Source of the DNA: Obrimoposthia wandeli
Lineage: Eukaryota
DNA length: 64,000 nucleotides
Assembly: GCA_977020255.1 (NCBI GenBank)
Contig: CDROCS010000253.1
Location: 1,984,001-2,048,000, forward strand
Direction: 5' to 3'
Position numbers and translations under genes: made by a program. Within the stretch, counting starts at the first letter, position 1. Every line of letters begins with the position of its first letter. The notes under the pieces were generated by a model that had not been told where the DNA came from, searched no databases, and saw only the letters and a list, made by a program, of their open reading frames with translations. Shown here piece by piece: positions 1 to 64,000 of the stretch.

Positions 1-323
1 GTGGCGGTTATCGCTTGGGCAGATGCTCAGCGCAGATTGCCGTTGCAGATGTTATTTATGCGGTGAATGAAAGTGTTGATGCAACTAAATGCTCGGGTAA
101 AGGCAATTGCCAGGATGGAGAACAATGCTTAACACATTCCCTTTGGGAAGGGTTAAGTCAACGAATTGAAGAATTCTTGAAAAATATCACCTTATCCGAA
201 TTAGTCGCTAAAGGTGATGTGCAAGAAGTTTCTAAGCGCCAAGATAAATTACATATCAATGCTCACAAAAGCATAGCCTTAGAAACATTAATAACCACTA
301 AGAATGTAATGAACGACTGGTAA
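1..323 (+). CDS. iscR: Fe-S cluster transcriptional regulator IscR, 5'-truncated by the window edge
   Basis: Frame is open from base 3 (GGYRLGR...). Carries the Rrf2/IscR cluster ligands C-x5-C-x5-C-x2-H ([17 protein letters not shown]) and lies directly upstream of iscS. Confidence 0.93.
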
Positions 324-371
324 TAACTAGTCGCGTCGTATTAAATATTTACCATCGGAGAGAGTTAGCGA

Positions 372-1586
372 ATGAAGCTTCCTATATATTTTGATTATTC
401 AGCTACTACACCAGTAGATAAGCGCGTAGCAGAAAAAATGATGCAGTACATGACCAACGATGGTCATTTTGGTAACCCTGCATCTCGTTCACATAAATTT
501 GGTTGGCAAGCTGAAGAAGCGGTTGATATCGCTCGTAATCAAATTGCTGAATTAATTAATGCTGACCCACGTGAAATTGTTTTCACGTCAGGTGCTACCG
601 AATCAAACAACCTTGCTATTAAAGGTGCAGCTAATTTCTATAATAAGAAAGGCAAGCACATCATTACCTGCAAAACTGAACATAAAGCCGTTTTAGATAC
701 CTGTCGTGAATTAGAACGTCAAGGTTTTGAAGTGACGTATCTTGATCCGGAAGAAAACGGTTTAATTGATTTAAATAAATTGAATGACGCTATGCGTGAT
801 GACACTATTTTAGTAAGTATCATGCAAGTAAACAATGAAATTGGTGTTATTCAAGACATTAGCGAAATTGGTGAAATGTGTCGTGCACGTAAAATTGTCT
901 TCCATGTTGATGCTGCACAAAGTGCCGGTAAAATTAATATCGACATGCAAGTTTTGAAAGTTGATTTAATGTCAATTTCAGCACATAAAATGTACGGGCC
1001 TAAAGGTATTGGCGCGTTATACGTAAGCCGTAAGCCACGTATTCGCTTAGAAGCACAAACCCATGGTGGCGGACATGAACGTGGTATGCGTTCTGGTACC
1101 TTAGCGACACATCAAATTGTCGGTATGGGTGAAGCATGTCGATTAGCTAAAGAAGAAATGGCACAAGATCAAGCACATGTTACCGCAATGCGCGATCGTT
1201 TATGGGCCGGCTTAAATAGCATGGAACAAGTCTTTATTAACGGTGATCCGGATAAACGTTACCCTGGTAACTTAAATGTTAGTTTCAACTTTGTTGAAGG
1301 TGAGTCACTCATCATGGCATTGAAAGATTTAGCCGTATCTTCGGGTAGTGCATGTACATCAGCAAGTTTAGAGCCATCTTATGTACTTCGTGCTTTAGGT
1401 CTAAATGATGAAATGGCGCATAGCTCAATTCGTTTTAGCTTTGGTCGCTTTACTACGACAGAAGAAATTGATTACGCAATTGAGCTTATTAAAGGTGCAA
1501 TTGGTCACTTACGTGACATGTCACCACTTTGGGAAATGTTCAAAGATGGTATCGATTTAGATTCAATTGAATGGGCTGCTCACTAA
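372..1586 (+). CDS. iscS: Cysteine desulfurase IscS
   Basis: [15 protein letters not shown]-terminus, PLP lysine motif [10 protein letters not shown], catalytic SSGSACTS loop. Confidence 0.98.
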
Positions 1587-1700
1587 CCAATCGTAGACTA
1601 AAATCTATGATATACGCTTAGTAAAACAACTCATTATTTTAAATAACATTTAGTGTTAAATAGTTCCACGGGATTATTTGACACAAGCTAGGAGAATCAC

Positions 1701-2084
1701 ATGGCTTACAGCGAAAAAGTACTAGATCATTATGAGAACCCACGTAACGTAGGTTCAATGGATAAAAACGATCCATCAGTAGCAACTGGTATGGTTGGAG
1801 CACCTGCATGTGGTGATGTAATGAAGTTACAACTTAAAATTTCTGAAGACGGCATCATTGAAGATGCAAAATTCAAAACTTATGGTTGTGGTTCTGCAAT
1901 TGCCTCAAGTTCGTTAGTGACTGAGTGGGTAAAAGGTAAATCAATTGAAGAAGCGGGTAAAATTAAAAATACCGCGATTGCTGAAGAGTTAGCTTTACCA
2001 CCAGTAAAAATTCATTGCTCAATTTTAGCTGAAGATGCTATTAAAGCAGCGATTGAAGATTATAAATCCAAGCAAAGTAAATAA
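1701..2084 (+). CDS. iscU: Fe-S scaffold protein IscU
   Basis: [46 protein letters not shown] motifs. Confidence 0.98.
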
Positions 2085-2095
2085 CGGAGATAACA

Positions 2096-2419
2096 ATGGC
2101 TGTTACCATGACTCCTGCTGCAGCTGAACGCGTTCAATCGTTCATGCAAAATCGTGGCAAAGGACTTGGGCTACGCTTAGGTATTAAAACCACTGGTTGT
2201 TCAGGTTTAGCCTATGTGCTCGAATTTGTAGATGATTTAAATGAAGATGATCAATTGTTTAACATTAAAGATGTTAATATTATCATCGACGCGAAAAGCT
2301 TAGTTTACCTTGATGGTATTGAACTCGATTTTACTAAAGAAGGTTTGAACGAAGGCTTTAAATTCACCAATCCAAACGCCAAAGGTGAATGCGGATGTGG
2401 TGAATCGTTCAACGTTTAA
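2096..2419 (+). CDS. iscA: A-type Fe-S carrier IscA
   Basis: GCSG and ECGCGESF motifs; isc operon position. Confidence 0.97.
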
Positions 2420-2423
2420 TGTG

Positions 2424-2527
2424 TAAACTCTTTGCAACTTGATTCAATTACGGCGTTGAAAGTGCTCATTGACTAACGTCAACTCCGCGCTTTTGCCTTG
2501 TACTTGAACCAAGTTTATTCGAGTTTA
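2424..2527. repeat. About 104-bp nested imperfect palindrome (long hairpin, REP/MITE-like) between iscA and hscB
   Basis: Nested arms: TAAACTC/GAGTTTA (2424-2430/2521-2527), AACTTGATTCAA/TTGAACCAAGTT (2436-2447/2504-2515), AAAGTGC/GCGCTTT, and an apical TTGAC-TAAC-GTCAA. Confidence 0.7.
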
Positions 2528-2590
2528 AAACATTATTAAAATTTAGCTTATTATAGAAAGCTTTTAGACCATTTCCTCTAGGTATAAGCA

Positions 2591-3118
2591 GTGAATTACT
2601 TTCAATTATTCAACATTGAAGTCTCCTTTGATGTCGATTTACAACAGCTTTCATCTAGCTATCAGACTTTGCAAAAGACTGTGCATCCTGACAAATTTGC
2701 TCACGCCTCTGAACAAGAACAGCGAATTGCTGTTCAAAAATCTGCGCACATTAACGACGCTTATCAAACCCTGAAAAATCCATTACAACGTGCGGAATAT
2801 ATTCTTGTGCAACGTGATGTTGAAATGCCGAACGAACAGCATTCTTTCCAAGATACCAGCTTTTTAATGCGTCAAATGGAATTGCGAGAAATGCTTGAAG
2901 ACGTCAGACATGCTGGTGACGCTGATGCAGCATTACTTGAAGTACAAAGTGTTTTGTCGACTGAATACTTACAGCTTTCTCAAGTAATGAGAACACAGAT
3001 TAGTGAAAATAATGCAGCATCAAATAGTGCTGCATGCGATAATTTACGTAAATTAAAGTTTTACCAAAAGCTAAATGTAGAAGTGGATCGTCTTGAAGAC
3101 AGCTTATTTGAAGACTAG
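2591..3118 (+). CDS. hscB: Co-chaperone HscB
   Basis: MNYFQLF start, J-domain HPD motif (VHPDKF), INDAYQTLKNPLQRAEY. Confidence 0.96.
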   Translation: MNYFQLFNIEVSFDVDLQQLSSSYQTLQKTVHPDKFAHASEQEQRIAVQKSAHINDAYQTLKNPLQRAEYILVQRDVEMPNEQHSFQDTSFLMRQMELREMLEDVRHAGDADAALLEVQSVLSTEYLQLSQVMRTQISENNAASNSAACDNLRKLKFYQKLNVEVDRLEDSLFED

Positions 3119-3227
3119 CGTGGCTAGCAAACACTCAATAATAAATACTTTTTACTAAACTAAGAAATACTAAGCTAAGAAAAACAAACCTATACATTAA
3201 CTTAAACTAAATCACTGAATTAACATC

Positions 3228-5090
3228 ATGGCTTTATTACAAATTGCAGAACCCGGTCAAAGTACCGTTCCTCACGAACATAGATTAGCTGCAGGCATCG
3301 ATCTTGGTACCACAAACTCATTAATAGCCAGTGTACAAAGCGGTAACGCAAGTACCTTAAGCGATGACGAAGGCCGAGATATATTGCCATCCATTGTTAG
3401 CTATCAAGCCGACAACATTTTAGTTGGCCATACAGCCCAAGCACTTAGTATTGAAGATGCTCAGAATACAATTACTTCGGCTAAACGCTTAATAGGTCGT
3501 TCACTGAAAGATATTCAAAGCAAATACCCCTCTTTACCTTATGATTTTTGTGGTGATGAAAATCATCCAGAAATTATGACAAGGCAAGGCGCTGTTAACC
3601 CAGTTCAAGTATCTGCAGAAATATTAAAAACCTTAAACTTAAGAGCACAAGCTGCTTTAGGTGGAGAACTGACTGGTGTTGTGATCACCGTGCCAGCTCA
3701 CTTTGACGATGCTCAAAGACAAAGTACTAAAGATGCGGCAAAGTTAGCCGGTGTTAGCGTACTACGTCTATTGAATGAACCAACAGCTGCCGCGGTAGCT
3801 TACGGGTTAGATTCAGGACAAGAAGGTATTATTGCCGTTTATGACTTAGGCGGCGGTACCTTTGATATCTCTATTTTACGCTTAAACAAAGGTGTTTTTG
3901 AAGTATTAGCGACTGGCGGTGATTCTGCGCTTGGTGGTGATGACTTTGATGTTGTATTGGTTGACTACCTTGTTGAACAAGCAGGTTTAGTAAGACCTTT
4001 ATCACCTTCGCTAGAACGCCAACTGATGCAGCAAGCTTGTTTTGCTAAAGAGCAGTTAACCGCAAAAGAACAAGTGGATATCACTATATCTCTCGATGAC
4101 AATAGTGATTGGCACACAAGTTTAAGCAAAGCACAGTTGAATGAACTTATCGGCTCATTAGTTAATAAAACATTACGTGCTTGTCGTCGTACGCTTAAAG
4201 ATGCAGACATTACCATTAATGAAGTCATCGAAGTTGTTATGGTCGGTGGTTCAACGCGTGTACCATTGGTACGTAGCGAAGTTGAAAAACACTTTAAGAA
4301 AACACCGTTAACGTCAATTGACCCCGATAAAGTGGTCGCTATTGGTGCTGCTATTCAAGCCGATATTTTAGTGGGTAATAAACCTGATAGTGATATGCTA
4401 TTACTTGATGTTACCCCATTATCTCTTGGTTTAGAGACCATGGGCGGTTTAGTTGAGAAAGTTATCCCACGAAACACCACAATACCTGTAGCAAAAGCAC
4501 AAGAATTTACCACTTTTAAAGATGGTCAAACGGCTATGGCTGTTCACGTATTACAAGGTGAGCGTGAACTAGTTGACGATTGTCGCTCTCTCGCCCGTTT
4601 TGAATTACGTGGTATTCCAGCAATGACAGCAGGTGCTGCGCATATAAGAGTAACCTTTAAAGTTGATGCAGATGGTTTACTCTCTGTATCGGCGATGGAA
4701 AAATCTTCCGGTGTTGAATCGAGTATTGAAGTTAAGCCTTCATTTGGCCTAGATGACAATCAAATCAGTCAGATGATTAAAGATTCAATGAGTAATGCTG
4801 CAGAAGATATGCAAGCACGTATGTTGAAAGAGCAACAAGTTGAAGCTTCACGTGTTATTGAGTCTGTTCAAGCCGCTTTACTTGCCGACAGTAGGTTACT
4901 TAATAGTGATGAAGTTATCGTCATTCAAAGCGCTATTAAATCACTTGCGCAAGTTAGTCAAGGTATTGAAATTAAAGCGATAGAAAGTGCGCTTGATAAG
5001 TTAAACGACAGCACAGCAATATTTGCTGAACGCCGTATGGATAGTTCAATTAGCCAAGCCCTTGCGGGTCAGGCTGTTGATAAAATTTAG
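3228..5090 (+). CDS. hscA: Fe-S chaperone HscA (Hsp70 family)
   Basis: [10 protein letters not shown] start, [19 protein letters not shown]; operon context. Confidence 0.97.
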
Positions 5091-5126
5091 GTTAGGCGAA
5101 AGCCTCGCAAGCAGAGAATAAATAAA

Positions 5127-5465
5127 ATGCCAAAAATTATATTTTTACCCAATGCCGAACTATGCCCAGATGGCGCAGTTGTTGACGCTGAAAAAGGTGA
5201 GAGCGTATTAAACGTTGCTCTAAGAAATGACATCGGCATTGAACATGCTTGTGAAAAAGTATGTGCATGTACAACGTGTCACGTTATCATTCGAGAAGGT
5301 TTTGACTCTATCGAAGAAGGCGATGAACTTGAAGAAGACATGCTTGATAAAGCGTGGGGACTAGAGCCTGAATCACGTCTTAGCTGCCAATCAATTGTTG
5401 GTGATGAAGACTTAGTGGTCGATATCCCTAAATACACAGTGAATATGGTTTCTGAAACTCACTAG
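5127..5465 (+). CDS. fdx: ISC [2Fe-2S] ferredoxin
   Basis: HACEKVCACTTCH and SRLSCQ motifs. Confidence 0.97.
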   Translation: MPKIIFLPNAELCPDGAVVDAEKGESVLNVALRNDIGIEHACEKVCACTTCHVIIREGFDSIEEGDELEEDMLDKAWGLEPESRLSCQSIVGDEDLVVDIPKYTVNMVSETH

Positions 5466-5490
5466 TTGATTTTATTAACATCATATTTTG

Positions 5491-5527
5491 AAGGGGTTGT
5501 AACATGAGAATGTTATTACCCTTTTTT
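5491..5527 (+). terminator. Probable intrinsic terminator of the isc operon
   Basis: GGGTTGTAAC...GTTATTACCC imperfect stem followed by a T-run, just after fdx. Confidence 0.55.
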
Positions 5528-5770
5528 AGTCTTGGGGAGGAATTGATAATGCCTATCCCTGATTCGCTTTGTGAAAAGATATAGTTCCTCAAAATAAATC
5601 AATATTAATTTCAGATACTCCCCGCATCAAACCTTAAAAGTCATCAACATCTCACGATTAATTTTTAAAAAATAATGCGATATAGTGATAAATTTTTAGT
5701 AATCAGTTTTTATCAATCTAAAAAAAGCTGATAAATATAATGGGAATTTAATAGTGTGACATAGACAATC

Positions 5771-7762
5771 ATGTCATTTTATTTGGTATATACTTATAAA
5801 AAGATGAACAATAATAACAGAGGTCTTTTTTTGACCAGTAGTCAATCAGAGTTGAATAAGTTCATGCAGCGAGATGCTGCAGCTTTGTTATACGGCAATG
5901 CAGTTTCGGGCATTGTGATCTCTTTGATTACCTCAAGTTTCCTAGTCTTTGCATTCAATAATCCATTAACAGATTCCTTTAAACATATCTGGTGGTGGGG
6001 TATGAGTACTCTACTTATACTCAGAATGGTCGATGTGTTCATCTGGAAAACTAAACTGCAGCACACTGAATTCGATGGGGAAAAGGCGGTTAAACGCTTC
6101 ATTATCGGTGTTAATCCAACAGGAGTTATGTGGGCTGTATACTTAGTTTATATCACAAAATACAATAGCTCTGTTGAATTGACCACAACCCTTATTGCCA
6201 TCGCCGCTATGGCAGGCGGTTCAGCTACGATACTCGCAGCTCACAAATATACAGCGATGTTTTATGCATTCATATTACTATCACCAGCTTCAATAGGCCT
6301 ACTGTTATCCGAGCAATATGCATTGAAACTGTTGGGTGTTCTCGGGTTTTCTTACAGTATAGTAATGCTTATCACCTCAAAAAAGTCGGCAGACTTTACC
6401 CTTAACACCTTATTTTTAAAAAATGAAAATAAGTTGTTAGTCCATCAAATGGAAGAAAAAGTTGAACAACGAACAAGAAAAATTTATGAGCTCTCTAACC
6501 TTGATTCACTCACGGGATTATATAATCGAACCGCCTTTTTAAATCATTTAAAGACTGCGTTAGCTTCATCGAATAAACCTTTTGCACTGTTGTTTATCGA
6601 CTTAGATGGCTTTAAAAAAATAAATGATTCCATTGGTCATCAAGCAGGAGATCAAATTTTAAAAAAATCAGCTGACCGTCTTAAACAGTGGTCTTTTGAT
6701 ACTAAACTATTGTGTCGCTGGGGTGGTGATGAATTTTTAATGGTATTAGCAGATACAGATGAAATCAGCGCTGTTGCTGTATCTGAACAACTGATAGAGG
6801 TACTATCTGAACCTCATAATACTGAAAATAGCGTTTTATCTGTCGGTGCGACCATAGGTATTGCATTATATCCTGAGCATGCAAAAACAGAAGATCGTCT
6901 TATTCAATCTGCCGATATGGCCATGTACTATCAGAAAAAACAAGCGCGTTCGACTGTTGGCGTATTCTCCGAACAAATGGATAAACTTTATTCTTATGAA
7001 CTACGTCTGAAAAATGAACTGATTAAATCGATTGAGAAACAACAATTAAGGCTAGTTTTTCAACCAATAATATCATCTAAAAATGATGACGTTGTTGCTT
7101 TTGAAGCGCTCCTTCGTTGGCAACTTGATGAGGAAAATATTCCACCGGATGACTTTATTAGTATTGCTGAGCAATACGGCTTGATACACGAAATCGGCGC
7201 GTGGGTACTAAGGAATGCATGCTTGCAAGCAAGCCAATGGAATACGGAAAAGCAGCTGGCAGTTTGTGTAAATGTTTCGGTGATTCAGTTACAAGATGAA
7301 AGTTTTATAGATATTGTTGATAATGCTCTTTTATGCAGTTCATTGTCTGGCGAATTATTACATATAGAAATCACTGAGTCCGTATTTGCTGCTGATACTA
7401 GTATCATATCAAACCAAATTAAACGACTTCAAGCTCGAAAAATTAAGGTGTCTATTGATGATTTTGGTACCGGGTATTCTTCTCTTTCGGTGATACAAGA
7501 CTTAGCAATAAACATGGTTAAAATAGATCGTTCATTTGTCAATAAAATGAATACTAATGGGCACGCGATTATCTCCGCAGTGATGCATATAGCCTCGTCG
7601 TTAGACTTCTCAGTTATTGCAGAAGGAGTAGAGACCGAAGCGCAAGCCCGAGAGTTGCATAAGTTAGGTGTGCATTATCTTCAAGGCTATTATTATTCTA
7701 AGCCAATCGAAATTGAAGACATTGATCGTTATTTAACTCAAGTGCCTGAGAAATACTTATAA
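5771..7762 (+). CDS. Membrane-bound GGDEF-EAL protein (diguanylate cyclase/phosphodiesterase); start codon uncertain
   Basis: About 5-6 N-terminal hydrophobic segments, DSLTGLYNR, RWGGDEF, EALLRW, IDDFGTGYSS, QGYYYSKP. Confidence 0.92.
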   Translation: MSFYLVYTYKKMNNNNRGLFLTSSQSELNKFMQRDAAALLYGNAVSGIVISLITSSFLVFAFNNPLTDSFKHIWWWGMSTLLILRMVDVFIWKTKLQHTEFDGEKAVKRFIIGVNPTGVMWAVYLVYITKYNSSVELTTTLIAIAAMAGGSATILAAHKYTAMFYAFILLSPASIGLLLSEQYALKLLGVLGFSYSIVMLITSKKSADFTLNTLFLKNENKLLVHQMEEKVEQRTRKIYELSNLDSLTGLYNRTAFLNHLKTALASSNKPFALLFIDLDGFKKINDSIGHQAGDQILKKSADRLKQWSFDTKLLCRWGGDEFLMVLADTDEISAVAVSEQLIEVLSEPHNTENSVLSVGATIGIALYPEHAKTEDRLIQSADMAMYYQKKQARSTVGVFSEQMDKLYSYELRLKNELIKSIEKQQLRLVFQPIISSKNDDVVAFEALLRWQLDEENIPPDDFISIAEQYGLIHEIGAWVLRNACLQASQWNTEKQLAVCVNVSVIQLQDESFIDIVDNALLCSSLSGELLHIEITESVFAADTSIISNQIKRLQARKIKVSIDDFGTGYSSLSVIQDLAINMVKIDRSFVNKMNTNGHAIISAVMHIASSLDFSVIAEGVETEAQARELHKLGVHYLQGYYYSKPIEIEDIDRYLTQVPEKYL

Positions 7763-7840
7763 CAGAGGAGGGCAACTTGATAGCTGCTTTTCTTCTTGAT
7801 TCTCGGGCATAAGTACCTGAGGTATTGTGTTATTTTCGGC

Positions 7841-8875
7841 TTAGGTTAATTGCTGACAAGCTTGCCTACAGGCAAGCGCTAAACGCTCAAGTAACTCTTC
7901 TGTGGTAATACCAAATCTAAGAGTATCTTGTTCATCTGAGAGCCGACAGTAGACCCCTTGTTGGCAAAGCAGATGATACAGTTTTTTTGCTGTATCTTGT
8001 TGATGAAAACTGAGGGTGAGAAATAAATTACAACCGTTAATATCACGAAGGATAGTTTGAGGGAATACTTGTTTGAGCATGTACTCTTGCGCAATTCTTA
8101 GTCGTTTTAACGAATTCTTTTGAGTTGCTTGCCATGTGGTATCTTGCAGGGCATGTAGTGCAATTATTTGCGCTGGTCCATTAATTTGCCAAGGACCTAA
8201 TAACTCTTCAAAGGTATTACACCAATAACTATTAGCCACTAAAAAGCCAATTCGAATGCCAGCTAAACCAAAAAACTTACCAAAAGACCGTAAAACCAAG
8301 CTATGGCTGTTTTCTAGTTGATTACAGTAAGATTGATTGCCTGGTATTACATCAATGAAGGCCTCATCGAGAACCAGCAAGCCGTTAAGGTACTTTAATC
8401 GCTCTTGATATTGAGCAATTACCTGATCATTAAAAAACTGTCCTGTTGGGTTGTTGGGATTAATGATCACCAAGACACTATTGGGCAGTAACTCTGACAT
8501 TTCTGGAAGCAACTCTTGATAAAAGTGCAAGCTATAACCAGCATTTTTCCAAGCATGTGCATGTTCTTTATAGCCGCGTTCGGGTAAATACACATCTTTA
8601 CCCTTTGCATTTTTTTGACGGAATAACGCAGGTAAAGCTTTAATTATTGCTTGGCTACCATTGGTGATCATAAGTTGTGTACATTGATAATACTGCTGTG
8701 CTGCAGATATCAGTTCTGGATTTTGTTGTGGTAGTTGTTGCCACACACTCAAGGGTATACTTGGAATAGGGTAACTAATAGGGGCAATACCTGTTGATAC
8801 ATCGAGCCACTCGCTCAGTGGAATATTATATTGCTGTGCAACCTGTTGTAGTTGCCCGCCATGAAGTAAAGCCAT
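7841..8875 (-). CDS. cobD: L-threonine-O-3-phosphate decarboxylase CobD (PLP enzyme of cobalamin synthesis)
   Basis: Likely start ATG 8875 (MALLHGGQL); WLDVSTGI, NPNNPTG, VLDEAFID, LRSFGKFFGLAGIRIG motifs. Confidence 0.88.
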   Translation of the reverse strand: MALLHGGQLQQVAQQYNIPLSEWLDVSTGIAPISYPIPSIPLSVWQQLPQQNPELISAAQQYYQCTQLMITNGSQAIIKALPALFRQKNAKGKDVYLPERGYKEHAHAWKNAGYSLHFYQELLPEMSELLPNSVLVIINPNNPTGQFFNDQVIAQYQERLKYLNGLLVLDEAFIDVIPGNQSYCNQLENSHSLVLRSFGKFFGLAGIRIGFLVANSYWCNTFEELLGPWQINGPAQIIALHALQDTTWQATQKNSLKRLRIAQEYMLKQVFPQTILRDINGCNLFLTLSFHQQDTAKKLYHLLCQQGVYCRLSDEQDTLRFGITTEELLERLALACRQACQQLT

Positions 8876-9038
8876 CTTATTCCTATTGTTGTCGTTGGCC
8901 TTAATTCGGCTAAATAATTGTAGATTACAGTAAACTAGTAACCAATTCCAAGGCTTACCATTTAGATTGAAAAACACTCAGATATAAATGAAAAATTATT
9001 AATATATTAGTACTTAAAAAAAAGTCTAGGTTAAGTCG

Positions 9039-10751
9039 CTATATTAATTTCTCAATATCTTTAATAGAAAGAGCTTTAGAAAAGAAGTAGCCTTGAGCAC
9101 GGTGAACTTTGTTTTGATGAATTAAAGTCAGCTGAAATTCTTCTTCAATGCCTTCAGCAACCATTTCTAATTCGAGCTTATTACTCATCAAAATAAGGCC
9201 TTCAAGCAGTTTAATACTGGCTATATCTTCTTTAGAACTTGGCATAATAGTTCGATCAAACTTTATTATTGAAATAGGGAGCTTTAATAAATGAGAAATA
9301 GACGAATAGCCTGTGCCAAAATCATCTAAGGCTAATTTACATCCCATATCGCGTATCGATTGTATGCGTGAAATTACGCGTTCATGACAATTTAGGACCG
9401 CCGTTTCTGTTATTTCAAATTCGAGGTCGTTTGCGTTAACTTTATGTTTTTCAATGTTACTTTTTATTGTGGTTAGTATGTCATCATTTTCAAGTTGCAC
9501 AGCAGACAAGTTTATCGCCATAGTAAATGTATTTTTGAATTTCTTATTCCAAGTAGCAAGCTGACTAATTGCTGTTTCTATAACCCACTCGCCAATTTCG
9601 CCAATAACACCTATTTTCTCAGCAATAGGAATGAATTCATCGGGATAACAATTTAAGCTACTGTGGGTATTAATACGTAATAAAGCTTCAAAGCCAGAAA
9701 TCTTTTGCGTATTTACGTCGATAACTGGTTGGTAATGCAAGTTTAGTTCATTGTTTTCAATCGCAGAACGTAGCATATGTTCAATGTCATAGCGTCTGAC
9801 TAATTGCTCTTGCATTGCTGGGTAGAAAAAACAGATTTTGCTACCTGACTTCATTTTTGCTCGATACAAAGCAATATCACTACACTTGATTAACTCTTTA
9901 CTATCTACAGAGTTATCAGGGTGAACGGCTATACCGATACTCAACTCCACATTTAATGTTGCATGCTCCATTTCAAATGGCGCTTTAACCACTTTTAAAA
10001 TTCTATTTGCGATCATTTGGAGATGAAAAATGTCATTTAAATTGGCTATCATAATGGCAAATTCATCACCACCAATACGAGAAAAAAGTTCATTTTCACG
10101 TAAAGCCTCTGATATCCGCAATGCTAATTCAATTAAAACTGCATCACCCACATCATGACCGTGAATATCATTAATGTGTTTAAAGTTATCAACATCAAAT
10201 AAAATCAATCCGAGTTTAAATGCACTTCTTTGATTATTCGCTACAGCAATATGTAACGATTCATCAAACACAAAGCGATTAGCCAAGCCCGTAAGCGAAT
10301 CACGCTCTGCAAGTTTTTTAGACGTTAAGTAACTTTCACGTAATTTTTGTTCTAACTCAAAGCGTGTTTGGGCATGAATAATAGCGTTTTGAATTCGGCC
10401 AATATTTATTTCTGATTTAGAAATAAAGTCCTGAGCACCCGCTTTTAAACATGCAATAGCCAGCTCTTCATCGGTTGCTGAGCTAAGCATAACAATCGCG
10501 CTACCATAATTACGCAGATGTGTTCTGATTTCTAGAATCATCTCAATACCATCACGTTGTGGCATTCTATAATCAAGTAGAATAACGTCAAAATGGTGCT
10601 GATCATACAATATCAATGCATCATCAACGGTACCCGCTTCCATAATAGAGTATTGATGTGTGGATTTTGATAACAACCTGCGTATCATTTCACGATCAAC
10701 GCTATCATCATCCACAATCAAAACATTAATTGTTTTTTGTATAAATACCAT
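9039..10751 (-). CDS. Response regulator with REC-GGDEF-EAL domains
   Basis: REC (LIVDDD, ILLDYRMP, DFISK), DSLTGLANR, RIGGDEF, EALLR, LDDFGTGYSS. Its ATG directly abuts the kinase stop codon. Confidence 0.93.
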   Translation of the reverse strand: MVFIQKTINVLIVDDDSVDREMIRRLLSKSTHQYSIMEAGTVDDALILYDQHHFDVILLDYRMPQRDGIEMILEIRTHLRNYGSAIVMLSSATDEELAIACLKAGAQDFISKSEINIGRIQNAIIHAQTRFELEQKLRESYLTSKKLAERDSLTGLANRFVFDESLHIAVANNQRSAFKLGLILFDVDNFKHINDIHGHDVGDAVLIELALRISEALRENELFSRIGGDEFAIMIANLNDIFHLQMIANRILKVVKAPFEMEHATLNVELSIGIAVHPDNSVDSKELIKCSDIALYRAKMKSGSKICFFYPAMQEQLVRRYDIEHMLRSAIENNELNLHYQPVIDVNTQKISGFEALLRINTHSSLNCYPDEFIPIAEKIGVIGEIGEWVIETAISQLATWNKKFKNTFTMAINLSAVQLENDDILTTIKSNIEKHKVNANDLEFEITETAVLNCHERVISRIQSIRDMGCKLALDDFGTGYSSISHLLKLPISIIKFDRTIMPSSKEDIASIKLLEGLILMSNKLELEMVAEGIEEEFQLTLIHQNKVHRAQGYFFSKALSIKDIEKLI

Positions 10752-13121
10752 TTAACTGCTCTCTTCGGATTTAATATCTAACGGCCAAACCAGTTCAACC
10801 GTAGTACTACTTTTACCATCGGACTTAATTTTGATCTGTCCATTAAGACGAACCATCACTTTCTTCACCATTGATAATCCTAAACCACTACCCTCAGTTT
10901 CATCTCTTGATTGTAATGTGCTGAACATTTCCATCGCTTTATCTTGTAAATTTGGTGGGATTCCGGGCCCATCATCGGTCACACTAATCACTTGCATACC
11001 CTTATCTTGTTGGTATTCAATTGATATCTCGCCGTGTGATTTATCATGATGCTTAACGGCATTACTTAACAGATTGCGAATCGCTAATTCAATCAGCACT
11101 TTCGGTAGATTCAAGGTAATATCGCAATGGATAATTTTGATCTCAAAACTTTCAGGAATATAATTAAAAGAAACGGCGCTTTCAATTAGACAGTCAAGTT
11201 TAACACTCTCTAACTGATAACTATCTCGGCTAACTCTTGAATACACTAAGATATCAGCTAAGAGATTCTTCATTCGTTGTACTCGCTGTTTTAGCAGCTG
11301 TAAATGTGTTCGTGATTCACTAGGTAAAACGTCATGGCAATCTTCTTCTATCCAGCTTGCAAGCTGTTCTACAGCGTTAAGTGGTGACTTTAAGTCATGA
11401 GATGCAACAAATGCATATTGATCAAGCTCTTGATTTGAGTGTTCAAGTTGTTGATTGCGCTCTTCTAACGCGTTGTTGGCTTTAATAATTTCTAGACGAT
11501 TTGCTTCAATCTCAGCTGTACGTTCTTTAACTTCGGCGTTAAGAGAATGTGACCTACCTGTCATTGACAATAAAAACGCGCCAGAAAAACTGATCAATAA
11601 TAATCCTAACACTAACGCTCCCCATGCTTGCCATGAGCTATGACTGGCTAGATATTCGCTCGATGGCCAATAAACAACTTGCCATTGTCGATTACCGATA
11701 GTGATTTTTTCAGTAACTTTAAAAGTATTTGGCATATGTAAGGTCATATTTTCAGGGCCATAAAGTTGTGTCGATTTTCCATCGGTTATGTCATATATGC
11801 CTACTGTAACTTTACTTTTAACCTGAGCACTAAGTACCGCATCTGTTATATCTCCAACTCGAAATACACCCACAGCAAAACCCTTAATATTTTCACGCCG
11901 TTGTTCAAGTGTTGAATGAACACCTGAATAAACAGGGTAAAATAATAATATTCCTGCTTGTTTTCCTTGCTCTTGCACTAATGAAATTCTTGGTGTCGCA
12001 AAAGCATCACCTGTATCTCTAGACAGATCAAGCGTACTTTTACGTTGCTGACTTGAAGCGACATCAAAACCAAAAGCTTGCTCATTACCTAGCATAGGCT
12101 CGATATAGTGTACGGGAATGTAGGTAGCTCTTTTTGAAGCGCTAATGAGTTCGCCATTACTGCGCTCTTTTATTTTGAAGGTAGGAAATCCTTTTTGTTT
12201 AACACTATTTTCAAAGCTTGTTCGCTGTTCATCAAAAACAACGGGATTCCAACTTAATCCATTGATCCCCGATTTATTCTGTAAATGATATTCAACAAAA
12301 GTTTTGAACTCTTCTCGTTTAATTGTTGATTGAGTAGAGCTAACATAAAACCTTTCTATAGATGCAACAGCATCGACATAGCTGCTAAAACTAGAGCGTA
12401 ACTTTTCAGCGTTATTACTGGCTATTTCTTTTAATTCAAATTGATTTCGCTCTTCCTCCCATTGGCTTACCCAAACAAATAGAGCAATAACCACTGAAAT
12501 CATTGCAACTAATGGGATAGTGATAACATATAGACGATCTCGCCAAATATCCTTGGGCCTGGCAAAGATAACAAAAATGAGAGGAACGGAGATCATCACA
12601 CCTATAGCATCGCCAACCCACCAGGTCATCCAACTATAAGTCACGTTAGAATATTCGAGAATGCCAAAAAAATACAAGCTTGCAATTCCAATACTTGCAC
12701 TTGTTAAGCAGGAAACAGGTCCTCCAATGATTAAAAAAAGAAGTATATCTTTATCTTTCGATAGAGTGGTTGGAAAACCAACATAATGTCGAATTAATTT
12801 TGCTGCAATGATGGCTTGCAAAGTGGCCCCTGATGCAGCCCCTAATGTTGCTAAAAACTTTAAGTCAGTTAATTGGCTAAGCTCCAGACCTATCCAAATA
12901 TTTAAAATGAATGAACCAAGGAAAACTCCAGGCCAAAGCCTCGTCCCCCATAGTAATAAACTTGCAAGAGCTAGGCCTGCTGAAGGAAATATCGCAGTTG
13001 CATATCCGGGGGGAATTGCCAGTAAAAGTGAAAGCCTGCCAATAAGTGCATAGCAAGTAGCTAAAAATACTATTTTATAAAATGTATAAGCAATATTATG
13101 TCGTGGGGCATTGTTTGGCAT
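10752..13121 (-). CDS. Sensor histidine kinase, MASE1-CHASE-HisKA-HATPase
   Basis: MASE1-type N-terminus (AIFPSAGLALASLLLWG...WWVGDAIG), CHASE segment (YIEPMLGNEQAFGFDV), H-box FAYVASHDLKSPL-like, NLLSNAVKH, DDGPGI, GSGLGL. Confidence 0.9.
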   Translation of the reverse strand: MPNNAPRHNIAYTFYKIVFLATCYALIGRLSLLLAIPPGYATAIFPSAGLALASLLLWGTRLWPGVFLGSFILNIWIGLELSQLTDLKFLATLGAASGATLQAIIAAKLIRHYVGFPTTLSKDKDILLFLIIGGPVSCLTSASIGIASLYFFGILEYSNVTYSWMTWWVGDAIGVMISVPLIFVIFARPKDIWRDRLYVITIPLVAMISVVIALFVWVSQWEEERNQFELKEIASNNAEKLRSSFSSYVDAVASIERFYVSSTQSTIKREEFKTFVEYHLQNKSGINGLSWNPVVFDEQRTSFENSVKQKGFPTFKIKERSNGELISASKRATYIPVHYIEPMLGNEQAFGFDVASSQQRKSTLDLSRDTGDAFATPRISLVQEQGKQAGILLFYPVYSGVHSTLEQRRENIKGFAVGVFRVGDITDAVLSAQVKSKVTVGIYDITDGKSTQLYGPENMTLHMPNTFKVTEKITIGNRQWQVVYWPSSEYLASHSSWQAWGALVLGLLLISFSGAFLLSMTGRSHSLNAEVKERTAEIEANRLEIIKANNALEERNQQLEHSNQELDQYAFVASHDLKSPLNAVEQLASWIEEDCHDVLPSESRTHLQLLKQRVQRMKNLLADILVYSRVSRDSYQLESVKLDCLIESAVSFNYIPESFEIKIIHCDITLNLPKVLIELAIRNLLSNAVKHHDKSHGEISIEYQQDKGMQVISVTDDGPGIPPNLQDKAMEMFSTLQSRDETEGSGLGLSMVKKVMVRLNGQIKIKSDGKSSTTVELVWPLDIKSEESS

Positions 13122-13194
13122 TAAAAGATAACTCTAACTAGTTGAAAGTTAATGGTCTATTGTGGTGCTTTAAGTTTTAGGTAATAGAAGAACA

Positions 13195-13390
13195 GCCATA
13201 GTTAAGTTAGTTGATATTTTTTGTGATGTCGATGATTTTTATAGAATATTTATTCATAAGAGGAGAATATAATAATTAATGGAGAACGCCAGAAAGTATT
13301 AGTGGAGTGACCGTATGATAACTTGTGGGGTCATAGCCATTACTATTTGCACTCAAACCTCTGATAAGCTCTAAATGAGAACAAACTCAT
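13195..13390 (+). mobile_element. Degraded 5' remnant of an IS982-family transposase
   Basis: 13198-13272 translates IVKLVDIFCDVDDFYRIFIHKRRI*, followed by frameshifted pieces NGERQK and RMITCGVIAITI. This recalls the IS982 transposase N-terminus (KLVxIFCDVDDF...GxRKR...RMSTSEIMTI); recognised from memory, not searched. Confidence 0.6.
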
Positions 13391-13415
13391 TTGAATTGCT
13401 ATTAATGTAGACAGG

Positions 13416-14498
13416 TTAATTGTGTTGAAAAAAAAGGATTAACTGTAAAGAAAATACAGCGACTAGCAATATTAAACTGGCACGAGTAACCAAGGTTAAA
13501 CTCGTCGGGATGTCTTTAGTGGTAACATTGCTGCCACAACCTAACGTAACAGAATTAATAGTTTTTCCATGATACAGCGCACTGCCGCCCAATTTTCTCC
13601 TCATAACGGTAGCACCAGCAGCCATTACCCAGCCGCCGTTATGACTCTTGTATTGATTACCTTGCCAATAGGCATTAACGATAGCCTTAAGAGTACTATC
13701 TTGCTTAACTCCCTGAATGGCATAAAGCAGCGTACAGCACTTACCCGAAATAAAACCGAGTAAATCATCAAGTCGAGCACTGGCATAACCAAAGTCAATA
13801 AAACGTGAGTTCTTATAGCCCCACATTGCATCCAAGGTATTGGCTAATCGATGTACTATTACCAGTGGGGCGCCGCCCACAAGGTAGTAAAATAAAGAGG
13901 CGATAACCGAGTCATGACCATTTTCTAACATCGACTCTATGGTCGCTCTCGACATTTCTTGCGCTGAAAGGTTGCTGGTATCTCTGCTCACCAAATATCC
14001 GGTAAAATGCCGGGCGGTTCTTAAGTCTTCAGCGTTAAGGGGCTTGTATACTTGCATAGCATGTTGATGCAAGCTATTTAGACCAATGGCGAGATAAATT
14101 ACGGTGGCATCGAGTAATATTTGCCAATACCATATCAGTTGATTAACTTGATAAAAATAGATAAATGGCAAAGGTAATACCAGTAGACACCAAGCCAAAG
14201 TACCCAGTAACTTTGCTTTTAAAGTAGCTTTATCGCCAGGGTTATTCTCTTGATATTGAGTTTCTTCCTGATTTGTTTTTCGATCCGTTTGCTGACTTTG
14301 TCGCAGTGATTGCTGATAAGGATTTAGCTTAGCCTCTAGTTTTTTTGCTAACCAGCCAAAGCCAACCAAGTAATGAAAATTCTTTGCTTCACCTAAATAT
14401 TTATCAAGTAATAGCGCCAGTGATAAGGTGATGAATGTAGCAAAATCAGGTAATAGCATTATGGCTTGGTGGTAGATATTTGCGATAAATTCTGACAT
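13416..14498 (-). CDS. cbiB: Adenosylcobinamide-phosphate synthase CbiB
   Basis: LALLLDKYLGE, HYLVGFG, LVSRDT, ATIESMLENGHD, NTLDAMWGY, ARLDD motifs; contains a Q/E/N-rich insertion of about 30 aa. Confidence 0.92.
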   Translation of the reverse strand: MSEFIANIYHQAIMLLPDFATFITLSLALLLDKYLGEAKNFHYLVGFGWLAKKLEAKLNPYQQSLRQSQQTDRKTNQEETQYQENNPGDKATLKAKLLGTLAWCLLVLPLPFIYFYQVNQLIWYWQILLDATVIYLAIGLNSLHQHAMQVYKPLNAEDLRTARHFTGYLVSRDTSNLSAQEMSRATIESMLENGHDSVIASLFYYLVGGAPLVIVHRLANTLDAMWGYKNSRFIDFGYASARLDDLLGFISGKCCTLLYAIQGVKQDSTLKAIVNAYWQGNQYKSHNGGWVMAAGATVMRRKLGGSALYHGKTINSVTLGCGSNVTTKDIPTSLTLVTRASLILLVAVFSLQLILFFQHN

Positions 14499-14590
14499 GA
14501 AGTTAAGACGCTCTAGTATTTTTCAAGGTTGAGTAATTCAATACTTCGTTATATGAATATTTTTTATGTCTATTCAGGCATCAAAATAGA

Positions 14591-15172
14591 TTACCTGGCT
14601 AGCTGAAAACTATCATCATCATGGCCGTAAGTTAATGTTAATAGACAACCGTTGTCGAATAATTCATAGGCATTATCGGTTGAGTTATGGCCTAATTTAG
14701 CTAAAAAACAGCGTAATGCTTCACCATGGAAAATAACTAATATGTTTTTATTACAGTGATTATTGGCTAATCCTTTAAGTGCTTGATAAATACGTGATCC
14801 ACAGCTTATTGCACTTTCGCCACTTGGTGGTGTTATCTCGGTAAATTGATGCAATATTTCATGGTAGTTTTCGTCGGATTTAATGGCAGCAATATATTGC
14901 CCTTGCCAAGCCCCCAAATCTCTTTCTGTGAGGTTATCTAAACGGGCAATCGGAGTGTTTAATATTCGCTGGCAAATTAGAGCGCTATCAACAGAACGCC
15001 CTAGGGTTGATGAAACAATTAAATCAATTTGTTGGTTGGCAAGGCGTAAGGCAAGCTGTTCAGATTGTTGTTGACCTACTTCTGTCAGGCTACTATCTAA
15101 TTGGCCTTGAAAACGTTGGACTTTGTTCCATTTTGTTTGCCCATGACGAGCTAAGTATAAAGTTGTTTTCAT
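14591..15172 (-). CDS. Histidine phosphatase, CobC (alpha-ribazole-5'-phosphate phosphatase)-like by context
   Basis: Likely start 15172 (MKTTLYLARHG); RHG motif, LTERDLGAWQG, GES, second His in IFHG; upstream of cbiB. Confidence 0.8.
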   Translation of the reverse strand: MKTTLYLARHGQTKWNKVQRFQGQLDSSLTEVGQQQSEQLALRLANQQIDLIVSSTLGRSVDSALICQRILNTPIARLDNLTERDLGAWQGQYIAAIKSDENYHEILHQFTEITPPSGESAISCGSRIYQALKGLANNHCNKNILVIFHGEALRCFLAKLGHNSTDNAYELFDNGCLLTLTYGHDDDSFQLAR

Positions 15173-15350
15173 TTTAATCCAATAGCAATTATGACGATTT
15201 CTTATCATTTAAGCGGGGGAGGATAACTAAATCGTTACTTAGGTTCAACGCAAATATAATTTCTAGTGAGTATTCTCTTTTCATTAACATGTTGAGCTAT
15301 GACGGGGTTTATTGTTGAATAACTATCATGTATAACGTAATATCCGCGCA

Positions 15351-15576
15351 GATTTAGGTGTCTTCGGTGTTAATTATCCTGATAAACGTTATTAGGTAAA
15401 TAGCACTAATGAAGATGAAACGTGAAACTGGTTGAATACCAGTACTGCGCCCGCAACGGTAACTGTGAGCAGCAACAAAACCACTGTATTGAATCATTAT
15501 TAGGACATCACAATAATGAACGTATGGGAAGGTGTTGCAAGTGCGATGATCAGGAGTCCGGAGACCGGCCTAGATT
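15351..15576 (+). promoter_or_regulatory. Cobalamin riboswitch, long form with peripheral extension
   Basis: TTTAGGTG 5' arm; core AAACGTGAAACTGGTTGAATACCAGTACTGCGCCCGCAACGGTAA (15418-15462); CCACTG (15481) and TGGGAAGG (15525); GAGTCCGGAGACCGGCC (15554-15570); upstream of btuM-cobB. Confidence 0.92.
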
Positions 15577-15873
15577 ATAGTTATTTATACTTAATACAAA
15601 TACGTATAATTAACTATTACTCGACAACTGCGGTGGGCGGTAATTCAGAGAAAAGTAAATGCGCTGAATTACAGCAATGAATACCTATAAATAGTGTTCA
15701 TTAACGCATAAACATGTGTTTATCGATTTACCTGTCTATTGATTTTCGACTAATGGCTTCTCGGTTATTGGTTGTGGATAGTGTTTTATCATACAGAATA
15801 TAGCGTAGGTTTGCTCCTTAGCATTTACTGACTTTGATTTTCTACAGCGTTAATATTATTTAATGGGATCGTT

Positions 15874-16497
15874 ATGAAATCAGCCAATCAAAAGTCACCC
15901 GTTAGTTTACTATTCGCTGTATTTGCCTTATTAACATTACTTATGCTCGCCACGCGTACACATCACTTTGCCAGCTTAAATAACTTGCCAAGCGTATCAA
16001 TTACTATTTTTTTCCTAGCTGGTATCTACTTACGAAATATAAAAGCCTTTTGGTTTTTTTATACTTTATCAATCACCATCGATTTAGCAGCATCCTATTC
16101 TCGCGGTCAATTTGGCGATTGCATTACCTCCTCTTACCCTTTATTGGTGCTAAGTTATGGCACTATGTTTACGGTGGGTTATTACAGCAAACCAAACTGG
16201 CAGCAAAACATCTGGCAAATTAATATCATTAAAGTGGCACTGGCCTTATTTGTTGCTAGTTCAATTGCTTTCTTTATTTCAAATGGTAGCTACTACACCT
16301 TATCGGGTAAATTCCCTGAATTATCCTGGGCGGAATATGGCACGCGTGTTGATAAGTATTATTTTAAATCTATTTCTAATCCTGTTTTCTATGTTATTTC
16401 GGCGGTCGTTATTGATTTTACTGTAAGTCATTTTTTCACTGATAAAGCGATAAATACTAAGACCAGTGGTAATGCCAGTGTTAGTGGAAAACTATAG
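15874..16497 (+). CDS. btuM: BtuM, solitary ECF-type S-component cobalamin transporter
   Basis: LMLATRTHHFASLNNLP, SITIDLA, GDCITSSY and GSYYTLSGKF match my recollection of BtuM (TRSHHWAS, VIDY, FCVSPAY, GFYFYSGRF); about 6 TM segments; downstream of a B12 riboswitch. Confidence 0.82.
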   Translation: MKSANQKSPVSLLFAVFALLTLLMLATRTHHFASLNNLPSVSITIFFLAGIYLRNIKAFWFFYTLSITIDLAASYSRGQFGDCITSSYPLLVLSYGTMFTVGYYSKPNWQQNIWQINIIKVALALFVASSIAFFISNGSYYTLSGKFPELSWAEYGTRVDKYYFKSISNPVFYVISAVVIDFTVSHFFTDKAINTKTSGNASVSGKL

Positions 16498-16541
16498 TTT
16501 TTACGTTAACAGCAGCGAAGTTAACATAGCAGGAGTATTTA

Positions 16542-17978
16542 ATGTCACAAGCGAATAAGAAAACCGTCCCCTCTCAAAATAAAGCATTTCAAAATAAAGT
16601 AGAACAGCAAGCGGGGAGTGGGGTTAAGTGTTCAGCATTGATTGTTGCTGCACCACATTCTGGCTCAGGAAAAACGACGATAACAGCCGCATTGGCTCGA
16701 TATCATCGTGATCAGGGACGTAAAGTTACCGTATTTAAAGTAGGGCCTGATTTTATTGATCCTATGATCTTACGCCAAGCCAGTGGTGAATTAGTGTATC
16801 AATTAGACTTGTGGCTCGTGGGGGAGCAAGGTTGTCGAGCATTGCTTCATCGAGCGGCTATGGAATCTGACCTTATTTTAATCGAAGGAGTCATGGGACT
16901 CTTTGATGGTACGCCCAGCAGTGCTGATTTAGCTGAGTACTTTAATATCCCAGTACTGGCTGTTATTGATGCTAAGGCGATGGCACAAACCTTTGCTGCT
17001 GTGACCTTTGGTTTAGCGACATTTCGCGAAAACTTACCCTTTTCAGGGGTGATAGCTAACCGCGTCAATACCGAACGTCATGCTGAATTATTAAGTACAA
17101 GTTTACCTAAAGAGTTTCGTTTTTACGGCCGTATTCCTAAAGATGACACCATAACGCTACCTGAGCGTCATTTAGGTCTAGTGCAAGCACAAGAGTTGAG
17201 TGATATTGATGCCCAGCTTGATAAAGCGGCCAGCCATATTGCTAATACAGGTTTAACAGAGTTACCTGCACAAGTTGAATTTTTTGCTCAAGAAGCTGAG
17301 GTTGATGGAGATTGTGCCCAAGCAAACATTATTGAGGGTGCATTGGTGGGTACGCGCATCATCATTATTAGAGATAGTGCTTTTAGTTTTATTTATGCGG
17401 CCAATATTGCTTTCTTAACACAAGCAGGTGCGGAATTAATCTATTGTTCAGCAATGCTTGATCCCCATTTACCGGATGGCGATATCTTATATATTCCCGG
17501 GGGCTACCCTGAACTTTATGCTAAACAATTAATGAACAATGAAACATTTCTTAGTGATATAAGAGCTTTTGCTGCCAGTAAAAAGCCTATTATTGCTGAA
17601 TGTGGCGGCATGTTGTATTTACTTGATCAGCTTACTGATATGGAAGGGCAGCAGTTTTCAATGGTAGGGCTTATACCAGGTAAAGCCACGATGCAGAAAA
17701 AGCTTGCTGCTATTGGTTCGCAATGGGTTAATTTACCTTCATTTACTGACAATGCTGCTGAAGATAGCGCAGACAGTATTATGCGGGGACATAGTTTCCA
17801 CTATTCTTGCGCCGATATTGAACTAGATCCTACCAGTCAAACAACGCATCACCCAAGTGAGCGCGCAGGCGAATTTGTTTATCAACATAACAATATTTTA
17901 GCGTCATACATGCATTGGTATCTCCCAAGTAACCCGAGTTTAACCTTACGCATTTTTAATAAAGCACGTTACTTGTAG
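16542..17978 (+). CDS. cobB: Cobyrinate/hydrogenobyrinate a,c-diamide synthase (CobB/CbiA)
   Basis: APHSGSGKTT, FKVGPDFIDP, IEGVMGLFDG, LPERHLGLV, GATase GGYPEL and AECGG. Confidence 0.94.
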   Translation: MSQANKKTVPSQNKAFQNKVEQQAGSGVKCSALIVAAPHSGSGKTTITAALARYHRDQGRKVTVFKVGPDFIDPMILRQASGELVYQLDLWLVGEQGCRALLHRAAMESDLILIEGVMGLFDGTPSSADLAEYFNIPVLAVIDAKAMAQTFAAVTFGLATFRENLPFSGVIANRVNTERHAELLSTSLPKEFRFYGRIPKDDTITLPERHLGLVQAQELSDIDAQLDKAASHIANTGLTELPAQVEFFAQEAEVDGDCAQANIIEGALVGTRIIIIRDSAFSFIYAANIAFLTQAGAELIYCSAMLDPHLPDGDILYIPGGYPELYAKQLMNNETFLSDIRAFAASKKPIIAECGGMLYLLDQLTDMEGQQFSMVGLIPGKATMQKKLAAIGSQWVNLPSFTDNAAEDSADSIMRGHSFHYSCADIELDPTSQTTHHPSERAGEFVYQHNNILASYMHWYLPSNPSLTLRIFNKARYL

Positions 17979-18013
17979 CCGTTAGCTTTATTCGTTAGCT
18001 CTAATCGTTAAGT

Positions 18014-18037
18014 GCGCTATTTCAGTAGCGCTTTTTT
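18014..18037 (+). terminator. Terminator-like hairpin immediately before the CobN-like ORF
   Basis: GCGCTA-TTTCAG-TAGCGC followed by TTTTTT, then ATG 18038. Confidence 0.5.
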
Positions 18038-21000
18038 ATGAGATTTTTCATGACATTTTTTCATTTAAACAAAGTCAGTACAAACAACTTTTTACGGTAT
18101 GGTATTCGTAAAATATATTGTGTTATCGCATTATGTTTATTGAGTTTCATTAGCAGTTTTACACTCAATGCTGCAGAGCTGAAAATGCTGGCGTTAGTTT
18201 CAGACCGTTCTGCAGCTAGCATGGTTACAGGCGCTCATCAATTTTTAGCCACACAAGCTGACGTGGATGACTTATCAACTCAAATTAGCATTACCATACG
18301 TAGTGTTAATCAACTGAACCAGTTAACTAACAATGAAATTCAGCAGTTGATTAACCAGCATCAAGCATTAATTATTGCCGGCGTATTTGGTGAATCAGTT
18401 GAGCGTTTACTGGCATTAAATTACCCATTCCAACAGCCCCGTTTGATGTTAAATACCGATCGACGTTTAATGGTTTTACATCAAGACGTGCAAGGTGGCA
18501 ATGTCGAAAATTTATCTAAAAAACAATTACAATCACTGATGGTTTCATTAGATAAAAGTAACTATTTAACCGCGTTAGCTAAGAAACAAGAGCAGTGGCC
18601 ACAATTTGCTTATTGGTTGCAAGCTCGTGCTTACTGGCAAAATAGAGGAAAAGAAAACCTTGGCCAGTTATTTAATTGGTTGGGGAAAATTACTACGGCA
18701 AAGTCAGGTGTTAGCAATAAAAAATTACTAACACAGGCCGCAACAATACTACCCTTACAACCAATCCGCTTTTACTGGCAACAGCAACTGATTAGTATTG
18801 CAGAGTTGAAGGACAAAATAGTTCAAAACCAAGTTATACCTGAAGATAAACCCTTAGTGTTCATTATCGATCATGATACTGGCGATCAACCTGGGCAGTG
18901 GCAATTGCATCAGCAGCTATGTCAACGCCAGTGGCAATGTGTATCAGTGTTGGCAGGCTGGGGTAAACCCAGTGAACAAGCAATTGAAATTATCCGCAGT
19001 ATTGAATCATCACAGCCGATGGCGTTGATAGCATTACAGGACTTTGTTATTGGCGGAGGTGAAGGTAGAGAAGCAGTAACTCAAAAGTTTGAGGCACTAA
19101 ATATTCCAGTATTTAAAGGCATCAGAGTGACTGAATTGAGTGCCTTAGCGTATCAACTATCTCCTACTGGCTTACCTAGTGATAGTGTTCATTACCGCGT
19201 GGCTATGCCTGAGCTCCAAGGTGTGTCTCAGCCCCATGTTTTAGCGCTAGCGTCGAGTGCAAAAATTGATGTAGCCACGGGCGCAAGGTTATCAATTAGC
19301 CAAGTATTAATGCCAGAAGTTGAACGCCTACAAGCACGAGTCAATGCTTGGTTGGCACTAAAAACTACAGATAACGCAGCGAAAAAAGTAGCGATTGTTT
19401 ACTATAACCATCCCCCTGGGCGACATAATATTGGTGCAGATAATTTAGATGTACAGCAGTCGTTATGGCAAATATTACAGCAATTAAAAGCGCAAGGTTA
19501 TGATCTTGGCCCAGAGGCAGACTTTCCAAAATCTGCTGAAGCGTTATTAGATCTTTTACAATTGAAAGCCGTTAACTTACCGCAAGATGCAGGCGCGCTG
19601 AATAAAATGGCACCATTAATTAATACGATGTCAGTAAATGAATATCAAGGCTATTTTGATACCTTACCCAGTATTGTTAAAGCCGAAATGGTTGAAGGGC
19701 CATTAGGATATTTACATGCACGGATTAAGTATTACCTATTCGAGCAAGGGCAAAAAGAATTGGCGCAGTTGCCTGCGATTGAACGTAGAGCAGTTTTAGC
19801 GGCATTACTTGAAAATGTTGATAGTACCTCGGTTGATTTACATCATGCATTAGATGGGATCAGACATAAAGGACGGACGCGCGCTTTAGATTTACTGGCA
19901 CAACTGACCAAAGAGTATCAAAGCTTAATTGCGCTAACACGTGAAAATAATCCTGTTTCAACAGAGCAATGGCAAGATGCCGAGGCATTAAAAATAGCAT
20001 TAATTGCCATGCAAATTGAAGGTATTCGCGGTTGGGGGAAAGTACCGGGTAAAACTATGGTCTGGAATAATAAAATTTTGTTACCTGGTGTTCAATTTGG
20101 CAATGTTTTTTTAGGACCTCAGCCACCGAGAGGCTGGGAGCTTAATGAAGAATTATTGCATGCCAATATGACATTCCCACCACCTCATCAATATTTAGCC
20201 TTTTATTATCATTTACGTGAGGTATTTAAAGCTAATGCTATTGTGCATTTAGGCCGACACTCTACCTATGAGTTTTTACCTAAACGTGCGGTTGGTTTAT
20301 CAGCAAGCGATTATCCCTCACTTATTATTGAAAATATTCCCAGTATTTATCCTTACATTGTTGATGGCGTAGGAGAGGGTATTCAAGCTAAGCGTCGTGG
20401 TCTTGCGGTTATGTTAGATCATTTAACACCGCCATTGGCGACCACTGAGTTATACGATGGGCTACTACAATTACGTCAACTCATTGAAAGTGCAGAGGCC
20501 GCCTCAAATCAAGATACCAAGAAAAAAGCGATTAAGGCGTTACGTCATAAAATCAAAGTGTTGAATTTAACCGATGAACTTGTCGCGAGCATGGATGAAG
20601 AGTTACAGGTGCGTGGTATTGGTTTTGGTGAAGTTGATGATGATTTTTTACTGCACGAAGTGGGGCATTACCTAACTAAACTGCAAGAAGATTTCATGCC
20701 GTTAGGTTTGCATGTTTACGGCAAAGATTGGCAGCAAGAAGCTATTGAGATCATGATGACTTCGATTGAAAAAGGTGAGTTAGACTTAGATGATAATCAG
20801 CGTAATGAAATCAAAAAAAATCTAATTAAATCACCGAAGAGCGAAATGTCAGCTTTTTTAAATGCATTAAACGGTGGTTTTGTCGCACCAGGCAAAGGTA
20901 ATGATCCAATAAGAACGCCTGACGCACTACCAACGGGTCGTAACTTTTACGCACTTGATGGCAGTTTGATCCCGTCACAGCTTGGCTTTAGTACAGGCCA

Positions 21001-22645
21001 ACAATTAGCAATTAAAGCGAGACAACAAAATCCAGTTGTTGATAAAACGCACAAAGAAGCTGTTATTTTATGGGCATCAGATGCGGTGCGTGATGAAGGC
21101 GCTATGATTGCCTTCGGTATGGATATGCTCGGCGTAAAACCCGTGTGGAACCGCCGTGGTATCTTAAAATCGCTACAACTTATGCCACTTGATAAAACAC
21201 GTATTGAGCGTCGTGATATCGTTTTTACCACCTCAGGTTTATTCAGAGATTTATACGCCCAGCAATTAGCTTGGCTTGATCGCTCTGTATTACTGGCACT
21301 TGCGGCAAGCAAAAACATTATTGAGCGTGACCACCCCGCATTAATCAGTGCATTACGCGCTGCATTACAGCCTGTTGAACATATGCTTGAGCAGCAAAAA
21401 CATGACTTCAATGAAACCTTAACTAGCAATATGGTGGCGAGTAATTGGTTACGTGAAGCACAAGTTTTATTGCGTGAAAACGGGAATATAAGCCCTGAAT
21501 TACTGGGACGTCAGGCAAGCTATCGTATTTTTGGTACCGCACCCGGCGCTTATGGTGCTGGTATTAACCGTTTAGCTGAACGCTCAGGTGCTTGGCAAGA
21601 ACGCAAGCAATTAGGTGATGCGTATATTAAACGTATGAGCCATGCTTATGGCGTGCCGAGTGCTGGTGGTGAAATGGGCAGCAATGTTCAAGCAATATTT
21701 CGTCAACAATTAGCACATGTTAATAGTACCTATTTAGGTCGAGCCAGTAACCTTTATGGCTTAATCGATAATAACGATGCCTATGATTACCTTGGTGGTT
21801 TAAACCTAGCCATAGAAACGATTACAGGAGAGCAACCCGATAGCTTTGTTATTTCTCATGCAAACACTAAACAATTGTCAATTGACCCGCTGCAAACGGC
21901 CTTATTATCCGAGCTACGTGGACGTTTTCTTAATCGACAATGGATCCAACCATTAATGAAACAAGGCTACGCTGGTGCAAGAACCATGGGGAGCGAGTTT
22001 ATTGAAAATTTGTGGGGCTGGCAGGCCACTAGCCCAGAGATCATTCGCTCATGGGTGTGGCAAGATTTAAAAGCTATTTATATTGATGACAGCTTAGAGA
22101 TAGGTTTGGATGAATTTCTACAGCAAAAACATAATGTACACGTACAAAGTAATATATTAGCGGTAATGTTGGTTGCCATTGAAAAAGGCTTTTGGCAGGC
22201 AGATCAGCAAACTCAAACACAGCTTGCTGAACAATTTGCTAAGAACATTATTGAAAATGGTATTCCTGGTAGCGGCCATACCCATGCTAATCATCCTATC
22301 TATAATTTTATTAAACCACTGTTATCTGCACAATTAAATGCTCAACTGGCTGAAGTATTAGCAGCGGCGAATTATACACCTGTTGGTGAAGTTGGCTCTG
22401 GTGTGCAACATATTCAAGAAATAAGTACTGAAATTGAGCGACAAGATAATAACGCTTTGAAAGAAAGTGCGCAGGAAGATAAATCACAGGAAATAAACCC
22501 TCAAGATATTGACGAAAAAGAAAATTCTGATGAAATATCTGTTGAAAAAGACTACCTATTATTAGGGGTAATCTTGGTTATAGTACTTTTGATTTTAGCG
22601 GGATATCTTCGTTCTCGTCGTCAATTATCTAAATTGGAGCACTAA
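18038..22645 (+). CDS. CobN/Mg-chelatase H-family protein with N-terminal signal peptide and C-terminal TM anchor (BtuS/HmuS-like)
   Basis: VYYNHPPG, VQFGNVFLGPQPPRG, HQYLAFY, HLGRHSTYEFLP, DPIRTPDALPTGRNFY, FTTSGLFRD, GYAGAR motifs; hydrophobic leader ending ...TLNA/AE and C-terminal YLLLGVILVIVLLILAGYLRSRR. Confidence 0.92.
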   Translation: MRFFMTFFHLNKVSTNNFLRYGIRKIYCVIALCLLSFISSFTLNAAELKMLALVSDRSAASMVTGAHQFLATQADVDDLSTQISITIRSVNQLNQLTNNEIQQLINQHQALIIAGVFGESVERLLALNYPFQQPRLMLNTDRRLMVLHQDVQGGNVENLSKKQLQSLMVSLDKSNYLTALAKKQEQWPQFAYWLQARAYWQNRGKENLGQLFNWLGKITTAKSGVSNKKLLTQAATILPLQPIRFYWQQQLISIAELKDKIVQNQVIPEDKPLVFIIDHDTGDQPGQWQLHQQLCQRQWQCVSVLAGWGKPSEQAIEIIRSIESSQPMALIALQDFVIGGGEGREAVTQKFEALNIPVFKGIRVTELSALAYQLSPTGLPSDSVHYRVAMPELQGVSQPHVLALASSAKIDVATGARLSISQVLMPEVERLQARVNAWLALKTTDNAAKKVAIVYYNHPPGRHNIGADNLDVQQSLWQILQQLKAQGYDLGPEADFPKSAEALLDLLQLKAVNLPQDAGALNKMAPLINTMSVNEYQGYFDTLPSIVKAEMVEGPLGYLHARIKYYLFEQGQKELAQLPAIERRAVLAALLENVDSTSVDLHHALDGIRHKGRTRALDLLAQLTKEYQSLIALTRENNPVSTEQWQDAEALKIALIAMQIEGIRGWGKVPGKTMVWNNKILLPGVQFGNVFLGPQPPRGWELNEELLHANMTFPPPHQYLAFYYHLREVFKANAIVHLGRHSTYEFLPKRAVGLSASDYPSLIIENIPSIYPYIVDGVGEGIQAKRRGLAVMLDHLTPPLATTELYDGLLQLRQLIESAEAASNQDTKKKAIKALRHKIKVLNLTDELVASMDEELQVRGIGFGEVDDDFLLHEVGHYLTKLQEDFMPLGLHVYGKDWQQEAIEIMMTSIEKGELDLDDNQRNEIKKNLIKSPKSEMSAFLNALNGGFVAPGKGNDPIRTPDALPTGRNFYALDGSLIPSQLGFSTGQQLAIKARQQNPVVDKTHKEAVILWASDAVRDEGAMIAFGMDMLGVKPVWNRRGILKSLQLMPLDKTRIERRDIVFTTSGLFRDLYAQQLAWLDRSVLLALAASKNIIERDHPALISALRAALQPVEHMLEQQKHDFNETLTSNMVASNWLREAQVLLRENGNISPELLGRQASYRIFGTAPGAYGAGINRLAERSGAWQERKQLGDAYIKRMSHAYGVPSAGGEMGSNVQAIFRQQLAHVNSTYLGRASNLYGLIDNNDAYDYLGGLNLAIETITGEQPDSFVISHANTKQLSIDPLQTALLSELRGRFLNRQWIQPLMKQGYAGARTMGSEFIENLWGWQATSPEIIRSWVWQDLKAIYIDDSLEIGLDEFLQQKHNVHVQSNILAVMLVAIEKGFWQADQQTQTQLAEQFAKNIIENGIPGSGHTHANHPIYNFIKPLLSAQLNAQLAEVLAAANYTPVGEVGSGVQHIQEISTEIERQDNNALKESAQEDKSQEINPQDIDEKENSDEISVEKDYLLLGVILVIVLLILAGYLRSRRQLSKLEH

Positions 22646-22646
22646 T

Positions 22647-23153
22647 ATGTTGTATGGATTTTCGTTAGAGTTAATGCATTTAATAACCTCATGGCTATTG
22701 CAGCCCGTGGTTTGGGGACTCTTATTTTTTACGGCCTTATCACTTTATGAATTAGGCATAGCAGCAGGTGAGCGCTTTTCTGTTATCCCTGCGTTAGTTG
22801 CAGCAAAGCAAAGACGCCAACTGGTTGAACAAGGAAAAAAACGTATAGAGCGAGCTGATTTTATAACGCGTATTGCGCCGATGTTAGGTTTGATGGGAAC
22901 ATTAATCCCCTTAGGACCAGGATTATCTGCGTTAGGAACGGGAGACATTAGTATATTAACGACTGCGATGACGGTGGCTTTTGATACCACTATTATTGGT
23001 TTACTCGCTGGCGTTATTGGCTTTGTTTTAGGGCGTATGCGCAGGCGTTGGTACGATAATGCTATGCAGCGTTTAGATGATGAGGCAGTAGATATTCTGT
23101 CTGTTGCCGTGTCTAATCCATGTAATGAAAGCGTTTTAGCAAAAAGTGCTTAG
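22647..23153 (+). CDS. MotA/TolQ/ExbB proton-channel family protein (HmuU-like)
   Basis: APMLGLMGTLIPLGPGL and AFDTTIIGL motifs; 3 TM; 1 bp after the CobN-like stop. Confidence 0.88.
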   Translation: MLYGFSLELMHLITSWLLQPVVWGLLFFTALSLYELGIAAGERFSVIPALVAAKQRRQLVEQGKKRIERADFITRIAPMLGLMGTLIPLGPGLSALGTGDISILTTAMTVAFDTTIIGLLAGVIGFVLGRMRRRWYDNAMQRLDDEAVDILSVAVSNPCNESVLAKSA

Positions 23154-23173
23154 GCTTAAAAAGGGATGATGAA

Positions 23174-23542
23174 ATGAGTAATGCATGGCGCAGTAGCCAA
23201 TTTGACAGTCAAGAGCAAGAGCCTTTAGGGCCATTAGCAAACTTAATTGATATTATGCTGGTATTTGCTTGTGGCTTGATTGCCGCACTTGTTGCGCTAA
23301 GCCCCGAATTAGAACAACATTTTCAGGCTAATCAGCAAGAGCCTTTAGCAAATAAGGCGTTTTCAGTAAATAATGAGCCTTCAGCAAAAATTCAACCTGT
23401 TGACTCAATCGGAAAAGAGCTTACTTCGACGCCAGAAGCGTTGAAAAAAAAACTGCAAAGCCAAGAAGGTTATCAGTCAATGGGGCAAGTTTATCGCGAC
23501 CCTGAAACGGGTAAGTTAATTCTGATAAGTAATGAAAAGTAA
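23174..23542 (+). CDS. DUF2149 family single-TM protein (HmuV-like)
   Basis: PLGPLANLIDIMLVFACGLIAALV TM segment and C-terminal GQVYRDPETGK; typical partner of CobN-like/ExbB-like genes. Confidence 0.8.
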   Translation: MSNAWRSSQFDSQEQEPLGPLANLIDIMLVFACGLIAALVALSPELEQHFQANQQEPLANKAFSVNNEPSAKIQPVDSIGKELTSTPEALKKKLQSQEGYQSMGQVYRDPETGKLILISNEK

Positions 23543-23593
23543 TAAAACCGTAGTGTATTTTCAAACCGCTATGCATAAATAGAAAGTGAGAAA

Positions 23594-24238
23594 GTGATGA
23601 ATGATATTAATAAAGACGCTGAAATTGAAAAAAAGGAAGAGTTAGCTAAAAAACAAAAACATATTGAGCGACAAAAGAAGATCAAAGCGAATGTTGATCA
23701 ACGTGTTGCGCAAGCCACAGAAGAACGCGGTGTTTTCGTAGTTATAACGGGTAACGGTAAAGGAAAAAGTACCTCTGGTTTTGGTACAGTCTTGCGCGCT
23801 ATAGGCCATGGCCAAAAAGCAGGTGTGGTGCAATTTATTAAAGGTAGTAAGTGGGAATGTGGTGAAATGAATATCTTAAAGCAATTCGATGTTCAACATC
23901 ATGTTATGGGTACGGGCTTTACTTGGGAAACACAAAACACTGAAACTGATACCATTGCAGCAAAAGCGGCATGGCAAAAAAGTAAAGAAATGCTCAGTGA
24001 TGAAACCCTTGATATCGTTTTACTTGATGAAATGACCTACATGGTAAAATATGGCTACATTGAGCTAGATGATATTATTGAAGCGTTGAATAACCGACCT
24101 AAAATGCAACATGTTTTAATTACAGGTCGTGCTTGTCATCGTCGACTCATTGAACTGGCTGATACCGTTTCAGAAGTGCAACCCATAAAACATGCATTTA
24201 AAGCGGGCATAAAAGCGCAAAAAGGGCTTGATTGGTAG
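23594..24238 (+). CDS. cobO: Cob(I)yrinic acid a,c-diamide adenosyltransferase CobO/BtuR, copy 1
   Basis: TGNGKGKSTSGFG, VQFIKG, LLDEMTY, ITGR, KHAFKAGIKAQKGLDW. Confidence 0.95.
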   Translation: MMNDINKDAEIEKKEELAKKQKHIERQKKIKANVDQRVAQATEERGVFVVITGNGKGKSTSGFGTVLRAIGHGQKAGVVQFIKGSKWECGEMNILKQFDVQHHVMGTGFTWETQNTETDTIAAKAAWQKSKEMLSDETLDIVLLDEMTYMVKYGYIELDDIIEALNNRPKMQHVLITGRACHRRLIELADTVSEVQPIKHAFKAGIKAQKGLDW

Positions 24239-24317
24239 TAATTACCTATAAATACTTGGCATAACAATTACCAGTTTGTTATTGCCTACTTTTATGTTTA
24301 GATGAGCTTATACCCGT

Positions 24318-24387
24318 TACCAATCCGCATAACTAACCGCTCATTTTCATTATGAAAATGTAGCTCATTTAATTAAGCAAATCGGTA
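24318..24387. repeat. Short nested inverted-repeat element between cobO and the LysE gene
   Basis: Imperfect 19-bp terminal IRs (TACCAATCCGCATAACTAA / TTAATTAAGCAAATCGGTA, 14 of 19 matching by my count) around a perfect 9-1-9 palindrome CATTTTCAT-T-ATGAAAATG (24342-24360). Confidence 0.55.
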
Positions 24388-24422
24388 TTATTGTAATTTT
24401 TAATCAAACAGTAGAATAAGTT

Positions 24423-25037
24423 ATGTCTTTAGAATTGTGGTTATCGTTAGTTGTTATATGTGTGTTAGGGGCTTTATCACCTGGGCCTTCATTGGCATTA
24501 GTTGTGCGCAACACTATGTTGGGTGGTCATAAACCTGGTTTAGCCACCGCTATCAGTCATGGCTTTGGCGTTGGTTTGTATGCGGCTATTGCGGTAACAG
24601 GCATTGGCCTTGTCATTGTGCAGTCACCACTAGTTTTTCAAATTATTCAGTATACAGGTGCTGCCTTTTTACTTTATTTAGCGTTTAATGCGCTTAAAAG
24701 CAATGGCAGTAACATTGATCTTGATGTGGTACAAGGTCAAAAAAACAAGCGTATAAATGGCTGGCGTGACGGATTTTTATTGGCCTTTTTAAACCCTAAG
24801 CTAGCGATATTCTTTTTAGCTTTATTTAGTCAATTTGTTGATGTTAATGCCAGCATAAGCCACAAATTAATTATGATTTTTACGGTTGGCGGACTCGATA
24901 CTATATGGTATTGCCTCGTGGTATTTGGTTTGTCAAGAGGCCCTGTATTGGCCAAGCTGAAAGCTAATAGTCATATTATTGATAAAGTTACCGGCGTGGT
25001 TTTAATATTACTTGCGGTACGTGTTGTGATTAATTAG
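24423..25037 (+). CDS. LysE/RhtB family amino-acid exporter
   Basis: LSPGPS, GAAFLLYLA, FLNPKLAIFF motifs; about 6 TM. Confidence 0.92.
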   Translation: MSLELWLSLVVICVLGALSPGPSLALVVRNTMLGGHKPGLATAISHGFGVGLYAAIAVTGIGLVIVQSPLVFQIIQYTGAAFLLYLAFNALKSNGSNIDLDVVQGQKNKRINGWRDGFLLAFLNPKLAIFFLALFSQFVDVNASISHKLIMIFTVGGLDTIWYCLVVFGLSRGPVLAKLKANSHIIDKVTGVVLILLAVRVVIN

Positions 25038-25214
25038 CTAATCAGCGGAGTTTTACTCTCTTAACCAATAATTGATTACGTAACAGTGATTTAGGTGAAA
25101 ACCGAGATAGTATTAATGCTTGTTTTTGGAAGCTATAAATTTCATGCTGTTGACATGTACACAATAAAAAATGAAAAATTATCGAAAACTGGCATCTTGA
25201 AGATAATCTTACGC

Positions 25215-25370
25215 TGAAGCAGCAGTTCACACTGCCGTTTAATCGGTAATTGACTGGTTTTAACCAGCCATTCTTTCGCATTGCTCGGTCTAACGATCGA
25301 ACACTTTGATCAAAAAAACATTTTGCAAAGTCAATCGACCGATCTTGACGTGGAGCTTATCGACTTCTTA
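25215..25370 (-). mobile_element. IS3-family remnant spanning the orfA/orfB junction, overlapping the mesD stop
   Basis: Minus strand 25368-25290 reads EVDKLHVKIGRLTLQNVFLIKVFDR* (resembles IS3 OrfA end KLHAKIGQLTxENDFL), then LDRAMRK and TSQLPIKRQCELL (25249-25220; resembles OrfB start); T7 run near the junction. From memory, not searched. Confidence 0.68.
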
Positions 25371-26406
25371 GGAGCTCTCTACGGACGATATCTGCACCTG
25401 CACTTAAGGCATTTAACTTACCTCTTGCAACGCGATGAGATAAAGGTGCCATGCCACAGTTAGTAGAAGGGTAAAGCTTGTCGGCATCTACAAATTTCAG
25501 TGCTTTTCGTAGCGTATTGGCTACTTCCTCGGGTGTCTCAATGGTATTGCTTGCTACATCGATAGCGCCGACCATCACTTTTTTACCGCGAATGAGTTCA
25601 AGTAGATCCATTGGAACATGTGAGTTGTGACATTCTAGCGAGATAATATCAATAGTAGATTTTTGCAGCTTGGGAAAAGCTTCTTCATATTGTCTCCACT
25701 CTGACCCCAACGTTTTTTTCCAATCTGTATTGGCTTTGATGCCATAACCATAACAAATATGCACAGCAGTTTCGCATTTAAGCCCTTCAATTGCTCTTTC
25801 TAAACAAGCGATGCCCCAATCATTTACCTCATCAAAAAACACATTAAATGCAGGCTCATCAAATTGGATAATATCAACACCGGCCGCTTCGAGTTCTTTA
25901 GCTTCTTGATTGAGAATTTTGGCAAATTCCCAAGCGAGTTTTTCGCGACTTTTATAATGGTCATCATACAGCGTATCTATCATTGTCATGGGACCCGGTA
26001 GAGCCCATTTGATAGGTTGTTTGGTTTGCTGACGTAAAAACTTAGCGTCTTCAACAAAAACAGACTTTTGGCGACTAACAGCACCTACAACCGTCGGTAC
26101 ACTCGCATCATAGCGATCACGAATTTTAACTGTTTTACGTTTCTCAAAATCAACGCCGTTGAGGTGCTCAATAAACGTAGTAACAAAATGTTGGCGGGTT
26201 TGCTCGCCATCACTAACAATATCAATACTTGCTTGTTGTTGATCTAGTAATGACAAACGTAAAGCATCTTGTTTGCCCTCAGTTAATTCCTCACCTTGCA
26301 ATTTCCAAGGTGACCAAAGAGTCTCAGGCTCTGCAAGCCAAGCCGGTTTAGGTAAACTGCCTGCAGTTGAAGTCGGTAATAGTGCTTTAAGGATATTAGT
26401 TTTCAT
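25357..26406 (-). CDS. mesD: Core (C-terminal-domain-only) cobalamin-independent methionine synthase, MesD type
   Basis: PTSTAGSLPKP, DGEQTR, LPGPMT, QFDEPAF, Zn ligands HICYG, SLECH, TNCGM; 349 aa without the N-terminal MetE half; adjacent to DUF1852. Confidence 0.88.
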   Translation of the reverse strand: MKTNILKALLPTSTAGSLPKPAWLAEPETLWSPWKLQGEELTEGKQDALRLSLLDQQQASIDIVSDGEQTRQHFVTTFIEHLNGVDFEKRKTVKIRDRYDASVPTVVGAVSRQKSVFVEDAKFLRQQTKQPIKWALPGPMTMIDTLYDDHYKSREKLAWEFAKILNQEAKELEAAGVDIIQFDEPAFNVFFDEVNDWGIACLERAIEGLKCETAVHICYGYGIKANTDWKKTLGSEWRQYEEAFPKLQKSTIDIISLECHNSHVPMDLLELIRGKKVMVGAIDVASNTIETPEEVANTLRKALKFVDADKLYPSTNCGMAPLSHRVARGKLNALSAGADIVRRELLRSR

Positions 26407-26486
26407 AATAAATGATGCCGTATATTTTGATTAACTTTTGAACGTAATGATTGAAGGTAAGTTTTGAATCTAGCTATTTAACGAAA

Positions 26487-27464
26487 CTATTGCGCGTAGT
26501 TAGCAGACCATTGCTCAAGCACAGTTTGGTGCGGTTTAATGAAGTGTTCTTCAGTAAATTTACCCTGCTCATTAGCCAACTGGCTGCGCTCTTCTCGATC
26601 ATAAACAATTTGCGTTAATGAATGGTCTAGGTTCTTTAAGTTTGGTTGATAGGATTTTCCTGCAACAGCATTCGCGTTATAAATCTCTGGTCGATAGATC
26701 TTTTGAAAAGTTTCCATCGTGCTAATGGTGCTTATCAACTCAAGGCTACTGTAATCATTAAGTAAATCACCAAAGAAGTAGAAAGCCAAAGGCGCAACAC
26801 TGTTTGGTGGCATAAAGTAACGAACCTGCAAGCCCATTTTTTTGAAATATTGCTCAGTCAAAGACGATTCATTTGGCTGGTATTCAACACCTAATACCGG
26901 ATGTTGGTTTTCAGTTCTATGATAGGTTTTGGTATCCGAAACACTGAGACATATGACAGGTGTTTTAGTAAAGTTTTGTTTATAAACTTCTGAATTGACA
27001 AAATACTGAAAGAGTTTTCCATGCAGTTCGCCAAAGTTATTTGGAATGCTAAATTTAGGCTGATCCTTATTATGATCTAGCAGTAATACGCTAAAATCAT
27101 AATCGCGAACATAAGAGGAGAAATTATTGCCTACAATGCCTTCAATGCGCTTGTTTGTTTGATGATCGACAATATTGGTTTTCAATACTTCAATCGATGG
27201 GAAGGCTTGACCACTACCTTCAATATCCATATCAACAGAAATGATTTCAAGTTCGACAGAATAACGGTCTCCTTTAGGATTATCCCAATGCGCTAAGGCA
27301 TTAAAACTATTATCAATCATATTTAAAGCGTTGCGTAAGTTAGCTTGACGGTAGCTTCCTCTCGCTAAATTAGCAAAATTGGTAGTGATACGCGTCTTGT
27401 CTGACGGGTGGTAATTTTCATCGAGACAAATGCTCTTAATAGTGAAGGTAAAGTCTTTATTCAT
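26487..27464 (-). CDS. mesX: DUF1852 protein MesX (partner of MesD)
   Basis: DENYHPSDKTRITTNFANLARG, RIEGIVGNNFSSYVRDYDFS, FQKIYRPEIYNAN; directly upstream of mesD. Confidence 0.88.
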   Translation of the reverse strand: MNKDFTFTIKSICLDENYHPSDKTRITTNFANLARGSYRQANLRNALNMIDNSFNALAHWDNPKGDRYSVELEIISVDMDIEGSGQAFPSIEVLKTNIVDHQTNKRIEGIVGNNFSSYVRDYDFSVLLLDHNKDQPKFSIPNNFGELHGKLFQYFVNSEVYKQNFTKTPVICLSVSDTKTYHRTENQHPVLGVEYQPNESSLTEQYFKKMGLQVRYFMPPNSVAPLAFYFFGDLLNDYSSLELISTISTMETFQKIYRPEIYNANAVAGKSYQPNLKNLDHSLTQIVYDREERSQLANEQGKFTEEHFIKPHQTVLEQWSANYAQ

Positions 27465-27764
27465 TATGATCCGGTATCCTATTTTCTAATGTTCTTAATC
27501 AGTAATCTTCACAGTCTTATTTGATTTGTGCCTATAACCTAACTAAGAATCAATTGTAATATTGTCGAGAATTAATAGCTGAGTAGGATTTATACTTGGA
27601 TCGATGCATGTTGAAAAGCGCATTTATTTCACATCAGTTATGTAGAAAAATATCATGCTAATTGAATGTTTAGCATTTTTCGAGATTATATTAATTAGCT
27701 TGATGCGAACATAACAGTAGTTATGTAGTAAATAACCCCTAGATTATCTAAAGAAGTGGATTGA

Positions 27765-28579
27765 ATGAGTGAATTAATGTTGTTGATTATATACTGCGCG
27801 TTACTCGGCAGTGGCGTAGGATTTTTGGCAGGACTATTAGGCATTGGCGGAGGATTAGTTATTGTCCCTGTGCTGAGCAGTCTTTTACTATACTTTGACG
27901 TTTTACCACCTGAGCAGGTGGTTATCGTTGCCATTGCAACATCATTGGCGTCAATATTGTTCACATCAACCTCTTCAGCAATAGCACATCATAAAAATGG
28001 TAATGTGCCGTGGAACCTAGCCCCTTGGATAATGACGGGCGTTGCCCTTGGAGCGCTTATCAGTGGTTTTATAGCTGCACTATTACCAGATCAAGTTGTT
28101 CGCATAGTGTTTGCCGTGACTGTGGTACTCATTGCCTTTAAAGGTGTTTACAGCAGCAGCACCTGCTAAAGTGAGCGCTTCTACAGCACGTAAAATGCCG
28201 AGTAAAGGTTTTAACCGTTTACAAAATTACTGGCGGGCTGTCTGCCATGATAGGTATTGGCGGTGGCGCACTCTTAGTACCCTTGTTAACGTTTTTCTCA
28301 CTCGATATGAAAAAAGCCATAGGGTGTGCCTCTGCTTGCGGTATTGTTATCGCATTATTTGGTTCTATAGGTTATATCAGCTCAGGTAGTACTCATTTTG
28401 CTTTAGAAGATGGATTTGCTGGCTTCGTCTATTTGCCTGCTTTATTCGGTATTGTTTGCACTTCTTGGTTTACCGCGCCGTTAGGGGCCAAATCGACACA
28501 TTATTTACCCGTTTCAACGATAAAGAAAATCTTCGCAGCGTTATTGCTAGTTATGGCTGCAAATATGATTTTTAATTAA
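27765..28579 (+). pseudogene. TSUP/TauE-SafE family transporter broken by two frameshifts
   Basis: GFLAGLLGIGGGLVIVP in frame 1; KMPSK piece in a second frame (28132-); TGGLSAMIGIGGGALLVP in a third frame (28247-). Breakpoints near 28140-28150 and 28205-28225. Could be an assembly error. Confidence 0.8.
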
Positions 28580-28837
28580 AGGCAAGGTTATCAAGCTTCC
28601 ATAAATAGAAACATCACTGAGCTTAATTGTAAAGTCTCAGTGGTTTCGCATTATACGGTTAGTCTGGGTTAGATGCACTTGGGCCTACTAAGTGTCATAG
28701 AAATGAACTTAATACTGCTAGCTCACCTTGAGATGATGAGCGCAAGAGATATGGCTCCAATGCTTAGGATTATTATTTGGGAGAAATAGACTAATACTAA
28801 GATAGTCTTTTGAATAAACTTACTCCTTATATAAAAT

Positions 28838-28873
28838 AAAAGCCGCTAACAGTTGAATGTTAGCGACTCTTTT
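28838..28873 (-). terminator. Intrinsic terminator downstream of the U32 gene
   Basis: CGCTAACA-GTTGAA-TGTTAGCG stem with A/T runs on both sides. Confidence 0.6.
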
Positions 28874-28917
28874 ATTGTTTCATTTCTCTCAAACTCGATT
28901 GTTTGCCGCAGAGTTAA

Positions 28918-31278
28918 TTACAGACCATTATGGTATTGCACATTGGTTGAATCCGGCACTAGCGAATTAAGCGTTTCTTTTATGATTGATTGTGCTGCTG
29001 TTTGCTCGTTTGATAGTGCATTCGAGTAGCCAACTGATTCGCTATTATTGTTTTTACCCTGCTCAAGTAATTGTTCAAATTGTTTGATAAGCATAGCTTT
29101 ATCTGGTGACTCTTTATCACCCGCGCCAATGTTGGTTAAATCAATCATGAAACCATCAAATAACTGCGTTAAGTCTTGGATTATTTCGGTATTTAAAAAC
29201 TGATCTTTATTATAAATACTTGGGTAGCCCGCTTTTTGTTTATCAATGGCAAAAGAAACCCCTTTAAGGTTGGTTATGCTCGTTGATTTATCGCACGACA
29301 ACATACAGCCATTATCAATACGCGGCTTTTCACAACCAACACTTTGTTGGAAGAAACACTGTCTGCTGGTCATTAATAAAATTGGGTGATAAACGCTGTA
29401 GAGCATTTTGAAGTTTTCAGGACGTGCGATAGTTTTCATTTGTTGGCGATTTATTTCATTGGAAATAAAAGCACCACTACAGTTGAAACCTTCTTTCATC
29501 GCTAATAATGCGTAAGAATTTGTTGTGTTTAAGAAAGGCCCTGCAATCCACTCGATTCCTAATTCAAAGGCTCTATTGGCGATACCTGTATTATTGGTGA
29601 CGATTAACTTAGGCTTAACTTGTTCTAAGATATTTACCGCAACATCGTAGTCTTTGCCAATTAATACCGACGGGAACCATGGAATAAGACGAGGGTTTTC
29701 TTGGAAAAAACTAACGAATTTAGTACAGCCACGTTTATACGCATCAGGCAGTTTGAAATAGATGTCGGCATCAGTTACATCGCCAAGGTTGATGTCATTT
29801 TCATCGCATATTAACAGCGATAATTTTGCACCAGTTTCTTTTTTAGCATGGCGTACTAGTTTGGGTAACTCTACTTCAGCTAATACCGATTTACCGTCAT
29901 TGAGTAAGGCGGCTATTTTATTTTTTAGTGCGGTAAGCTCTTTAAAAGGAATAGTGACACTTGCTGTAATATTGTCAGTAGTTAACTCGGTTAAGTTGAA
30001 CTCTGCGTTATTGAAACTTTTAAAGCGTTTTTCTATGGCACTATGATCAATGCAATTTTTTTCACTGGCGATAAGTGCACGTTGTGAATGCATAATATGC
30101 ACTTGCTCTTGTACCGTTTCTTCACTGAATCCTTGGGTTATTTTCTGGCCATGGGGTTCATTAATTTTTATCGTTACGGTTAATGGTTCGCCTACTTCAC
30201 CTGAGAATGCTAATGAGAGATTACGTTTATCGATACTTAGGTGTTTTATTTTATCAAATACATCCGCGTGTATTGCTTCTTTTTCATCATTTAAGCTTTG
30301 TTCAACGTCTTGAATTTGTACTACAGAGATCGCATTACTTTTATCAATAGCGTGGTATTTAGAGTTATCACGCGGGTTTTCAATAAACATCGATTGGTTT
30401 AAATCGCCACGTAAAAAGGCATTAGAAAAATCACGGTTAAATACTTTGTAAAGTCGTTCACCGTCTTCAAGTAATTCACCTGTTTCTACAAATCCGTCTA
30501 TTTGTTTGCGGAAACTATCAATAACGGTATGCACATAACTTGCACCCTTGATGCGTCCTTCCACTTTGAATGAATGAACACCTGCGTCGATTAGGGCCGG
30601 TAGATCAAAAAAGGCTGAGTTGTCTTTAATATTTAATGGGAATTTATTACCTGATTCGGTCGGTTTATATTCTTCGCGACACGCTTGGCTGCAACGGCCT
30701 CTATTACCTGAATTACCGACACTGGCTGAAGTGGAATAACATAAACCAGAGAAAGCGACACATAACGAGCCATGGACAAATACTTCGGTAAGTATATTTT
30801 CTTCAAGTGATACGGCAGTAATCGCGCTGATTTCTTTTAAGTCTAATTCACGAGATAAGTTAACTCGTGAGGCACCCAGCTTTTTCAAAAAAGGAATTTG
30901 ACCAATGTTATGCGTTGTTAACTGTGTTGAGGCGTGAATATCTAGGGTAGGGAAGTGCTTTTTAAGGATATAAAGCATGCCCAAATCTTGCACAATAACA
31001 CCATCAAGGGTGGTGTTAGCTAATTTACTCAACAATTTAGCTAGCGTTTTAAATTCTCGCTCTAGAATAATGATATTCAGTGTTAAGAATATTTGGCATT
31101 CATACTCATGTGCGAGCCTAATAATTCCAACGAGTTCATCAAAAGAAATATTAGCAGCACGGTTTCTCGCATTAAAGGTATCTAAACCGCAGTACACCGC
31201 ATCTGCGCCAGCAATAATAGCTGCTTTGATCGCGTCGATATCACCACCAGGGGCTAATAATTCTATTTTAGGACTCAT
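28918..31278 (-). CDS. Peptidase U32 family protein, long RlhA-like form (putative Fe-S RNA hydroxylase)
   Basis: ELLAPGG, GADAVY, FNARNRA, HASTQ, EVFVHGSLCVAFSGLC, NRGRCSQACR, FKVEGR; C-terminal Cys cluster CFFQQSVGC...CMLSC. Confidence 0.85.
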   Translation of the reverse strand: MSPKIELLAPGGDIDAIKAAIIAGADAVYCGLDTFNARNRAANISFDELVGIIRLAHEYECQIFLTLNIIILEREFKTLAKLLSKLANTTLDGVIVQDLGMLYILKKHFPTLDIHASTQLTTHNIGQIPFLKKLGASRVNLSRELDLKEISAITAVSLEENILTEVFVHGSLCVAFSGLCYSTSASVGNSGNRGRCSQACREEYKPTESGNKFPLNIKDNSAFFDLPALIDAGVHSFKVEGRIKGASYVHTVIDSFRKQIDGFVETGELLEDGERLYKVFNRDFSNAFLRGDLNQSMFIENPRDNSKYHAIDKSNAISVVQIQDVEQSLNDEKEAIHADVFDKIKHLSIDKRNLSLAFSGEVGEPLTVTIKINEPHGQKITQGFSEETVQEQVHIMHSQRALIASEKNCIDHSAIEKRFKSFNNAEFNLTELTTDNITASVTIPFKELTALKNKIAALLNDGKSVLAEVELPKLVRHAKKETGAKLSLLICDENDINLGDVTDADIYFKLPDAYKRGCTKFVSFFQENPRLIPWFPSVLIGKDYDVAVNILEQVKPKLIVTNNTGIANRAFELGIEWIAGPFLNTTNSYALLAMKEGFNCSGAFISNEINRQQMKTIARPENFKMLYSVYHPILLMTSRQCFFQQSVGCEKPRIDNGCMLSCDKSTSITNLKGVSFAIDKQKAGYPSIYNKDQFLNTEIIQDLTQLFDGFMIDLTNIGAGDKESPDKAMLIKQFEQLLEQGKNNNSESVGYSNALSNEQTAAQSIIKETLNSLVPDSTNVQYHNGL

Positions 31279-31422
31279 TTTACAACTTTAGCCAATTAAA
31301 CGGCGGTTAAATTTCAAAGGGGGGATTTTACTGGTAAAATGAGGCAATGAATACCGTTTAAGTCGCTTATTTATTCTGATTTTTATGATCATTAATAATT
31401 ACTGTACTGGAATACCCTATCA

Positions 31423-32124
31423 ATGAATGACACTTTTCATGAAAAAAGTAATAAAAATACTAGTGGTACGAGTACGTTACCCATTCTTTATTCCCTAAGA
31501 AATTGCCCTTATGCTATGCGTGCAAGACTTGCTATTTTTAAAGCGAAGCAGACGGTATTACTACGAGATTTGGTATTAAGTAACAAACCGGCAGAAATGA
31601 TAGCCGCTTCACCTAAAGGTACCGTGCCGGTATTAGTGCTAGCCAATGGCAAGGTAATCGAAGAAAGTTTAGAGGTGATGTTATGGGCACTACAACAAAC
31701 TGATCCTGATGATTTACTGCATTGTCACCAAGACTTTGCATTAGCAGAGATGCTTTTGCTCATTAATGAATTTGATATTAATTTTAAAATAAGCTTAGAA
31801 GCGTACAAGTGCGCTAAACGTTATCAAGAAGATAATATTGCCCAATGCCGAGCAGTTTGTCAGCAATACATACAACAATTAGAACAACGTTTAACTGAGC
31901 ATGCGTTTTTAATGTCAGATAAAGAAAGTTTGGCTGATATTGCGTTAATACCTTTTATACGACAATTCGCACGAATCGAACGCCAATGGTATTTGCAATC
32001 ACCTTACCCAATGGTAAGGCAATGGTTAAATAGTTATTTACAAAGTTCTATTTTTACTAAAGTGATGGCAAAACATCCATTGTGGGCAGATGAACCGCAA
32101 GATGTTTTATTTGGCGGAAACTAA
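31423..32124 (+). CDS. Glutathione S-transferase family protein
   Basis: LYSLRNCPYAMRARLA, SPKGTVPVL, ESLEVMLWAL, LADIALIPFIRQF. Confidence 0.9.
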   Translation: MNDTFHEKSNKNTSGTSTLPILYSLRNCPYAMRARLAIFKAKQTVLLRDLVLSNKPAEMIAASPKGTVPVLVLANGKVIEESLEVMLWALQQTDPDDLLHCHQDFALAEMLLLINEFDINFKISLEAYKCAKRYQEDNIAQCRAVCQQYIQQLEQRLTEHAFLMSDKESLADIALIPFIRQFARIERQWYLQSPYPMVRQWLNSYLQSSIFTKVMAKHPLWADEPQDVLFGGN

Positions 32125-32654
32125 GCCTGTACTGATTCGGTTAATAATTCACAGACAATACGCTTTAGTAAAAAAGTCTCACGTTCAATTGATAGGCCTT
32201 TTTTATCACTTTTAGCTATAGTCTCTTCGTTGTGGGCAATGGCCTGATGGATATTCATCCACACAGGATGCATACCGTTACTCAATTCATGGGCTTCAAG
32301 TTCAGGCTCAAGTAATTCATCATCAATGGTGCAGGTATAACAATAAGATTGCATATGCATAATATCAAAGCCTTCTTTATGCCATGGCCTAAATTCTTCA
32401 TAAAGACCAAAGGCTTCAATATTTTTAACACTATGCGCGCCAGTTTCTTCTTTTAGCTCACGAATAAGTCCATCGACATTACTTTCACCCTTATCAATAC
32501 CACCACCAGGTAAGCTATAGTCGTGATAACGTTTGGTATAAAGTAGCAATATATTCTCACCATTAAGCACAATAGCTCTCGTCGCTTTTCGAGTGAAACT
32601 ACCCGCTGAAAGATCAGTTATATCAGGATGAATTGTGGATTTGAGTAAACGCAT
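32121..32654 (-). CDS. NUDIX hydrolase
   Basis: Nudix box GGGIDKGESNVDGLIRELKEETG. Confidence 0.92.
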   Translation of the reverse strand: MRLLKSTIHPDITDLSAGSFTRKATRAIVLNGENILLLYTKRYHDYSLPGGGIDKGESNVDGLIRELKEETGAHSVKNIEAFGLYEEFRPWHKEGFDIMHMQSYCYTCTIDDELLEPELEAHELSNGMHPVWMNIHQAIAHNEETIAKSDKKGLSIERETFLLKRIVCELLTESVQA

Positions 32655-32846
32655 AATAGGCTAGTGTATCAGGTAGTGATTAATATTTATTGATATTAAA
32701 TGGGGGCTTGCCCCTGTCATATCAAGTTAGCAAATACCATGGTGAAGTAATTAATGCTCGCAGAGGATCTTGCAATGGAGACGTTGAAGTCGTGTTAACC
32801 ATGGTTAGCGCGACAGTTTTGTAACCTAGTGTATCTTCAAACAAAG

Positions 32847-33050
32847 TTATAGTGTTTCAACTTCATCATGAAAGATATCTTCAATCATTAAATTAAATAG
32901 TCTTGCAGCTTTAAATGCTAGTGGTAAGCTTGGATCAAACTTACCTTTTTCAATTGCATTGATTGTTTGTCTTGATACTTCTAGAGCACTAGCAAGTTGA
33001 GCTTGTGTCCAGTCACGTTCAGCACGTAATACTTTTAAGCGGTTTTTCAT
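32847..33050 (-). CDS. XRE/Cro-family HTH transcriptional regulator
   Basis: MKNRLKVLRAERDWTQAQLA...VSRQTINAIEKGKFDPSLPLAF; overlaps the upstream gene stop by 4 nt. Confidence 0.93.
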   Translation of the reverse strand: MKNRLKVLRAERDWTQAQLASALEVSRQTINAIEKGKFDPSLPLAFKAARLFNLMIEDIFHDEVETL

Positions 33051-33469
33051 TGGTACTTCCTATGACCAGCAATCATCGCTGTTAAATAGGTAAGGCACAT
33101 AACAATAATTAAATGAGATATTTCAGGCTCAAAGCCAATCAGTTTAATATCTTCTAACAATTCATAACTTAGACCTAATACTAATCCAACACCTAAGGTG
33201 AAAGCCATTGCATCAAAAAGTATTTTTTGCTGCATTTCGTCTAAACCACGTAAATAGTCTCTATTAGCAACTAACATTCGAAAACCAACAGCTAAATTAA
33301 TTAACAAGGTAATAATGGTTAAGCTTGTATTAAAATCCCAAATAAATCGTGGCGCAAAAGCGGCGATGGCCATAGTAATAACCCAAACAGTTGTCCAATT
33401 TCTTAATGTTCTGGTATTAGCATTATTTTTTGCTTGGTAATTATTATGTTCACAATCTTGCTTTGTCAT
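33047..33469 (-). CDS. Small integral membrane protein co-translated with the XRE regulator
   Basis: Four hydrophobic segments and a LDEMQQKI motif; ATGA overlap with the HTH gene. Confidence 0.8.
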   Translation of the reverse strand: MTKQDCEHNNYQAKNNANTRTLRNWTTVWVITMAIAAFAPRFIWDFNTSLTIITLLINLAVGFRMLVANRDYLRGLDEMQQKILFDAMAFTLGVGLVLGLSYELLEDIKLIGFEPEISHLIIVMCLTYLTAMIAGHRKYQ

Positions 33470-33492
33470 AAGTCAGCTCTCTTTGATTTTTT

Positions 33493-33550
33493 GTAAAGTT
33501 TATTTGACTTTATTGTAGGGTTTTTGTTTTGTAAGTCAAGTATACTTTAC
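33493..33550 (-). promoter_or_regulatory. Sigma70 promoter flanked by two pseudo-palindromic operators
   Basis: Minus-strand TTGACT (33539-33534), 16 bp, TACAAT (33517-33512). Boxes GTAAAG-TTTA-TTTGAC (33493-33508) and GTCAAG-TATA-CTTTAC (33535-33550) approximate GTAAAG-N4-CTTTAC. Confidence 0.62.
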
Positions 33551-33744
33551 AAAAAGAATGGTCTTGTAGTCTTTCTTAGATGATTACATCGGCATAGAGG
33601 TAACAAAAGTTAGCTAATTAAAGTTAAAGTTGGGTATAATTCGGTAGGCATTGCGTTGTCTTTACCATATTAAATTTTTGATTCGTATGCGAAAAATGCA
33701 ACACTTATATTATTTTCACTTATCCGTTATTTTGAAATAACATC

Positions 33745-35100
33745 TTGAGGATCTCCCCCTTGCATAAACATTTAATCTCTCCTTTATTGTTAACCCTTTT
33801 TCTTCAAGGTTGCGGTGGTGATTCATCATCATCGCCTGAAGTGCCAGTAGACCCAGTTGAATACACTTTCTCATTAACTGCACAATTGACTAATGACTGT
33901 GGTGTAACAAGTGCCTTTAGTGACGTGGAACTCTTACTTCAAGATGATACTTGGCAAACTCTCAGTACTTATAAAGCGGATGAAAGTGGTGTAATAAGTT
34001 TTGTTACTGAAAGTGAGTTTATAAACTACACGCTAGTGGCGAAAGATCAGCAGGGTAGTGAGGCACAAGGCTTAAATGTAGTGAGTTTTTATCAAGCCAA
34101 TAGTGCAACACCGTCGCACTATCAAGCACAGTTTGATGAGTTAGTAGATAATACTAGTTGTGAATGTGTGACTAAGAATCTTGAGCTTTCTCACCGTCCT
34201 TTTGTTACACAAACGGAAGTAACTAGTTCATTACCTTTTGACAACTGGAATGAGATTGATGACAGTACTACTTTATTTGAAGGTGTGAAGGTATGTCGTG
34301 CTATTGATGCTGAATGGCCTTTACATTCTTTTTCTGTGAAGGGAACTGATGCTAATCAAAAATCGATAGCTGCTGCCGATTTTTCAAGTGACTTTACTGA
34401 AAATGTAGCAGGCGTTTGGGCTTTATCGGCTTTTCAAGTAGCGGATGCGGTTGACTTAGTCATGCCACATCAGGCATTTAATACCAACCAAATTATTGGC
34501 AGTTCAAAACACTTCCCTGCTGTTGTTGCTAAAGAAGATGAAAGCTTGTTAGTTTTTGATACGCACAATTATATCAGTGAAGCTCATTATCAATCTCAAG
34601 CCAGTGTAACCTTTGTGCCTAGTGACTCTATTTTTCGTAGTTCAGTCATTAAGACTCATCAGCAAATAATATCAACTAGCGCAGAAGAGTCCTTAGCGGT
34701 AAAAGCTAATGAGCAACAGCCCGCTTTTAACGAACCATACTTTGACGAAATCAAATCCGATGGCAGTTATGACTATAGTGCAGTATCAGGGTTTCCAATG
34801 GCAATGATTAACTTTACTTTTACGGCTTATGACCCGATTACAAAATTACTAATGCCTGCTCAATGGACATTTTATGGTCCTGAAAAAGGCCAGTTAGCTA
34901 TCAGTGGCCGACTTACTGGCTATGAAGATATTATTAATATTGACTCGCATATAGAAACAACAGAAGTACGATTAATCAGAAGTGCAATAACTAAGAATTA
35001 CCATGATTACATTAAAAATTATCAAGGTGAGAGTGTTTTAGATATGAGTAGTGACTTTGTTAAAAATATTAAAGAAGTAGAGCTTATTCTTAAGTTTTAA
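33745..35100 (+). CDS. Uncharacterised lipoprotein
   Basis: 451-aa ORF, TTG start, lipobox LQGC followed by a GGDSSSSPE linker; no family motif recognised. Confidence 0.78.
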   Translation: MRISPLHKHLISPLLLTLFLQGCGGDSSSSPEVPVDPVEYTFSLTAQLTNDCGVTSAFSDVELLLQDDTWQTLSTYKADESGVISFVTESEFINYTLVAKDQQGSEAQGLNVVSFYQANSATPSHYQAQFDELVDNTSCECVTKNLELSHRPFVTQTEVTSSLPFDNWNEIDDSTTLFEGVKVCRAIDAEWPLHSFSVKGTDANQKSIAAADFSSDFTENVAGVWALSAFQVADAVDLVMPHQAFNTNQIIGSSKHFPAVVAKEDESLLVFDTHNYISEAHYQSQASVTFVPSDSIFRSSVIKTHQQIISTSAEESLAVKANEQQPAFNEPYFDEIKSDGSYDYSAVSGFPMAMINFTFTAYDPITKLLMPAQWTFYGPEKGQLAISGRLTGYEDIINIDSHIETTEVRLIRSAITKNYHDYIKNYQGESVLDMSSDFVKNIKEVELILKF

Positions 35101-35131
35101 TTCACTCTTTTAAAAGTTAATCTCAGTAAAT

Positions 35132-35158
35132 AAAAAAGCCTGCAATTGCAGGCTTTTT
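35132..35158. terminator. Bidirectional intrinsic terminator between the lipoprotein gene and btuB
   Basis: AAAAAAGCCTGCAATTGCAGGCTTTTT. Confidence 0.85.
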
Positions 35159-35168
35159 GTAATAATAT

Positions 35169-37046
35169 TTATTTTAAATATTTATAATCTAGTGTCAGAG
35201 TGTAACCACGCTCTGAACCAGGGTATTCACTTGAGGTTTGATAATCTTTGTCAGTTAAGTTTGTTACTTTCGCTAATAAACTTACTTGGTTATTTAGTCG
35301 GTAATTTAAACCAACATCAAGTAAAGTAAAGGCTTTAAGTGTTTTTTCTGTGTCGTTAGCACCGTCATATCGACTACCTTGATAGTTTACATCAAAGGTA
35401 AAGTCTAACTGTTTGAGTGAGTAGACAAAGTTATAATTGGCAGAAAAATTTGGTCGTCTAGCTAACTGATGATCTGTCGTTTTATCTTCAGCATCAACAT
35501 GACTTAATGTTAACGTGTTGTTGGTGTCAAATATATCAGCATTGAATGTTGCTTCAGCACCTAATATTTTAGCTTTTGCAACATTTGAAGGCTTATAAGC
35601 ACCTGATGCAGTAGGCGCCCATTCTATCAAGTTATCAATATCTGATTGGTAAATTGATATTTCTGCAGAGAGGATATCATTTTGAAAACGTGCTAAAAAT
35701 TCAGAGCTATCGGCAGTTTCAGAGATTAAATCAGGATTGCCTTGCCAAGGGTAATATAAGTCATTAAAGCTAGGGGCTTTGAAAGCAGTACCGTGGCTTA
35801 AAGAGAATAATAGTTGGTCATTAACTTGGTAACCAGCAGCCACTTGATACGTTGTTTCGCTATCAATATCGCCAACTTTATCATAACGGACAGAGGCTTC
35901 TAATTTTACCTGTTCAATATCATGACGACCCGTGATAAAAACTGCGCTAGCATCTCTATCCGTTTCATCATATTCTTTATTACTCTCAATGCTTTCTGTA
36001 TACCACTCAACACCTGCAGTAACTTCTGATGATTCAGCTAAAGGTAATTGAGCTAAGGCTGTTACTTGTTCACGGCTTGTAGTAAATAAGCTATTTTTAT
36101 TACTACTACCATTTGAAGTGTTGTACTTACTGTAGTTATCTTCAGTGCTGTCTTGTGAGGTACTTAAACCTAATTGCAAATACAGCTGTTCTAACTGAAG
36201 ATGGTTTCTTAATAGAAAGTGGTAGTTTTCGTAAGTGGTTTCGTCACCAATATCTTGAGTAGTTAAGCATAACAATGTTCTGTGGCCTTGGTGTACTGTG
36301 ATGTCCACTTAAATTCCAGCGCATAATCATAAATCACTCGTATAACCCAGACCCAACTTACAGATTGGCGGTCATAGCCATCTGCATCATTTTGGTCAAC
36401 GGTATATTTGCTACTACATAGGCGATCTATCATCATCAACAGTGAAGTCATTATTTGTTATATCATAACTATCAGTTGTTTCTTTACTAACACTGAATGT
36501 TGTAGCGCCATATGATAAAGCTATTACGCCTACTTTTATTCTACCTGGCTTGGTATTCACCACCTAATCACGTAAAATTTGGATTACACCACCAATAGCA
36601 TCAGAACCCCATAAAGCAGCTCTAGGTCCTTTAATAACTTCTACACGCTCAACTAACTGTACAGGTATCGCAGCAAGATTCTTGAGCCCAAGAGCCGGTT
36701 AACCGTGAATTCGAACACCATCGACTAAAAATAAGCTATGTGTTGAATTAGTTCCACGAACAAAAATCGAGGTGTTCTGTACCTTGCTGCATATCGATAT
36801 ACCGGGTACAACTCGGCCAAGTTCAGCAATAGATTTAGGTTGAATACGATCTATATCTATACGCGTGATAATAGATACCGTTGACATGACTTCATCTGTT
36901 GACTGTTTATATGGGTTAGCCGTAATGACCATATTTTCATCAGCTTTAATGGTGTTATCAATCGTTGTAGCGCTATTTTGCTCTGCAAAAGAAAGTGATG
37001 AGTAAAGTAGGCTGCTGATACTTAGTGCTATTAATGTTTTTTTCAT
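35169..37046 (-). pseudogene. btuB: Disrupted TonB-dependent cobalamin receptor BtuB
   Basis: ATG 37046 with signal peptide and plug motifs (VITAN, FVRGTNSTH, LVDGVR); in-frame TAA at 36699, then [31 protein letters not shown], further stops and frameshifts to about 36260; barrel C-half (FKAPSFNDLY, GNPDL, LARRP) in ORF 35169-36308. Total span about 626 codons. Confidence 0.88.
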
Positions 37047-37093
37047 GTTTTCCTCAGTTATAAGCACCCACCGTGCTTACAATGATAAATTAA

Positions 37094-37246
37094 ATTTTAG
37101 GCCGGTCTCCGGACTCGAGTTACCAATAATTGATAACTCGTACCGTTGCGGGGGCAGTATTGGTTTAATCAATTTCCCGTTTCACCCTCAGTTATGACTG
37201 CCGTAATTTTATTACTGACAAATTAAACTATTAGGCACCTAAAATA
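37094..37246 (-). promoter_or_regulatory. Cobalamin riboswitch, short form lacking the peripheral extension, upstream of btuB
   Basis: Minus strand: TTTTAGGTG...GAAACGGGAAATTGATTAAACCAATACTGCCCCCGCAACGGTA-(CGAGTTA..TAACTCG hairpin)-GAGTCCGGAGACCGGCCTAAAA; a TAAGCAC/GTGCTTA hairpin follows before the SD. Confidence 0.93.
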
Positions 37247-37267
37247 CTTCGTAGTGACTAGCGTTTG

Positions 37268-38176
37268 CTAGCTATGTTTTTGTTGCAAAATCGTCCTTGT
37301 TTGGTCGATTGATGCACACAAATCTTTTAACGCCGTTAAGCTTCGTATTGTCATACGGTGCATTGCATCGGCATCAGGTTGTAATATATGTTTATTGGCT
37401 ACTGCAGGAATTATTGGCCAATCTTGCCAATTAAAACCTTCGCGCTCTGTTTGGTTTACTGATAATGGTTGAATAATAAGTTGTACTGAAGCAGGTAATA
37501 CTTGCTCAATACTAATTTGCGGGTACGGTGTTATGACCTGTTTAAAAGGATTTTTTACTTTACATATATTTAAAAATTGTTGAGGCCAACTACCTTTTGC
37601 TACGGTTGTTAAGGGTCTAGACCAAAGCTCATAAAAACCAGTGATTTCTGTTTTATTTTGATAAGTTTTTTTTATTTTAGCTAATGATTGCTCAAACTCT
37701 TTCGCCACTTGTTCACCTTGTGTTGTGTGACCGGTAATTTTAGCAAAGCGACGTACTTCGTGTGCGATATCTGAAAACGTGCGAGGTTGCGAGTAAATAA
37801 TGTTGAAACCAAGTTGTTCTAATCGCGCTATATCATCACTAGGGCTACCACTTTTCCAAGCAATAATTAAATCAGGCTGTAATTCAATAACACGTTCAAG
37901 TTGTAAGCGAACATAACTACCTATTCGTGGTATTTTCTTTGCTTGTTCAGGGTAATCAGCAAATGTTGTGGTGCCAATAATTTGCTCGCCAGCGCCAATA
38001 TCATAAAGCATTTCAACAATGTGAGGGGCAAGGGCTATGATCGTTGGTTTACTTTTTTGTTTATTAGCTGCGTTACTTGCAGTGTTAACACTCTCTTGAC
38101 TCAGTTCTTTATAAGGCAAAGAAAAAACTGAGTTTGAAATTAATAATAAAGTAAAAAGTAGTGAGGTTAATTTCAT
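37268..38176 (-). CDS. btuF: Periplasmic cobalamin-binding protein BtuF
   Basis: Signal peptide; IALAPHIVEMLYDIGAG, LERVIELQPDLIIAW, paired Cys in the C-lobe; B12 operon context. Confidence 0.88.
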   Translation of the reverse strand: MKLTSLLFTLLLISNSVFSLPYKELSQESVNTASNAANKQKSKPTIIALAPHIVEMLYDIGAGEQIIGTTTFADYPEQAKKIPRIGSYVRLQLERVIELQPDLIIAWKSGSPSDDIARLEQLGFNIIYSQPRTFSDIAHEVRRFAKITGHTTQGEQVAKEFEQSLAKIKKTYQNKTEITGFYELWSRPLTTVAKGSWPQQFLNICKVKNPFKQVITPYPQISIEQVLPASVQLIIQPLSVNQTEREGFNWQDWPIIPAVANKHILQPDADAMHRMTIRSLTALKDLCASIDQTRTILQQKHS

Positions 38177-38204
38177 TATGTTGATTCTATGTGGTGATAA
38201 ATTA

Positions 38205-38234
38205 GAAAGCTAACATTATAAAATGTTAGCTTTC
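38205..38234. terminator. Perfect 12-bp hairpin between cobO copy 2 and btuF
   Basis: GAAAGCTAACAT-TATAAA-ATGTTAGCTTTC; weak U-tail, so it may be a stabilising stem rather than a terminator. Confidence 0.5.
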
Positions 38235-38260
38235 AGTTACTGTAAAGGGAGTAAGAACCT

Positions 38261-38878
38261 TTACCAATCAATGCCTTTTTGCGCTTTAATACCGCTATCA
38301 AAAGCATGCTTGATTGATTGAACTTCACTTACCGTATCGGCAAGTTCAATAATGGCGCGATGACAAGCACGGCCGGTAATAATAACGTGTTGGTGCTTAG
38401 GGCGATTATTTAATACTTCAATCACCTCATCTAAATCTAAGTATTTATACGACAACATATAGGTCATTTCATCGAGTAAAACTAAATCAAGGTTAGGGTC
38501 GCTGAGCAACTCTTTACATGTCAGCCACACTTGTTTTGCTGCGGTGATATCTTTTTCTTTGTCTTGAGTATTCCAAGTAAAACCTGTACCCATCACACTA
38601 AATTTTACACCTGCATTTTCAAGTAATTGTCGCTCACCACAAGCCCATGTGCCTTTAATGAATTGTGCCACTGCAGCATTAAGACCATGACCCACAGCAC
38701 GGGCAACAGTACCAAAACCAGAGGTACTTTTTCCTTTACCATTACCAGTGATGACAATAAGTAAACCGCGCTCGTCAGTTGCACTATCAATACGAGAATC
38801 CACTTTCTCTTTTAATTTTTGCATTCTTTGTTTGTGGTTATCAGCCATGTTGCTGTCAGTTGTTTTTTTATCAGTCAT
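38261..38878 (-). CDS. cobO: Corrinoid adenosyltransferase CobO/BtuR, copy 2
   Basis: TGNGKGKSTSGFG, AQFIKG, LLDEMTY, ITGR, KHAFDSGIKAQKGIDW. Confidence 0.95.
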   Translation of the reverse strand: MTDKKTTDSNMADNHKQRMQKLKEKVDSRIDSATDERGLLIVITGNGKGKSTSGFGTVARAVGHGLNAAVAQFIKGTWACGERQLLENAGVKFSVMGTGFTWNTQDKEKDITAAKQVWLTCKELLSDPNLDLVLLDEMTYMLSYKYLDLDEVIEVLNNRPKHQHVIITGRACHRAIIELADTVSEVQSIKHAFDSGIKAQKGIDW

Positions 38879-38934
38879 AAAGTTATCTCTGCTGTGTTAA
38901 TTTATTAAAGATTAGTTTATTAAGTATTTATTTA

Positions 38935-39921
38935 TTAAGTTATCGCACGAGAACGATACATGATAAATAAGAAAAATATACTACCTAGTGCTGACGTTAT
39001 AATGCCAATAGGTATTTCTGCGTGAGGCAGTGATGAGCGGGCAATAACATCTACCCAGATAAGAAATATAGCGCCAACTAGCGCACTGCCAATAATTAGT
39101 TTAAGTGTTGTTACCCCGATGAGCTGCCTAACAATGTGAGGGATCATCAAGCCAACAAAACCAATGCCACCACAATAGGCAACAATAGTTGCGGTAAGTG
39201 CAGCACAAATTCCTAACATGAGTAAACGTAATTTATCTACATCAACACCTAAGCTAGCTGCACTTTCATCACCTAATAAAAGTGCGTCAATCTGTCTATG
39301 TAGTGCTAGCACTGTCATAATTGCGATTAATAAAATACTAGCAATCACGTAGAAGTTACTCATTTCTACTCGCGCTAAGCTACCCATAAGCCAAAAAATA
39401 ACGCGGTTGGTGGCAAAAGGTTCACCAAAATAGAGGATGAACTGCGTTATCGATGCGAGCATAAATGACACGGCTACCCCGGCGAGTAGTAGTTGCTCCA
39501 TACGTTGCAGTACCTTAGCGATAAATACTACGATGACGACAGAAAATAGTGCCCCGAGAAAGGCAGCTAATGGTAAAGCAATGGTTAGGTTGTCGGCCAA
39601 TGAGATGTTCGCGATTGTTGCCCCTAAACCTGCGCCTGAAACGATACCAAATAGGTAAGGATCGGCGAGAGGGTTACGCGTGGTATTCTGTAAAATAGCG
39701 CCTGCTATGGCTAATCCCATTCCCGCAACTAGTGCAACTAGCACCCTTGGAATACGTACTTGCCATATAACAATATTAGCTATTTGATTTTGGCAACTGC
39801 CGACTAAGCAGGCCATTAACTGCGAAGAGTCTATGTCAGCGGGGCCAAAGGTTATGGCTGCAAGTGCCGACAGAATGACTAACACCGCCAATGCGAATAA
39901 GCTAGTTGAGACTTTATTCAC
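38935..39921 (-). CDS. btuC: FecCD/BtuC-family ABC permease, probably for cobalamin
   Basis: RIPRVLVA, TRNPLADPYLFGIVSGA, LGDESAASLGV, GIGFVGLMIPH. Confidence 0.82.
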   Translation of the reverse strand: MNKVSTSLFALAVLVILSALAAITFGPADIDSSQLMACLVGSCQNQIANIVIWQVRIPRVLVALVAGMGLAIAGAILQNTTRNPLADPYLFGIVSGAGLGATIANISLADNLTIALPLAAFLGALFSVVIVVFIAKVLQRMEQLLLAGVAVSFMLASITQFILYFGEPFATNRVIFWLMGSLARVEMSNFYVIASILLIAIMTVLALHRQIDALLLGDESAASLGVDVDKLRLLMLGICAALTATIVAYCGGIGFVGLMIPHIVRQLIGVTTLKLIIGSALVGAIFLIWVDVIARSSLPHAEIPIGIITSALGSIFFLFIMYRSRAIT

Positions 39922-40744
39922 TTAAGAACTCCGAAATAGTGTTGTCTTGAATACAATTTTCTTTCAGATAAAAAGAGACTTGTGTTGCGCCAGTGATGAC
40001 ATCAACATTTTGCTGACAAGGCAGACCAAAAATTTGGCTTAATTGCTCTGGTGCCAATACTTTTTTAGGGGAGCCATCGCAAATTAATTGGCCTTTATCT
40101 AATAGCAATAATCGTTGACAATATAAACTGGCTAAATTGAGGTCATGGACCGTCATGATCACGGTAATATTAAGTTTATTTACTAACTGTAATACTTGAT
40201 GTTGGTAATAAACATCAAGGTGATTTGTGGGCTCATCAAGGATTAATATTTGGCTTGCTTGTACCAGTGCTCTAGCAATTAATACGCGTTGCTGTTCACC
40301 ACCAGAGAGTAAGTTAAAGTGACTATTTAGCGCATGGCTTAAACCGACTTTGCTTAAGGCTAATGTTATCTGCGCTTTATCGTGGTCACTGTCGAGTGAG
40401 AAAATCTTTTTGTGCGGTAATAAGCCCATCTTCATAACATCTTGTACTGATAAAGCAAAAATAGTGTCATTCTTTTGCATAACTAGGGCAAAATGTTGAG
40501 CAACTTCTTTGGCACTGAACTGTGTTATGGGGCGATTTTTTAGCTGAACACTACCGGTTATATCTTTACTTGCTAGAATATTCGCTTGGTTAGTTAAACA
40601 ACGTAGCAAGCTTGTTTTACCCGCGCCATTTGGTCCAATAATACCGATCACTTCACCTTTTTTTACAGTAAAGTTAATATCTTTTAAGATTGTTTTATTT
40701 GGAACCTTCCAGCTAAGACCAGAAATATTTAATAGTGTAGACAT
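39914..40744 (-). CDS. btuD: ABC transporter ATP-binding subunit, probably BtuD
   Basis: Likely start 40744 (MSTLLNI); Walker A GPNGAGKT, LSGGEQQRV, ILDEPTNHLD, HDLN. Confidence 0.82.
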   Translation of the reverse strand: MSTLLNISGLSWKVPNKTILKDINFTVKKGEVIGIIGPNGAGKTSLLRCLTNQANILASKDITGSVQLKNRPITQFSAKEVAQHFALVMQKNDTIFALSVQDVMKMGLLPHKKIFSLDSDHDKAQITLALSKVGLSHALNSHFNLLSGGEQQRVLIARALVQASQILILDEPTNHLDVYYQHQVLQLVNKLNITVIMTVHDLNLASLYCQRLLLLDKGQLICDGSPKKVLAPEQLSQIFGLPCQQNVDVITGATQVSFYLKENCIQDNTISEFLSE

Positions 40745-40789
40745 AATTAAACTCGTGTTTTCCCGCACGGTAATAAGAATAGTTTTTTT

Positions 40790-40895
40790 TGGTTAGCTAT
40801 CTGACTTTGAAATAATATTTTTTATATCAGTTCATTCACAGTTGCGGGCACAGTGATGGTCTTTAACCATCTTCGTTAACACAATAAAACCTTTG
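40790..40895 (-). promoter_or_regulatory. Minimal/degenerate cobalamin riboswitch upstream of btuD
   Basis: Minus strand: AAAGGTTTT...TAACGAAG-ATGGT-TAAAG-ACCAT-CACTGTGCCCGCAACTGTGAA...AAAGTCAGATAGCTAACC; starts right after the predicted promoter and heads a B12 transport operon. Confidence 0.68.
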
Positions 40896-40903
40896 AGAGA
40901 CGG

Positions 40904-40932
40904 ATTCTATAGTGATTAATAATTATTAGCAA
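40904..40932 (-). promoter_or_regulatory. Sigma70 promoter of the btuD-btuC-cobO-btuF-btuB operon
   Basis: TTGCTA (40932-40927), 17 bp, TAGAAT (40909-40904); predicted +1 near 40897 coincides with the riboswitch 5' end. Confidence 0.6.
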
Positions 40933-40937
40933 ACTTT

Positions 40938-40953
40938 AGATGTTTAGATGGCT
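40938..40953. promoter_or_regulatory. Tandem Met boxes (candidate MetJ operator)
   Basis: AGATGTTT-AGATGGCT, each 6 of 8 to AGACGTCT, in exact 8-bp register with TA at the junction; adjacent to the -35 of the btu promoter. Confidence 0.65.
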
Positions 40954-41186
40954 ATTTGTTATGCGTTATTAACATTGAATTATGGAAGCTTTGAGGTATC
41001 AACATTACACTATAATGTTTCATAAGCTCACTTATTTATAAATAATGGAAATACGAATAACTTTCACTTTAAATATAAATAGTTAGTAACATCAATTCAC
41101 CGTATTAATTCGATAAATCCTTATCCATCTACTACGCTTTAAGACAATTAATTTTCAATTTTCTCAATAGAGTGCAGAGGTAAAAG

Positions 41187-41672
41187 ATGAAAGGTAATCC
41201 AAAAATTATAGCGAGTCTAAATGGCTTATTACATAACGAGTTAGCAGCTATTGATCAGTACTTCATTCATTCTCGAATGTATCAAGATTGGGGACTAGAT
41301 AAACTTTTTGACCAACTAGATCATGAAATGCAGGAAGAAATCACTCATGCAGATGCGCTAATAAAGCGAATTTTATTTCTTGAAGGCAGTCCTAATTTAG
41401 CTGACCGTAGAGATTTAATTATTGGTAATGATGTCCCTAGCATGCTGAATAATGACTTAACACTTGAAATGGAGGTAGTGGCGGCATTAAAAGCTTCTAT
41501 TACCTTATGTGAAAGTGAAGGGGATTTTCAAAGCAGAGAGATGTTAGAAAAGCTACTGGAAGATACCGAAGAAGATCATGTTTACTGGCTTGAAAAACAG
41601 CTTGGACTCATTAATAAAATAGGACTGCAAAATTATATCCAATCTCATATGGGTCAGCATTTACCGGGTTAA
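41187..41672 (+). CDS. bfr: Bacterioferritin subunit, ferroxidase type without heme Met52
   Basis: MKGNPKII, E18, E51, H54, TEEDH retained; residue 52 is Ile. Confidence 0.93.
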   Translation: MKGNPKIIASLNGLLHNELAAIDQYFIHSRMYQDWGLDKLFDQLDHEMQEEITHADALIKRILFLEGSPNLADRRDLIIGNDVPSMLNNDLTLEMEVVAALKASITLCESEGDFQSREMLEKLLEDTEEDHVYWLEKQLGLINKIGLQNYIQSHMGQHLPG

Positions 41673-41681
41673 GGGGTTGTC

Positions 41682-42149
41682 ATGAAAGGTAATAAACAAG
41701 TTATTGCACTGTTAAATAGTACGTTGGCAATTGAACTCATCGCGATTAATCAATATTTTTTGCATGCACGCATGTATAAAAATTGGGGCTTAGAAAAGCT
41801 CAATAAAGCAGATTATAAAATATCCATTGAGAAAATGAAGCAAGCAGATGATCTTATCGAGCGTATTTTGTTCTTAGAAGGCTTGCCAAATTTACAAGAT
41901 TTAGGGCGTTTACATATTGGTGAACATACAACAGAGATGCTGCAATCAAATATGGATTTAGAGTATGTCTCTCGTCAGGCTTTACAAACATTAATTGTAG
42001 AAAGTGAGAAAGTACAAGACTATATCAGTAGAGATTTAGCGAAAGATTTACTGGAAAATGTAGAAGAGCAAATTGATTGGATTGAATCCCAACAATATAT
42101 TATTGACCATGTAGGTATCGAGAATTACCTACAATCTATGATGAGTTAA
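41682..42149 (+). CDS. bfr: Bacterioferritin subunit, heme-binding type with degenerate ferroxidase centre
   Basis: Met52 present; E51K, H54Q, E127V, H130Q by direct residue count against E. coli numbering. Confidence 0.92.
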   Translation: MKGNKQVIALLNSTLAIELIAINQYFLHARMYKNWGLEKLNKADYKISIEKMKQADDLIERILFLEGLPNLQDLGRLHIGEHTTEMLQSNMDLEYVSRQALQTLIVESEKVQDYISRDLAKDLLENVEEQIDWIESQQYIIDHVGIENYLQSMMS

Positions 42150-42230
42150 GCTATTACTTTGTTTGAATACTCTCAGTGTTGTGAAGTGCAGCTTTAAAGT
42201 TAGCTAATTAGTTCATTGTTTAAATAGGAC

Positions 42231-42425
42231 TTAAGCTACTTGTGGCTGTGCTTCAGCAATTTGTAATAATTTTCTGTTGAGTACGCGTTTAGTACATTGG
42301 CAACATTTACCACATTGCGATCCTACACTAAGTTCTTGGGTTAGCTCTTTCATCGTTTCTGCACCATTATCTATAGCGGATTCTATTTGTGTATCGGTAA
42401 CACCATGGCAAATACAAATGTACAT
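42231..42425 (-). CDS. bfd: Bacterioferritin-associated ferredoxin Bfd
   Basis: MYICICHGVTD...VGSQCGKC motif, 64 aa. Confidence 0.95.
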   Translation of the reverse strand: MYICICHGVTDTQIESAIDNGAETMKELTQELSVGSQCGKCCQCTKRVLNRKLLQIAEAQPQVA

Positions 42426-42482
42426 ACAAAAACTCTCAACTTAATAAAACAAGACATAATCAATGTTGCATATGATAACCTT

Positions 42483-42501
42483 AATGATAATAATTATCAA
42501 T
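42483..42501. promoter_or_regulatory. Fur box upstream of bfd
   Basis: Perfect 7-1-7 palindrome TGATAAT-A-ATTATCA (42485-42499), about 60 bp upstream of bfd. Confidence 0.85.
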
Positions 42502-42708
42502 AAGGTTGTTTTGTAGTGAAATTAATAAGTTAGTCTTTTTGTGCTAAATCAAAGATAGTTTTCTATAAAAGTTCTTCTCAATCAGGGGACGTTAATAATA
42601 CCAATCGGACTAATTTATTGATCACTTAGCGAGAATTAGCTTCTCCATAACTGTTCTAATTTTTATCTATTGATAATACTTTCAAGTTTAGTCACATAAA
42701 ATTTGGAT

Positions 42709-42732
42709 AAAAAAAGGAGCCGAAGCCCCTTT
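42709..42732 (-). terminator. Intrinsic terminator of the M13 peptidase gene
   Basis: Minus strand AAAGGGGC-TTCG-GCTCCTTTTTTT (cUUCGg tetraloop and U-run). Confidence 0.85.
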
Positions 42733-42757
42733 GTTAATCGTTATATCTGTTAGTTAA

Positions 42758-44821
42758 CTACCAAATTTTAACGCGTTTTTCTGGTGCGATATACATAGCA
42801 TCCCCTTCTTTAACATCAAATGCTTCATAAAATTCATTGATGTTTGAAAGAGAGCCAAGTGCACGGAATTCAGCAGGTGAATGTGGGTCAGTCGCTACAC
42901 GATTACGTGCAGACTTCTCTACAATTTTTGCGCGCCAAATTTGAGCATAACCCATAAAGAAACGTTGATCGCCGGTTAAGCCATCAATAATAGGCGCTTC
43001 TGCACCGTTTAATGATGCTTTATAGGCTCTGTAAGCGATAGTTACACCCGATAAGTCGCCAATGTTTTCACCTAGTGTCAACTTACCATTTACCGCTAAG
43101 TCGTCAAAAACGTGATATTCATCATATTGTTCAACAAGGGCTTTAGTACGGTTAGCAAACTCAGCTAAGTCTTGCTCAGTCCACCAATTTCTAAGGTTGC
43201 CTTCGGCGTCATATTTACTACCTTGATCATCAAAACCATGGCCCATCTCATGCCCAATTACAGCACCGATGCCGCCGTAGTTAACAGCACTATCAGCTTT
43301 CATATTAAAAAATGGCGCTTGTAATATAGCTGCTGGGAAAACAATCTCATTTACTGTTGGGTTGTAGTAAGCATTAACTGTTTGTGGTGTCATGCCCCAT
43401 TCCCATTTTTTAATTGGACCACCAAGTTTAGCAACTTCTTTATCATGAGATAAGCGTGAAGAACGAAGAATATTACCTACTAAATCATCAGCATCGATAC
43501 TAAGTCCAGAATAATCTTCCCATCTATCAGGGTAACCAATTTTAGGGGTAAAAGCGGCTAACTTAACATGTGCTGCTTCTTTGGTATCAGCTGACATCCA
43601 CTCAAGGTCATCAATGCTATTGCCATAAGATGTACGTAAATTTTCAACTAACTCGCTCATGCGCGCTTTCGCTTGTGGAGTAAAGTGACGGTTAACATAA
43701 ACCTTACCAATTACCTCACCTAAGTTACTATTTACAACACCAACGCCACGTTTCCATTGTGGGCGTTGCTCTTTTCGGCCACTTAACTGTTTTGAATAAA
43801 AATCAAAGTTTTCATTATCAATATCTGTGCTTAAGTAGCTAGCAAAATTACTTAAACTTTGAAAATTCAAATATGTCTTCCAATCATCTAGCGATGTTTC
43901 GGTAAATATGCCACCAAAACCGGCAACAAAATCGGGTTGGTTAATAATAATATCTTTTTGAGAGGCAACACCTTGAGCAGCAAGGTAAGCTGACCAATCA
44001 AAAGCATCTGTTAATTCATTTAACTTATTAACAGCAAACTTGTTGTAGCGTTTTTCACTGTCGCGACTTTGAACTTTTGTCCAGTGAAATTTAGCTAACT
44101 TTGTCTCTAGTGCCATGATAGTTTTAGCGGCTTCTTTACCATTAGCAAGACCAGCTAGTTTGAACATATTTTCAATGTGGGCAAGATAACCAGCACGTAA
44201 AGCGATAAAACGTTCTGTTTCATTAAAATAGTAGTCTTTATCAGGTAGACCTAGGCCACTTTGCCAGATGTGAGTTGCATAGCTATTAGAATCTTTAGCA
44301 TCAACACTAATGTAAAAAGCTAAAGGACTGCCTACACCTACTGCTTGATATTTACCAAAAAAAGTCGCTAATTCTGATTTGTCACTAAGGTTGTTTATAG
44401 CATCAAAAACAGGTTGGATTGGTTTAATACCTAAATTATTACGTTTTTCTGTGTCCATATATGAACGGAAAATATCAGCTACTTTTTGCTCATCGCTACC
44501 TTTAGCTAAGCTCTCTTTTGCAGCAAGCTCTTCGATGATGGCTTTAACATCATCATCGGCTTGATCACGAAGATCATAGAATGAACCAATAGCCGTTTTA
44601 TCACCGGGAATATCGTGGCTCTTTAGCCAGTTACCGTTTACATAACGATAGAAGTTATCTTGTGGACGAACACTTATGTCTAAATTAGCTCTTTCAATAC
44701 CTGAAGCCAGTGCCGTTTTTTGAGTCACCATTGGTGCATTATTTTTACTGTCAGCTTGAGTAGTACAGCCGGTCATTAGCAATAATGATGAACAAATTGC
44801 ACTGGTAATAATTGCTTTCAT
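42758..44821 (-). CDS. M13 family (neprilysin/PepO-like) zinc metallopeptidase, lipoprotein
   Basis: Lipobox MTGC; RPQDNFYRYVNG, VNAYYNP, GHEMGHGFDD, GENIGD, DPHSP. Confidence 0.95.
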   Translation of the reverse strand: MKAIITSAICSSLLLMTGCTTQADSKNNAPMVTQKTALASGIERANLDISVRPQDNFYRYVNGNWLKSHDIPGDKTAIGSFYDLRDQADDDVKAIIEELAAKESLAKGSDEQKVADIFRSYMDTEKRNNLGIKPIQPVFDAINNLSDKSELATFFGKYQAVGVGSPLAFYISVDAKDSNSYATHIWQSGLGLPDKDYYFNETERFIALRAGYLAHIENMFKLAGLANGKEAAKTIMALETKLAKFHWTKVQSRDSEKRYNKFAVNKLNELTDAFDWSAYLAAQGVASQKDIIINQPDFVAGFGGIFTETSLDDWKTYLNFQSLSNFASYLSTDIDNENFDFYSKQLSGRKEQRPQWKRGVGVVNSNLGEVIGKVYVNRHFTPQAKARMSELVENLRTSYGNSIDDLEWMSADTKEAAHVKLAAFTPKIGYPDRWEDYSGLSIDADDLVGNILRSSRLSHDKEVAKLGGPIKKWEWGMTPQTVNAYYNPTVNEIVFPAAILQAPFFNMKADSAVNYGGIGAVIGHEMGHGFDDQGSKYDAEGNLRNWWTEQDLAEFANRTKALVEQYDEYHVFDDLAVNGKLTLGENIGDLSGVTIAYRAYKASLNGAEAPIIDGLTGDQRFFMGYAQIWRAKIVEKSARNRVATDPHSPAEFRALGSLSNINEFYEAFDVKEGDAMYIAPEKRVKIW

Positions 44822-45096
44822 GAAAAGTCCTTGTCTATAACTTATAGAATGAATTTGAGTGAACAGGCTAAATGCACACGATTGTTCGATTCTACGGGGA
44901 ATTTTTAAGGATTTCCAGCAAGTGAAACATCATTTTACATATTTGTTTTGTTTGAAGAAATAGCCAAAATACAAGGTGAAAGGACTATTAAAGGTAAGTC
45001 GTTGGTTTTGTTTGGTTAACAGGCTTGTAACACTGAATTAACAAGCCGTTATGGAGCAGATGTCGATGATCACAACATTAGTTAACTGCTAACTCC

Positions 45097-46323
45097 TTAT
45101 AAGTTTTTACCATGTGGCAATACTGCATTGGAGAATATAATACCGGCGACCAGGGACATAAATATTAAGAATGTTTGTGAACCTAGATCGGGTACATTTA
45201 ACATATTCTGTCCGGAAACAGCACTATTCAAACCAATATAGACTTTTGAGCCAGGTACCAGAACAACTAAGCCAAGCAGCCTTACAATGCTAGAAGGTAG
45301 ATTCATCAGTCGAGAGAACAAGTTACTATATAAGCCAAGTGCAAAAGCGCCAACGAATGCACCTAGTGCTACGCCTAAATATTCGGTTGCCCAAATACTA
45401 ACACCAAAAGCAATATATCCAGCAATCATACCCCAAGGTGCATCTTTTAACCGTACTTTAAAAAGAATAACTAAACTTACTGATAACGTGGTTACCGCTA
45501 ACCAAGAAGTCCAAACAGGCATCGTTTCAGGGGGCAGGAATGTTGCGGTTCCCCACATTAAGCTACCCAAAGCCATACCCAGTACTGCGCCGAAATAAAG
45601 TTTAAATAGCACCATTATACTGTCCATGATACGCGCTGTACCAGACATCAAGTGTCGAGCGGCAAGTTCAGATAAACCGACCGTTAAAGACAAACCAGGA
45701 ATAAAAACAATGATGCTAGATAGAATAACCATAGGAATGTTAATGCTAGGGTCAATCATCGATATTGCCGAGGCTAATAGAGATGCCATCAGAGCTGCCA
45801 TAGGTTCTAGTAAATCTGACATGCGCCGTGAACGTTCTGACCAAAGTACAAAAACAAAGGTAACCCAGCCCAATATAGTCGACCAAAAAACATCATGCCA
45901 ACTGGTATGCATTAGCATGGCAAAAGCGCCACTTGATGCACCAAAAGCTAAAAAAGATAACATCGTACCATAAGGTGCTGGTTTGTTTTTTACCTCAGCT
46001 AAACGATCAATCGCTTCTTCGAGTGTGCGTTCGCCATTAATTAGTTCATCAACTAGTTCATCAATACGGGCTAAAGAACCTAGATCAATGTCGCCAGGGC
46101 TAACACGAACTAAGTGATTATATTGCTGATCATCTTCATCATCAGATAAGATGAAAGTTAATGCGGTAGGCGTGATGATAAAAGAAGCGCGAAGATCTAG
46201 AAACTTAGCAATAGATAATAAGTTGTCTTCTAGACGGTAAGCGGTAGAGCCTAGCTTATGTAAAGCTTTGCCTAATTTTATGATAAAACGGCGTTTTTGG
46301 TAAAAATTATCGATTTGCTGCAT
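45097..46323 (-). CDS. ThrE-family threonine/serine exporter
   Basis: Likely start 46323 (MQQIDNFYQKRRFIIKLG); GSTAYRLE, IVFIPGLSLT, VLVPGSKVY; about 10 TM. The extension to 46578 is antisense to a small + strand gene. Confidence 0.85.
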   Translation of the reverse strand: MQQIDNFYQKRRFIIKLGKALHKLGSTAYRLEDNLLSIAKFLDLRASFIITPTALTFILSDDEDDQQYNHLVRVSPGDIDLGSLARIDELVDELINGERTLEEAIDRLAEVKNKPAPYGTMLSFLAFGASSGAFAMLMHTSWHDVFWSTILGWVTFVFVLWSERSRRMSDLLEPMAALMASLLASAISMIDPSINIPMVILSSIIVFIPGLSLTVGLSELAARHLMSGTARIMDSIMVLFKLYFGAVLGMALGSLMWGTATFLPPETMPVWTSWLAVTTLSVSLVILFKVRLKDAPWGMIAGYIAFGVSIWATEYLGVALGAFVGAFALGLYSNLFSRLMNLPSSIVRLLGLVVLVPGSKVYIGLNSAVSGQNMLNVPDLGSQTFLIFMSLVAGIIFSNAVLPHGKNL

Positions 46324-46411
46324 TGCTATATAAAATGGTAAGTTGCACTGCTCGCTATGGTAATCGATTTTGCTAAAACTGGGTATAAAAAAATAAGGTG
46401 AAAATATAAAA

Positions 46412-46585
46412 ATGACATTAATAATTATTTTGGCTTGTGTCTTTATGGCTGTCTTTTTGATGGTTACTTTGGGTGAGAAGTTTGGTAAACCCATGACCGA
46501 TGAACAACAAGGTAAATACAGTAAAATCACACGAATACTGGTATTTGTATTAATAGTCGCAGCTATTATCAAAACCATGTTTTAA
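46412..46585 (+). CDS. 57-aa two-TM membrane protein, not in the ORF track
   Basis: SD-like AAGGTG upstream; MTLIIILACVFMAVFLMVTLGEKFGKPMTDEQQGKYSKITRILVFVLIVAAIIKTMF*. Confidence 0.72.
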   Translation: MTLIIILACVFMAVFLMVTLGEKFGKPMTDEQQGKYSKITRILVFVLIVAAIIKTMF

Positions 46586-46660
46586 ACGACTTTATTGCTT
46601 AATCATCATCAGGTAAAATGGTGTAATAAACCCCTTGTCTTTCACACAAAGAGATCCGTA

Positions 46661-47431
46661 ATGCAGCAACTGCCTAAACTCGACTTAAAAAATAAAGTAT
46701 CAGCCCAAGAATGGCAATTACGGGTTGATTTAGCGGCTTGTTATCGATTATTGCAAATGCATGGTTGGGATGATCTCATTCATACCCATATTTCAGTGTG
46801 CATTCCAGGTACTGAACATATTTTGATTAATGCTTTTGGTCTAGCTTTTGAAGAAATAACTGCGTCCAACCTAGTTAAAATTGATATCAACGGCAATATC
46901 ATCGATAAAGATTGCCCGTTTGAAATAAACCCTGCTGGTTTCACTATTCATAGTGCGGTACATCAAGTACGCCATGATGATATCTGCGCTTTGCACATAC
47001 ACACCAATGAAACTATTGCCGTTGCTAGTGTTGAAGAGGGCTTGTTGCCGATAAGCCAGTATTCAATGTTTGCCTTAGCGTCGATGAGTTACCATGATTA
47101 TGAAGGTCTAGCGGTTAATGATGATGAAAAGCGTCGATTGCAAAATGACTTAGGTGATAAAAACTTTATGTTATTACGAAATCATGGCGCCTTAACCATG
47201 GGCAAGACCATTGGTGATGCTTTTATGCATATGTATGATTTAACACGTGCCTGTGAAATACAGTTGCAAGTAATGGCAACAGGTATGAAACCTATTTATG
47301 CCCCGCAAAGTATTATTGACGGTATTAAAGCGCAAGCTAATATTGTCCATGATGGCGAGACTGGCGGCCAAAAAGCATGGCCAGCGATGCTCCGTCGCGT
47401 ATATCGTAATGATCCGAGCTTTGCTGAGTAG
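46661..47431 (+). CDS. Class II aldolase/adducin family protein
   Basis: Likely start 46661; EWQLRVDLAACYR, DLIHTHIS, GFTIHSAVH, HIHT, LRNHGALT. Confidence 0.9.
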   Translation: MQQLPKLDLKNKVSAQEWQLRVDLAACYRLLQMHGWDDLIHTHISVCIPGTEHILINAFGLAFEEITASNLVKIDINGNIIDKDCPFEINPAGFTIHSAVHQVRHDDICALHIHTNETIAVASVEEGLLPISQYSMFALASMSYHDYEGLAVNDDEKRRLQNDLGDKNFMLLRNHGALTMGKTIGDAFMHMYDLTRACEIQLQVMATGMKPIYAPQSIIDGIKAQANIVHDGETGGQKAWPAMLRRVYRNDPSFAE

Positions 47432-47463
47432 CATATATTCTAAGTGTTAATGCCTGCTTAAAA

Positions 47464-47548
47464 GTAACCGCAGTTATTAATTAGCTCATTTTAGTCTTGT
47501 TAATTTTTCCAATAAGCTATTAACCTTTAACGTAATAACTGTGGTTAC
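47464..47548. repeat. 85-bp inverted-repeat hairpin between the aldolase and dehydratase genes
   Basis: GTAACCGCAGTTATTA (47464-47479) / TAATAACTGTGGTTAC (47533-47548), 15 of 16 complementary, with an inner TAGCT/AGCTA pair. Confidence 0.65.
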
Positions 47549-47632
47549 CTTAGAAAATTAATTTCAAAATAAGCCACTAGAACGAAACTTTACTTTCGCT
47601 AGATAGCCTCACCTAAAAGAATTGAGATAAAT

Positions 47633-48808
47633 ATGAAGATTACTCACGTTGAAGTTTTTGATATCCATTGCCCTAAGCGCATTGGTTGGAACCCTATTTT
47701 TGTACGTATACATACTGATGAAGGCATTAGTGGTGTTGGTGAGGCTGGGTTAGCTTATGACTGGGGTCATAGCGCCGCCGCCGCCATGATTAAAGAAATC
47801 AGTGAGGCGGTACTTATTGGTTTTAATCCGTTTAATACTGAACTTTTGTGGTCTCGCATGTTACGTGAAAGTTTTTGGGGCTTAGGCGGCGGACCTGTTT
47901 TATATTCAGCGATGAGCGCTATTGATACCGCACTTTGGGATATTAAAGGCAAAGCATTAGGTGTACCGGTTTATCAGTTACTTGGCGGTAAGGTTAATGA
48001 TAAATTACGCACTTATGCTAGCCAACTTCAGTTTGATTGGGACACTGAAATTAAAAAGCTTATTGAGCCTGAGCAATATGCGGAAGCGGCATTAAAAGCG
48101 GTTGCACAAGGTTATGATGCCGTTAAAGTTGACCCAATCGTATATAACGGTGATGGCAGTTCTTCTTTTGATAGAACAAAACTATTTACCAAACCGCAAA
48201 TGCGTTTATTTGGTAACAGATTACGTGCTATTCGTGATGCTGTTGGTGAAGATGTTGACATTATTTTTGAATCACATTCACTAATGGGTGCTGCCTCAGC
48301 AATACAAATGGGTAGAATCGTCGAAGAAGTCGGTTGTATGATGTACGAAGAGCCGGTTAACTATTTAAATCCAGCAGTACATAAAAAAGTATCTGATAAC
48401 GTTAATGTTCCCATTGCTGGTGGTGAGCGTTTGTATCATCGTTGGGATGTTAGACCTTACTTTGAAGATCAAAGTATTGATGTATTACAGCCTGATGTTG
48501 GTTTATGTGGCGGTTTTACTGAATCGAAAAAAGTTTGTGACTATGCAGATGTTTATGATATTCGTATACAAGCACACGTCTGTGGTGGTCCTGTTGCAAC
48601 AGCAGCCTCATTGCATTTAGAAACAGCTATTCCGAATTTCTTAATTCATGAACACCATACTTATGCGATTAAAGACTGGAACCGCGAGTTGTGTTTACAA
48701 GACCCACAACCAGTAGATGGTTTTTTTCAAGTAACAGAAGTACCGGGTATTGGTATTGAACTGAATGATGCTATAGTGAAAAAATCGCCAAATGTGACCA
48801 TTAAGTAG
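47633..48808 (+). CDS. Mandelate racemase/enolase superfamily enzyme, probable acid-sugar dehydratase
   Basis: TDEGISGVGE, SAIDTALWDIKGKALGVPVYQLLGG, KVD, metal ligands in FESH, YEEP and GGER, QAH. Confidence 0.9.
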   Translation: MKITHVEVFDIHCPKRIGWNPIFVRIHTDEGISGVGEAGLAYDWGHSAAAAMIKEISEAVLIGFNPFNTELLWSRMLRESFWGLGGGPVLYSAMSAIDTALWDIKGKALGVPVYQLLGGKVNDKLRTYASQLQFDWDTEIKKLIEPEQYAEAALKAVAQGYDAVKVDPIVYNGDGSSSFDRTKLFTKPQMRLFGNRLRAIRDAVGEDVDIIFESHSLMGAASAIQMGRIVEEVGCMMYEEPVNYLNPAVHKKVSDNVNVPIAGGERLYHRWDVRPYFEDQSIDVLQPDVGLCGGFTESKKVCDYADVYDIRIQAHVCGGPVATAASLHLETAIPNFLIHEHHTYAIKDWNRELCLQDPQPVDGFFQVTEVPGIGIELNDAIVKKSPNVTIK

Positions 48809-48844
48809 ATACCTAAAGCTTTACCTCTTTTAACTATTTTAGGT

Positions 48845-49801
48845 TTAGCTTTTTTCATTATAAATTTTATAAATAGTAAGCGCATTATTATACAGTAATG
48901 CGCTTTTTTCATTTTCACTACACTGCTTTATCACTGAAGATTCAAGAATATCCTGCCAATAGCTGCCGTAGCTTTTATGACTTAGCCTATTAGCTGCTCC
49001 TTTACCGAGTAAGCACAACGGGAAATTGCTGGCTAGCATCACGCGCTCAATTGAAAATGTGTTGAGACAAAAGCGTGTTACTTCACTAAACCACGACATT
49101 TTATATTCTCGGTCTATCATTTCCCATCCTGAACATTTAATAAATACATTCGGATATTTTGCCAGTTCTTGAATGTTTTTCCCCCATAAACGAAAAGCGT
49201 GGCTAGATATATCTGCAGGAGGGAAACCCGCATGATTGATGATAAAACGCAGTTGGCTATTATTGGTGATAGTTTGCATTAACAGCGGCATAACGTTAAT
49301 TGCACTTTCATCAGCCAAGGATAATTGCAGTTCAAAAATAAAGTCAGTGACCTCATTCAGGTTGGCAAAATTTTGTTGTGCGTTTTTATTTGTTAAAATA
49401 GTACTCGCTTGGTCATCTAAAATATGGCGAGCGCCAATTAAACTCTGATACTGCTGCAACCTTAGTAATGATGCTTGAAAGTGCTCAGGTGGCGATAATA
49501 AATCGATGCTGGCGATAGTTCTATGCTTTTGACAAGGTAAACTTTCAATGGCTAAGTCACTAAGGTATTCGAGTTCTCGCCAAGGCTGAGCATTATCAAA
49601 ACCCGCTTCAATATGAACAAAACCAGCCAGTCTTATTTTATTACTTACTTGTAAGGCATTATTTAACGCTTCGACAGTATAGTCTTTTTGGATTAGTGAC
49701 TTATCTGGCCAAAATGGCGGGTTCTGTGTTTTAAGCCAATGGTAATCCCCAAGTGAGCGATTAAATAAATGCAAATGTGGATCAATAATATTAACGGTCA
49801 T
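48845..49801 (-). CDS. Amidohydrolase_2 family protein, sugar-lactonase-like
   Basis: IIDPHLHL, FVHIEAG, INHAGFP, IKCSG, MLASNFP. Confidence 0.85.
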   Translation of the reverse strand: MTVNIIDPHLHLFNRSLGDYHWLKTQNPPFWPDKSLIQKDYTVEALNNALQVSNKIRLAGFVHIEAGFDNAQPWRELEYLSDLAIESLPCQKHRTIASIDLLSPPEHFQASLLRLQQYQSLIGARHILDDQASTILTNKNAQQNFANLNEVTDFIFELQLSLADESAINVMPLLMQTITNNSQLRFIINHAGFPPADISSHAFRLWGKNIQELAKYPNVFIKCSGWEMIDREYKMSWFSEVTRFCLNTFSIERVMLASNFPLCLLGKGAANRLSHKSYGSYWQDILESSVIKQCSENEKSALLYNNALTIYKIYNEKS

Positions 49802-49854
49802 AGTATCTAATTTCGACTATTTCAATGCTAAAAGTGTTTAAGTTCAAGTAAAGA

Positions 49855-50595
49855 CTATTGCGCGGTATAACCACCATCAATCACTTGTAAACTACCGGTG
49901 ATAAACTTAGCCTTATCTGAAGCTAAAAATAGTACTAACTCAGCGACTTCTTCTGGCTGTCCTAAACGTTGTAACGGCTGTAGTTTTTCTTCATCTTGAT
50001 GCACTTCGTTTTTATCAGCACCTGACTTTTGACAGTAGTTATCAATGGCTTTGTGATATAGCGGTGTTTCAATAGTACCAGGGCAAACGGCATTAGCACG
50101 AATATTAAAAGCCGCGTAATCAAGCGCTGTTGTTTTAGCAATTGAGGCGAGGGCACTTTTACTTAAGTTATAAGCAAATGAATTGTGTTTAGCGATTAAT
50201 GCTTGATCAGAAGCCATCAAAAGAATGGCGCCATTTTTGTTAGCTTTCATCGAAGGTAATACTGCCTTGATCGCAGCATAAGCACCCTTAACATTAATGT
50301 TAAAAACGTTATCTAAATCAGCTTCACTGGTATTTTCAATAGTGGCCGAGAAGTGGATGCCCGCATTTGAGATTAAAACGTCAATGGTGTGTTGCTTAGC
50401 AATCTCATTAATTATCTCGGTTACTTGGCTAACGTTGGTGACATCACATTGGCGGTACTCACTTTTGAAGTCAACACCTATCGTTGAGGGAGATAAATCT
50501 AAATTAAAAACTTGGTAATCATTCTCGATGAATAATTTTACAATACTTAAACCAATACCAGAGCTTCCACCAGTGATTACACACACTTTTTTCAT
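49855..50595 (-). CDS. Short-chain dehydrogenase/reductase
   Basis: TGGSSGIG, SNAGI, YNLSK (YxxxK), NAVCPG, VIDGG. Confidence 0.93.
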   Translation of the reverse strand: MKKVCVITGGSSGIGLSIVKLFIENDYQVFNLDLSPSTIGVDFKSEYRQCDVTNVSQVTEIINEIAKQHTIDVLISNAGIHFSATIENTSEADLDNVFNINVKGAYAAIKAVLPSMKANKNGAILLMASDQALIAKHNSFAYNLSKSALASIAKTTALDYAAFNIRANAVCPGTIETPLYHKAIDNYCQKSGADKNEVHQDEEKLQPLQRLGQPEEVAELVLFLASDKAKFITGSLQVIDGGYTAQ

Positions 50596-50745
50596 AAAAT
50601 TTACTCAATTATCGCAATTATAATAAATGATACCTGTAAGCTTAGCCAAGTTCCATAAAGTTCAGTTAAGTTCCAATTACTTCTTTGTATAGTTTGCATG
50701 GTAATGAGTATATAATATTGGCAATTAGATTAATGAGGTTTTTCC

Positions 50746-51216
50746 ATGAGAGCTTGTGGCGTAGAAATTAAAAGTAATGATGCGATTATTTGTATCGTGT
50801 CAAAAGAAAACAACTTGTATGATATCCCTCATACTCGTGTACAAAAAATTAGCCTTGATAATGCGGGCGATGCCGAAGAAGTAAGAAAATTTCAGTTTGC
50901 TTTTGCAAAACTGATGGAAGATTACCAAGTGACTCATGTACAAATTAAAGGTCGTGCTTTAAAAGGTAAGTTTTCTGGCGGCCCTATTGGCTTTAAGATT
51001 GAAGCAGCTATTCAACTGATTGCTGAATTAGAAGTAGAAGTGTTATCAGGTACTTTTATTAAGAAAGAATTATCGAGAAGTCAAATAGATATCGATTTTC
51101 GTGATACTGGCTTAAAGCAATTTCAAGAGCAAGCGTTTACCACTGTTTTTGCTTATTTAGAAGCGCAAAATAACAGCTATAGAGTAGACTCTGAAGATCA
51201 TAATCAAGAAGATTAA
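50746..51216 (+). CDS. Conserved hypothetical protein, DUF3010-like
   Basis: MRACGVEIK start, FQFAFAKLMEDY, GKFSGGPIGFKIEAAIQL, FQEQAF. Confidence 0.72.
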   Translation: MRACGVEIKSNDAIICIVSKENNLYDIPHTRVQKISLDNAGDAEEVRKFQFAFAKLMEDYQVTHVQIKGRALKGKFSGGPIGFKIEAAIQLIAELEVEVLSGTFIKKELSRSQIDIDFRDTGLKQFQEQAFTTVFAYLEAQNNSYRVDSEDHNQED

Positions 51217-51294
51217 GTTTCATCGAGCGATGATCTCTACATTTATTATTTGATGTGAGTCTTTTAAATTAATTTTTTGAAATGACATAGACAT

Positions 51295-51332
51295 AAAAAG
51301 CTTAGTGATTAACGTCACTAAGCTTTTTTTTT
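51295..51332 (+). terminator. Intrinsic terminator
   Basis: AAAAAGCTTAGTGA-TTAACG-TCACTAAGCTTTTTTT. Confidence 0.85.
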
Positions 51333-51526
51333 GCTTACTTAAAATTATTTAACTCTCTCTTTAATCCTCTGCGTTGGAGGTGGTCGTATTTTTCACAAAT
51401 AAAACAATGGATTGAAAATAAAATATTGAAGGTGTGCTAGTCTTTTTAAATAACGTCTAGGGTAAAATGCGTGAAATATCACTCCTTTTTCTATTTATAC
51501 TTTAAAAAATGTGAATAACATGATTT

Positions 51527-51566
51527 AATCAAACAACTGTTTGAAAGGTCTGACCTCAGACCAGTT
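51527..51566 (+). promoter_or_regulatory. Adjacent PsrA-like and FadR-like operators upstream of the acyl-CoA dehydrogenase
   Basis: TCAAAC-AACT-GTTTGA (51529-51544; PsrA type), then AGGTC-T-GACCT and GACCAGTT (51546-51566; FadR consensus AACTGGTCnGACCAGTT). Confidence 0.65.
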
Positions 51567-51605
51567 CGTTTTTGTTAAACCAAAAGTTAACCATTGGAGA
51601 AAGTC

Positions 51606-53402
51606 ATGCCAGAGTATAAAGCACCGATCAGAGACATTAAGTTTGTTATGCAAGAGTTACTTAACTGCGATAATCATTATCAAAAACTAGGTTATGAAGA
51701 TGCTAGTTTAGATATGGTTGATGCCATTATTAGTGAAGCAGCAAAATTCACTGAGCAAGTTATTGCCCCTATCAATCAAAGTGGTGATGAACAAGGTTGT
51801 ACTTGGACAGATGGTGAAGTTACGACACCTGATGGCTTTAAAGAGGCTTATCAACAATATGTTGAAGGTGGTTGGCCAACATTGGCGCAAGATATAGAAT
51901 TTGGTGGTCAAGGTTTACCACACTCATTGAATACAGCGATTACGGAACTGTTCTCTAGCGCGAATCACAGTTTTGCTATGTACCCAGGTTTGAGTCATGG
52001 CGCATCAGCGACTATTGAAGCACATGGTAGTGAGCTGCAAAAAAGCCAGTTTATGCCTAAGTTAGTTGAAGGTAGCTGGACGGGCACCATGTGTCTAACT
52101 GAACCGCATTGTGGGACAGATTTAGGTATGTTGCGTACCAAAGCTGAGCTAAATGATGATGGTAGTTACTCGCTAACGGGTACTAAAATATTTATCTCTG
52201 CTGGAGAACATGATTTATCTGACAATATCGTTCATATTGTTATTGCAAGAATCCCAGGTTCACCTGAAGGCAGTAAAGGTATTTCACTATTTATAGTACC
52301 TAAGTTTAATATTACTGACGATGGCGCTGTTGGTGATCGTAATGCTGTTTCTTGTGGTTCAATTGAACATAAAATGGGTATTAATGCTAACGCAACGTGT
52401 GTTATTAACTTTGATGGCGCGAAAGGTTATTTAATCGGCGAAGTAAATCGTGGTTTAAATTGTATGTTTACCTTTATGAATGTTGCCCGTTTAGGTGTTG
52501 CTACTGAAGGTGTAGCAGCGGCAGAAGCATCATTTCAAGGCGCATTAGCTTACGCAAAAGATCGCCTACAAATGCGTTCTTTATCAGGTGTTAAGAATCC
52601 TGATGGTCCAGCAGATGCAATCATTGTCCATCCCGATGTACGTCGCATGTTGTTAACACAGAAATCTATTGCGGAAGGCGGTCGTGCACTGATTGCTTAT
52701 TTAGCTCAACTAGTAGATATCGGTCATGTTAGTACCTGTGAAGAAGAAAAAGCCGCGGCAGAAACTAAACTGGCTTTATTAACACCTATTGCCAAAGCTT
52801 TCCTTACAGAACTTGGTCTAGAGTGTACTAGTCATGGTGTACAAGTTTTTGGTGGTCATGGATTTATCAAAGAGTGGGGCATGGAACAACTAATGCGCGA
52901 TACAAAAATTAGTTGTTTGTATGAAGGCACTACTGGGATTCAAGCATTAGACTTATTAGCTCGAAAAATATTGGGCTCTAAAGGAAAAATCCTTAAACCT
53001 TTTGGTAGTGAAGTCACTAAGTTCTGTTTAGAAAATGCCGATGACGATGCCATGCAAGAGTTCATTCAACCTATCATGAGTTTTGGTGGCGATTGGCAAA
53101 AAATGACCGAGAAAGTGGGCGAAAAGGCAATGACAAATCCAGACGAAATTGGTGCGGCATCGGTTGATTACTTGATGTACTCAGGTTACTTAACGCTCGC
53201 TTACTTCTGGGCTAAAATGGCAAAGGTTGCACAAGATAAGCTTTTAGAAGGCAGTGATGAAGAAGCTTTCTATCAAGCAAAAATTAAAACCGCACGTTTT
53301 TACTTTGAACGTATATTACCACGTGCCAAAGGCCATGCCGCTTGTGTTGAAAATGGTGGTAAATCTATGATGGCACTTGATGCAGATGACTTTTCTTTCT
53401 AG
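51606..53402 (+). CDS. Acyl-CoA dehydrogenase, long (about 600 aa) family
   Basis: MPEYKAPIRD, GTMCLTEPHCGTDLG, GTKIFIS, EHKMGI, VFGGHGFI, YEGTTGIQALDL. Confidence 0.95.
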   Translation: MPEYKAPIRDIKFVMQELLNCDNHYQKLGYEDASLDMVDAIISEAAKFTEQVIAPINQSGDEQGCTWTDGEVTTPDGFKEAYQQYVEGGWPTLAQDIEFGGQGLPHSLNTAITELFSSANHSFAMYPGLSHGASATIEAHGSELQKSQFMPKLVEGSWTGTMCLTEPHCGTDLGMLRTKAELNDDGSYSLTGTKIFISAGEHDLSDNIVHIVIARIPGSPEGSKGISLFIVPKFNITDDGAVGDRNAVSCGSIEHKMGINANATCVINFDGAKGYLIGEVNRGLNCMFTFMNVARLGVATEGVAAAEASFQGALAYAKDRLQMRSLSGVKNPDGPADAIIVHPDVRRMLLTQKSIAEGGRALIAYLAQLVDIGHVSTCEEEKAAAETKLALLTPIAKAFLTELGLECTSHGVQVFGGHGFIKEWGMEQLMRDTKISCLYEGTTGIQALDLLARKILGSKGKILKPFGSEVTKFCLENADDDAMQEFIQPIMSFGGDWQKMTEKVGEKAMTNPDEIGAASVDYLMYSGYLTLAYFWAKMAKVAQDKLLEGSDEEAFYQAKIKTARFYFERILPRAKGHAACVENGGKSMMALDADDFSF

Positions 53403-53476
53403 GTTATTTGCTTGAAGGAGTTAGCCTTAGTTAATAGCTAACTTCTCTTTGCTGAATACTTTTTGTTAAGTTAATA

Positions 53477-53513
53477 AAAAGGCGCTTATCGAATTATTCG
53501 ATAAGCGCCTTTT
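53477..53513. terminator. Bidirectional terminator with perfect 17-bp stem
   Basis: AAAAGGCGCTTATCGAA-TTA-TTCGATAAGCGCCTTTT between convergent genes. Confidence 0.9.
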
Positions 53514-53547
53514 ATGTTTATTCATTTGATTATATTGTTTTAGGTTA

Positions 53548-55266
53548 TTACAGGCCTAATACTTTTTTACCCTGTTTAAAAACAATATCTACTGGAATTT
53601 TAGCCGCTTCTAAACTAGCTAAATCTGCGGCAAGTGTTTCACCAATAACGCCACTCTCTTTCACTAATTTATCAACACCTTGATAGTCACCATTACCTTG
53701 TAACGTTAATATCAGTTCAGATAAAGAATCTATTGCAGCGGTCATCTTATCAACATTAATGCTATATAAACCTTGTTCATTACGGGTGAAGGCACCTTTT
53801 TCTTGGAAGTAATTAAAACGAACCATATTAGCTTTGCCATGTGCTGAACTTGCACCAAAGCGAATTGAACGGAAAATACCAGCCATAAAGGTCGTGTAGT
53901 AATCCTCTAAAGTACCGTCAGTGATTGCGCCTTTATTAAGTAGCTGACGAATCATGTATAAGCCAAGAATGTCAGCTTTTCCTTCTTCTAATGCAGAGGC
54001 ATGTTCTTTTAATGCTTGGCGAACGGGACCTTGGCCATTCAGGGTGTTTTTAATGCCTAGACCATGGGCAACTTCATGAAACATGGTATTAGCAAAGAAA
54101 CCAGTGAATGTTACGTTTTTACGCTGTTCAGGCACTATAAGTGTGTTAGCGATAGGTAACATGATGGCATCAAACTTTGCACGCATGGCATTTTTCAATT
54201 GTAAACGCCTAGTACCTTTTTTTAGTTGTACTTCTTCGTCATTTGGTAAGTTGATGGCAATCGTTTTACTACCGGCATTTGAGTGACCAGCATAATAAAT
54301 AACATCATAAGCATTTAAGTCAGCGTCAGAGCCTGGCACTTCGGCTTTATACTTTTTTGGAACCGGTAGACCCTTTTGTAATTCAGGTAAAAACTGAGCG
54401 TATTTAGCAAGCTTTTCACTCCATGCTAAGTCTTTAATTAATACATATGATTCAAAAGCAGCGCGGTAACCATAAAGTTGGTCTTCATAGCTCTCAATAG
54501 GGCCTATAACTACATCAATAGGGTTATTCTTCATATCCATCCAAGCAAAGTCTGATGCTTGATATTCATCAGTGCGTAATGCTTGAGCACGCATAGTTAG
54601 ATAGTTAGCAAACTCTTTATCGTCGGCAAACGTTGCTGCCTCATCTAAAATTGCAGCTGCACGGTTCATTTTGTCATGATAAATTTCAGAGAAAGAAACA
54701 CTCATCAATTTACTTTCGTTATCACGACGAACAACGGAGTAAAGTCCCTTTTTATCGCTAAAGTCACTTTGCTCAAATTCTGCTTTAGTCATATCAGCAG
54801 GATAAAATTCAGCGCCGTGTGCTTTTGTCGTTGCTTGACTTAAAAACACTTTGTCGCCATTCAAACGATCCCAAGGACCATAGTTTATTTCAGCAAAGCG
54901 TCTTACGCTCTCATCACTAATACTGGCTAAAAAACTTTTTTTGTCTTGCGAAAAAGCTTGCTGCCAAAATAAGTCATCCATTATTTTAGAGGCATCAATA
55001 AGTAAAGCTAACATTTGTTTTTGGTTTGCAGATAAATGGCTTAAATCTGCTGTTAGGGTTACTTCTTTGTATATATTTAAGCGATTTTCAAAACCTTGAA
55101 GTAACTCAGGTTGACTTGTTTCATTCTTACTTGAAATGTTATCAACATTTTCTTTCGAGGTCTTTTTTTCTGTAGCATTATTTTCAGTGGCAGAGTTACA
55201 AGCGGTTAACGTTGCGCCTGCAAGTAATACCATGGCGGCTACTTTTGTTAGTTTTAGTGCTTTCAT
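53548..55266 (-). CDS. M49/DPP III-like zinc peptidase, lipoprotein
   Basis: Lipobox LTAC; INYGPWDRL, GPIESYED, AINLPND, FHEVAHGLG (HExxH), LEEGKAD. Confidence 0.85.
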   Translation of the reverse strand: MKALKLTKVAAMVLLAGATLTACNSATENNATEKKTSKENVDNISSKNETSQPELLQGFENRLNIYKEVTLTADLSHLSANQKQMLALLIDASKIMDDLFWQQAFSQDKKSFLASISDESVRRFAEINYGPWDRLNGDKVFLSQATTKAHGAEFYPADMTKAEFEQSDFSDKKGLYSVVRRDNESKLMSVSFSEIYHDKMNRAAAILDEAATFADDKEFANYLTMRAQALRTDEYQASDFAWMDMKNNPIDVVIGPIESYEDQLYGYRAAFESYVLIKDLAWSEKLAKYAQFLPELQKGLPVPKKYKAEVPGSDADLNAYDVIYYAGHSNAGSKTIAINLPNDEEVQLKKGTRRLQLKNAMRAKFDAIMLPIANTLIVPEQRKNVTFTGFFANTMFHEVAHGLGIKNTLNGQGPVRQALKEHASALEEGKADILGLYMIRQLLNKGAITDGTLEDYYTTFMAGIFRSIRFGASSAHGKANMVRFNYFQEKGAFTRNEQGLYSINVDKMTAAIDSLSELILTLQGNGDYQGVDKLVKESGVIGETLAADLASLEAAKIPVDIVFKQGKKVLGL

Positions 55267-55418
55267 AGGAGGTCTCTATAAATAATAGGTATAAAGACTA
55301 ACAAAAATGGAGGTGAGTGCAAGAGAGAAAGGAGTTTTTTATGCCATACCGACTGTAAAATTGACTATTTAATCTAAGAGAAATACTTAAATAGCTATTA
55401 ACAGTGAATTTCAGACAT

Positions 55419-55444
55419 AAAAAAACCGACCTAAGTCGGTTTTT
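55419..55444 (-). terminator. rpsT terminator
   Basis: AAAAAAACCGAC-CTAA-GTCGGTTTTT. Confidence 0.85.
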
Positions 55445-55508
55445 AAATGATTCATATAGATTAACTACATGAAGACCATTTCATAAAACAATACAGCTAA
55501 AGCAAAAA

Positions 55509-55769
55509 TTAAAGTGCTTTGATCGCTGCATTCAAACGGCTCTTACTACGAGCTGCTTTGTTTTTATGAATTAGACCTTTACTTGCGTAACGATCTAAAA
55601 TTGGTGTAGCAGCAGCAAATTCTTTCGCTGCAACTTCTTTGTCACCAGCTTCAATAGCTGATAGTACTTTTTTAAGTAAAGTACGCATCATTGAGCGACG
55701 ACTTGCGTTATGTTGACGGCGCTTTTCAGATTGTCCTGCGCGCTTCTTAGCTTGCTTTGAGTTAGCCAA
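55509..55769 (-). CDS. rpsT: 30S ribosomal protein S20
   Basis: [11 protein letters not shown]...[13 protein letters not shown]; TTG start. Confidence 0.98.
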
Positions 55770-56129
55770 GGTGATCTCCTAAAAGATTGATTATAAGCTT
55801 AAATTTAAGGCGACGAAATATGCCTTTTTTTTAGCTGATTGTCAAATTATTTAATTGTTTAATTTAATGTCTACGATAAAAAGTTAACGATAAAAAAGCA
55901 ATTAAAAAGAATATGGGTGATGTTTACGACTAAAAACTTGGCCGATAGAACAAAACATGTTGTGAACGAGCGCAAGTATACATTGTTTAAATAACTAAAA
56001 TCATCACATAATACACATTATTTTTTTTAGTCTTATTTTTACGTTATTTTCGTTTCATTTTAGCGTGACTAAATAACCACGTTTAGCGTGATTGAACAAC
56101 CAATACAAGCTTGCTATGGAGATGTGTTT

Positions 56130-57725
56130 TTGAGTAAAAAGTTAATTAAATCAGGGCTGATTGTTAGTGTTATGACATTGATTTCTCGGGTATTAGGTTT
56201 AATACGCGATGTGGTCATTGCTAATGTGATGGGATCGGGGGTGATGGCGGATGTATTTTTGTTTGCTAATAAAATTCCTAATTTTTTACGAAGACTCTTT
56301 GCAGAGGGAGCATTTGCACAAGCATTTGTTCCTGTATTAAGTGAATACCAGGTTAAGGATGAACAGCAAGGCGAAGAAAAAGGAGCACAAAATGATCACG
56401 AACAAACACGTTTATTAATCGGGCAAGTTTCCGGCACCTTAGGTGTAATTATCACCGGAGTCACGTTATTCGGTATGTTAGCATCCCCTTTGTTTGTGAT
56501 GCTTTTTGGCTTCGGTTGGTTTGTAGATTGGTATAATGACGCGCCAGGTGGAGAGAAATTTACGCTGGCAAGTAATTTACTTAGCATAACATTTCCCTAT
56601 TTATGGTTTATCAGTTTTGCTGCGCTTTCAGGTGCAGTACTCAATACTATGGGGCGATTTGCTGTCGCTGCATTTACGCCGGTGCTGCTCAATGTTGCCA
56701 TTATTAGTATGGCTATTTATGGTGCACCTTATACACAAAGTCCTGCCCACGCATTAGCTTGGGGGGTGTTTTTAGGTGGTCTCATACAATTTCTTTTTCA
56801 AATTCCTTTTTTGTACAAAGCGGGCATGTTAGTAAAACCGAAATGGTCTTGGCATAGTGAAGGCGTTAGCAAAATACGAAAGTTGATTGTACCTGCTTTA
56901 TTTGGTGTCTCAGTCACACAAATTAACTTATTACTTGATACCTTAATTGCCAGTTTTTTAATTACAGGCTCAATAAGTTGGCTGTACTATGCCGATAGAT
57001 TGCTCGAGTTTCCATTGGGTTTGTTTGGTATTGGCATTGCTACAGTGGTATTGCCCAGCTTAGCAAAATTGCATAGTAAAAATAATCCGGTGGAGTTTAG
57101 TGCGACTATTGATTGGGGAATTAGAGTTATTAGCCTGTTTGGCTGGCCAGCATTAGCCGGTTTAATGGTACTAGCACAACCTATTATTATGGTGTTATTC
57201 ATGCGAGGTGAGTTTAGTCAGCATGATGTTATGCAGGTGTCTATGGCATTATTTGCTTACCTATCAGGCTTGCTGAGTTTTATGTTTATCAAAATTTTAG
57301 CGCCGGGATATTACGCTCGTCAAGACACTAAAACACCAGTGAAAATTGGTATTAAAGCAATGGTCGCTAACATGGTTTTTAACTTAATGTTGGCACCATT
57401 CTTCGGTTATGTTGGGCTGGCAATAGCAACAACACTTTCTGCCACGCTAAATGCTTGGTTATTATATCGAGGCTTAAAAGCACAAGGTGTTTATCATTTA
57501 TCAGCTAAAACACTAATTTTTATTGGTAAATTGGTGTTTAGTGCTACTGTCATGGCGTTGGTTGTGTATCAATTATCAAGTGATTTTGACGTTTGGTTAG
57601 CAATGAGCTTTGCTGAACAAGTACAACAATTGATTGTCTGTATTCTCTTAGGCGTTGTGAGTTACCTAGCGATGATTCTTTTGTTAGGCATACGATTAAA
57701 TGACTTTACGATAGATAAAGCCTAA
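56130..57725 (+). CDS. murJ: Lipid II flippase MurJ (MviN)
   Basis: Likely TTG start at 56130; SRVLGLIRD, KIPNFLRRLFAEGAF, YADRLLEFPLG. Confidence 0.96.
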   Translation: MSKKLIKSGLIVSVMTLISRVLGLIRDVVIANVMGSGVMADVFLFANKIPNFLRRLFAEGAFAQAFVPVLSEYQVKDEQQGEEKGAQNDHEQTRLLIGQVSGTLGVIITGVTLFGMLASPLFVMLFGFGWFVDWYNDAPGGEKFTLASNLLSITFPYLWFISFAALSGAVLNTMGRFAVAAFTPVLLNVAIISMAIYGAPYTQSPAHALAWGVFLGGLIQFLFQIPFLYKAGMLVKPKWSWHSEGVSKIRKLIVPALFGVSVTQINLLLDTLIASFLITGSISWLYYADRLLEFPLGLFGIGIATVVLPSLAKLHSKNNPVEFSATIDWGIRVISLFGWPALAGLMVLAQPIIMVLFMRGEFSQHDVMQVSMALFAYLSGLLSFMFIKILAPGYYARQDTKTPVKIGIKAMVANMVFNLMLAPFFGYVGLAIATTLSATLNAWLLYRGLKAQGVYHLSAKTLIFIGKLVFSATVMALVVYQLSSDFDVWLAMSFAEQVQQLIVCILLGVVSYLAMILLLGIRLNDFTIDKA

Positions 57726-57878
57726 AAATAAGCGTAAATAAAGTGCTTGGACTACTGATTATTCGCGCGCGCTGTTATATAATTCGTCGATTTATTTTAA
57801 ACGAATGTCAAAGTTGAGGTTCGTCAGTGACTTATCTGAGTCATTTAGCGTGATAGTAAAAAGGCAGAATAATAGCTA

Positions 57879-58799
57879 ATGCAGTTAGTTCGCGGAATAC
57901 ATAATATTCAATTAGAAGATCATAGTTGTGTGCTAACTATTGGTAATTTTGATGGTGTTCATTTAGGGCATCAGCAAGTAATTAAGGCTTTGGTAAGTAA
58001 AGCGAAAGCTTTAAATTGTGTGGCTGCAGTGTTAGTTTTTGAACCACAACCACAAGAGCTTTTTTCACCAGAAACAGCACCTGCTCGATTATGCCGTTTA
58101 CGCGATAAATATAATTTATTAGCGAAACTTGGCGTGCAGCGACTTATTTGTGTCAATTTCACTGCTAAATTTGCCAATCAAAGCGCCCAACATTTTATAG
58201 AAAATTTGTTGGTGAATAAATTAGGTATAAAACACCTTATTGTCGGTGATGATTTCTGCTTTGGTAAGAATCGAAGCGGTAACTTTTCCATGTTATGTCA
58301 AGCAGGAGAAAAGCATGGTTTTGATGTTTCAGATACCGCAAGTTATAAAATGGCAGATTGCCGCATTAGTTCAACGGCCATACGTCAAGCATTAGAACAA
58401 GATGATTTAGTGTCAGTTAAACAGATGTTAGGCAGAGAATATTCGATAATTGGTCGCGTGTTCCATGGTGACAAGCGAGGTCGACAGTTAGGTTTTCCAA
58501 CCGCTAATGTCTTACTTAAAAGGCGTGTTTCTCCCCTTAGTGGTGTTTTTGCTGTGATGGTAAAAACAAACAATGGCGAATTTAAAGGGGTTGCAAATAT
58601 TGGTGCTAGGCCAACAGTTAACGGCATTAGGCAACAATTAGAAGTACATATTTTTGATTTTGATGAAAATCTCTATGGGCAATGCATTGAAGTGGTCGTT
58701 AAGAGAAAACTACGCCCAGTGATTAAGTTTGACAGCCTTGAAGCGCTTACCGCGCAAATTCGTCAAGACAGTGAACAAGCAAAACAAGTATTAGCTTAA
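57879..58799 (+). CDS. ribF: Bifunctional riboflavin kinase/FAD synthetase
   Basis: IGNFDGVHLGHQ, GDDFCFG, ISST, GRQLGFPTAN, GARPTV, LEVH. Confidence 0.97.
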   Translation: MQLVRGIHNIQLEDHSCVLTIGNFDGVHLGHQQVIKALVSKAKALNCVAAVLVFEPQPQELFSPETAPARLCRLRDKYNLLAKLGVQRLICVNFTAKFANQSAQHFIENLLVNKLGIKHLIVGDDFCFGKNRSGNFSMLCQAGEKHGFDVSDTASYKMADCRISSTAIRQALEQDDLVSVKQMLGREYSIIGRVFHGDKRGRQLGFPTANVLLKRRVSPLSGVFAVMVKTNNGEFKGVANIGARPTVNGIRQQLEVHIFDFDENLYGQCIEVVVKRKLRPVIKFDSLEALTAQIRQDSEQAKQVLA

Positions 58800-58912
58800 C
58801 GCTTTACTTGTGATGATTAAAAATAATATATTCAATTAACAGTTATAAACTTGGTTGATATTTATAGCGTTTTGTTAAGTTTATCAGCCAACATTAACGG
58901 ATAATGATTTAA

Positions 58913-61762
58913 ATGAGTGATTACAAACAGACCCTGAACTTACCAGCCACTTCTTTCGCTATGAAAGGTAATATGGCTAACCGTGAACCTAATATGCTCA
59001 AAGATTGGGCAGCTAAAGATCTTTATGGCAAGATTCGTGAAGCCAAGAAAGGTAAAAAGTCATTCATTCTTCATGATGGCCCTCCTTATGCCAATGGTAA
59101 TATTCACATAGGTCACGCCGTTAATAAAATCTTAAAAGATATTATTATTAAATCAAAAAACTTATCTGATTTTAATTCACCGTTCGTACCAGGTTGGGAT
59201 TGTCACGGTTTACCAATTGAATTAATGGTTGAGAAAAAAGTCGGCAAGCCAGGTCATAAAATCAGCGCTAGCGATTTTCGTCAAAAGTGTCGTGAATATG
59301 CCGCGAAGCAAGTTAATGGTCAACGAGAAGATTTCAAACGTTTAGGTATTTTCGCCGATTGGGAAAAACCTTACTTAACTATGGATTTTGGTACTGAAGC
59401 CAATATTATCCGTTCATTAGGCAAAATTGCTGAAAATGGACATTTACACCAAGGTTTTAAACCTGTGCATTGGTGTACTGATTGTGGTTCATCTTTAGCT
59501 GAAGCTGAAGTTGAATATAAAGACAAACAATCACCAGCTATTGATGTGAAATTTGTTATTAGCGACGAAACCGTAGCAGATAAATTCTCTCACCCAGAAG
59601 ACCATAAAGGTGAAGGTGAGATTGGGGTTGTTATTTGGACAACAACACCTTGGACACTTCCTGCTAACCGTGCAATAGCGGTAAATTCTGATGTTGAATA
59701 CACCTTAGTTCAATGTGAACAGGAAGGTAAAAAACAACGTTTAATCATAGCGTCTGATCTTGTTACTTCATGTATGGATCGTTTCGGTTTTGATAAATAC
59801 CATGCCTTAGGTTTTTGTAAAGGTCAGGATTTAGAATTAGTACAATGTCAGCATCCATTTTATGATTTTACAGTGCCTGTTGTTTTAGGTGAGCATGTTA
59901 CTACTGATTCAGGTACGGGTTGTGTTCATACTGCGCCAGGTCATGGTGTAGAGGATTTTGTCGTTGGTAAGTTATATGACTTAGAAGTTGCTAACCCTGT
60001 TGGTGCTAACGGTGTTTATCTTGAAGATACCCCGTTACTTGCCGGACAACATGTCTTTAAAGCGAATGCGAGTGTTGTAGAAATATTAAAAGAAAAGGGT
60101 GCTTTAGTACATCATCACGCCTTAGATCATTCTTACCCGCATTGCTGGCGCCATAAAACGCCATTGATTTTCCGTGCTACGCCGCAGTGGTTTATCAGCA
60201 TGGACAAAAAAGGTTTACGTCAAGATTCATTAAACGAAATTGAAAAAACACAATGGATCCCTGATTGGGGTCAACGTCGTATTGAATCTATGGTTGAAGG
60301 TCGTCCTGATTGGTGTATTTCGCGTCAACGTACGTGGGGCGTGCCTATGGCATTATTTATTCATCAAGATTCGGGTGCATTGCATCCTCGCAGCATTGAA
60401 CTTATTGAAGAAGTTGCTCTTCTTGTTGAAAAGTCAGGTATTCAAGCTTGGTTCGATCTAGAAGCCAGCGAACTTATTGGTGATGATGCTAAAGAATATA
60501 TTAAAGTTCCTGATACCTTAGATGTATGGTTTGACTCAGGTACTACGCATGAATCAGTTATTAATGCGCGTGAAGAGTTTGACGGTATTGCTGATTTATA
60601 TCTTGAAGGCTCAGATCAACATCGTGGTTGGTTTATGTCTTCAATGATTTCATCCGTTGCGATGAATGGTAAAGCGCCATATAAGCAAGTACTTACTCAC
60701 GGTTTTGTGGTTGACGCTAAAGGTCACAAAATGTCTAAGTCGTTAGGTAATGTTATTACGCCAAAAGAAATTACTAACAACTTAGGCGCTGATATTTTAC
60801 GCTTATGGTCAGCATCAGTAAATTACACGCAAGAAATAACTGCTGGTGATGAGATATTTAAACGTCAAGCTGATGCTTATCGCCGCATACGTAATACATC
60901 GCGCTTCTTATTATCTAACTTAAATGGTTTTGAACCGGCTACTCATAGCGTTGCTTTTGACGACATGGTTGCTTTAGATCGTTGGGTAGTTGAGAAAGCA
61001 GCACGTTTACAAGAAGAAATCATTACTGCTTATGATGAATATGAATTTCATGTAGTAGTGCACAAAATTATGAACTTCTGTACTAACGAGCTTGGCGGTT
61101 TCTACTTAGATATTATCAAAGATAGACAATATACTGCTAAAAGTGATTCGAATGCGCGTCGTTCATGTCAAACTGCTATGTACTTAATTGTAGAAGCAAT
61201 GACAGCGTGGATGGCACCAATATTGTCATTTACAGCGCAAGAAATTTGGGAAGCTTTACCATTACCAGCAAGCGGTGAGCGAGATGAGTTTGTCTTTACT
61301 GGTGTTTGGTTTGATGGTTTAGCTAAGCAAATTGAAAACAGTAATTCAGTAGACGAACTTGATAATGATTATTGGACTGAACTACTTAGTGTACGTGGTG
61401 AAGTAAACCGTGCGTTAGAACAAGCAAGAAAAGATAAGTCTGTAGGTAAAGCATTAGAAGCACAAGTCACATTGTTTGCTACTGAAGAATTAGCGACTAA
61501 GTTAGCTAAATTGGGGGATGAACTTCGTTTTGTGTTAATTACCTCAAAAGCAACGATTGAAATAGTAACAGCGGCACCGGAAAATGCCCTTGATACTGAA
61601 GTCGAGGGATTATGGTTATCAGTGGCTCCTGCTGAAGGTATTAAGTGTGATCGTTGTTGGCATGTCACTACAGACATTGGCGAGAGCGAAATACATCCTG
61701 AGCTATGTGGTCGTTGTATCACTAATGTTGATGGTGAAGGTGAAACAAGACAGTTTGCTTAA
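58913..61762 (+). CDS. ileS: Isoleucyl-tRNA synthetase
   Basis: HDGPPYANG (HIGH), WCISRQR, KMSKS, C-terminal Zn finger CDRCW...CGRC. Confidence 0.98.
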
Positions 61763-61786
61763 TTCGAACCGTCAGATTGCATTAAA

Positions 61787-61866
61787 AGTTACTTAACTTT
61801 GTTAACTAACTTAAGTAACTAATCGGGCTACTAGCCACTATCAATTCATAGGTCGTGGCTAGTAGC
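61787..61866 (+). other. Two tandem hairpins in the ileS-lspA spacer
   Basis: AGTTACTTAA/TTAAGTAACT (61787-61820) and GCTACTAGCCAC/GTGGCTAGTAGC (61827-61866), both with perfect arms. Confidence 0.6.
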
Positions 61867-61874
61867 TTATTTAA

Positions 61875-62414
61875 TTGCATTATATGAGATTATCACCATT
61901 GAAAAAATTATTTAATGACACTGGGTTACGTTGGTTATGGTTAACCTTATTATGTTTAATCATTGATCAGGTCAGTAAACATTGGGTTGCGGGTACATTT
62001 GACTATCGTGAAAGCTTGTCTGTTTTGCCATTTTTCAACCTCACTTATGTTCATAATCCTGGTGCGGCTTTTAGCTTTTTAGCCAACGAAGGCGGTTGGC
62101 AGCGGTGGTTTTTTACTGCGATAGCCAGTGTAGCTAGTATTGTTTTTCTTGTTTGGATGGCAAAAACACCGAAAAAACAGCGTTTATTAAGCATCGCTTT
62201 TGCGTTGATTTTAAGTGGTGCGGTAGGTAATTTAATCGATAGGGCCTTATTTGGCTATGTCATCGATTTTCTTGATTTTCATTGGGCAGGCTACCATTTT
62301 GCCGCTTTTAATATTGCCGACTCAGTTATTTTCATTGGCGCCGCTTTAATGATTTTTGAGTCATTTACTAATAAAGAAACGAATAAAGAACCGAATAACG
62401 AAGATAGTAAATAA
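61875..62414 (+). CDS. lspA: Lipoprotein signal peptidase II; start may be 61884 or 61899
   Basis: IDQVSK, NPGAAFSF, GAVGNLIDR, VIDF, FNIAD. Confidence 0.97.
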   Translation: MHYMRLSPLKKLFNDTGLRWLWLTLLCLIIDQVSKHWVAGTFDYRESLSVLPFFNLTYVHNPGAAFSFLANEGGWQRWFFTAIASVASIVFLVWMAKTPKKQRLLSIAFALILSGAVGNLIDRALFGYVIDFLDFHWAGYHFAAFNIADSVIFIGAALMIFESFTNKETNKEPNNEDSK

Positions 62415-62532
62415 GCTAATCAGCGCTGTAATCAAGAAAGTAATAAGTAAAGTCGTAATGAAAGTCATTATTAAAAACAATAGTGATTATAAAGTACAAA
62501 AGAATAAAACAAAATAAGGTAGAGAAATAATA

Positions 62533-62976
62533 ATGACCGTTTCAACGCAAGCAAAGATTCAAAGTGACTCAAGCATTCTTGTTCATATAACGATGAAATT
62601 AAGTGATGGTTCAGCTGCAGACAGTACTAAGGTCAATAATAAACCAGCAAAAATCATCATGGGTGATAACAGTATTTCTCCTGCCTTTGAGGCTGAGTTG
62701 ATTGGTATGGACAAAGGTGATTCAAGAGAATTTACCCTAGTAGCAAAAGATGCCTTTGGTGAGACAAATCCAGATAATATCCATTATATGGGTCTTGATA
62801 AATTTTCTGCTGAAGTACCAGCAAAAATAGGTAATATTATTACTTTTTCTCAACCCGGTGGAGAGTTACCAGGCATGATTAAAGAAATTAATGGTGATTC
62901 GGTTACTATTGACTTTAATCACCCGCTTGCAGGGCAAACAGTAACGTTTGTTATTGATTTAGTCGACATCCTTTAA
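62533..62976 (+). CDS. fkpB: FKBP-type peptidyl-prolyl isomerase SlpA/FkpB
   Basis: ADST, AFGE, VTIDFNHPLAG; conserved ileS-lspA-fkpB order. Confidence 0.93.
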   Translation: MTVSTQAKIQSDSSILVHITMKLSDGSAADSTKVNNKPAKIIMGDNSISPAFEAELIGMDKGDSREFTLVAKDAFGETNPDNIHYMGLDKFSAEVPAKIGNIITFSQPGGELPGMIKEINGDSVTIDFNHPLAGQTVTFVIDLVDIL

Positions 62977-62990
62977 TTAATTCATCCGCT

Positions 62991-63083
62991 TAAATTCATT
63001 TTCTCTTTGTTGCGAACATTGTTTCTAGGAATGTCACATAGATAAACTATGCATCATTCCTAGCGCCGCAAGAAAAAGTATTT
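62991..63083. repeat. About 90-bp nested hairpin (REP/MITE-like) between fkpB and tsaB
   Basis: TTGCG/CGCAA (63010-14/63067-71), CTAGGAATG/CATTCCTAG (63025-33/63055-63), apical CATAG-ATAAA-CTATG. Confidence 0.65.
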
Positions 63084-63162
63084 AATTCGAAAAATATTAG
63101 TTTAATGAACATTGTAAAATATCAATAAACTCTATCCAACTTTATATAGGTAAGTAAGTATT

Positions 63163-63870
63163 GTGAATTATTTGGCTCTTGATGCTTCAACTGAAGCATG
63201 TTCCGTTGCGCTGCAAGTAAACGGTAAAACCTTTTCTCGGTATGAACTTTGCCCGCAATCGCATAGTTTACACTTGCTACCGATGATAGATGCAGTACTG
63301 CATGAGGCGGGTATAAAGTTAGCTGAGCTCGATGGCCTTATTTTTGGTCAGGGACCCGGTAGCTTTACTGGTGTTCGTATTGGCGTTGGCGTAGCTCAAG
63401 GGTTGGCATTTTCTGCAAACTTACCTGTTGTTGGCGTGTCTAGCTTACAAGCTATGGCTCAACTGGCTTTTATAAAACATGGTCAGAAACAAGTCATAGC
63501 GGCAATAGATGCCCGTATGTCAGAAGTTTATAATGGCTATTTTGAGCTTGATGAAGATAATGTTATGCAAGCACAACAAGCTGAAGCGGTTACTCCGCCT
63601 GAACAGTTAGCTCAGCACCTTTCAGGAGTAGTTACAACGCCTTTCTATGCCGTTGGCACAGGTTGGGATGCGTACTCTGAAAAATTAAGTGAGCAACTGT
63701 CTGTATTGAAAACTAATGATGGCAGCCCTGATGTTTTATTCCCGACAGCTGAAGCTATGCTGATTATTGGTAAAGTAAAGTTAGCACAAGGGCAGGGCGT
63801 ATCGGCAGAAAATGCTCAGCCAGTATATGTTCGCGATACAGTTTCCTGGAAAAAACTTCCAGGTAAGTAA
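63163..63870 (+). CDS. tsaB: t6A biosynthesis protein TsaB (YeaZ)
   Basis: LALDASTEACS, GPGSFTGVRIG, AIDARMSEVY, PVYVR. Confidence 0.96.
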   Translation: MNYLALDASTEACSVALQVNGKTFSRYELCPQSHSLHLLPMIDAVLHEAGIKLAELDGLIFGQGPGSFTGVRIGVGVAQGLAFSANLPVVGVSSLQAMAQLAFIKHGQKQVIAAIDARMSEVYNGYFELDEDNVMQAQQAEAVTPPEQLAQHLSGVVTTPFYAVGTGWDAYSEKLSEQLSVLKTNDGSPDVLFPTAEAMLIIGKVKLAQGQGVSAENAQPVYVRDTVSWKKLPGK

Positions 63871-63908
63871 CTTATGTAAGACACAGTAGGAAATTCTGGA
63901 AGTAAATT

Positions 63909-64000
63909 ATGGCAAGTACCTCGCAAAAGACCACCGCCAGTTTTTGGCAAAAGTATCAATTATATTTCCTTCTGATAGCCGCCATTATCATCAGGCAAAT
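63909..64000 (+). CDS. 5' end of an unidentified gene running off the window
   Basis: GGAAG SD-like element, then MASTSQKTTASFWQKYQLYFLLIAAIIIRQ, open to the edge. Confidence 0.45.
   Translation, partial: MASTSQKTTASFWQKYQLYFLLIAAIIIRQ

What the first reader, a model, noticed from the sequence alone, without database searches (positions are those of the whole stretch)
18038..23542. Exported, membrane-anchored CobN-like protein with its own MotA/DUF2149 pair: candidate PMF-powered tetrapyrrole (de)chelatase
Seen: the 1535-aa CobN/ChlH-family protein has an N-terminal signal-like leader and a C-terminal TM helix with an Arg-rich tail. It is followed by a MotA/ExbB-like gene (1 bp gap) and a DUF2149 gene whose TM carries an Asp (ANLID). 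No cobS/cobT or chlI/chlD AAA+ partners occur in the window. Established: class I chelatases need cytoplasmic AAA+ subunits, the periplasm lacks ATP, and ExbD/MotB use a TM Asp for proton flux. The same trio occurs as HmuS-U-V in Bacteroidetes heme loci, PA1923-25 in P. aeruginosa and predicted B12-regulated BtuS loci. Inference: a 5:2-type proton motor energises metal insertion into, or extraction from, corrins or porphyrins in the periplasm through the C-terminal helix. As far as I know this has not been shown for B12-regulated copies.
Basis: partly seen in the sequence, partly recalled or inferred. Interest (0 to 1): 0.82.

Follow-up and report, generated by a model that had tools for sequence, protein, structure and literature searches.

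The report
Exported B12 chelatase with proton motor
A vitamin-B12-controlled operon in a marine Colwellia encodes a cobalt-chelatase-like enzyme that is exported out of the cytoplasm, lacks its usual ATP-driven partners and always travels with a small proton-channel pair, which suggests that one step of B12 making or salvage happens outside the cytoplasm and is powered differently from the textbook enzyme.

Summary
A cobalamin riboswitch (15381-15587) heads btuM-like, cobB, the 1535-aa CobN-like gene, a MotA/ExbB-like gene, DUF2149 and cobO. The CobN-like protein has a signal-type leader and a C-terminal TM helix with a basic tail. The DUF2149 TM Asp is invariant.

No CobS or ChlI was found in the nearest species genome or in nine other carriers.

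The protein is neither canonical CobN nor HmuS. It forms a separate deep clade. It keeps the superfamily catalytic motifs. Its domain-V motif is CobN-like, and HmuS His-1209, His-254 and the Met-rich insert are missing.

All eight loci tested carry the riboswitch. The trio was invariant in 29 loci. cobO and cobB are its usual neighbours.

Most carriers, including this Colwellia, lack the ring-synthesis marker CbiC. Two Thiohalorhabdus-type genomes hold the trio inside an aerobic-type de novo cluster with no other CobN-family chelatase.

Best reading (about 0.45): a periplasmic cobalt chelatase for metal-free corrinoids, coupled to an ExbBD-like motor. The coupling is inferred only; the one complex prediction gave no answer.

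MotA-DUF2149 pairs without CobN exist in monoderm-like contigs.

An earlier scan note read this same stretch similarly.

The parts
15381..15587 (+). Cobalamin riboswitch aptamer heading the operon
   Evidence: Rfam RF00174, 73.5 bits against a gathering score of 31.5. The same element lies upstream, in sense, in 7 of 7 further related loci.
15874..16497 (+). BtuM-like small inner-membrane corrinoid transporter (207 aa)
   Evidence: No Pfam or NCBIfam hit. phmmer finds PDB 8c7p/8ovv, a 199-aa protein deposited as 'Cobalamin ABC transporter', at E 7e-19 over residues 15-185, with a Cys aligned to a Cys. BtuM binds base-off cobalt corrinoids through a Cys-Co bond (PMC6072759).
16542..17978 (+). 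cobB, (hydrogeno)byrinic acid a,c-diamide synthase
   Evidence: NCBIfam NF002204 scores 429.8 bits (cut-off 254) and TIGR00379 scores 295.8 (cut-off 261.4). Pfam finds GATase_3 and CbiA.
18014..18031 (+). Terminator-like hairpin plus T-run just before the CobN-like start codon; significance unknown
   Evidence: Consensus scan. The number of such sites in the region equals the chance expectation, so this is only noted.
18038..22645 (+). Exported, C-terminally anchored CobN-like class I chelatase subunit (1535 aa), B12-type clade
   Evidence: PF02514 scores 775.8 bits. It falls below every NCBIfam CobN/BchH equivalog cut-off. PDB scores are HmuS 367, CobN 323 and ChlH 320 bits. It sits in a separate clade with 100% support.
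18113..18175 (+). Hydrophobic core of the signal peptide or signal anchor (residues 26-46)
   Evidence: Translation and hydropathy. Orthologues have canonical AXA cleavage sites.
18917..18940 (+). Invariant Cys pair C295/C301 (LCQRQWQC), specific to the B12-type exported clade
   Evidence: 25 of 25 sequences. Its function is unknown; it could be a disulfide or a metal site.
20246..20281 (+). Superfamily catalytic motif HLGRHSTYEFLP. The second His corresponds to HmuS His-538 and the Glu to ChlH E625.
   Evidence: Alignments to HmuS, CobN and ChlH. Conserved in all B12-type orthologues.
20363..20398 (+). DGVGEGIQAKRR motif. The Glu corresponds to HmuS Glu-577 and ChlH E660.
21752..21799 (+). 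Domain-V motif LYGLIDNNDAYDYLGG. It is CobN-like (LLDSDDYYQFxGG) and not the HmuS motif LSLDHxxEFMGG.
   Evidence: The HmuS motif definition is from PMC12583661.
22556..22642 (+). C-terminal TM helix (1507-1524, with Gly1522 conserved across all exported types) and basic cytoplasmic tail. An acidic, variable linker of about 90-120 aa precedes it.
22647..23153 (+). MotA/ExbB/TolQ-like three-helix membrane protein (168 aa)
   Evidence: PF01618 scores 39 bits. The AF2 model has pLDDT 88.9. The top 43 Foldseek PDB hits are all ExbB, TolQ or PomA. Invariant residues are R75, P78, L80, G81, L82, T85, P88, G90 and P91.
23174..23542 (+). DUF2149 (HmuV/PA1925 family): single TM with invariant Asp26 (codon 23249-23251), a variable linker and an invariant C-terminal GxVY(R/K)DPxTG motif
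   Evidence: PF09919 scores 49.1 bits. Alignment A2.
23594..24238 (+). cobO/btuR, ATP:corrinoid adenosyltransferase
   Evidence: PF02572 scores 211 bits. NF004637 scores 281 bits against a cut-off of 185.
13416..15208 (-). Divergent cobC-like phosphatase (14591-15208) and cbiB/cobD (13416-14498)
   Evidence: Pfam His_Phos_1 and CobD_Cbib. NCBIfam hits fall below the equivalog cut-offs.

Best explanation
The window holds a B12-riboswitch-repressed operon: btuM-like, cobB, cobN-like, motA-like, DUF2149 and cobO.

The CobN-like protein is a class I chelatase large subunit. It is secreted by Sec and held on the outer face of the inner membrane by a C-terminal helix on a long acidic tether. I propose that it inserts Co2+ into a metal-free corrinoid in the periplasm. 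The substrate would be hydrogenobyrinic acid, its a,c-diamide or a later metal-free form.

In Colwellia, which cannot build the corrin ring, that substrate would come from neighbours. The cobalt product would be taken up by BtuM-like or BtuFCD transporters, amidated by CobB, adenosylated by CobO and finished by the CobQ/CbiB late pathway.

The ATP-driven CobS/CobT motor is absent and could not work in the periplasm. The MotA-like/DUF2149 pair, an ExbB/ExbD-like proton-driven stator, is proposed to replace it and to supply mechanical work to the chelatase.

Shown here: gene content, export signals, conserved catalytic motifs, regulation and phyletic coupling. Inferred: the substrate, the direction of the reaction, and that the motor acts on the chelatase.
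For: - **Anatomy and regulation.** Riboswitch, then btuM-like, cobB, CobN-like, MotA, DUF2149 and cobO, with gaps of 1-59 bp. The riboswitch was found in 8 of 8 loci tested, from Colwellia to Thioalkalivibrio.
- **Export.** All DUF2149-linked CobN-likes have a leader plus a C-terminal TM and basic tail. None of the canonical CobN proteins do.
- **Active site.** The site is intact and CobN-like rather than HmuS-like, and is conserved down to 42% overall identity.
- **No alternative motor.** No CobS or ChlI was found in 10 carrier genomes.
- **Neighbours are the flanking pathway steps.** cobO follows DUF2149 in nearly all B12-type loci, and cobB is adjacent in most. Seven of 8 carriers in a 301-genome sample have the B12-type cobB (Fisher p about 1e-5). 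A second, unrelated exported clade (G282) is also flanked by cobB and cobO.
- **De novo clusters.** In two Thiohalorhabdus-type genomes the trio sits within about 10 kb of a CobG-CobH-CobI-CobJ cluster (CbiD lies beside the trio's cobB), with no other CobN-family gene, no CobS/ChlI and no CobW orthologue.
- **Motor.** MotA-DUF2149 adjacency was constant in 29 of 29 loci, 14 of 14 sampled genes and 6 of 6 in this assembly. The predicted fold is ExbB/TolQ-like. Asp26 and TM Thr/Pro residues are invariant. The TM Gly1522 of the chelatase is conserved across all exported clades.
- **Loci without a receptor.** Some trio loci have no TonB-dependent receptor nearby, such as this operon and Pseudomaricurvus. 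Monoderm-like contigs, which have no outer membrane, still carry the pair.
- **Metal-free corrinoids exist in nature.** Chromatium, a gammaproteobacterium, makes them up to hydrogenobalamin (PMC7693184, PMC5103170).
Against: - Nothing here is experimental.
- A periplasmic step in the two de novo producers would require export of a metal-free intermediate and re-import of the product. No exporter was identified.
- One of those two genomes (G168) has a two-domain CbiX-like chelatase elsewhere. G268 has a weak CobS-like AAA+ hit, 91 bits against a cut-off of 558. These genomes are drafts of unknown completeness.
- Six sampled genomes have the B12-type cobB without CbiC and without any CobN-like gene. 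cobB in ring auxotrophs therefore does not by itself call for a chelatase.
- One carrier (G253) lacks cobB.
- Most B12-type loci also encode a TonB-dependent receptor, so the motor could serve that receptor.
- Recombinant HmuS, the nearest characterised exported relative, turns over substrate without HmuU/V (PMC12583661).
- MotA-DUF2149 pairs occur without CobN in monoderm-like contigs, so the pair is not chelatase-specific.
- The complex prediction gave no answer.
- DUF2149 has no detectable sequence similarity to solved ExbD, TolR or MotB.
Confidence: 0.45

Rival explanations
1. The CobN-like protein is a periplasmic corrinoid enzyme that needs no external energy. The MotA/DUF2149 pair is a dedicated ExbB/ExbD-type energiser for outer-membrane import through the neighbouring TonB-dependent receptor. 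It would act via a housekeeping TonB, or with the tethered CobN-like protein itself acting as the TonB-like arm.
For: - TonB-dependent receptors flank the trio in 6 of 8 sampled B12-type loci (a seventh, G168, has one about 15 kb away), in Thioalkalivibrio and Oleispira, and in the PA1923-like loci L050-L053.
- The literature assigns HmuU/V and PA1924 to receptor energisation (PMC12583661 Fig. 1 legend; PMC4542158).
- HmuS is active without U/V in vitro (PMC12583661).
- The long acidic tether plus a single TM recalls TonB and TolA. Solved TonB-ExbBD and TolQRA complexes show such a helix on the pentamer rim (titles).
Against: - In the 301-genome sample no DUF2149 gene was found beside a receptor without a CobN-like gene.
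- This operon and the Pseudomaricurvus locus have no receptor.
- No TonB gene appeared in any flank that was annotated.
- Monoderm-like contigs, which lack outer membranes, keep the pair.
- The DUF2149 periplasmic part is unlike ExbD's.
Confidence: 0.22
2. The protein works in the HmuS direction. It would strip cobalt or a wrong metal from imported corrinoids or metalloporphyrins in the periplasm. This would serve metal acquisition, detoxification of analogues or re-metalation, as Rodionov's 'metalloporphyrin salvage' idea for BtuS implies.
For: - The best full-length PDB score is to the HmuS de-chelatase (367 bits).
- Topology and partners match those of HmuS (PMC13227078, PMC11681262).
- The PA1922-25 relatives respond to zinc and cobalt supply (PMC4542158).
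- The BtuS family was predicted to salvage metalloporphyrins (cited in PMC6460266).
Against: - The HmuS-defining residues are replaced: His-1209 by Asp, His-254 by Asp. The Met-rich insertion is absent.
- The motif matches CobN instead.
- The constant neighbours cobB and cobO use the product of cobalt insertion, not of cobalt removal.
- Ring auxotrophs gain nothing from free cobalt.
- In two genomes the gene sits where the pathway's chelatase should be.
Confidence: 0.13
3. The protein has lost catalysis. It would serve as a large periplasmic corrinoid-binding or hand-off protein between the outer-membrane receptor and BtuM or BtuFCD.
For: [quoted passage not shown] The operon starts with a transporter that has no binding protein of its own.
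Against: The catalytic His and Glu motifs and dozens of cavity residues are invariant across orthologues that are only 42-45% identical overall. That pattern is hard to explain without catalysis.
Confidence: 0.08
4. It is an ordinary cytoplasmic CobN whose partners were simply missed, and the hydrophobic ends are incidental.
For: Public annotation calls every member 'cobaltochelatase subunit CobN'.
Against: - Scores fall below all CobN equivalog cut-offs.
- It forms a separate clade.
- Orthologues have textbook signal peptides.
- No CobS, ChlI or CobW orthologues were found.
- All 10 canonical CobN proteins compared lack both hydrophobic ends.
Confidence: 0.03

Closest known systems
HmuS heme de-chelatase of Bacteroides thetaiotaomicron and Porphyromonas gingivalis, with HmuU (MotA/ExbB) and HmuV (DUF2149) (PDB 9d26; PMC12583661, PMC13227078, PMC11681262)
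   Same: Both are exported, membrane-anchored CobN-family proteins. Both have a MotA/ExbB-like gene and a DUF2149 gene beside them and lack AAA+ partners. HmuS gives the best full-length PDB score (367 bits).
   Different: It lacks the HmuS LSLDHxxEFMGG motif (His-1209 is Asp here), the His-254 heme ligand and the Met-rich insertion. It sits behind a B12 riboswitch with cobB and cobO, not in a heme uptake operon, and it occurs in Gammaproteobacteria. The reaction direction is probably the opposite.
Aerobic cobaltochelatase CobN-CobS-CobT (PDB 9uk9, 7c6o)
   Same: The fold family, the catalytic His/Glu motifs, the CobN-type domain-V motif and the neighbours cobB and cobO, which are the pathway steps before and after cobalt insertion.
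   Different: It is secreted and anchored. It has no CobS, CobT or CobW. It scores below the equivalog cut-offs (507 against 822 bits; 604 against 1619 bits). It forms a separate deep clade, carries extra invariant Cys residues and has about 280 extra residues.
BtuS family as named by Rodionov et al. 2003, and B. fragilis BtuS1/BtuS2 (PMC6460266)
   Same: A CobN-like third type, B12-regulated in some genomes and predicted to be periplasmic. This locus fits that old prediction.
   Different: The characterised BtuS1 and BtuS2 act in heme-iron use. The B12-regulated gammaproteobacterial clade has never been tested. The earlier prediction was metalloporphyrin salvage, not corrinoid metalation. I could not read the 2003 paper itself.
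P. aeruginosa PA1922-PA1925 (Zur regulon; PMC4542158)
   Same: A receptor, an exported CobN-like protein, an ExbB-like protein and DUF2149. This Colwellia chromosome carries a second trio of that type next to a receptor.
   Different: It belongs to a different clade. It is regulated by zinc, not B12, and has no cobB or cobO neighbours, except in one sampled genome (G282).
ExbB-ExbD-TonB and TolQ-TolR-TolA 5:2 proton-driven motors
   Same: The MotA_ExbB domain and predicted fold. The partner has a single TM with an invariant Asp. A third component is anchored by one TM helix on a long linker.
   Different: The MotA-like subunit is minimal (168 aa). DUF2149 shows no sequence similarity to ExbD or TolR and has a short periplasmic part with its own conserved C-terminal motif. 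The putative third component is an enzyme anchored by its C-terminus. Stoichiometry is unknown.

Membership tests
Class I chelatase large subunit superfamily (CobN/ChlH/BchH/HmuS, PF02514) | Pfam CobN-Mg_chel domain above the gathering score | tested here: met
   775.8 bits against a cut-off of 24.5, matched in three stretches.
Class I chelatase large subunit superfamily (CobN/ChlH/BchH/HmuS, PF02514) | Superfamily-wide HFG(T/A)HG-type motif, with the His equivalent to HmuS His-538, and the following Glu | tested here: met
   HLGRHSTYEF at residues 737-746 aligns to the HFGTHGSLEF motif of HmuS and ChlH and to the HMGKHGNLEW motif of CobN. It is invariant in 25 orthologues.
Class I chelatase large subunit superfamily (CobN/ChlH/BchH/HmuS, PF02514) | Works with an AAA+ pair (CobS/CobT or ChlI/ChlD) | tested here: not met
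   No hit near the family cut-offs on the window's contig (CobS only) or in 10 carrier genomes.
Canonical aerobic CobN (TIGR02257, NF004645) | Score above the NCBIfam equivalog cut-off | tested here: not met
   604 bits against 1619, and 507 bits against 822.
Canonical aerobic CobN (TIGR02257, NF004645) | Groups with canonical CobN in a tree | tested here: not met
   The 15 B12-type exported sequences form one side of a branch with 100% support, and the 10 canonical CobN sequences form another with 99%. There is no outgroup, so sister relations are open.
Canonical aerobic CobN (TIGR02257, NF004645) | Soluble cytoplasmic protein | tested here: not met
   It has a leader and a C-terminal TM. All 10 canonical CobN proteins compared have neither.
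Canonical aerobic CobN (TIGR02257, NF004645) | Domain-V motif LLDSDDYYQFxGG | tested here: inconclusive
   LIDNNDAYDYLGG shares the Asp at the position of HmuS His-1209 and the overall pattern, but differs at several positions.
HmuS heme de-chelatase family | LSLDHxxEFMGG motif with His-1209 and Glu-1212 | tested here: not met
   The aligned residues are Asn, Asp and Asp. The motif definition is in PMC12583661.
HmuS heme de-chelatase family | Site-1 heme ligands Met-79 and His-254 (HGR motif) | tested here: not met
   His-254 aligns to Asp335 within the invariant LQDFVIGGGEGRE. Met-79 lies in a region that did not align, so that ligand alone is inconclusive.
HmuS heme de-chelatase family | Methionine-rich insertion in domain IV | tested here: not met
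   There are at most 6 Met in any 120-residue window.
HmuS heme de-chelatase family | Exported, membrane-anchored, with MotA/ExbB-like and DUF2149 genes beside it | tested here: met
   HmuU and HmuV annotations are in PMC11681262.
MotA/ExbB/TolQ-type 5:2 proton-driven stator | MotA_ExbB domain and fold in the larger subunit | tested here: met
   PF01618 scores 39 bits against 22.9. The model has pLDDT 88.9. The top 43 Foldseek PDB hits are all ExbB, TolQ or PomA, although E is only about 4e-3 and TM is 0.43-0.59.
MotA/ExbB/TolQ-type 5:2 proton-driven stator | Small partner with one TM helix carrying an essential Asp | tested here: met
   Asp26 is invariant in 25 of 25 sequences. That it is essential is inferred by analogy only.
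MotA/ExbB/TolQ-type 5:2 proton-driven stator | Partner is homologous to ExbD, TolR or MotB | tested here: inconclusive
   A profile of 25 DUF2149 sequences finds no solved ExbD, TolR or MotB chain at E up to 10. Only the architecture is similar.
MotA/ExbB/TolQ-type 5:2 proton-driven stator | 5:2 stoichiometry, proton flux and force transfer to a third protein | not testable with these tools
   The chain limit excludes a 5:2:1 model.
BtuM corrinoid transporter family (for the first gene of the operon) | Small S-component-like membrane protein with a cobalt-ligating Cys | tested here: inconclusive
   E is 7e-19 to the solved 199-aa 'Cobalamin ABC transporter' 8c7p, with Cys aligned to Cys. There was no direct hit to BtuM of Thiobacillus denitrificans, and I found no paper on 8c7p.

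The most novel reading that the evidence does not exclude
Cobalt insertion into the corrin ring can be an extracytoplasmic step. A secreted class I chelatase metallates metal-free corrinoids in the periplasm. It is driven by a proton-motive-force stator (MotA-like/DUF2149) in place of the AAA+ CobS/CobT motor.

In ring auxotrophs such as Colwellia this would open a so far unrecognised cross-feeding route based on metal-free B12 precursors. In Thiohalorhabdus-type producers it would be the pathway's own chelatase, with the metal-free corrin exported and re-imported much like a siderophore.
Probability: 0.3. Interest if true: 0.92.

Novelty: new variant of a known kind. Interest (0 to 1): 0.77.

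Why it matters
Class I chelatases are textbook ATP-driven cytoplasmic machines. An exported version that keeps the catalytic site but swaps the AAA+ motor for an ExbBD-like proton motor would be a new way of powering metal insertion. It would also be a new kind of client for 5:2 motors.

For B12 biology it would add a compartment to the pathway. It would explain thousands of genes now annotated simply as 'CobN' in genomes that have no CobST. It would also predict that metal-free corrinoids are exchanged in cobalt-poor seawater and soda lakes.

The same logic bears on the open roles of HmuU/HmuV in gut and oral Bacteroidota and of PA1924/25 in Pseudomonas. The hypothesis can be tested directly with a few mutants and one enzyme assay.

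Tried and rejected
- **Complex prediction.** DUF2149 against CobN-like residues 660-1535 scored 0.00. The partner fold had low confidence and my alignments were not used. This is no answer and counts neither way. A 5:2:1 model was not possible within the chain limit.
- **Gene fusions.** I searched for DUF2149 fused to CobN or MotA. There are 485 representative DUF2149 proteins, the best 150 listed are all 49-248 aa, and the four longest checked carry no second domain. This was uninformative.
- **Tree.** The tree could not include HmuS or ChlH because no tool gave me their sequences as records. Only three clades are resolved, without a root. I used scores against PDB chains instead.
- **cobB phyletic test.** I tested the idea that 'cobB without ring synthesis' always marks trio carriers. 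It does not. Six sampled genomes have B12-type cobB, no CbiC and no CobN-like gene.
- **DUF2149 exclusivity.** I tested the idea that DUF2149 is exclusive to CobN-like loci. It held in Gammaproteobacteria and in this assembly. It failed in three monoderm-like contigs.
- **PDB sequence searches.** The MotA-like protein and DUF2149 gave nothing significant.
- **Promoter and terminator scan.** Site counts were at chance level.
- **Literature.** I found no paper on PDB 8c7p and none describing B12-regulated trios experimentally.

Full report
**1. What is there**

The window comes from a 4.68-Mb contig of a Colwellia. Its CobN-like protein is 99% identical to that of C. demingiae ACAM 459. The contig sits inside a 1.35-Gb mixed assembly.

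The ORFs named in the finding are at the stated coordinates and belong to the stated families. They are CobN-Mg_chel (775.8 bits), MotA_ExbB (39 bits) and DUF2149 (49.1 bits).

The finding undersold the context. A cobalamin riboswitch lies at 15381-15587. It is followed on the same strand, with gaps of 1-59 bp between genes, by these six genes:
- A 207-aa membrane protein that is homologous to a solved 199-aa 'Cobalamin ABC transporter'. The match is to 8c7p at E 7e-19, with an aligned Cys. An earlier scan note had labelled this gene btuM.
- cobB, which scores above the NCBIfam cut-offs.
- The CobN-like gene.
- The MotA-like gene.
- DUF2149.
- cobO/btuR.

cobC-like and cbiB genes diverge upstream.

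**2. Export and anchoring**

The N-terminus has a basic stretch followed by a hydrophobic core at residues 26-46. The C-terminus has a hydrophobic helix at 1507-1524 followed by RSRRQLSKLEH. Both ends place the large domain outside the cytoplasm.

Orthologues from Thiohalorhabdus, Thioalkalivibrio and Oleispira have textbook signal peptides with AXA sites. These sit directly before the first conserved strand.

Every CobN-family protein that has a DUF2149 neighbour shows both hydrophobic ends. None of the canonical CobN proteins compared does. A variable, net-acidic linker of 91-123 residues separates the last conserved globular residue from the TM Gly1522.

**3. Which kind of CobN-family protein**

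It scores below every NCBIfam CobN or BchH equivalog cut-off. It is about equally distant from solved HmuS (367 bits), CobN (323 bits) and ChlH (320 bits).

In a 33-sequence tree it falls in a clade of 15 B12-linked exported proteins with 100% support. That clade is apart from canonical CobN (99% support). It is also apart from a third clade of exported proteins of the PA1923 kind (100% support). The tree has no outgroup.

The superfamily motifs that carry the proposed catalytic residues are intact and invariant. They are HLGRHSTYEF, whose second His corresponds to HmuS His-538, and DGVGEGIQAKRR.

The domain-V motif is LYGLIDNNDAYDYLGG. That resembles CobN's LLDSDDYYQFxGG. It does not resemble LSLDHxxEFMGG, which defines HmuS (PMC12583661). 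HmuS His-1209 is Asp here, as in CobN. HmuS His-254 aligns to Asp335. No Met-rich insertion is present.

The protein therefore fails the HmuS membership tests and the canonical CobN tests. It is a class I chelatase subunit of its own clade, with a chelatase-type active site.

**4. No AAA+ partners**

CobS is not on the window's contig. The five species first examined were C. demingiae, Psychromonas marina, Pseudomaricurvus albidus, Thioalkalivibrio sp. and an Oleispira MAG. In those genomes, and in five more sampled carriers, CobS and BchI/ChlI searches return only weak generic AAA+ hits. In the five species first examined the exported gene is the only CobN-family gene, apart from a second exported paralogue in Colwellia.

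**5. It is a B12 system**

The riboswitch is present upstream, in sense, in all seven further loci tested. These come from Cognaticolwellia, Psychromonas, Thalassotalea, Pseudomaricurvus, Thioalkalivibrio and two Oleispira.

The order CobN-like, MotA, DUF2149 is invariant in 29 of 29 loci. cobO follows DUF2149 in almost all B12-type loci. cobB is adjacent in most, sometimes upstream and sometimes downstream. TonB-dependent receptors, BtuF, CbiB and a PduO-type adenosyltransferase are frequent further neighbours.

CobB, CobN and CobO catalyse consecutive steps of the late-cobalt pathway (established knowledge).

In an evenly drawn sample of 301 gammaproteobacterial genomes, eight carry the B12-type trio. 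Seven of the eight have the B12-type cobB (Fisher p about 1e-5).

An unrelated exported clade member (G282) is also flanked by cobB, cobO and cbiB. That looks like independent recruitment to the same context.

**6. Ring auxotrophs and two producers**

CbiC/CobH, an obligatory ring-synthesis enzyme, is absent from the window's contig. It is also absent from the five species first examined and from six of the eight sampled carriers. CobQ is present in the five species first examined. These organisms therefore start the pathway at or near cobB and must import a corrinoid.

The two exceptions, G168 and G268, have about 71% GC. G168 is a Thiohalorhabdus sp.. In both, the trio, cobO and cobB lie within about 10 kb of an aerobic-type de novo cluster. 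That cluster holds a CobG-like protein (NIR_SIR domains), CobH and two or three corrin methylases. CbiD lies just beyond the trio's cobB, and a receptor is nearby.

Neither genome has another CobN-family gene, CobS or ChlI, a CobW orthologue or CbiK. G168 does have a two-domain CbiX-like gene on another contig. In these two genomes the exported protein is the only evident late cobalt chelatase.

Chromatium, another gammaproteobacterium, is known to make metal-free corrinoids up to hydrogenobalamin when cobalt is withheld (PMC7693184, PMC5103170). Such substrates therefore exist in nature.

**7. The MotA/DUF2149 pair**

The MotA-like protein folds with confidence (pLDDT 88.9). Its 43 best PDB matches are all ExbB, TolQ or PomA chains, although the scores are modest. 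The motif RxxPMLGLxxTxIPxGP is invariant across both exported clades.

DUF2149 has an invariant TM Asp and an invariant C-terminal motif, GxVY(R/K)DPxTG(K/R). A variable linker separates the two. It has no detectable similarity to solved ExbD or TolR.

All 14 DUF2149 genes in the 301-genome sample lie within 4 kb of a CobN-family gene, and so do all 6 in this assembly. No canonical CobN has such a neighbour.

Positions conserved only in exported CobN-likes cluster in residues 700-800 and 1200-1400, and they include the TM Gly1522.

The pair is nevertheless broader than the chelatase. Three monoderm-like metagenomic contigs carry MotA-DUF2149 next to Peripla_BP_2/FecCD ABC importers and very large surface proteins, with no CobN-like gene. 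This argues against a purely receptor-directed role, because those organisms have no outer membrane. It also shows that the pair is a general module with different extracytoplasmic clients.

**8. Mechanism and confidence**

My best reading has four parts:
- A periplasmic, tethered cobalt chelatase acts on metal-free corrinoids.
- The product is taken up by BtuM-like or BtuFCD transporters.
- CobB and CobO act on it next.
- The MotA/DUF2149 stator stands in for the missing AAA+ motor.

My rough odds are as follows:
- About 0.65 that it is a catalytic corrinoid enzyme in the periplasm.
- About 0.55 that it works in the insertion direction.
- About 0.5 that the motor acts on it.
- About 0.45 for the whole statement.

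The main rival (about 0.22) is that the pair energises the neighbouring TonB-dependent receptor. The heme and zinc literature assumes this.

Three open problems remain. No exporter for a metal-free intermediate is known in the two producers. cobB-positive, ring-negative genomes exist without any chelatase. HmuS is active alone in vitro.

**9. Novelty**

The trio architecture is known from Hmu and PA1922-25. A B12-regulated 'BtuS' type was predicted in 2003 (cited in PMC6460266). HmuS was shown to be a heme de-chelatase in 2025.

I found no paper that tests the B12-regulated clade, assigns it a direction, or shows what HmuU/V-type pairs do.

New here are three points: the CobN-type active site, the placement as sole chelatase in aerobic-type clusters, and the strength and limits of the coupling to the motor pair.

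I rate it a new variant of a known kind, with high interest but purely computational support.

Noticed in passing
G000 contig C253:4312886-4317900 (loci L006, L010, L011): The same Colwellia chromosome carries a second trio. It has a MotA-like gene (179 aa), DUF2149 (112 aa, 102.8 bits) and an exported CobN-like gene (1364 aa), divergent from a TonB-dependent receptor (727 aa). It belongs to the PA1923-like clade and has no B12 genes beside it.
   Followed up: partly
window 35169-37220 (-): A second cobalamin riboswitch (37083-37220) precedes a btuB-like receptor. The receptor is split into a plug ORF (36699-37067, 122 aa) and a barrel ORF (35169-36308, 379 aa), with stops between them in the same frame. 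This could be a pseudogene or an assembly error; I did not resolve which.
   Followed up: partly
window 37268-40768 (-): A conventional corrinoid uptake set lies next to that receptor. It comprises a BtuF-like binding protein, a second CobO/BtuR paralogue with the Co_AT_N motif (38261-38878), and two further ORFs (38935-39921, 39914-40768) that lie where btuC/btuD would and were not scanned. The organism therefore has two adenosyltransferases, one for each uptake route.
   Followed up: partly
window 25357-27464 (-): A short Meth_synt_2 protein (349 aa) lies next to MesX (612.7 bits). The pair looks like a B12-independent methionine synthase and sits just downstream of the B12 operon.
   Followed up: no
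G000 contigs C2866, C5466, C1724, C4196, C361: Other bacteria in the same mixed assembly carry canonical CobN together with CbiC, so they are likely de novo aerobic-pathway B12 producers. They could be donors of corrinoid intermediates to the Colwellia.
   Followed up: no
301-genome gammaproteobacterial sample: About 85 genomes, most without CbiC, encode a 460-480-aa protein that scores 380-450 bits on the cobB subfamily model. That is clearly higher than the B12-cluster cobB genes, which score 240-320 bits. This appears to be a widespread CobB-like paralogue of unknown role.
   Followed up: no
loci L061, L063, L065 (metagenomic contigs): In monoderm-like contigs, MotA_ExbB (261-274 aa) and DUF2149 (138-161 aa) pairs sit beside very large surface proteins with LRR_5, CW_binding_2 or Big_2 domains, one of them over 2600 aa. 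Peripla_BP_2/FecCD ABC importers are also adjacent. This is a possible proton-driven uptake module in bacteria that have no outer membrane.
   Followed up: partly
window 18917-18940 (+): Two Cys residues, C295 and C301 (LCQRQWQC), next to an HDTGD stretch are invariant in all 25 B12-type exported proteins. They could form a periplasmic disulfide or a metal-delivery site.
   Followed up: no
window 18014-18031 (+): A 7-bp GC-rich hairpin followed by T6 lies between cobB and the CobN-like start codon. It could set the expression ratio within the operon, but such sites occur at chance frequency in this region.
   Followed up: no
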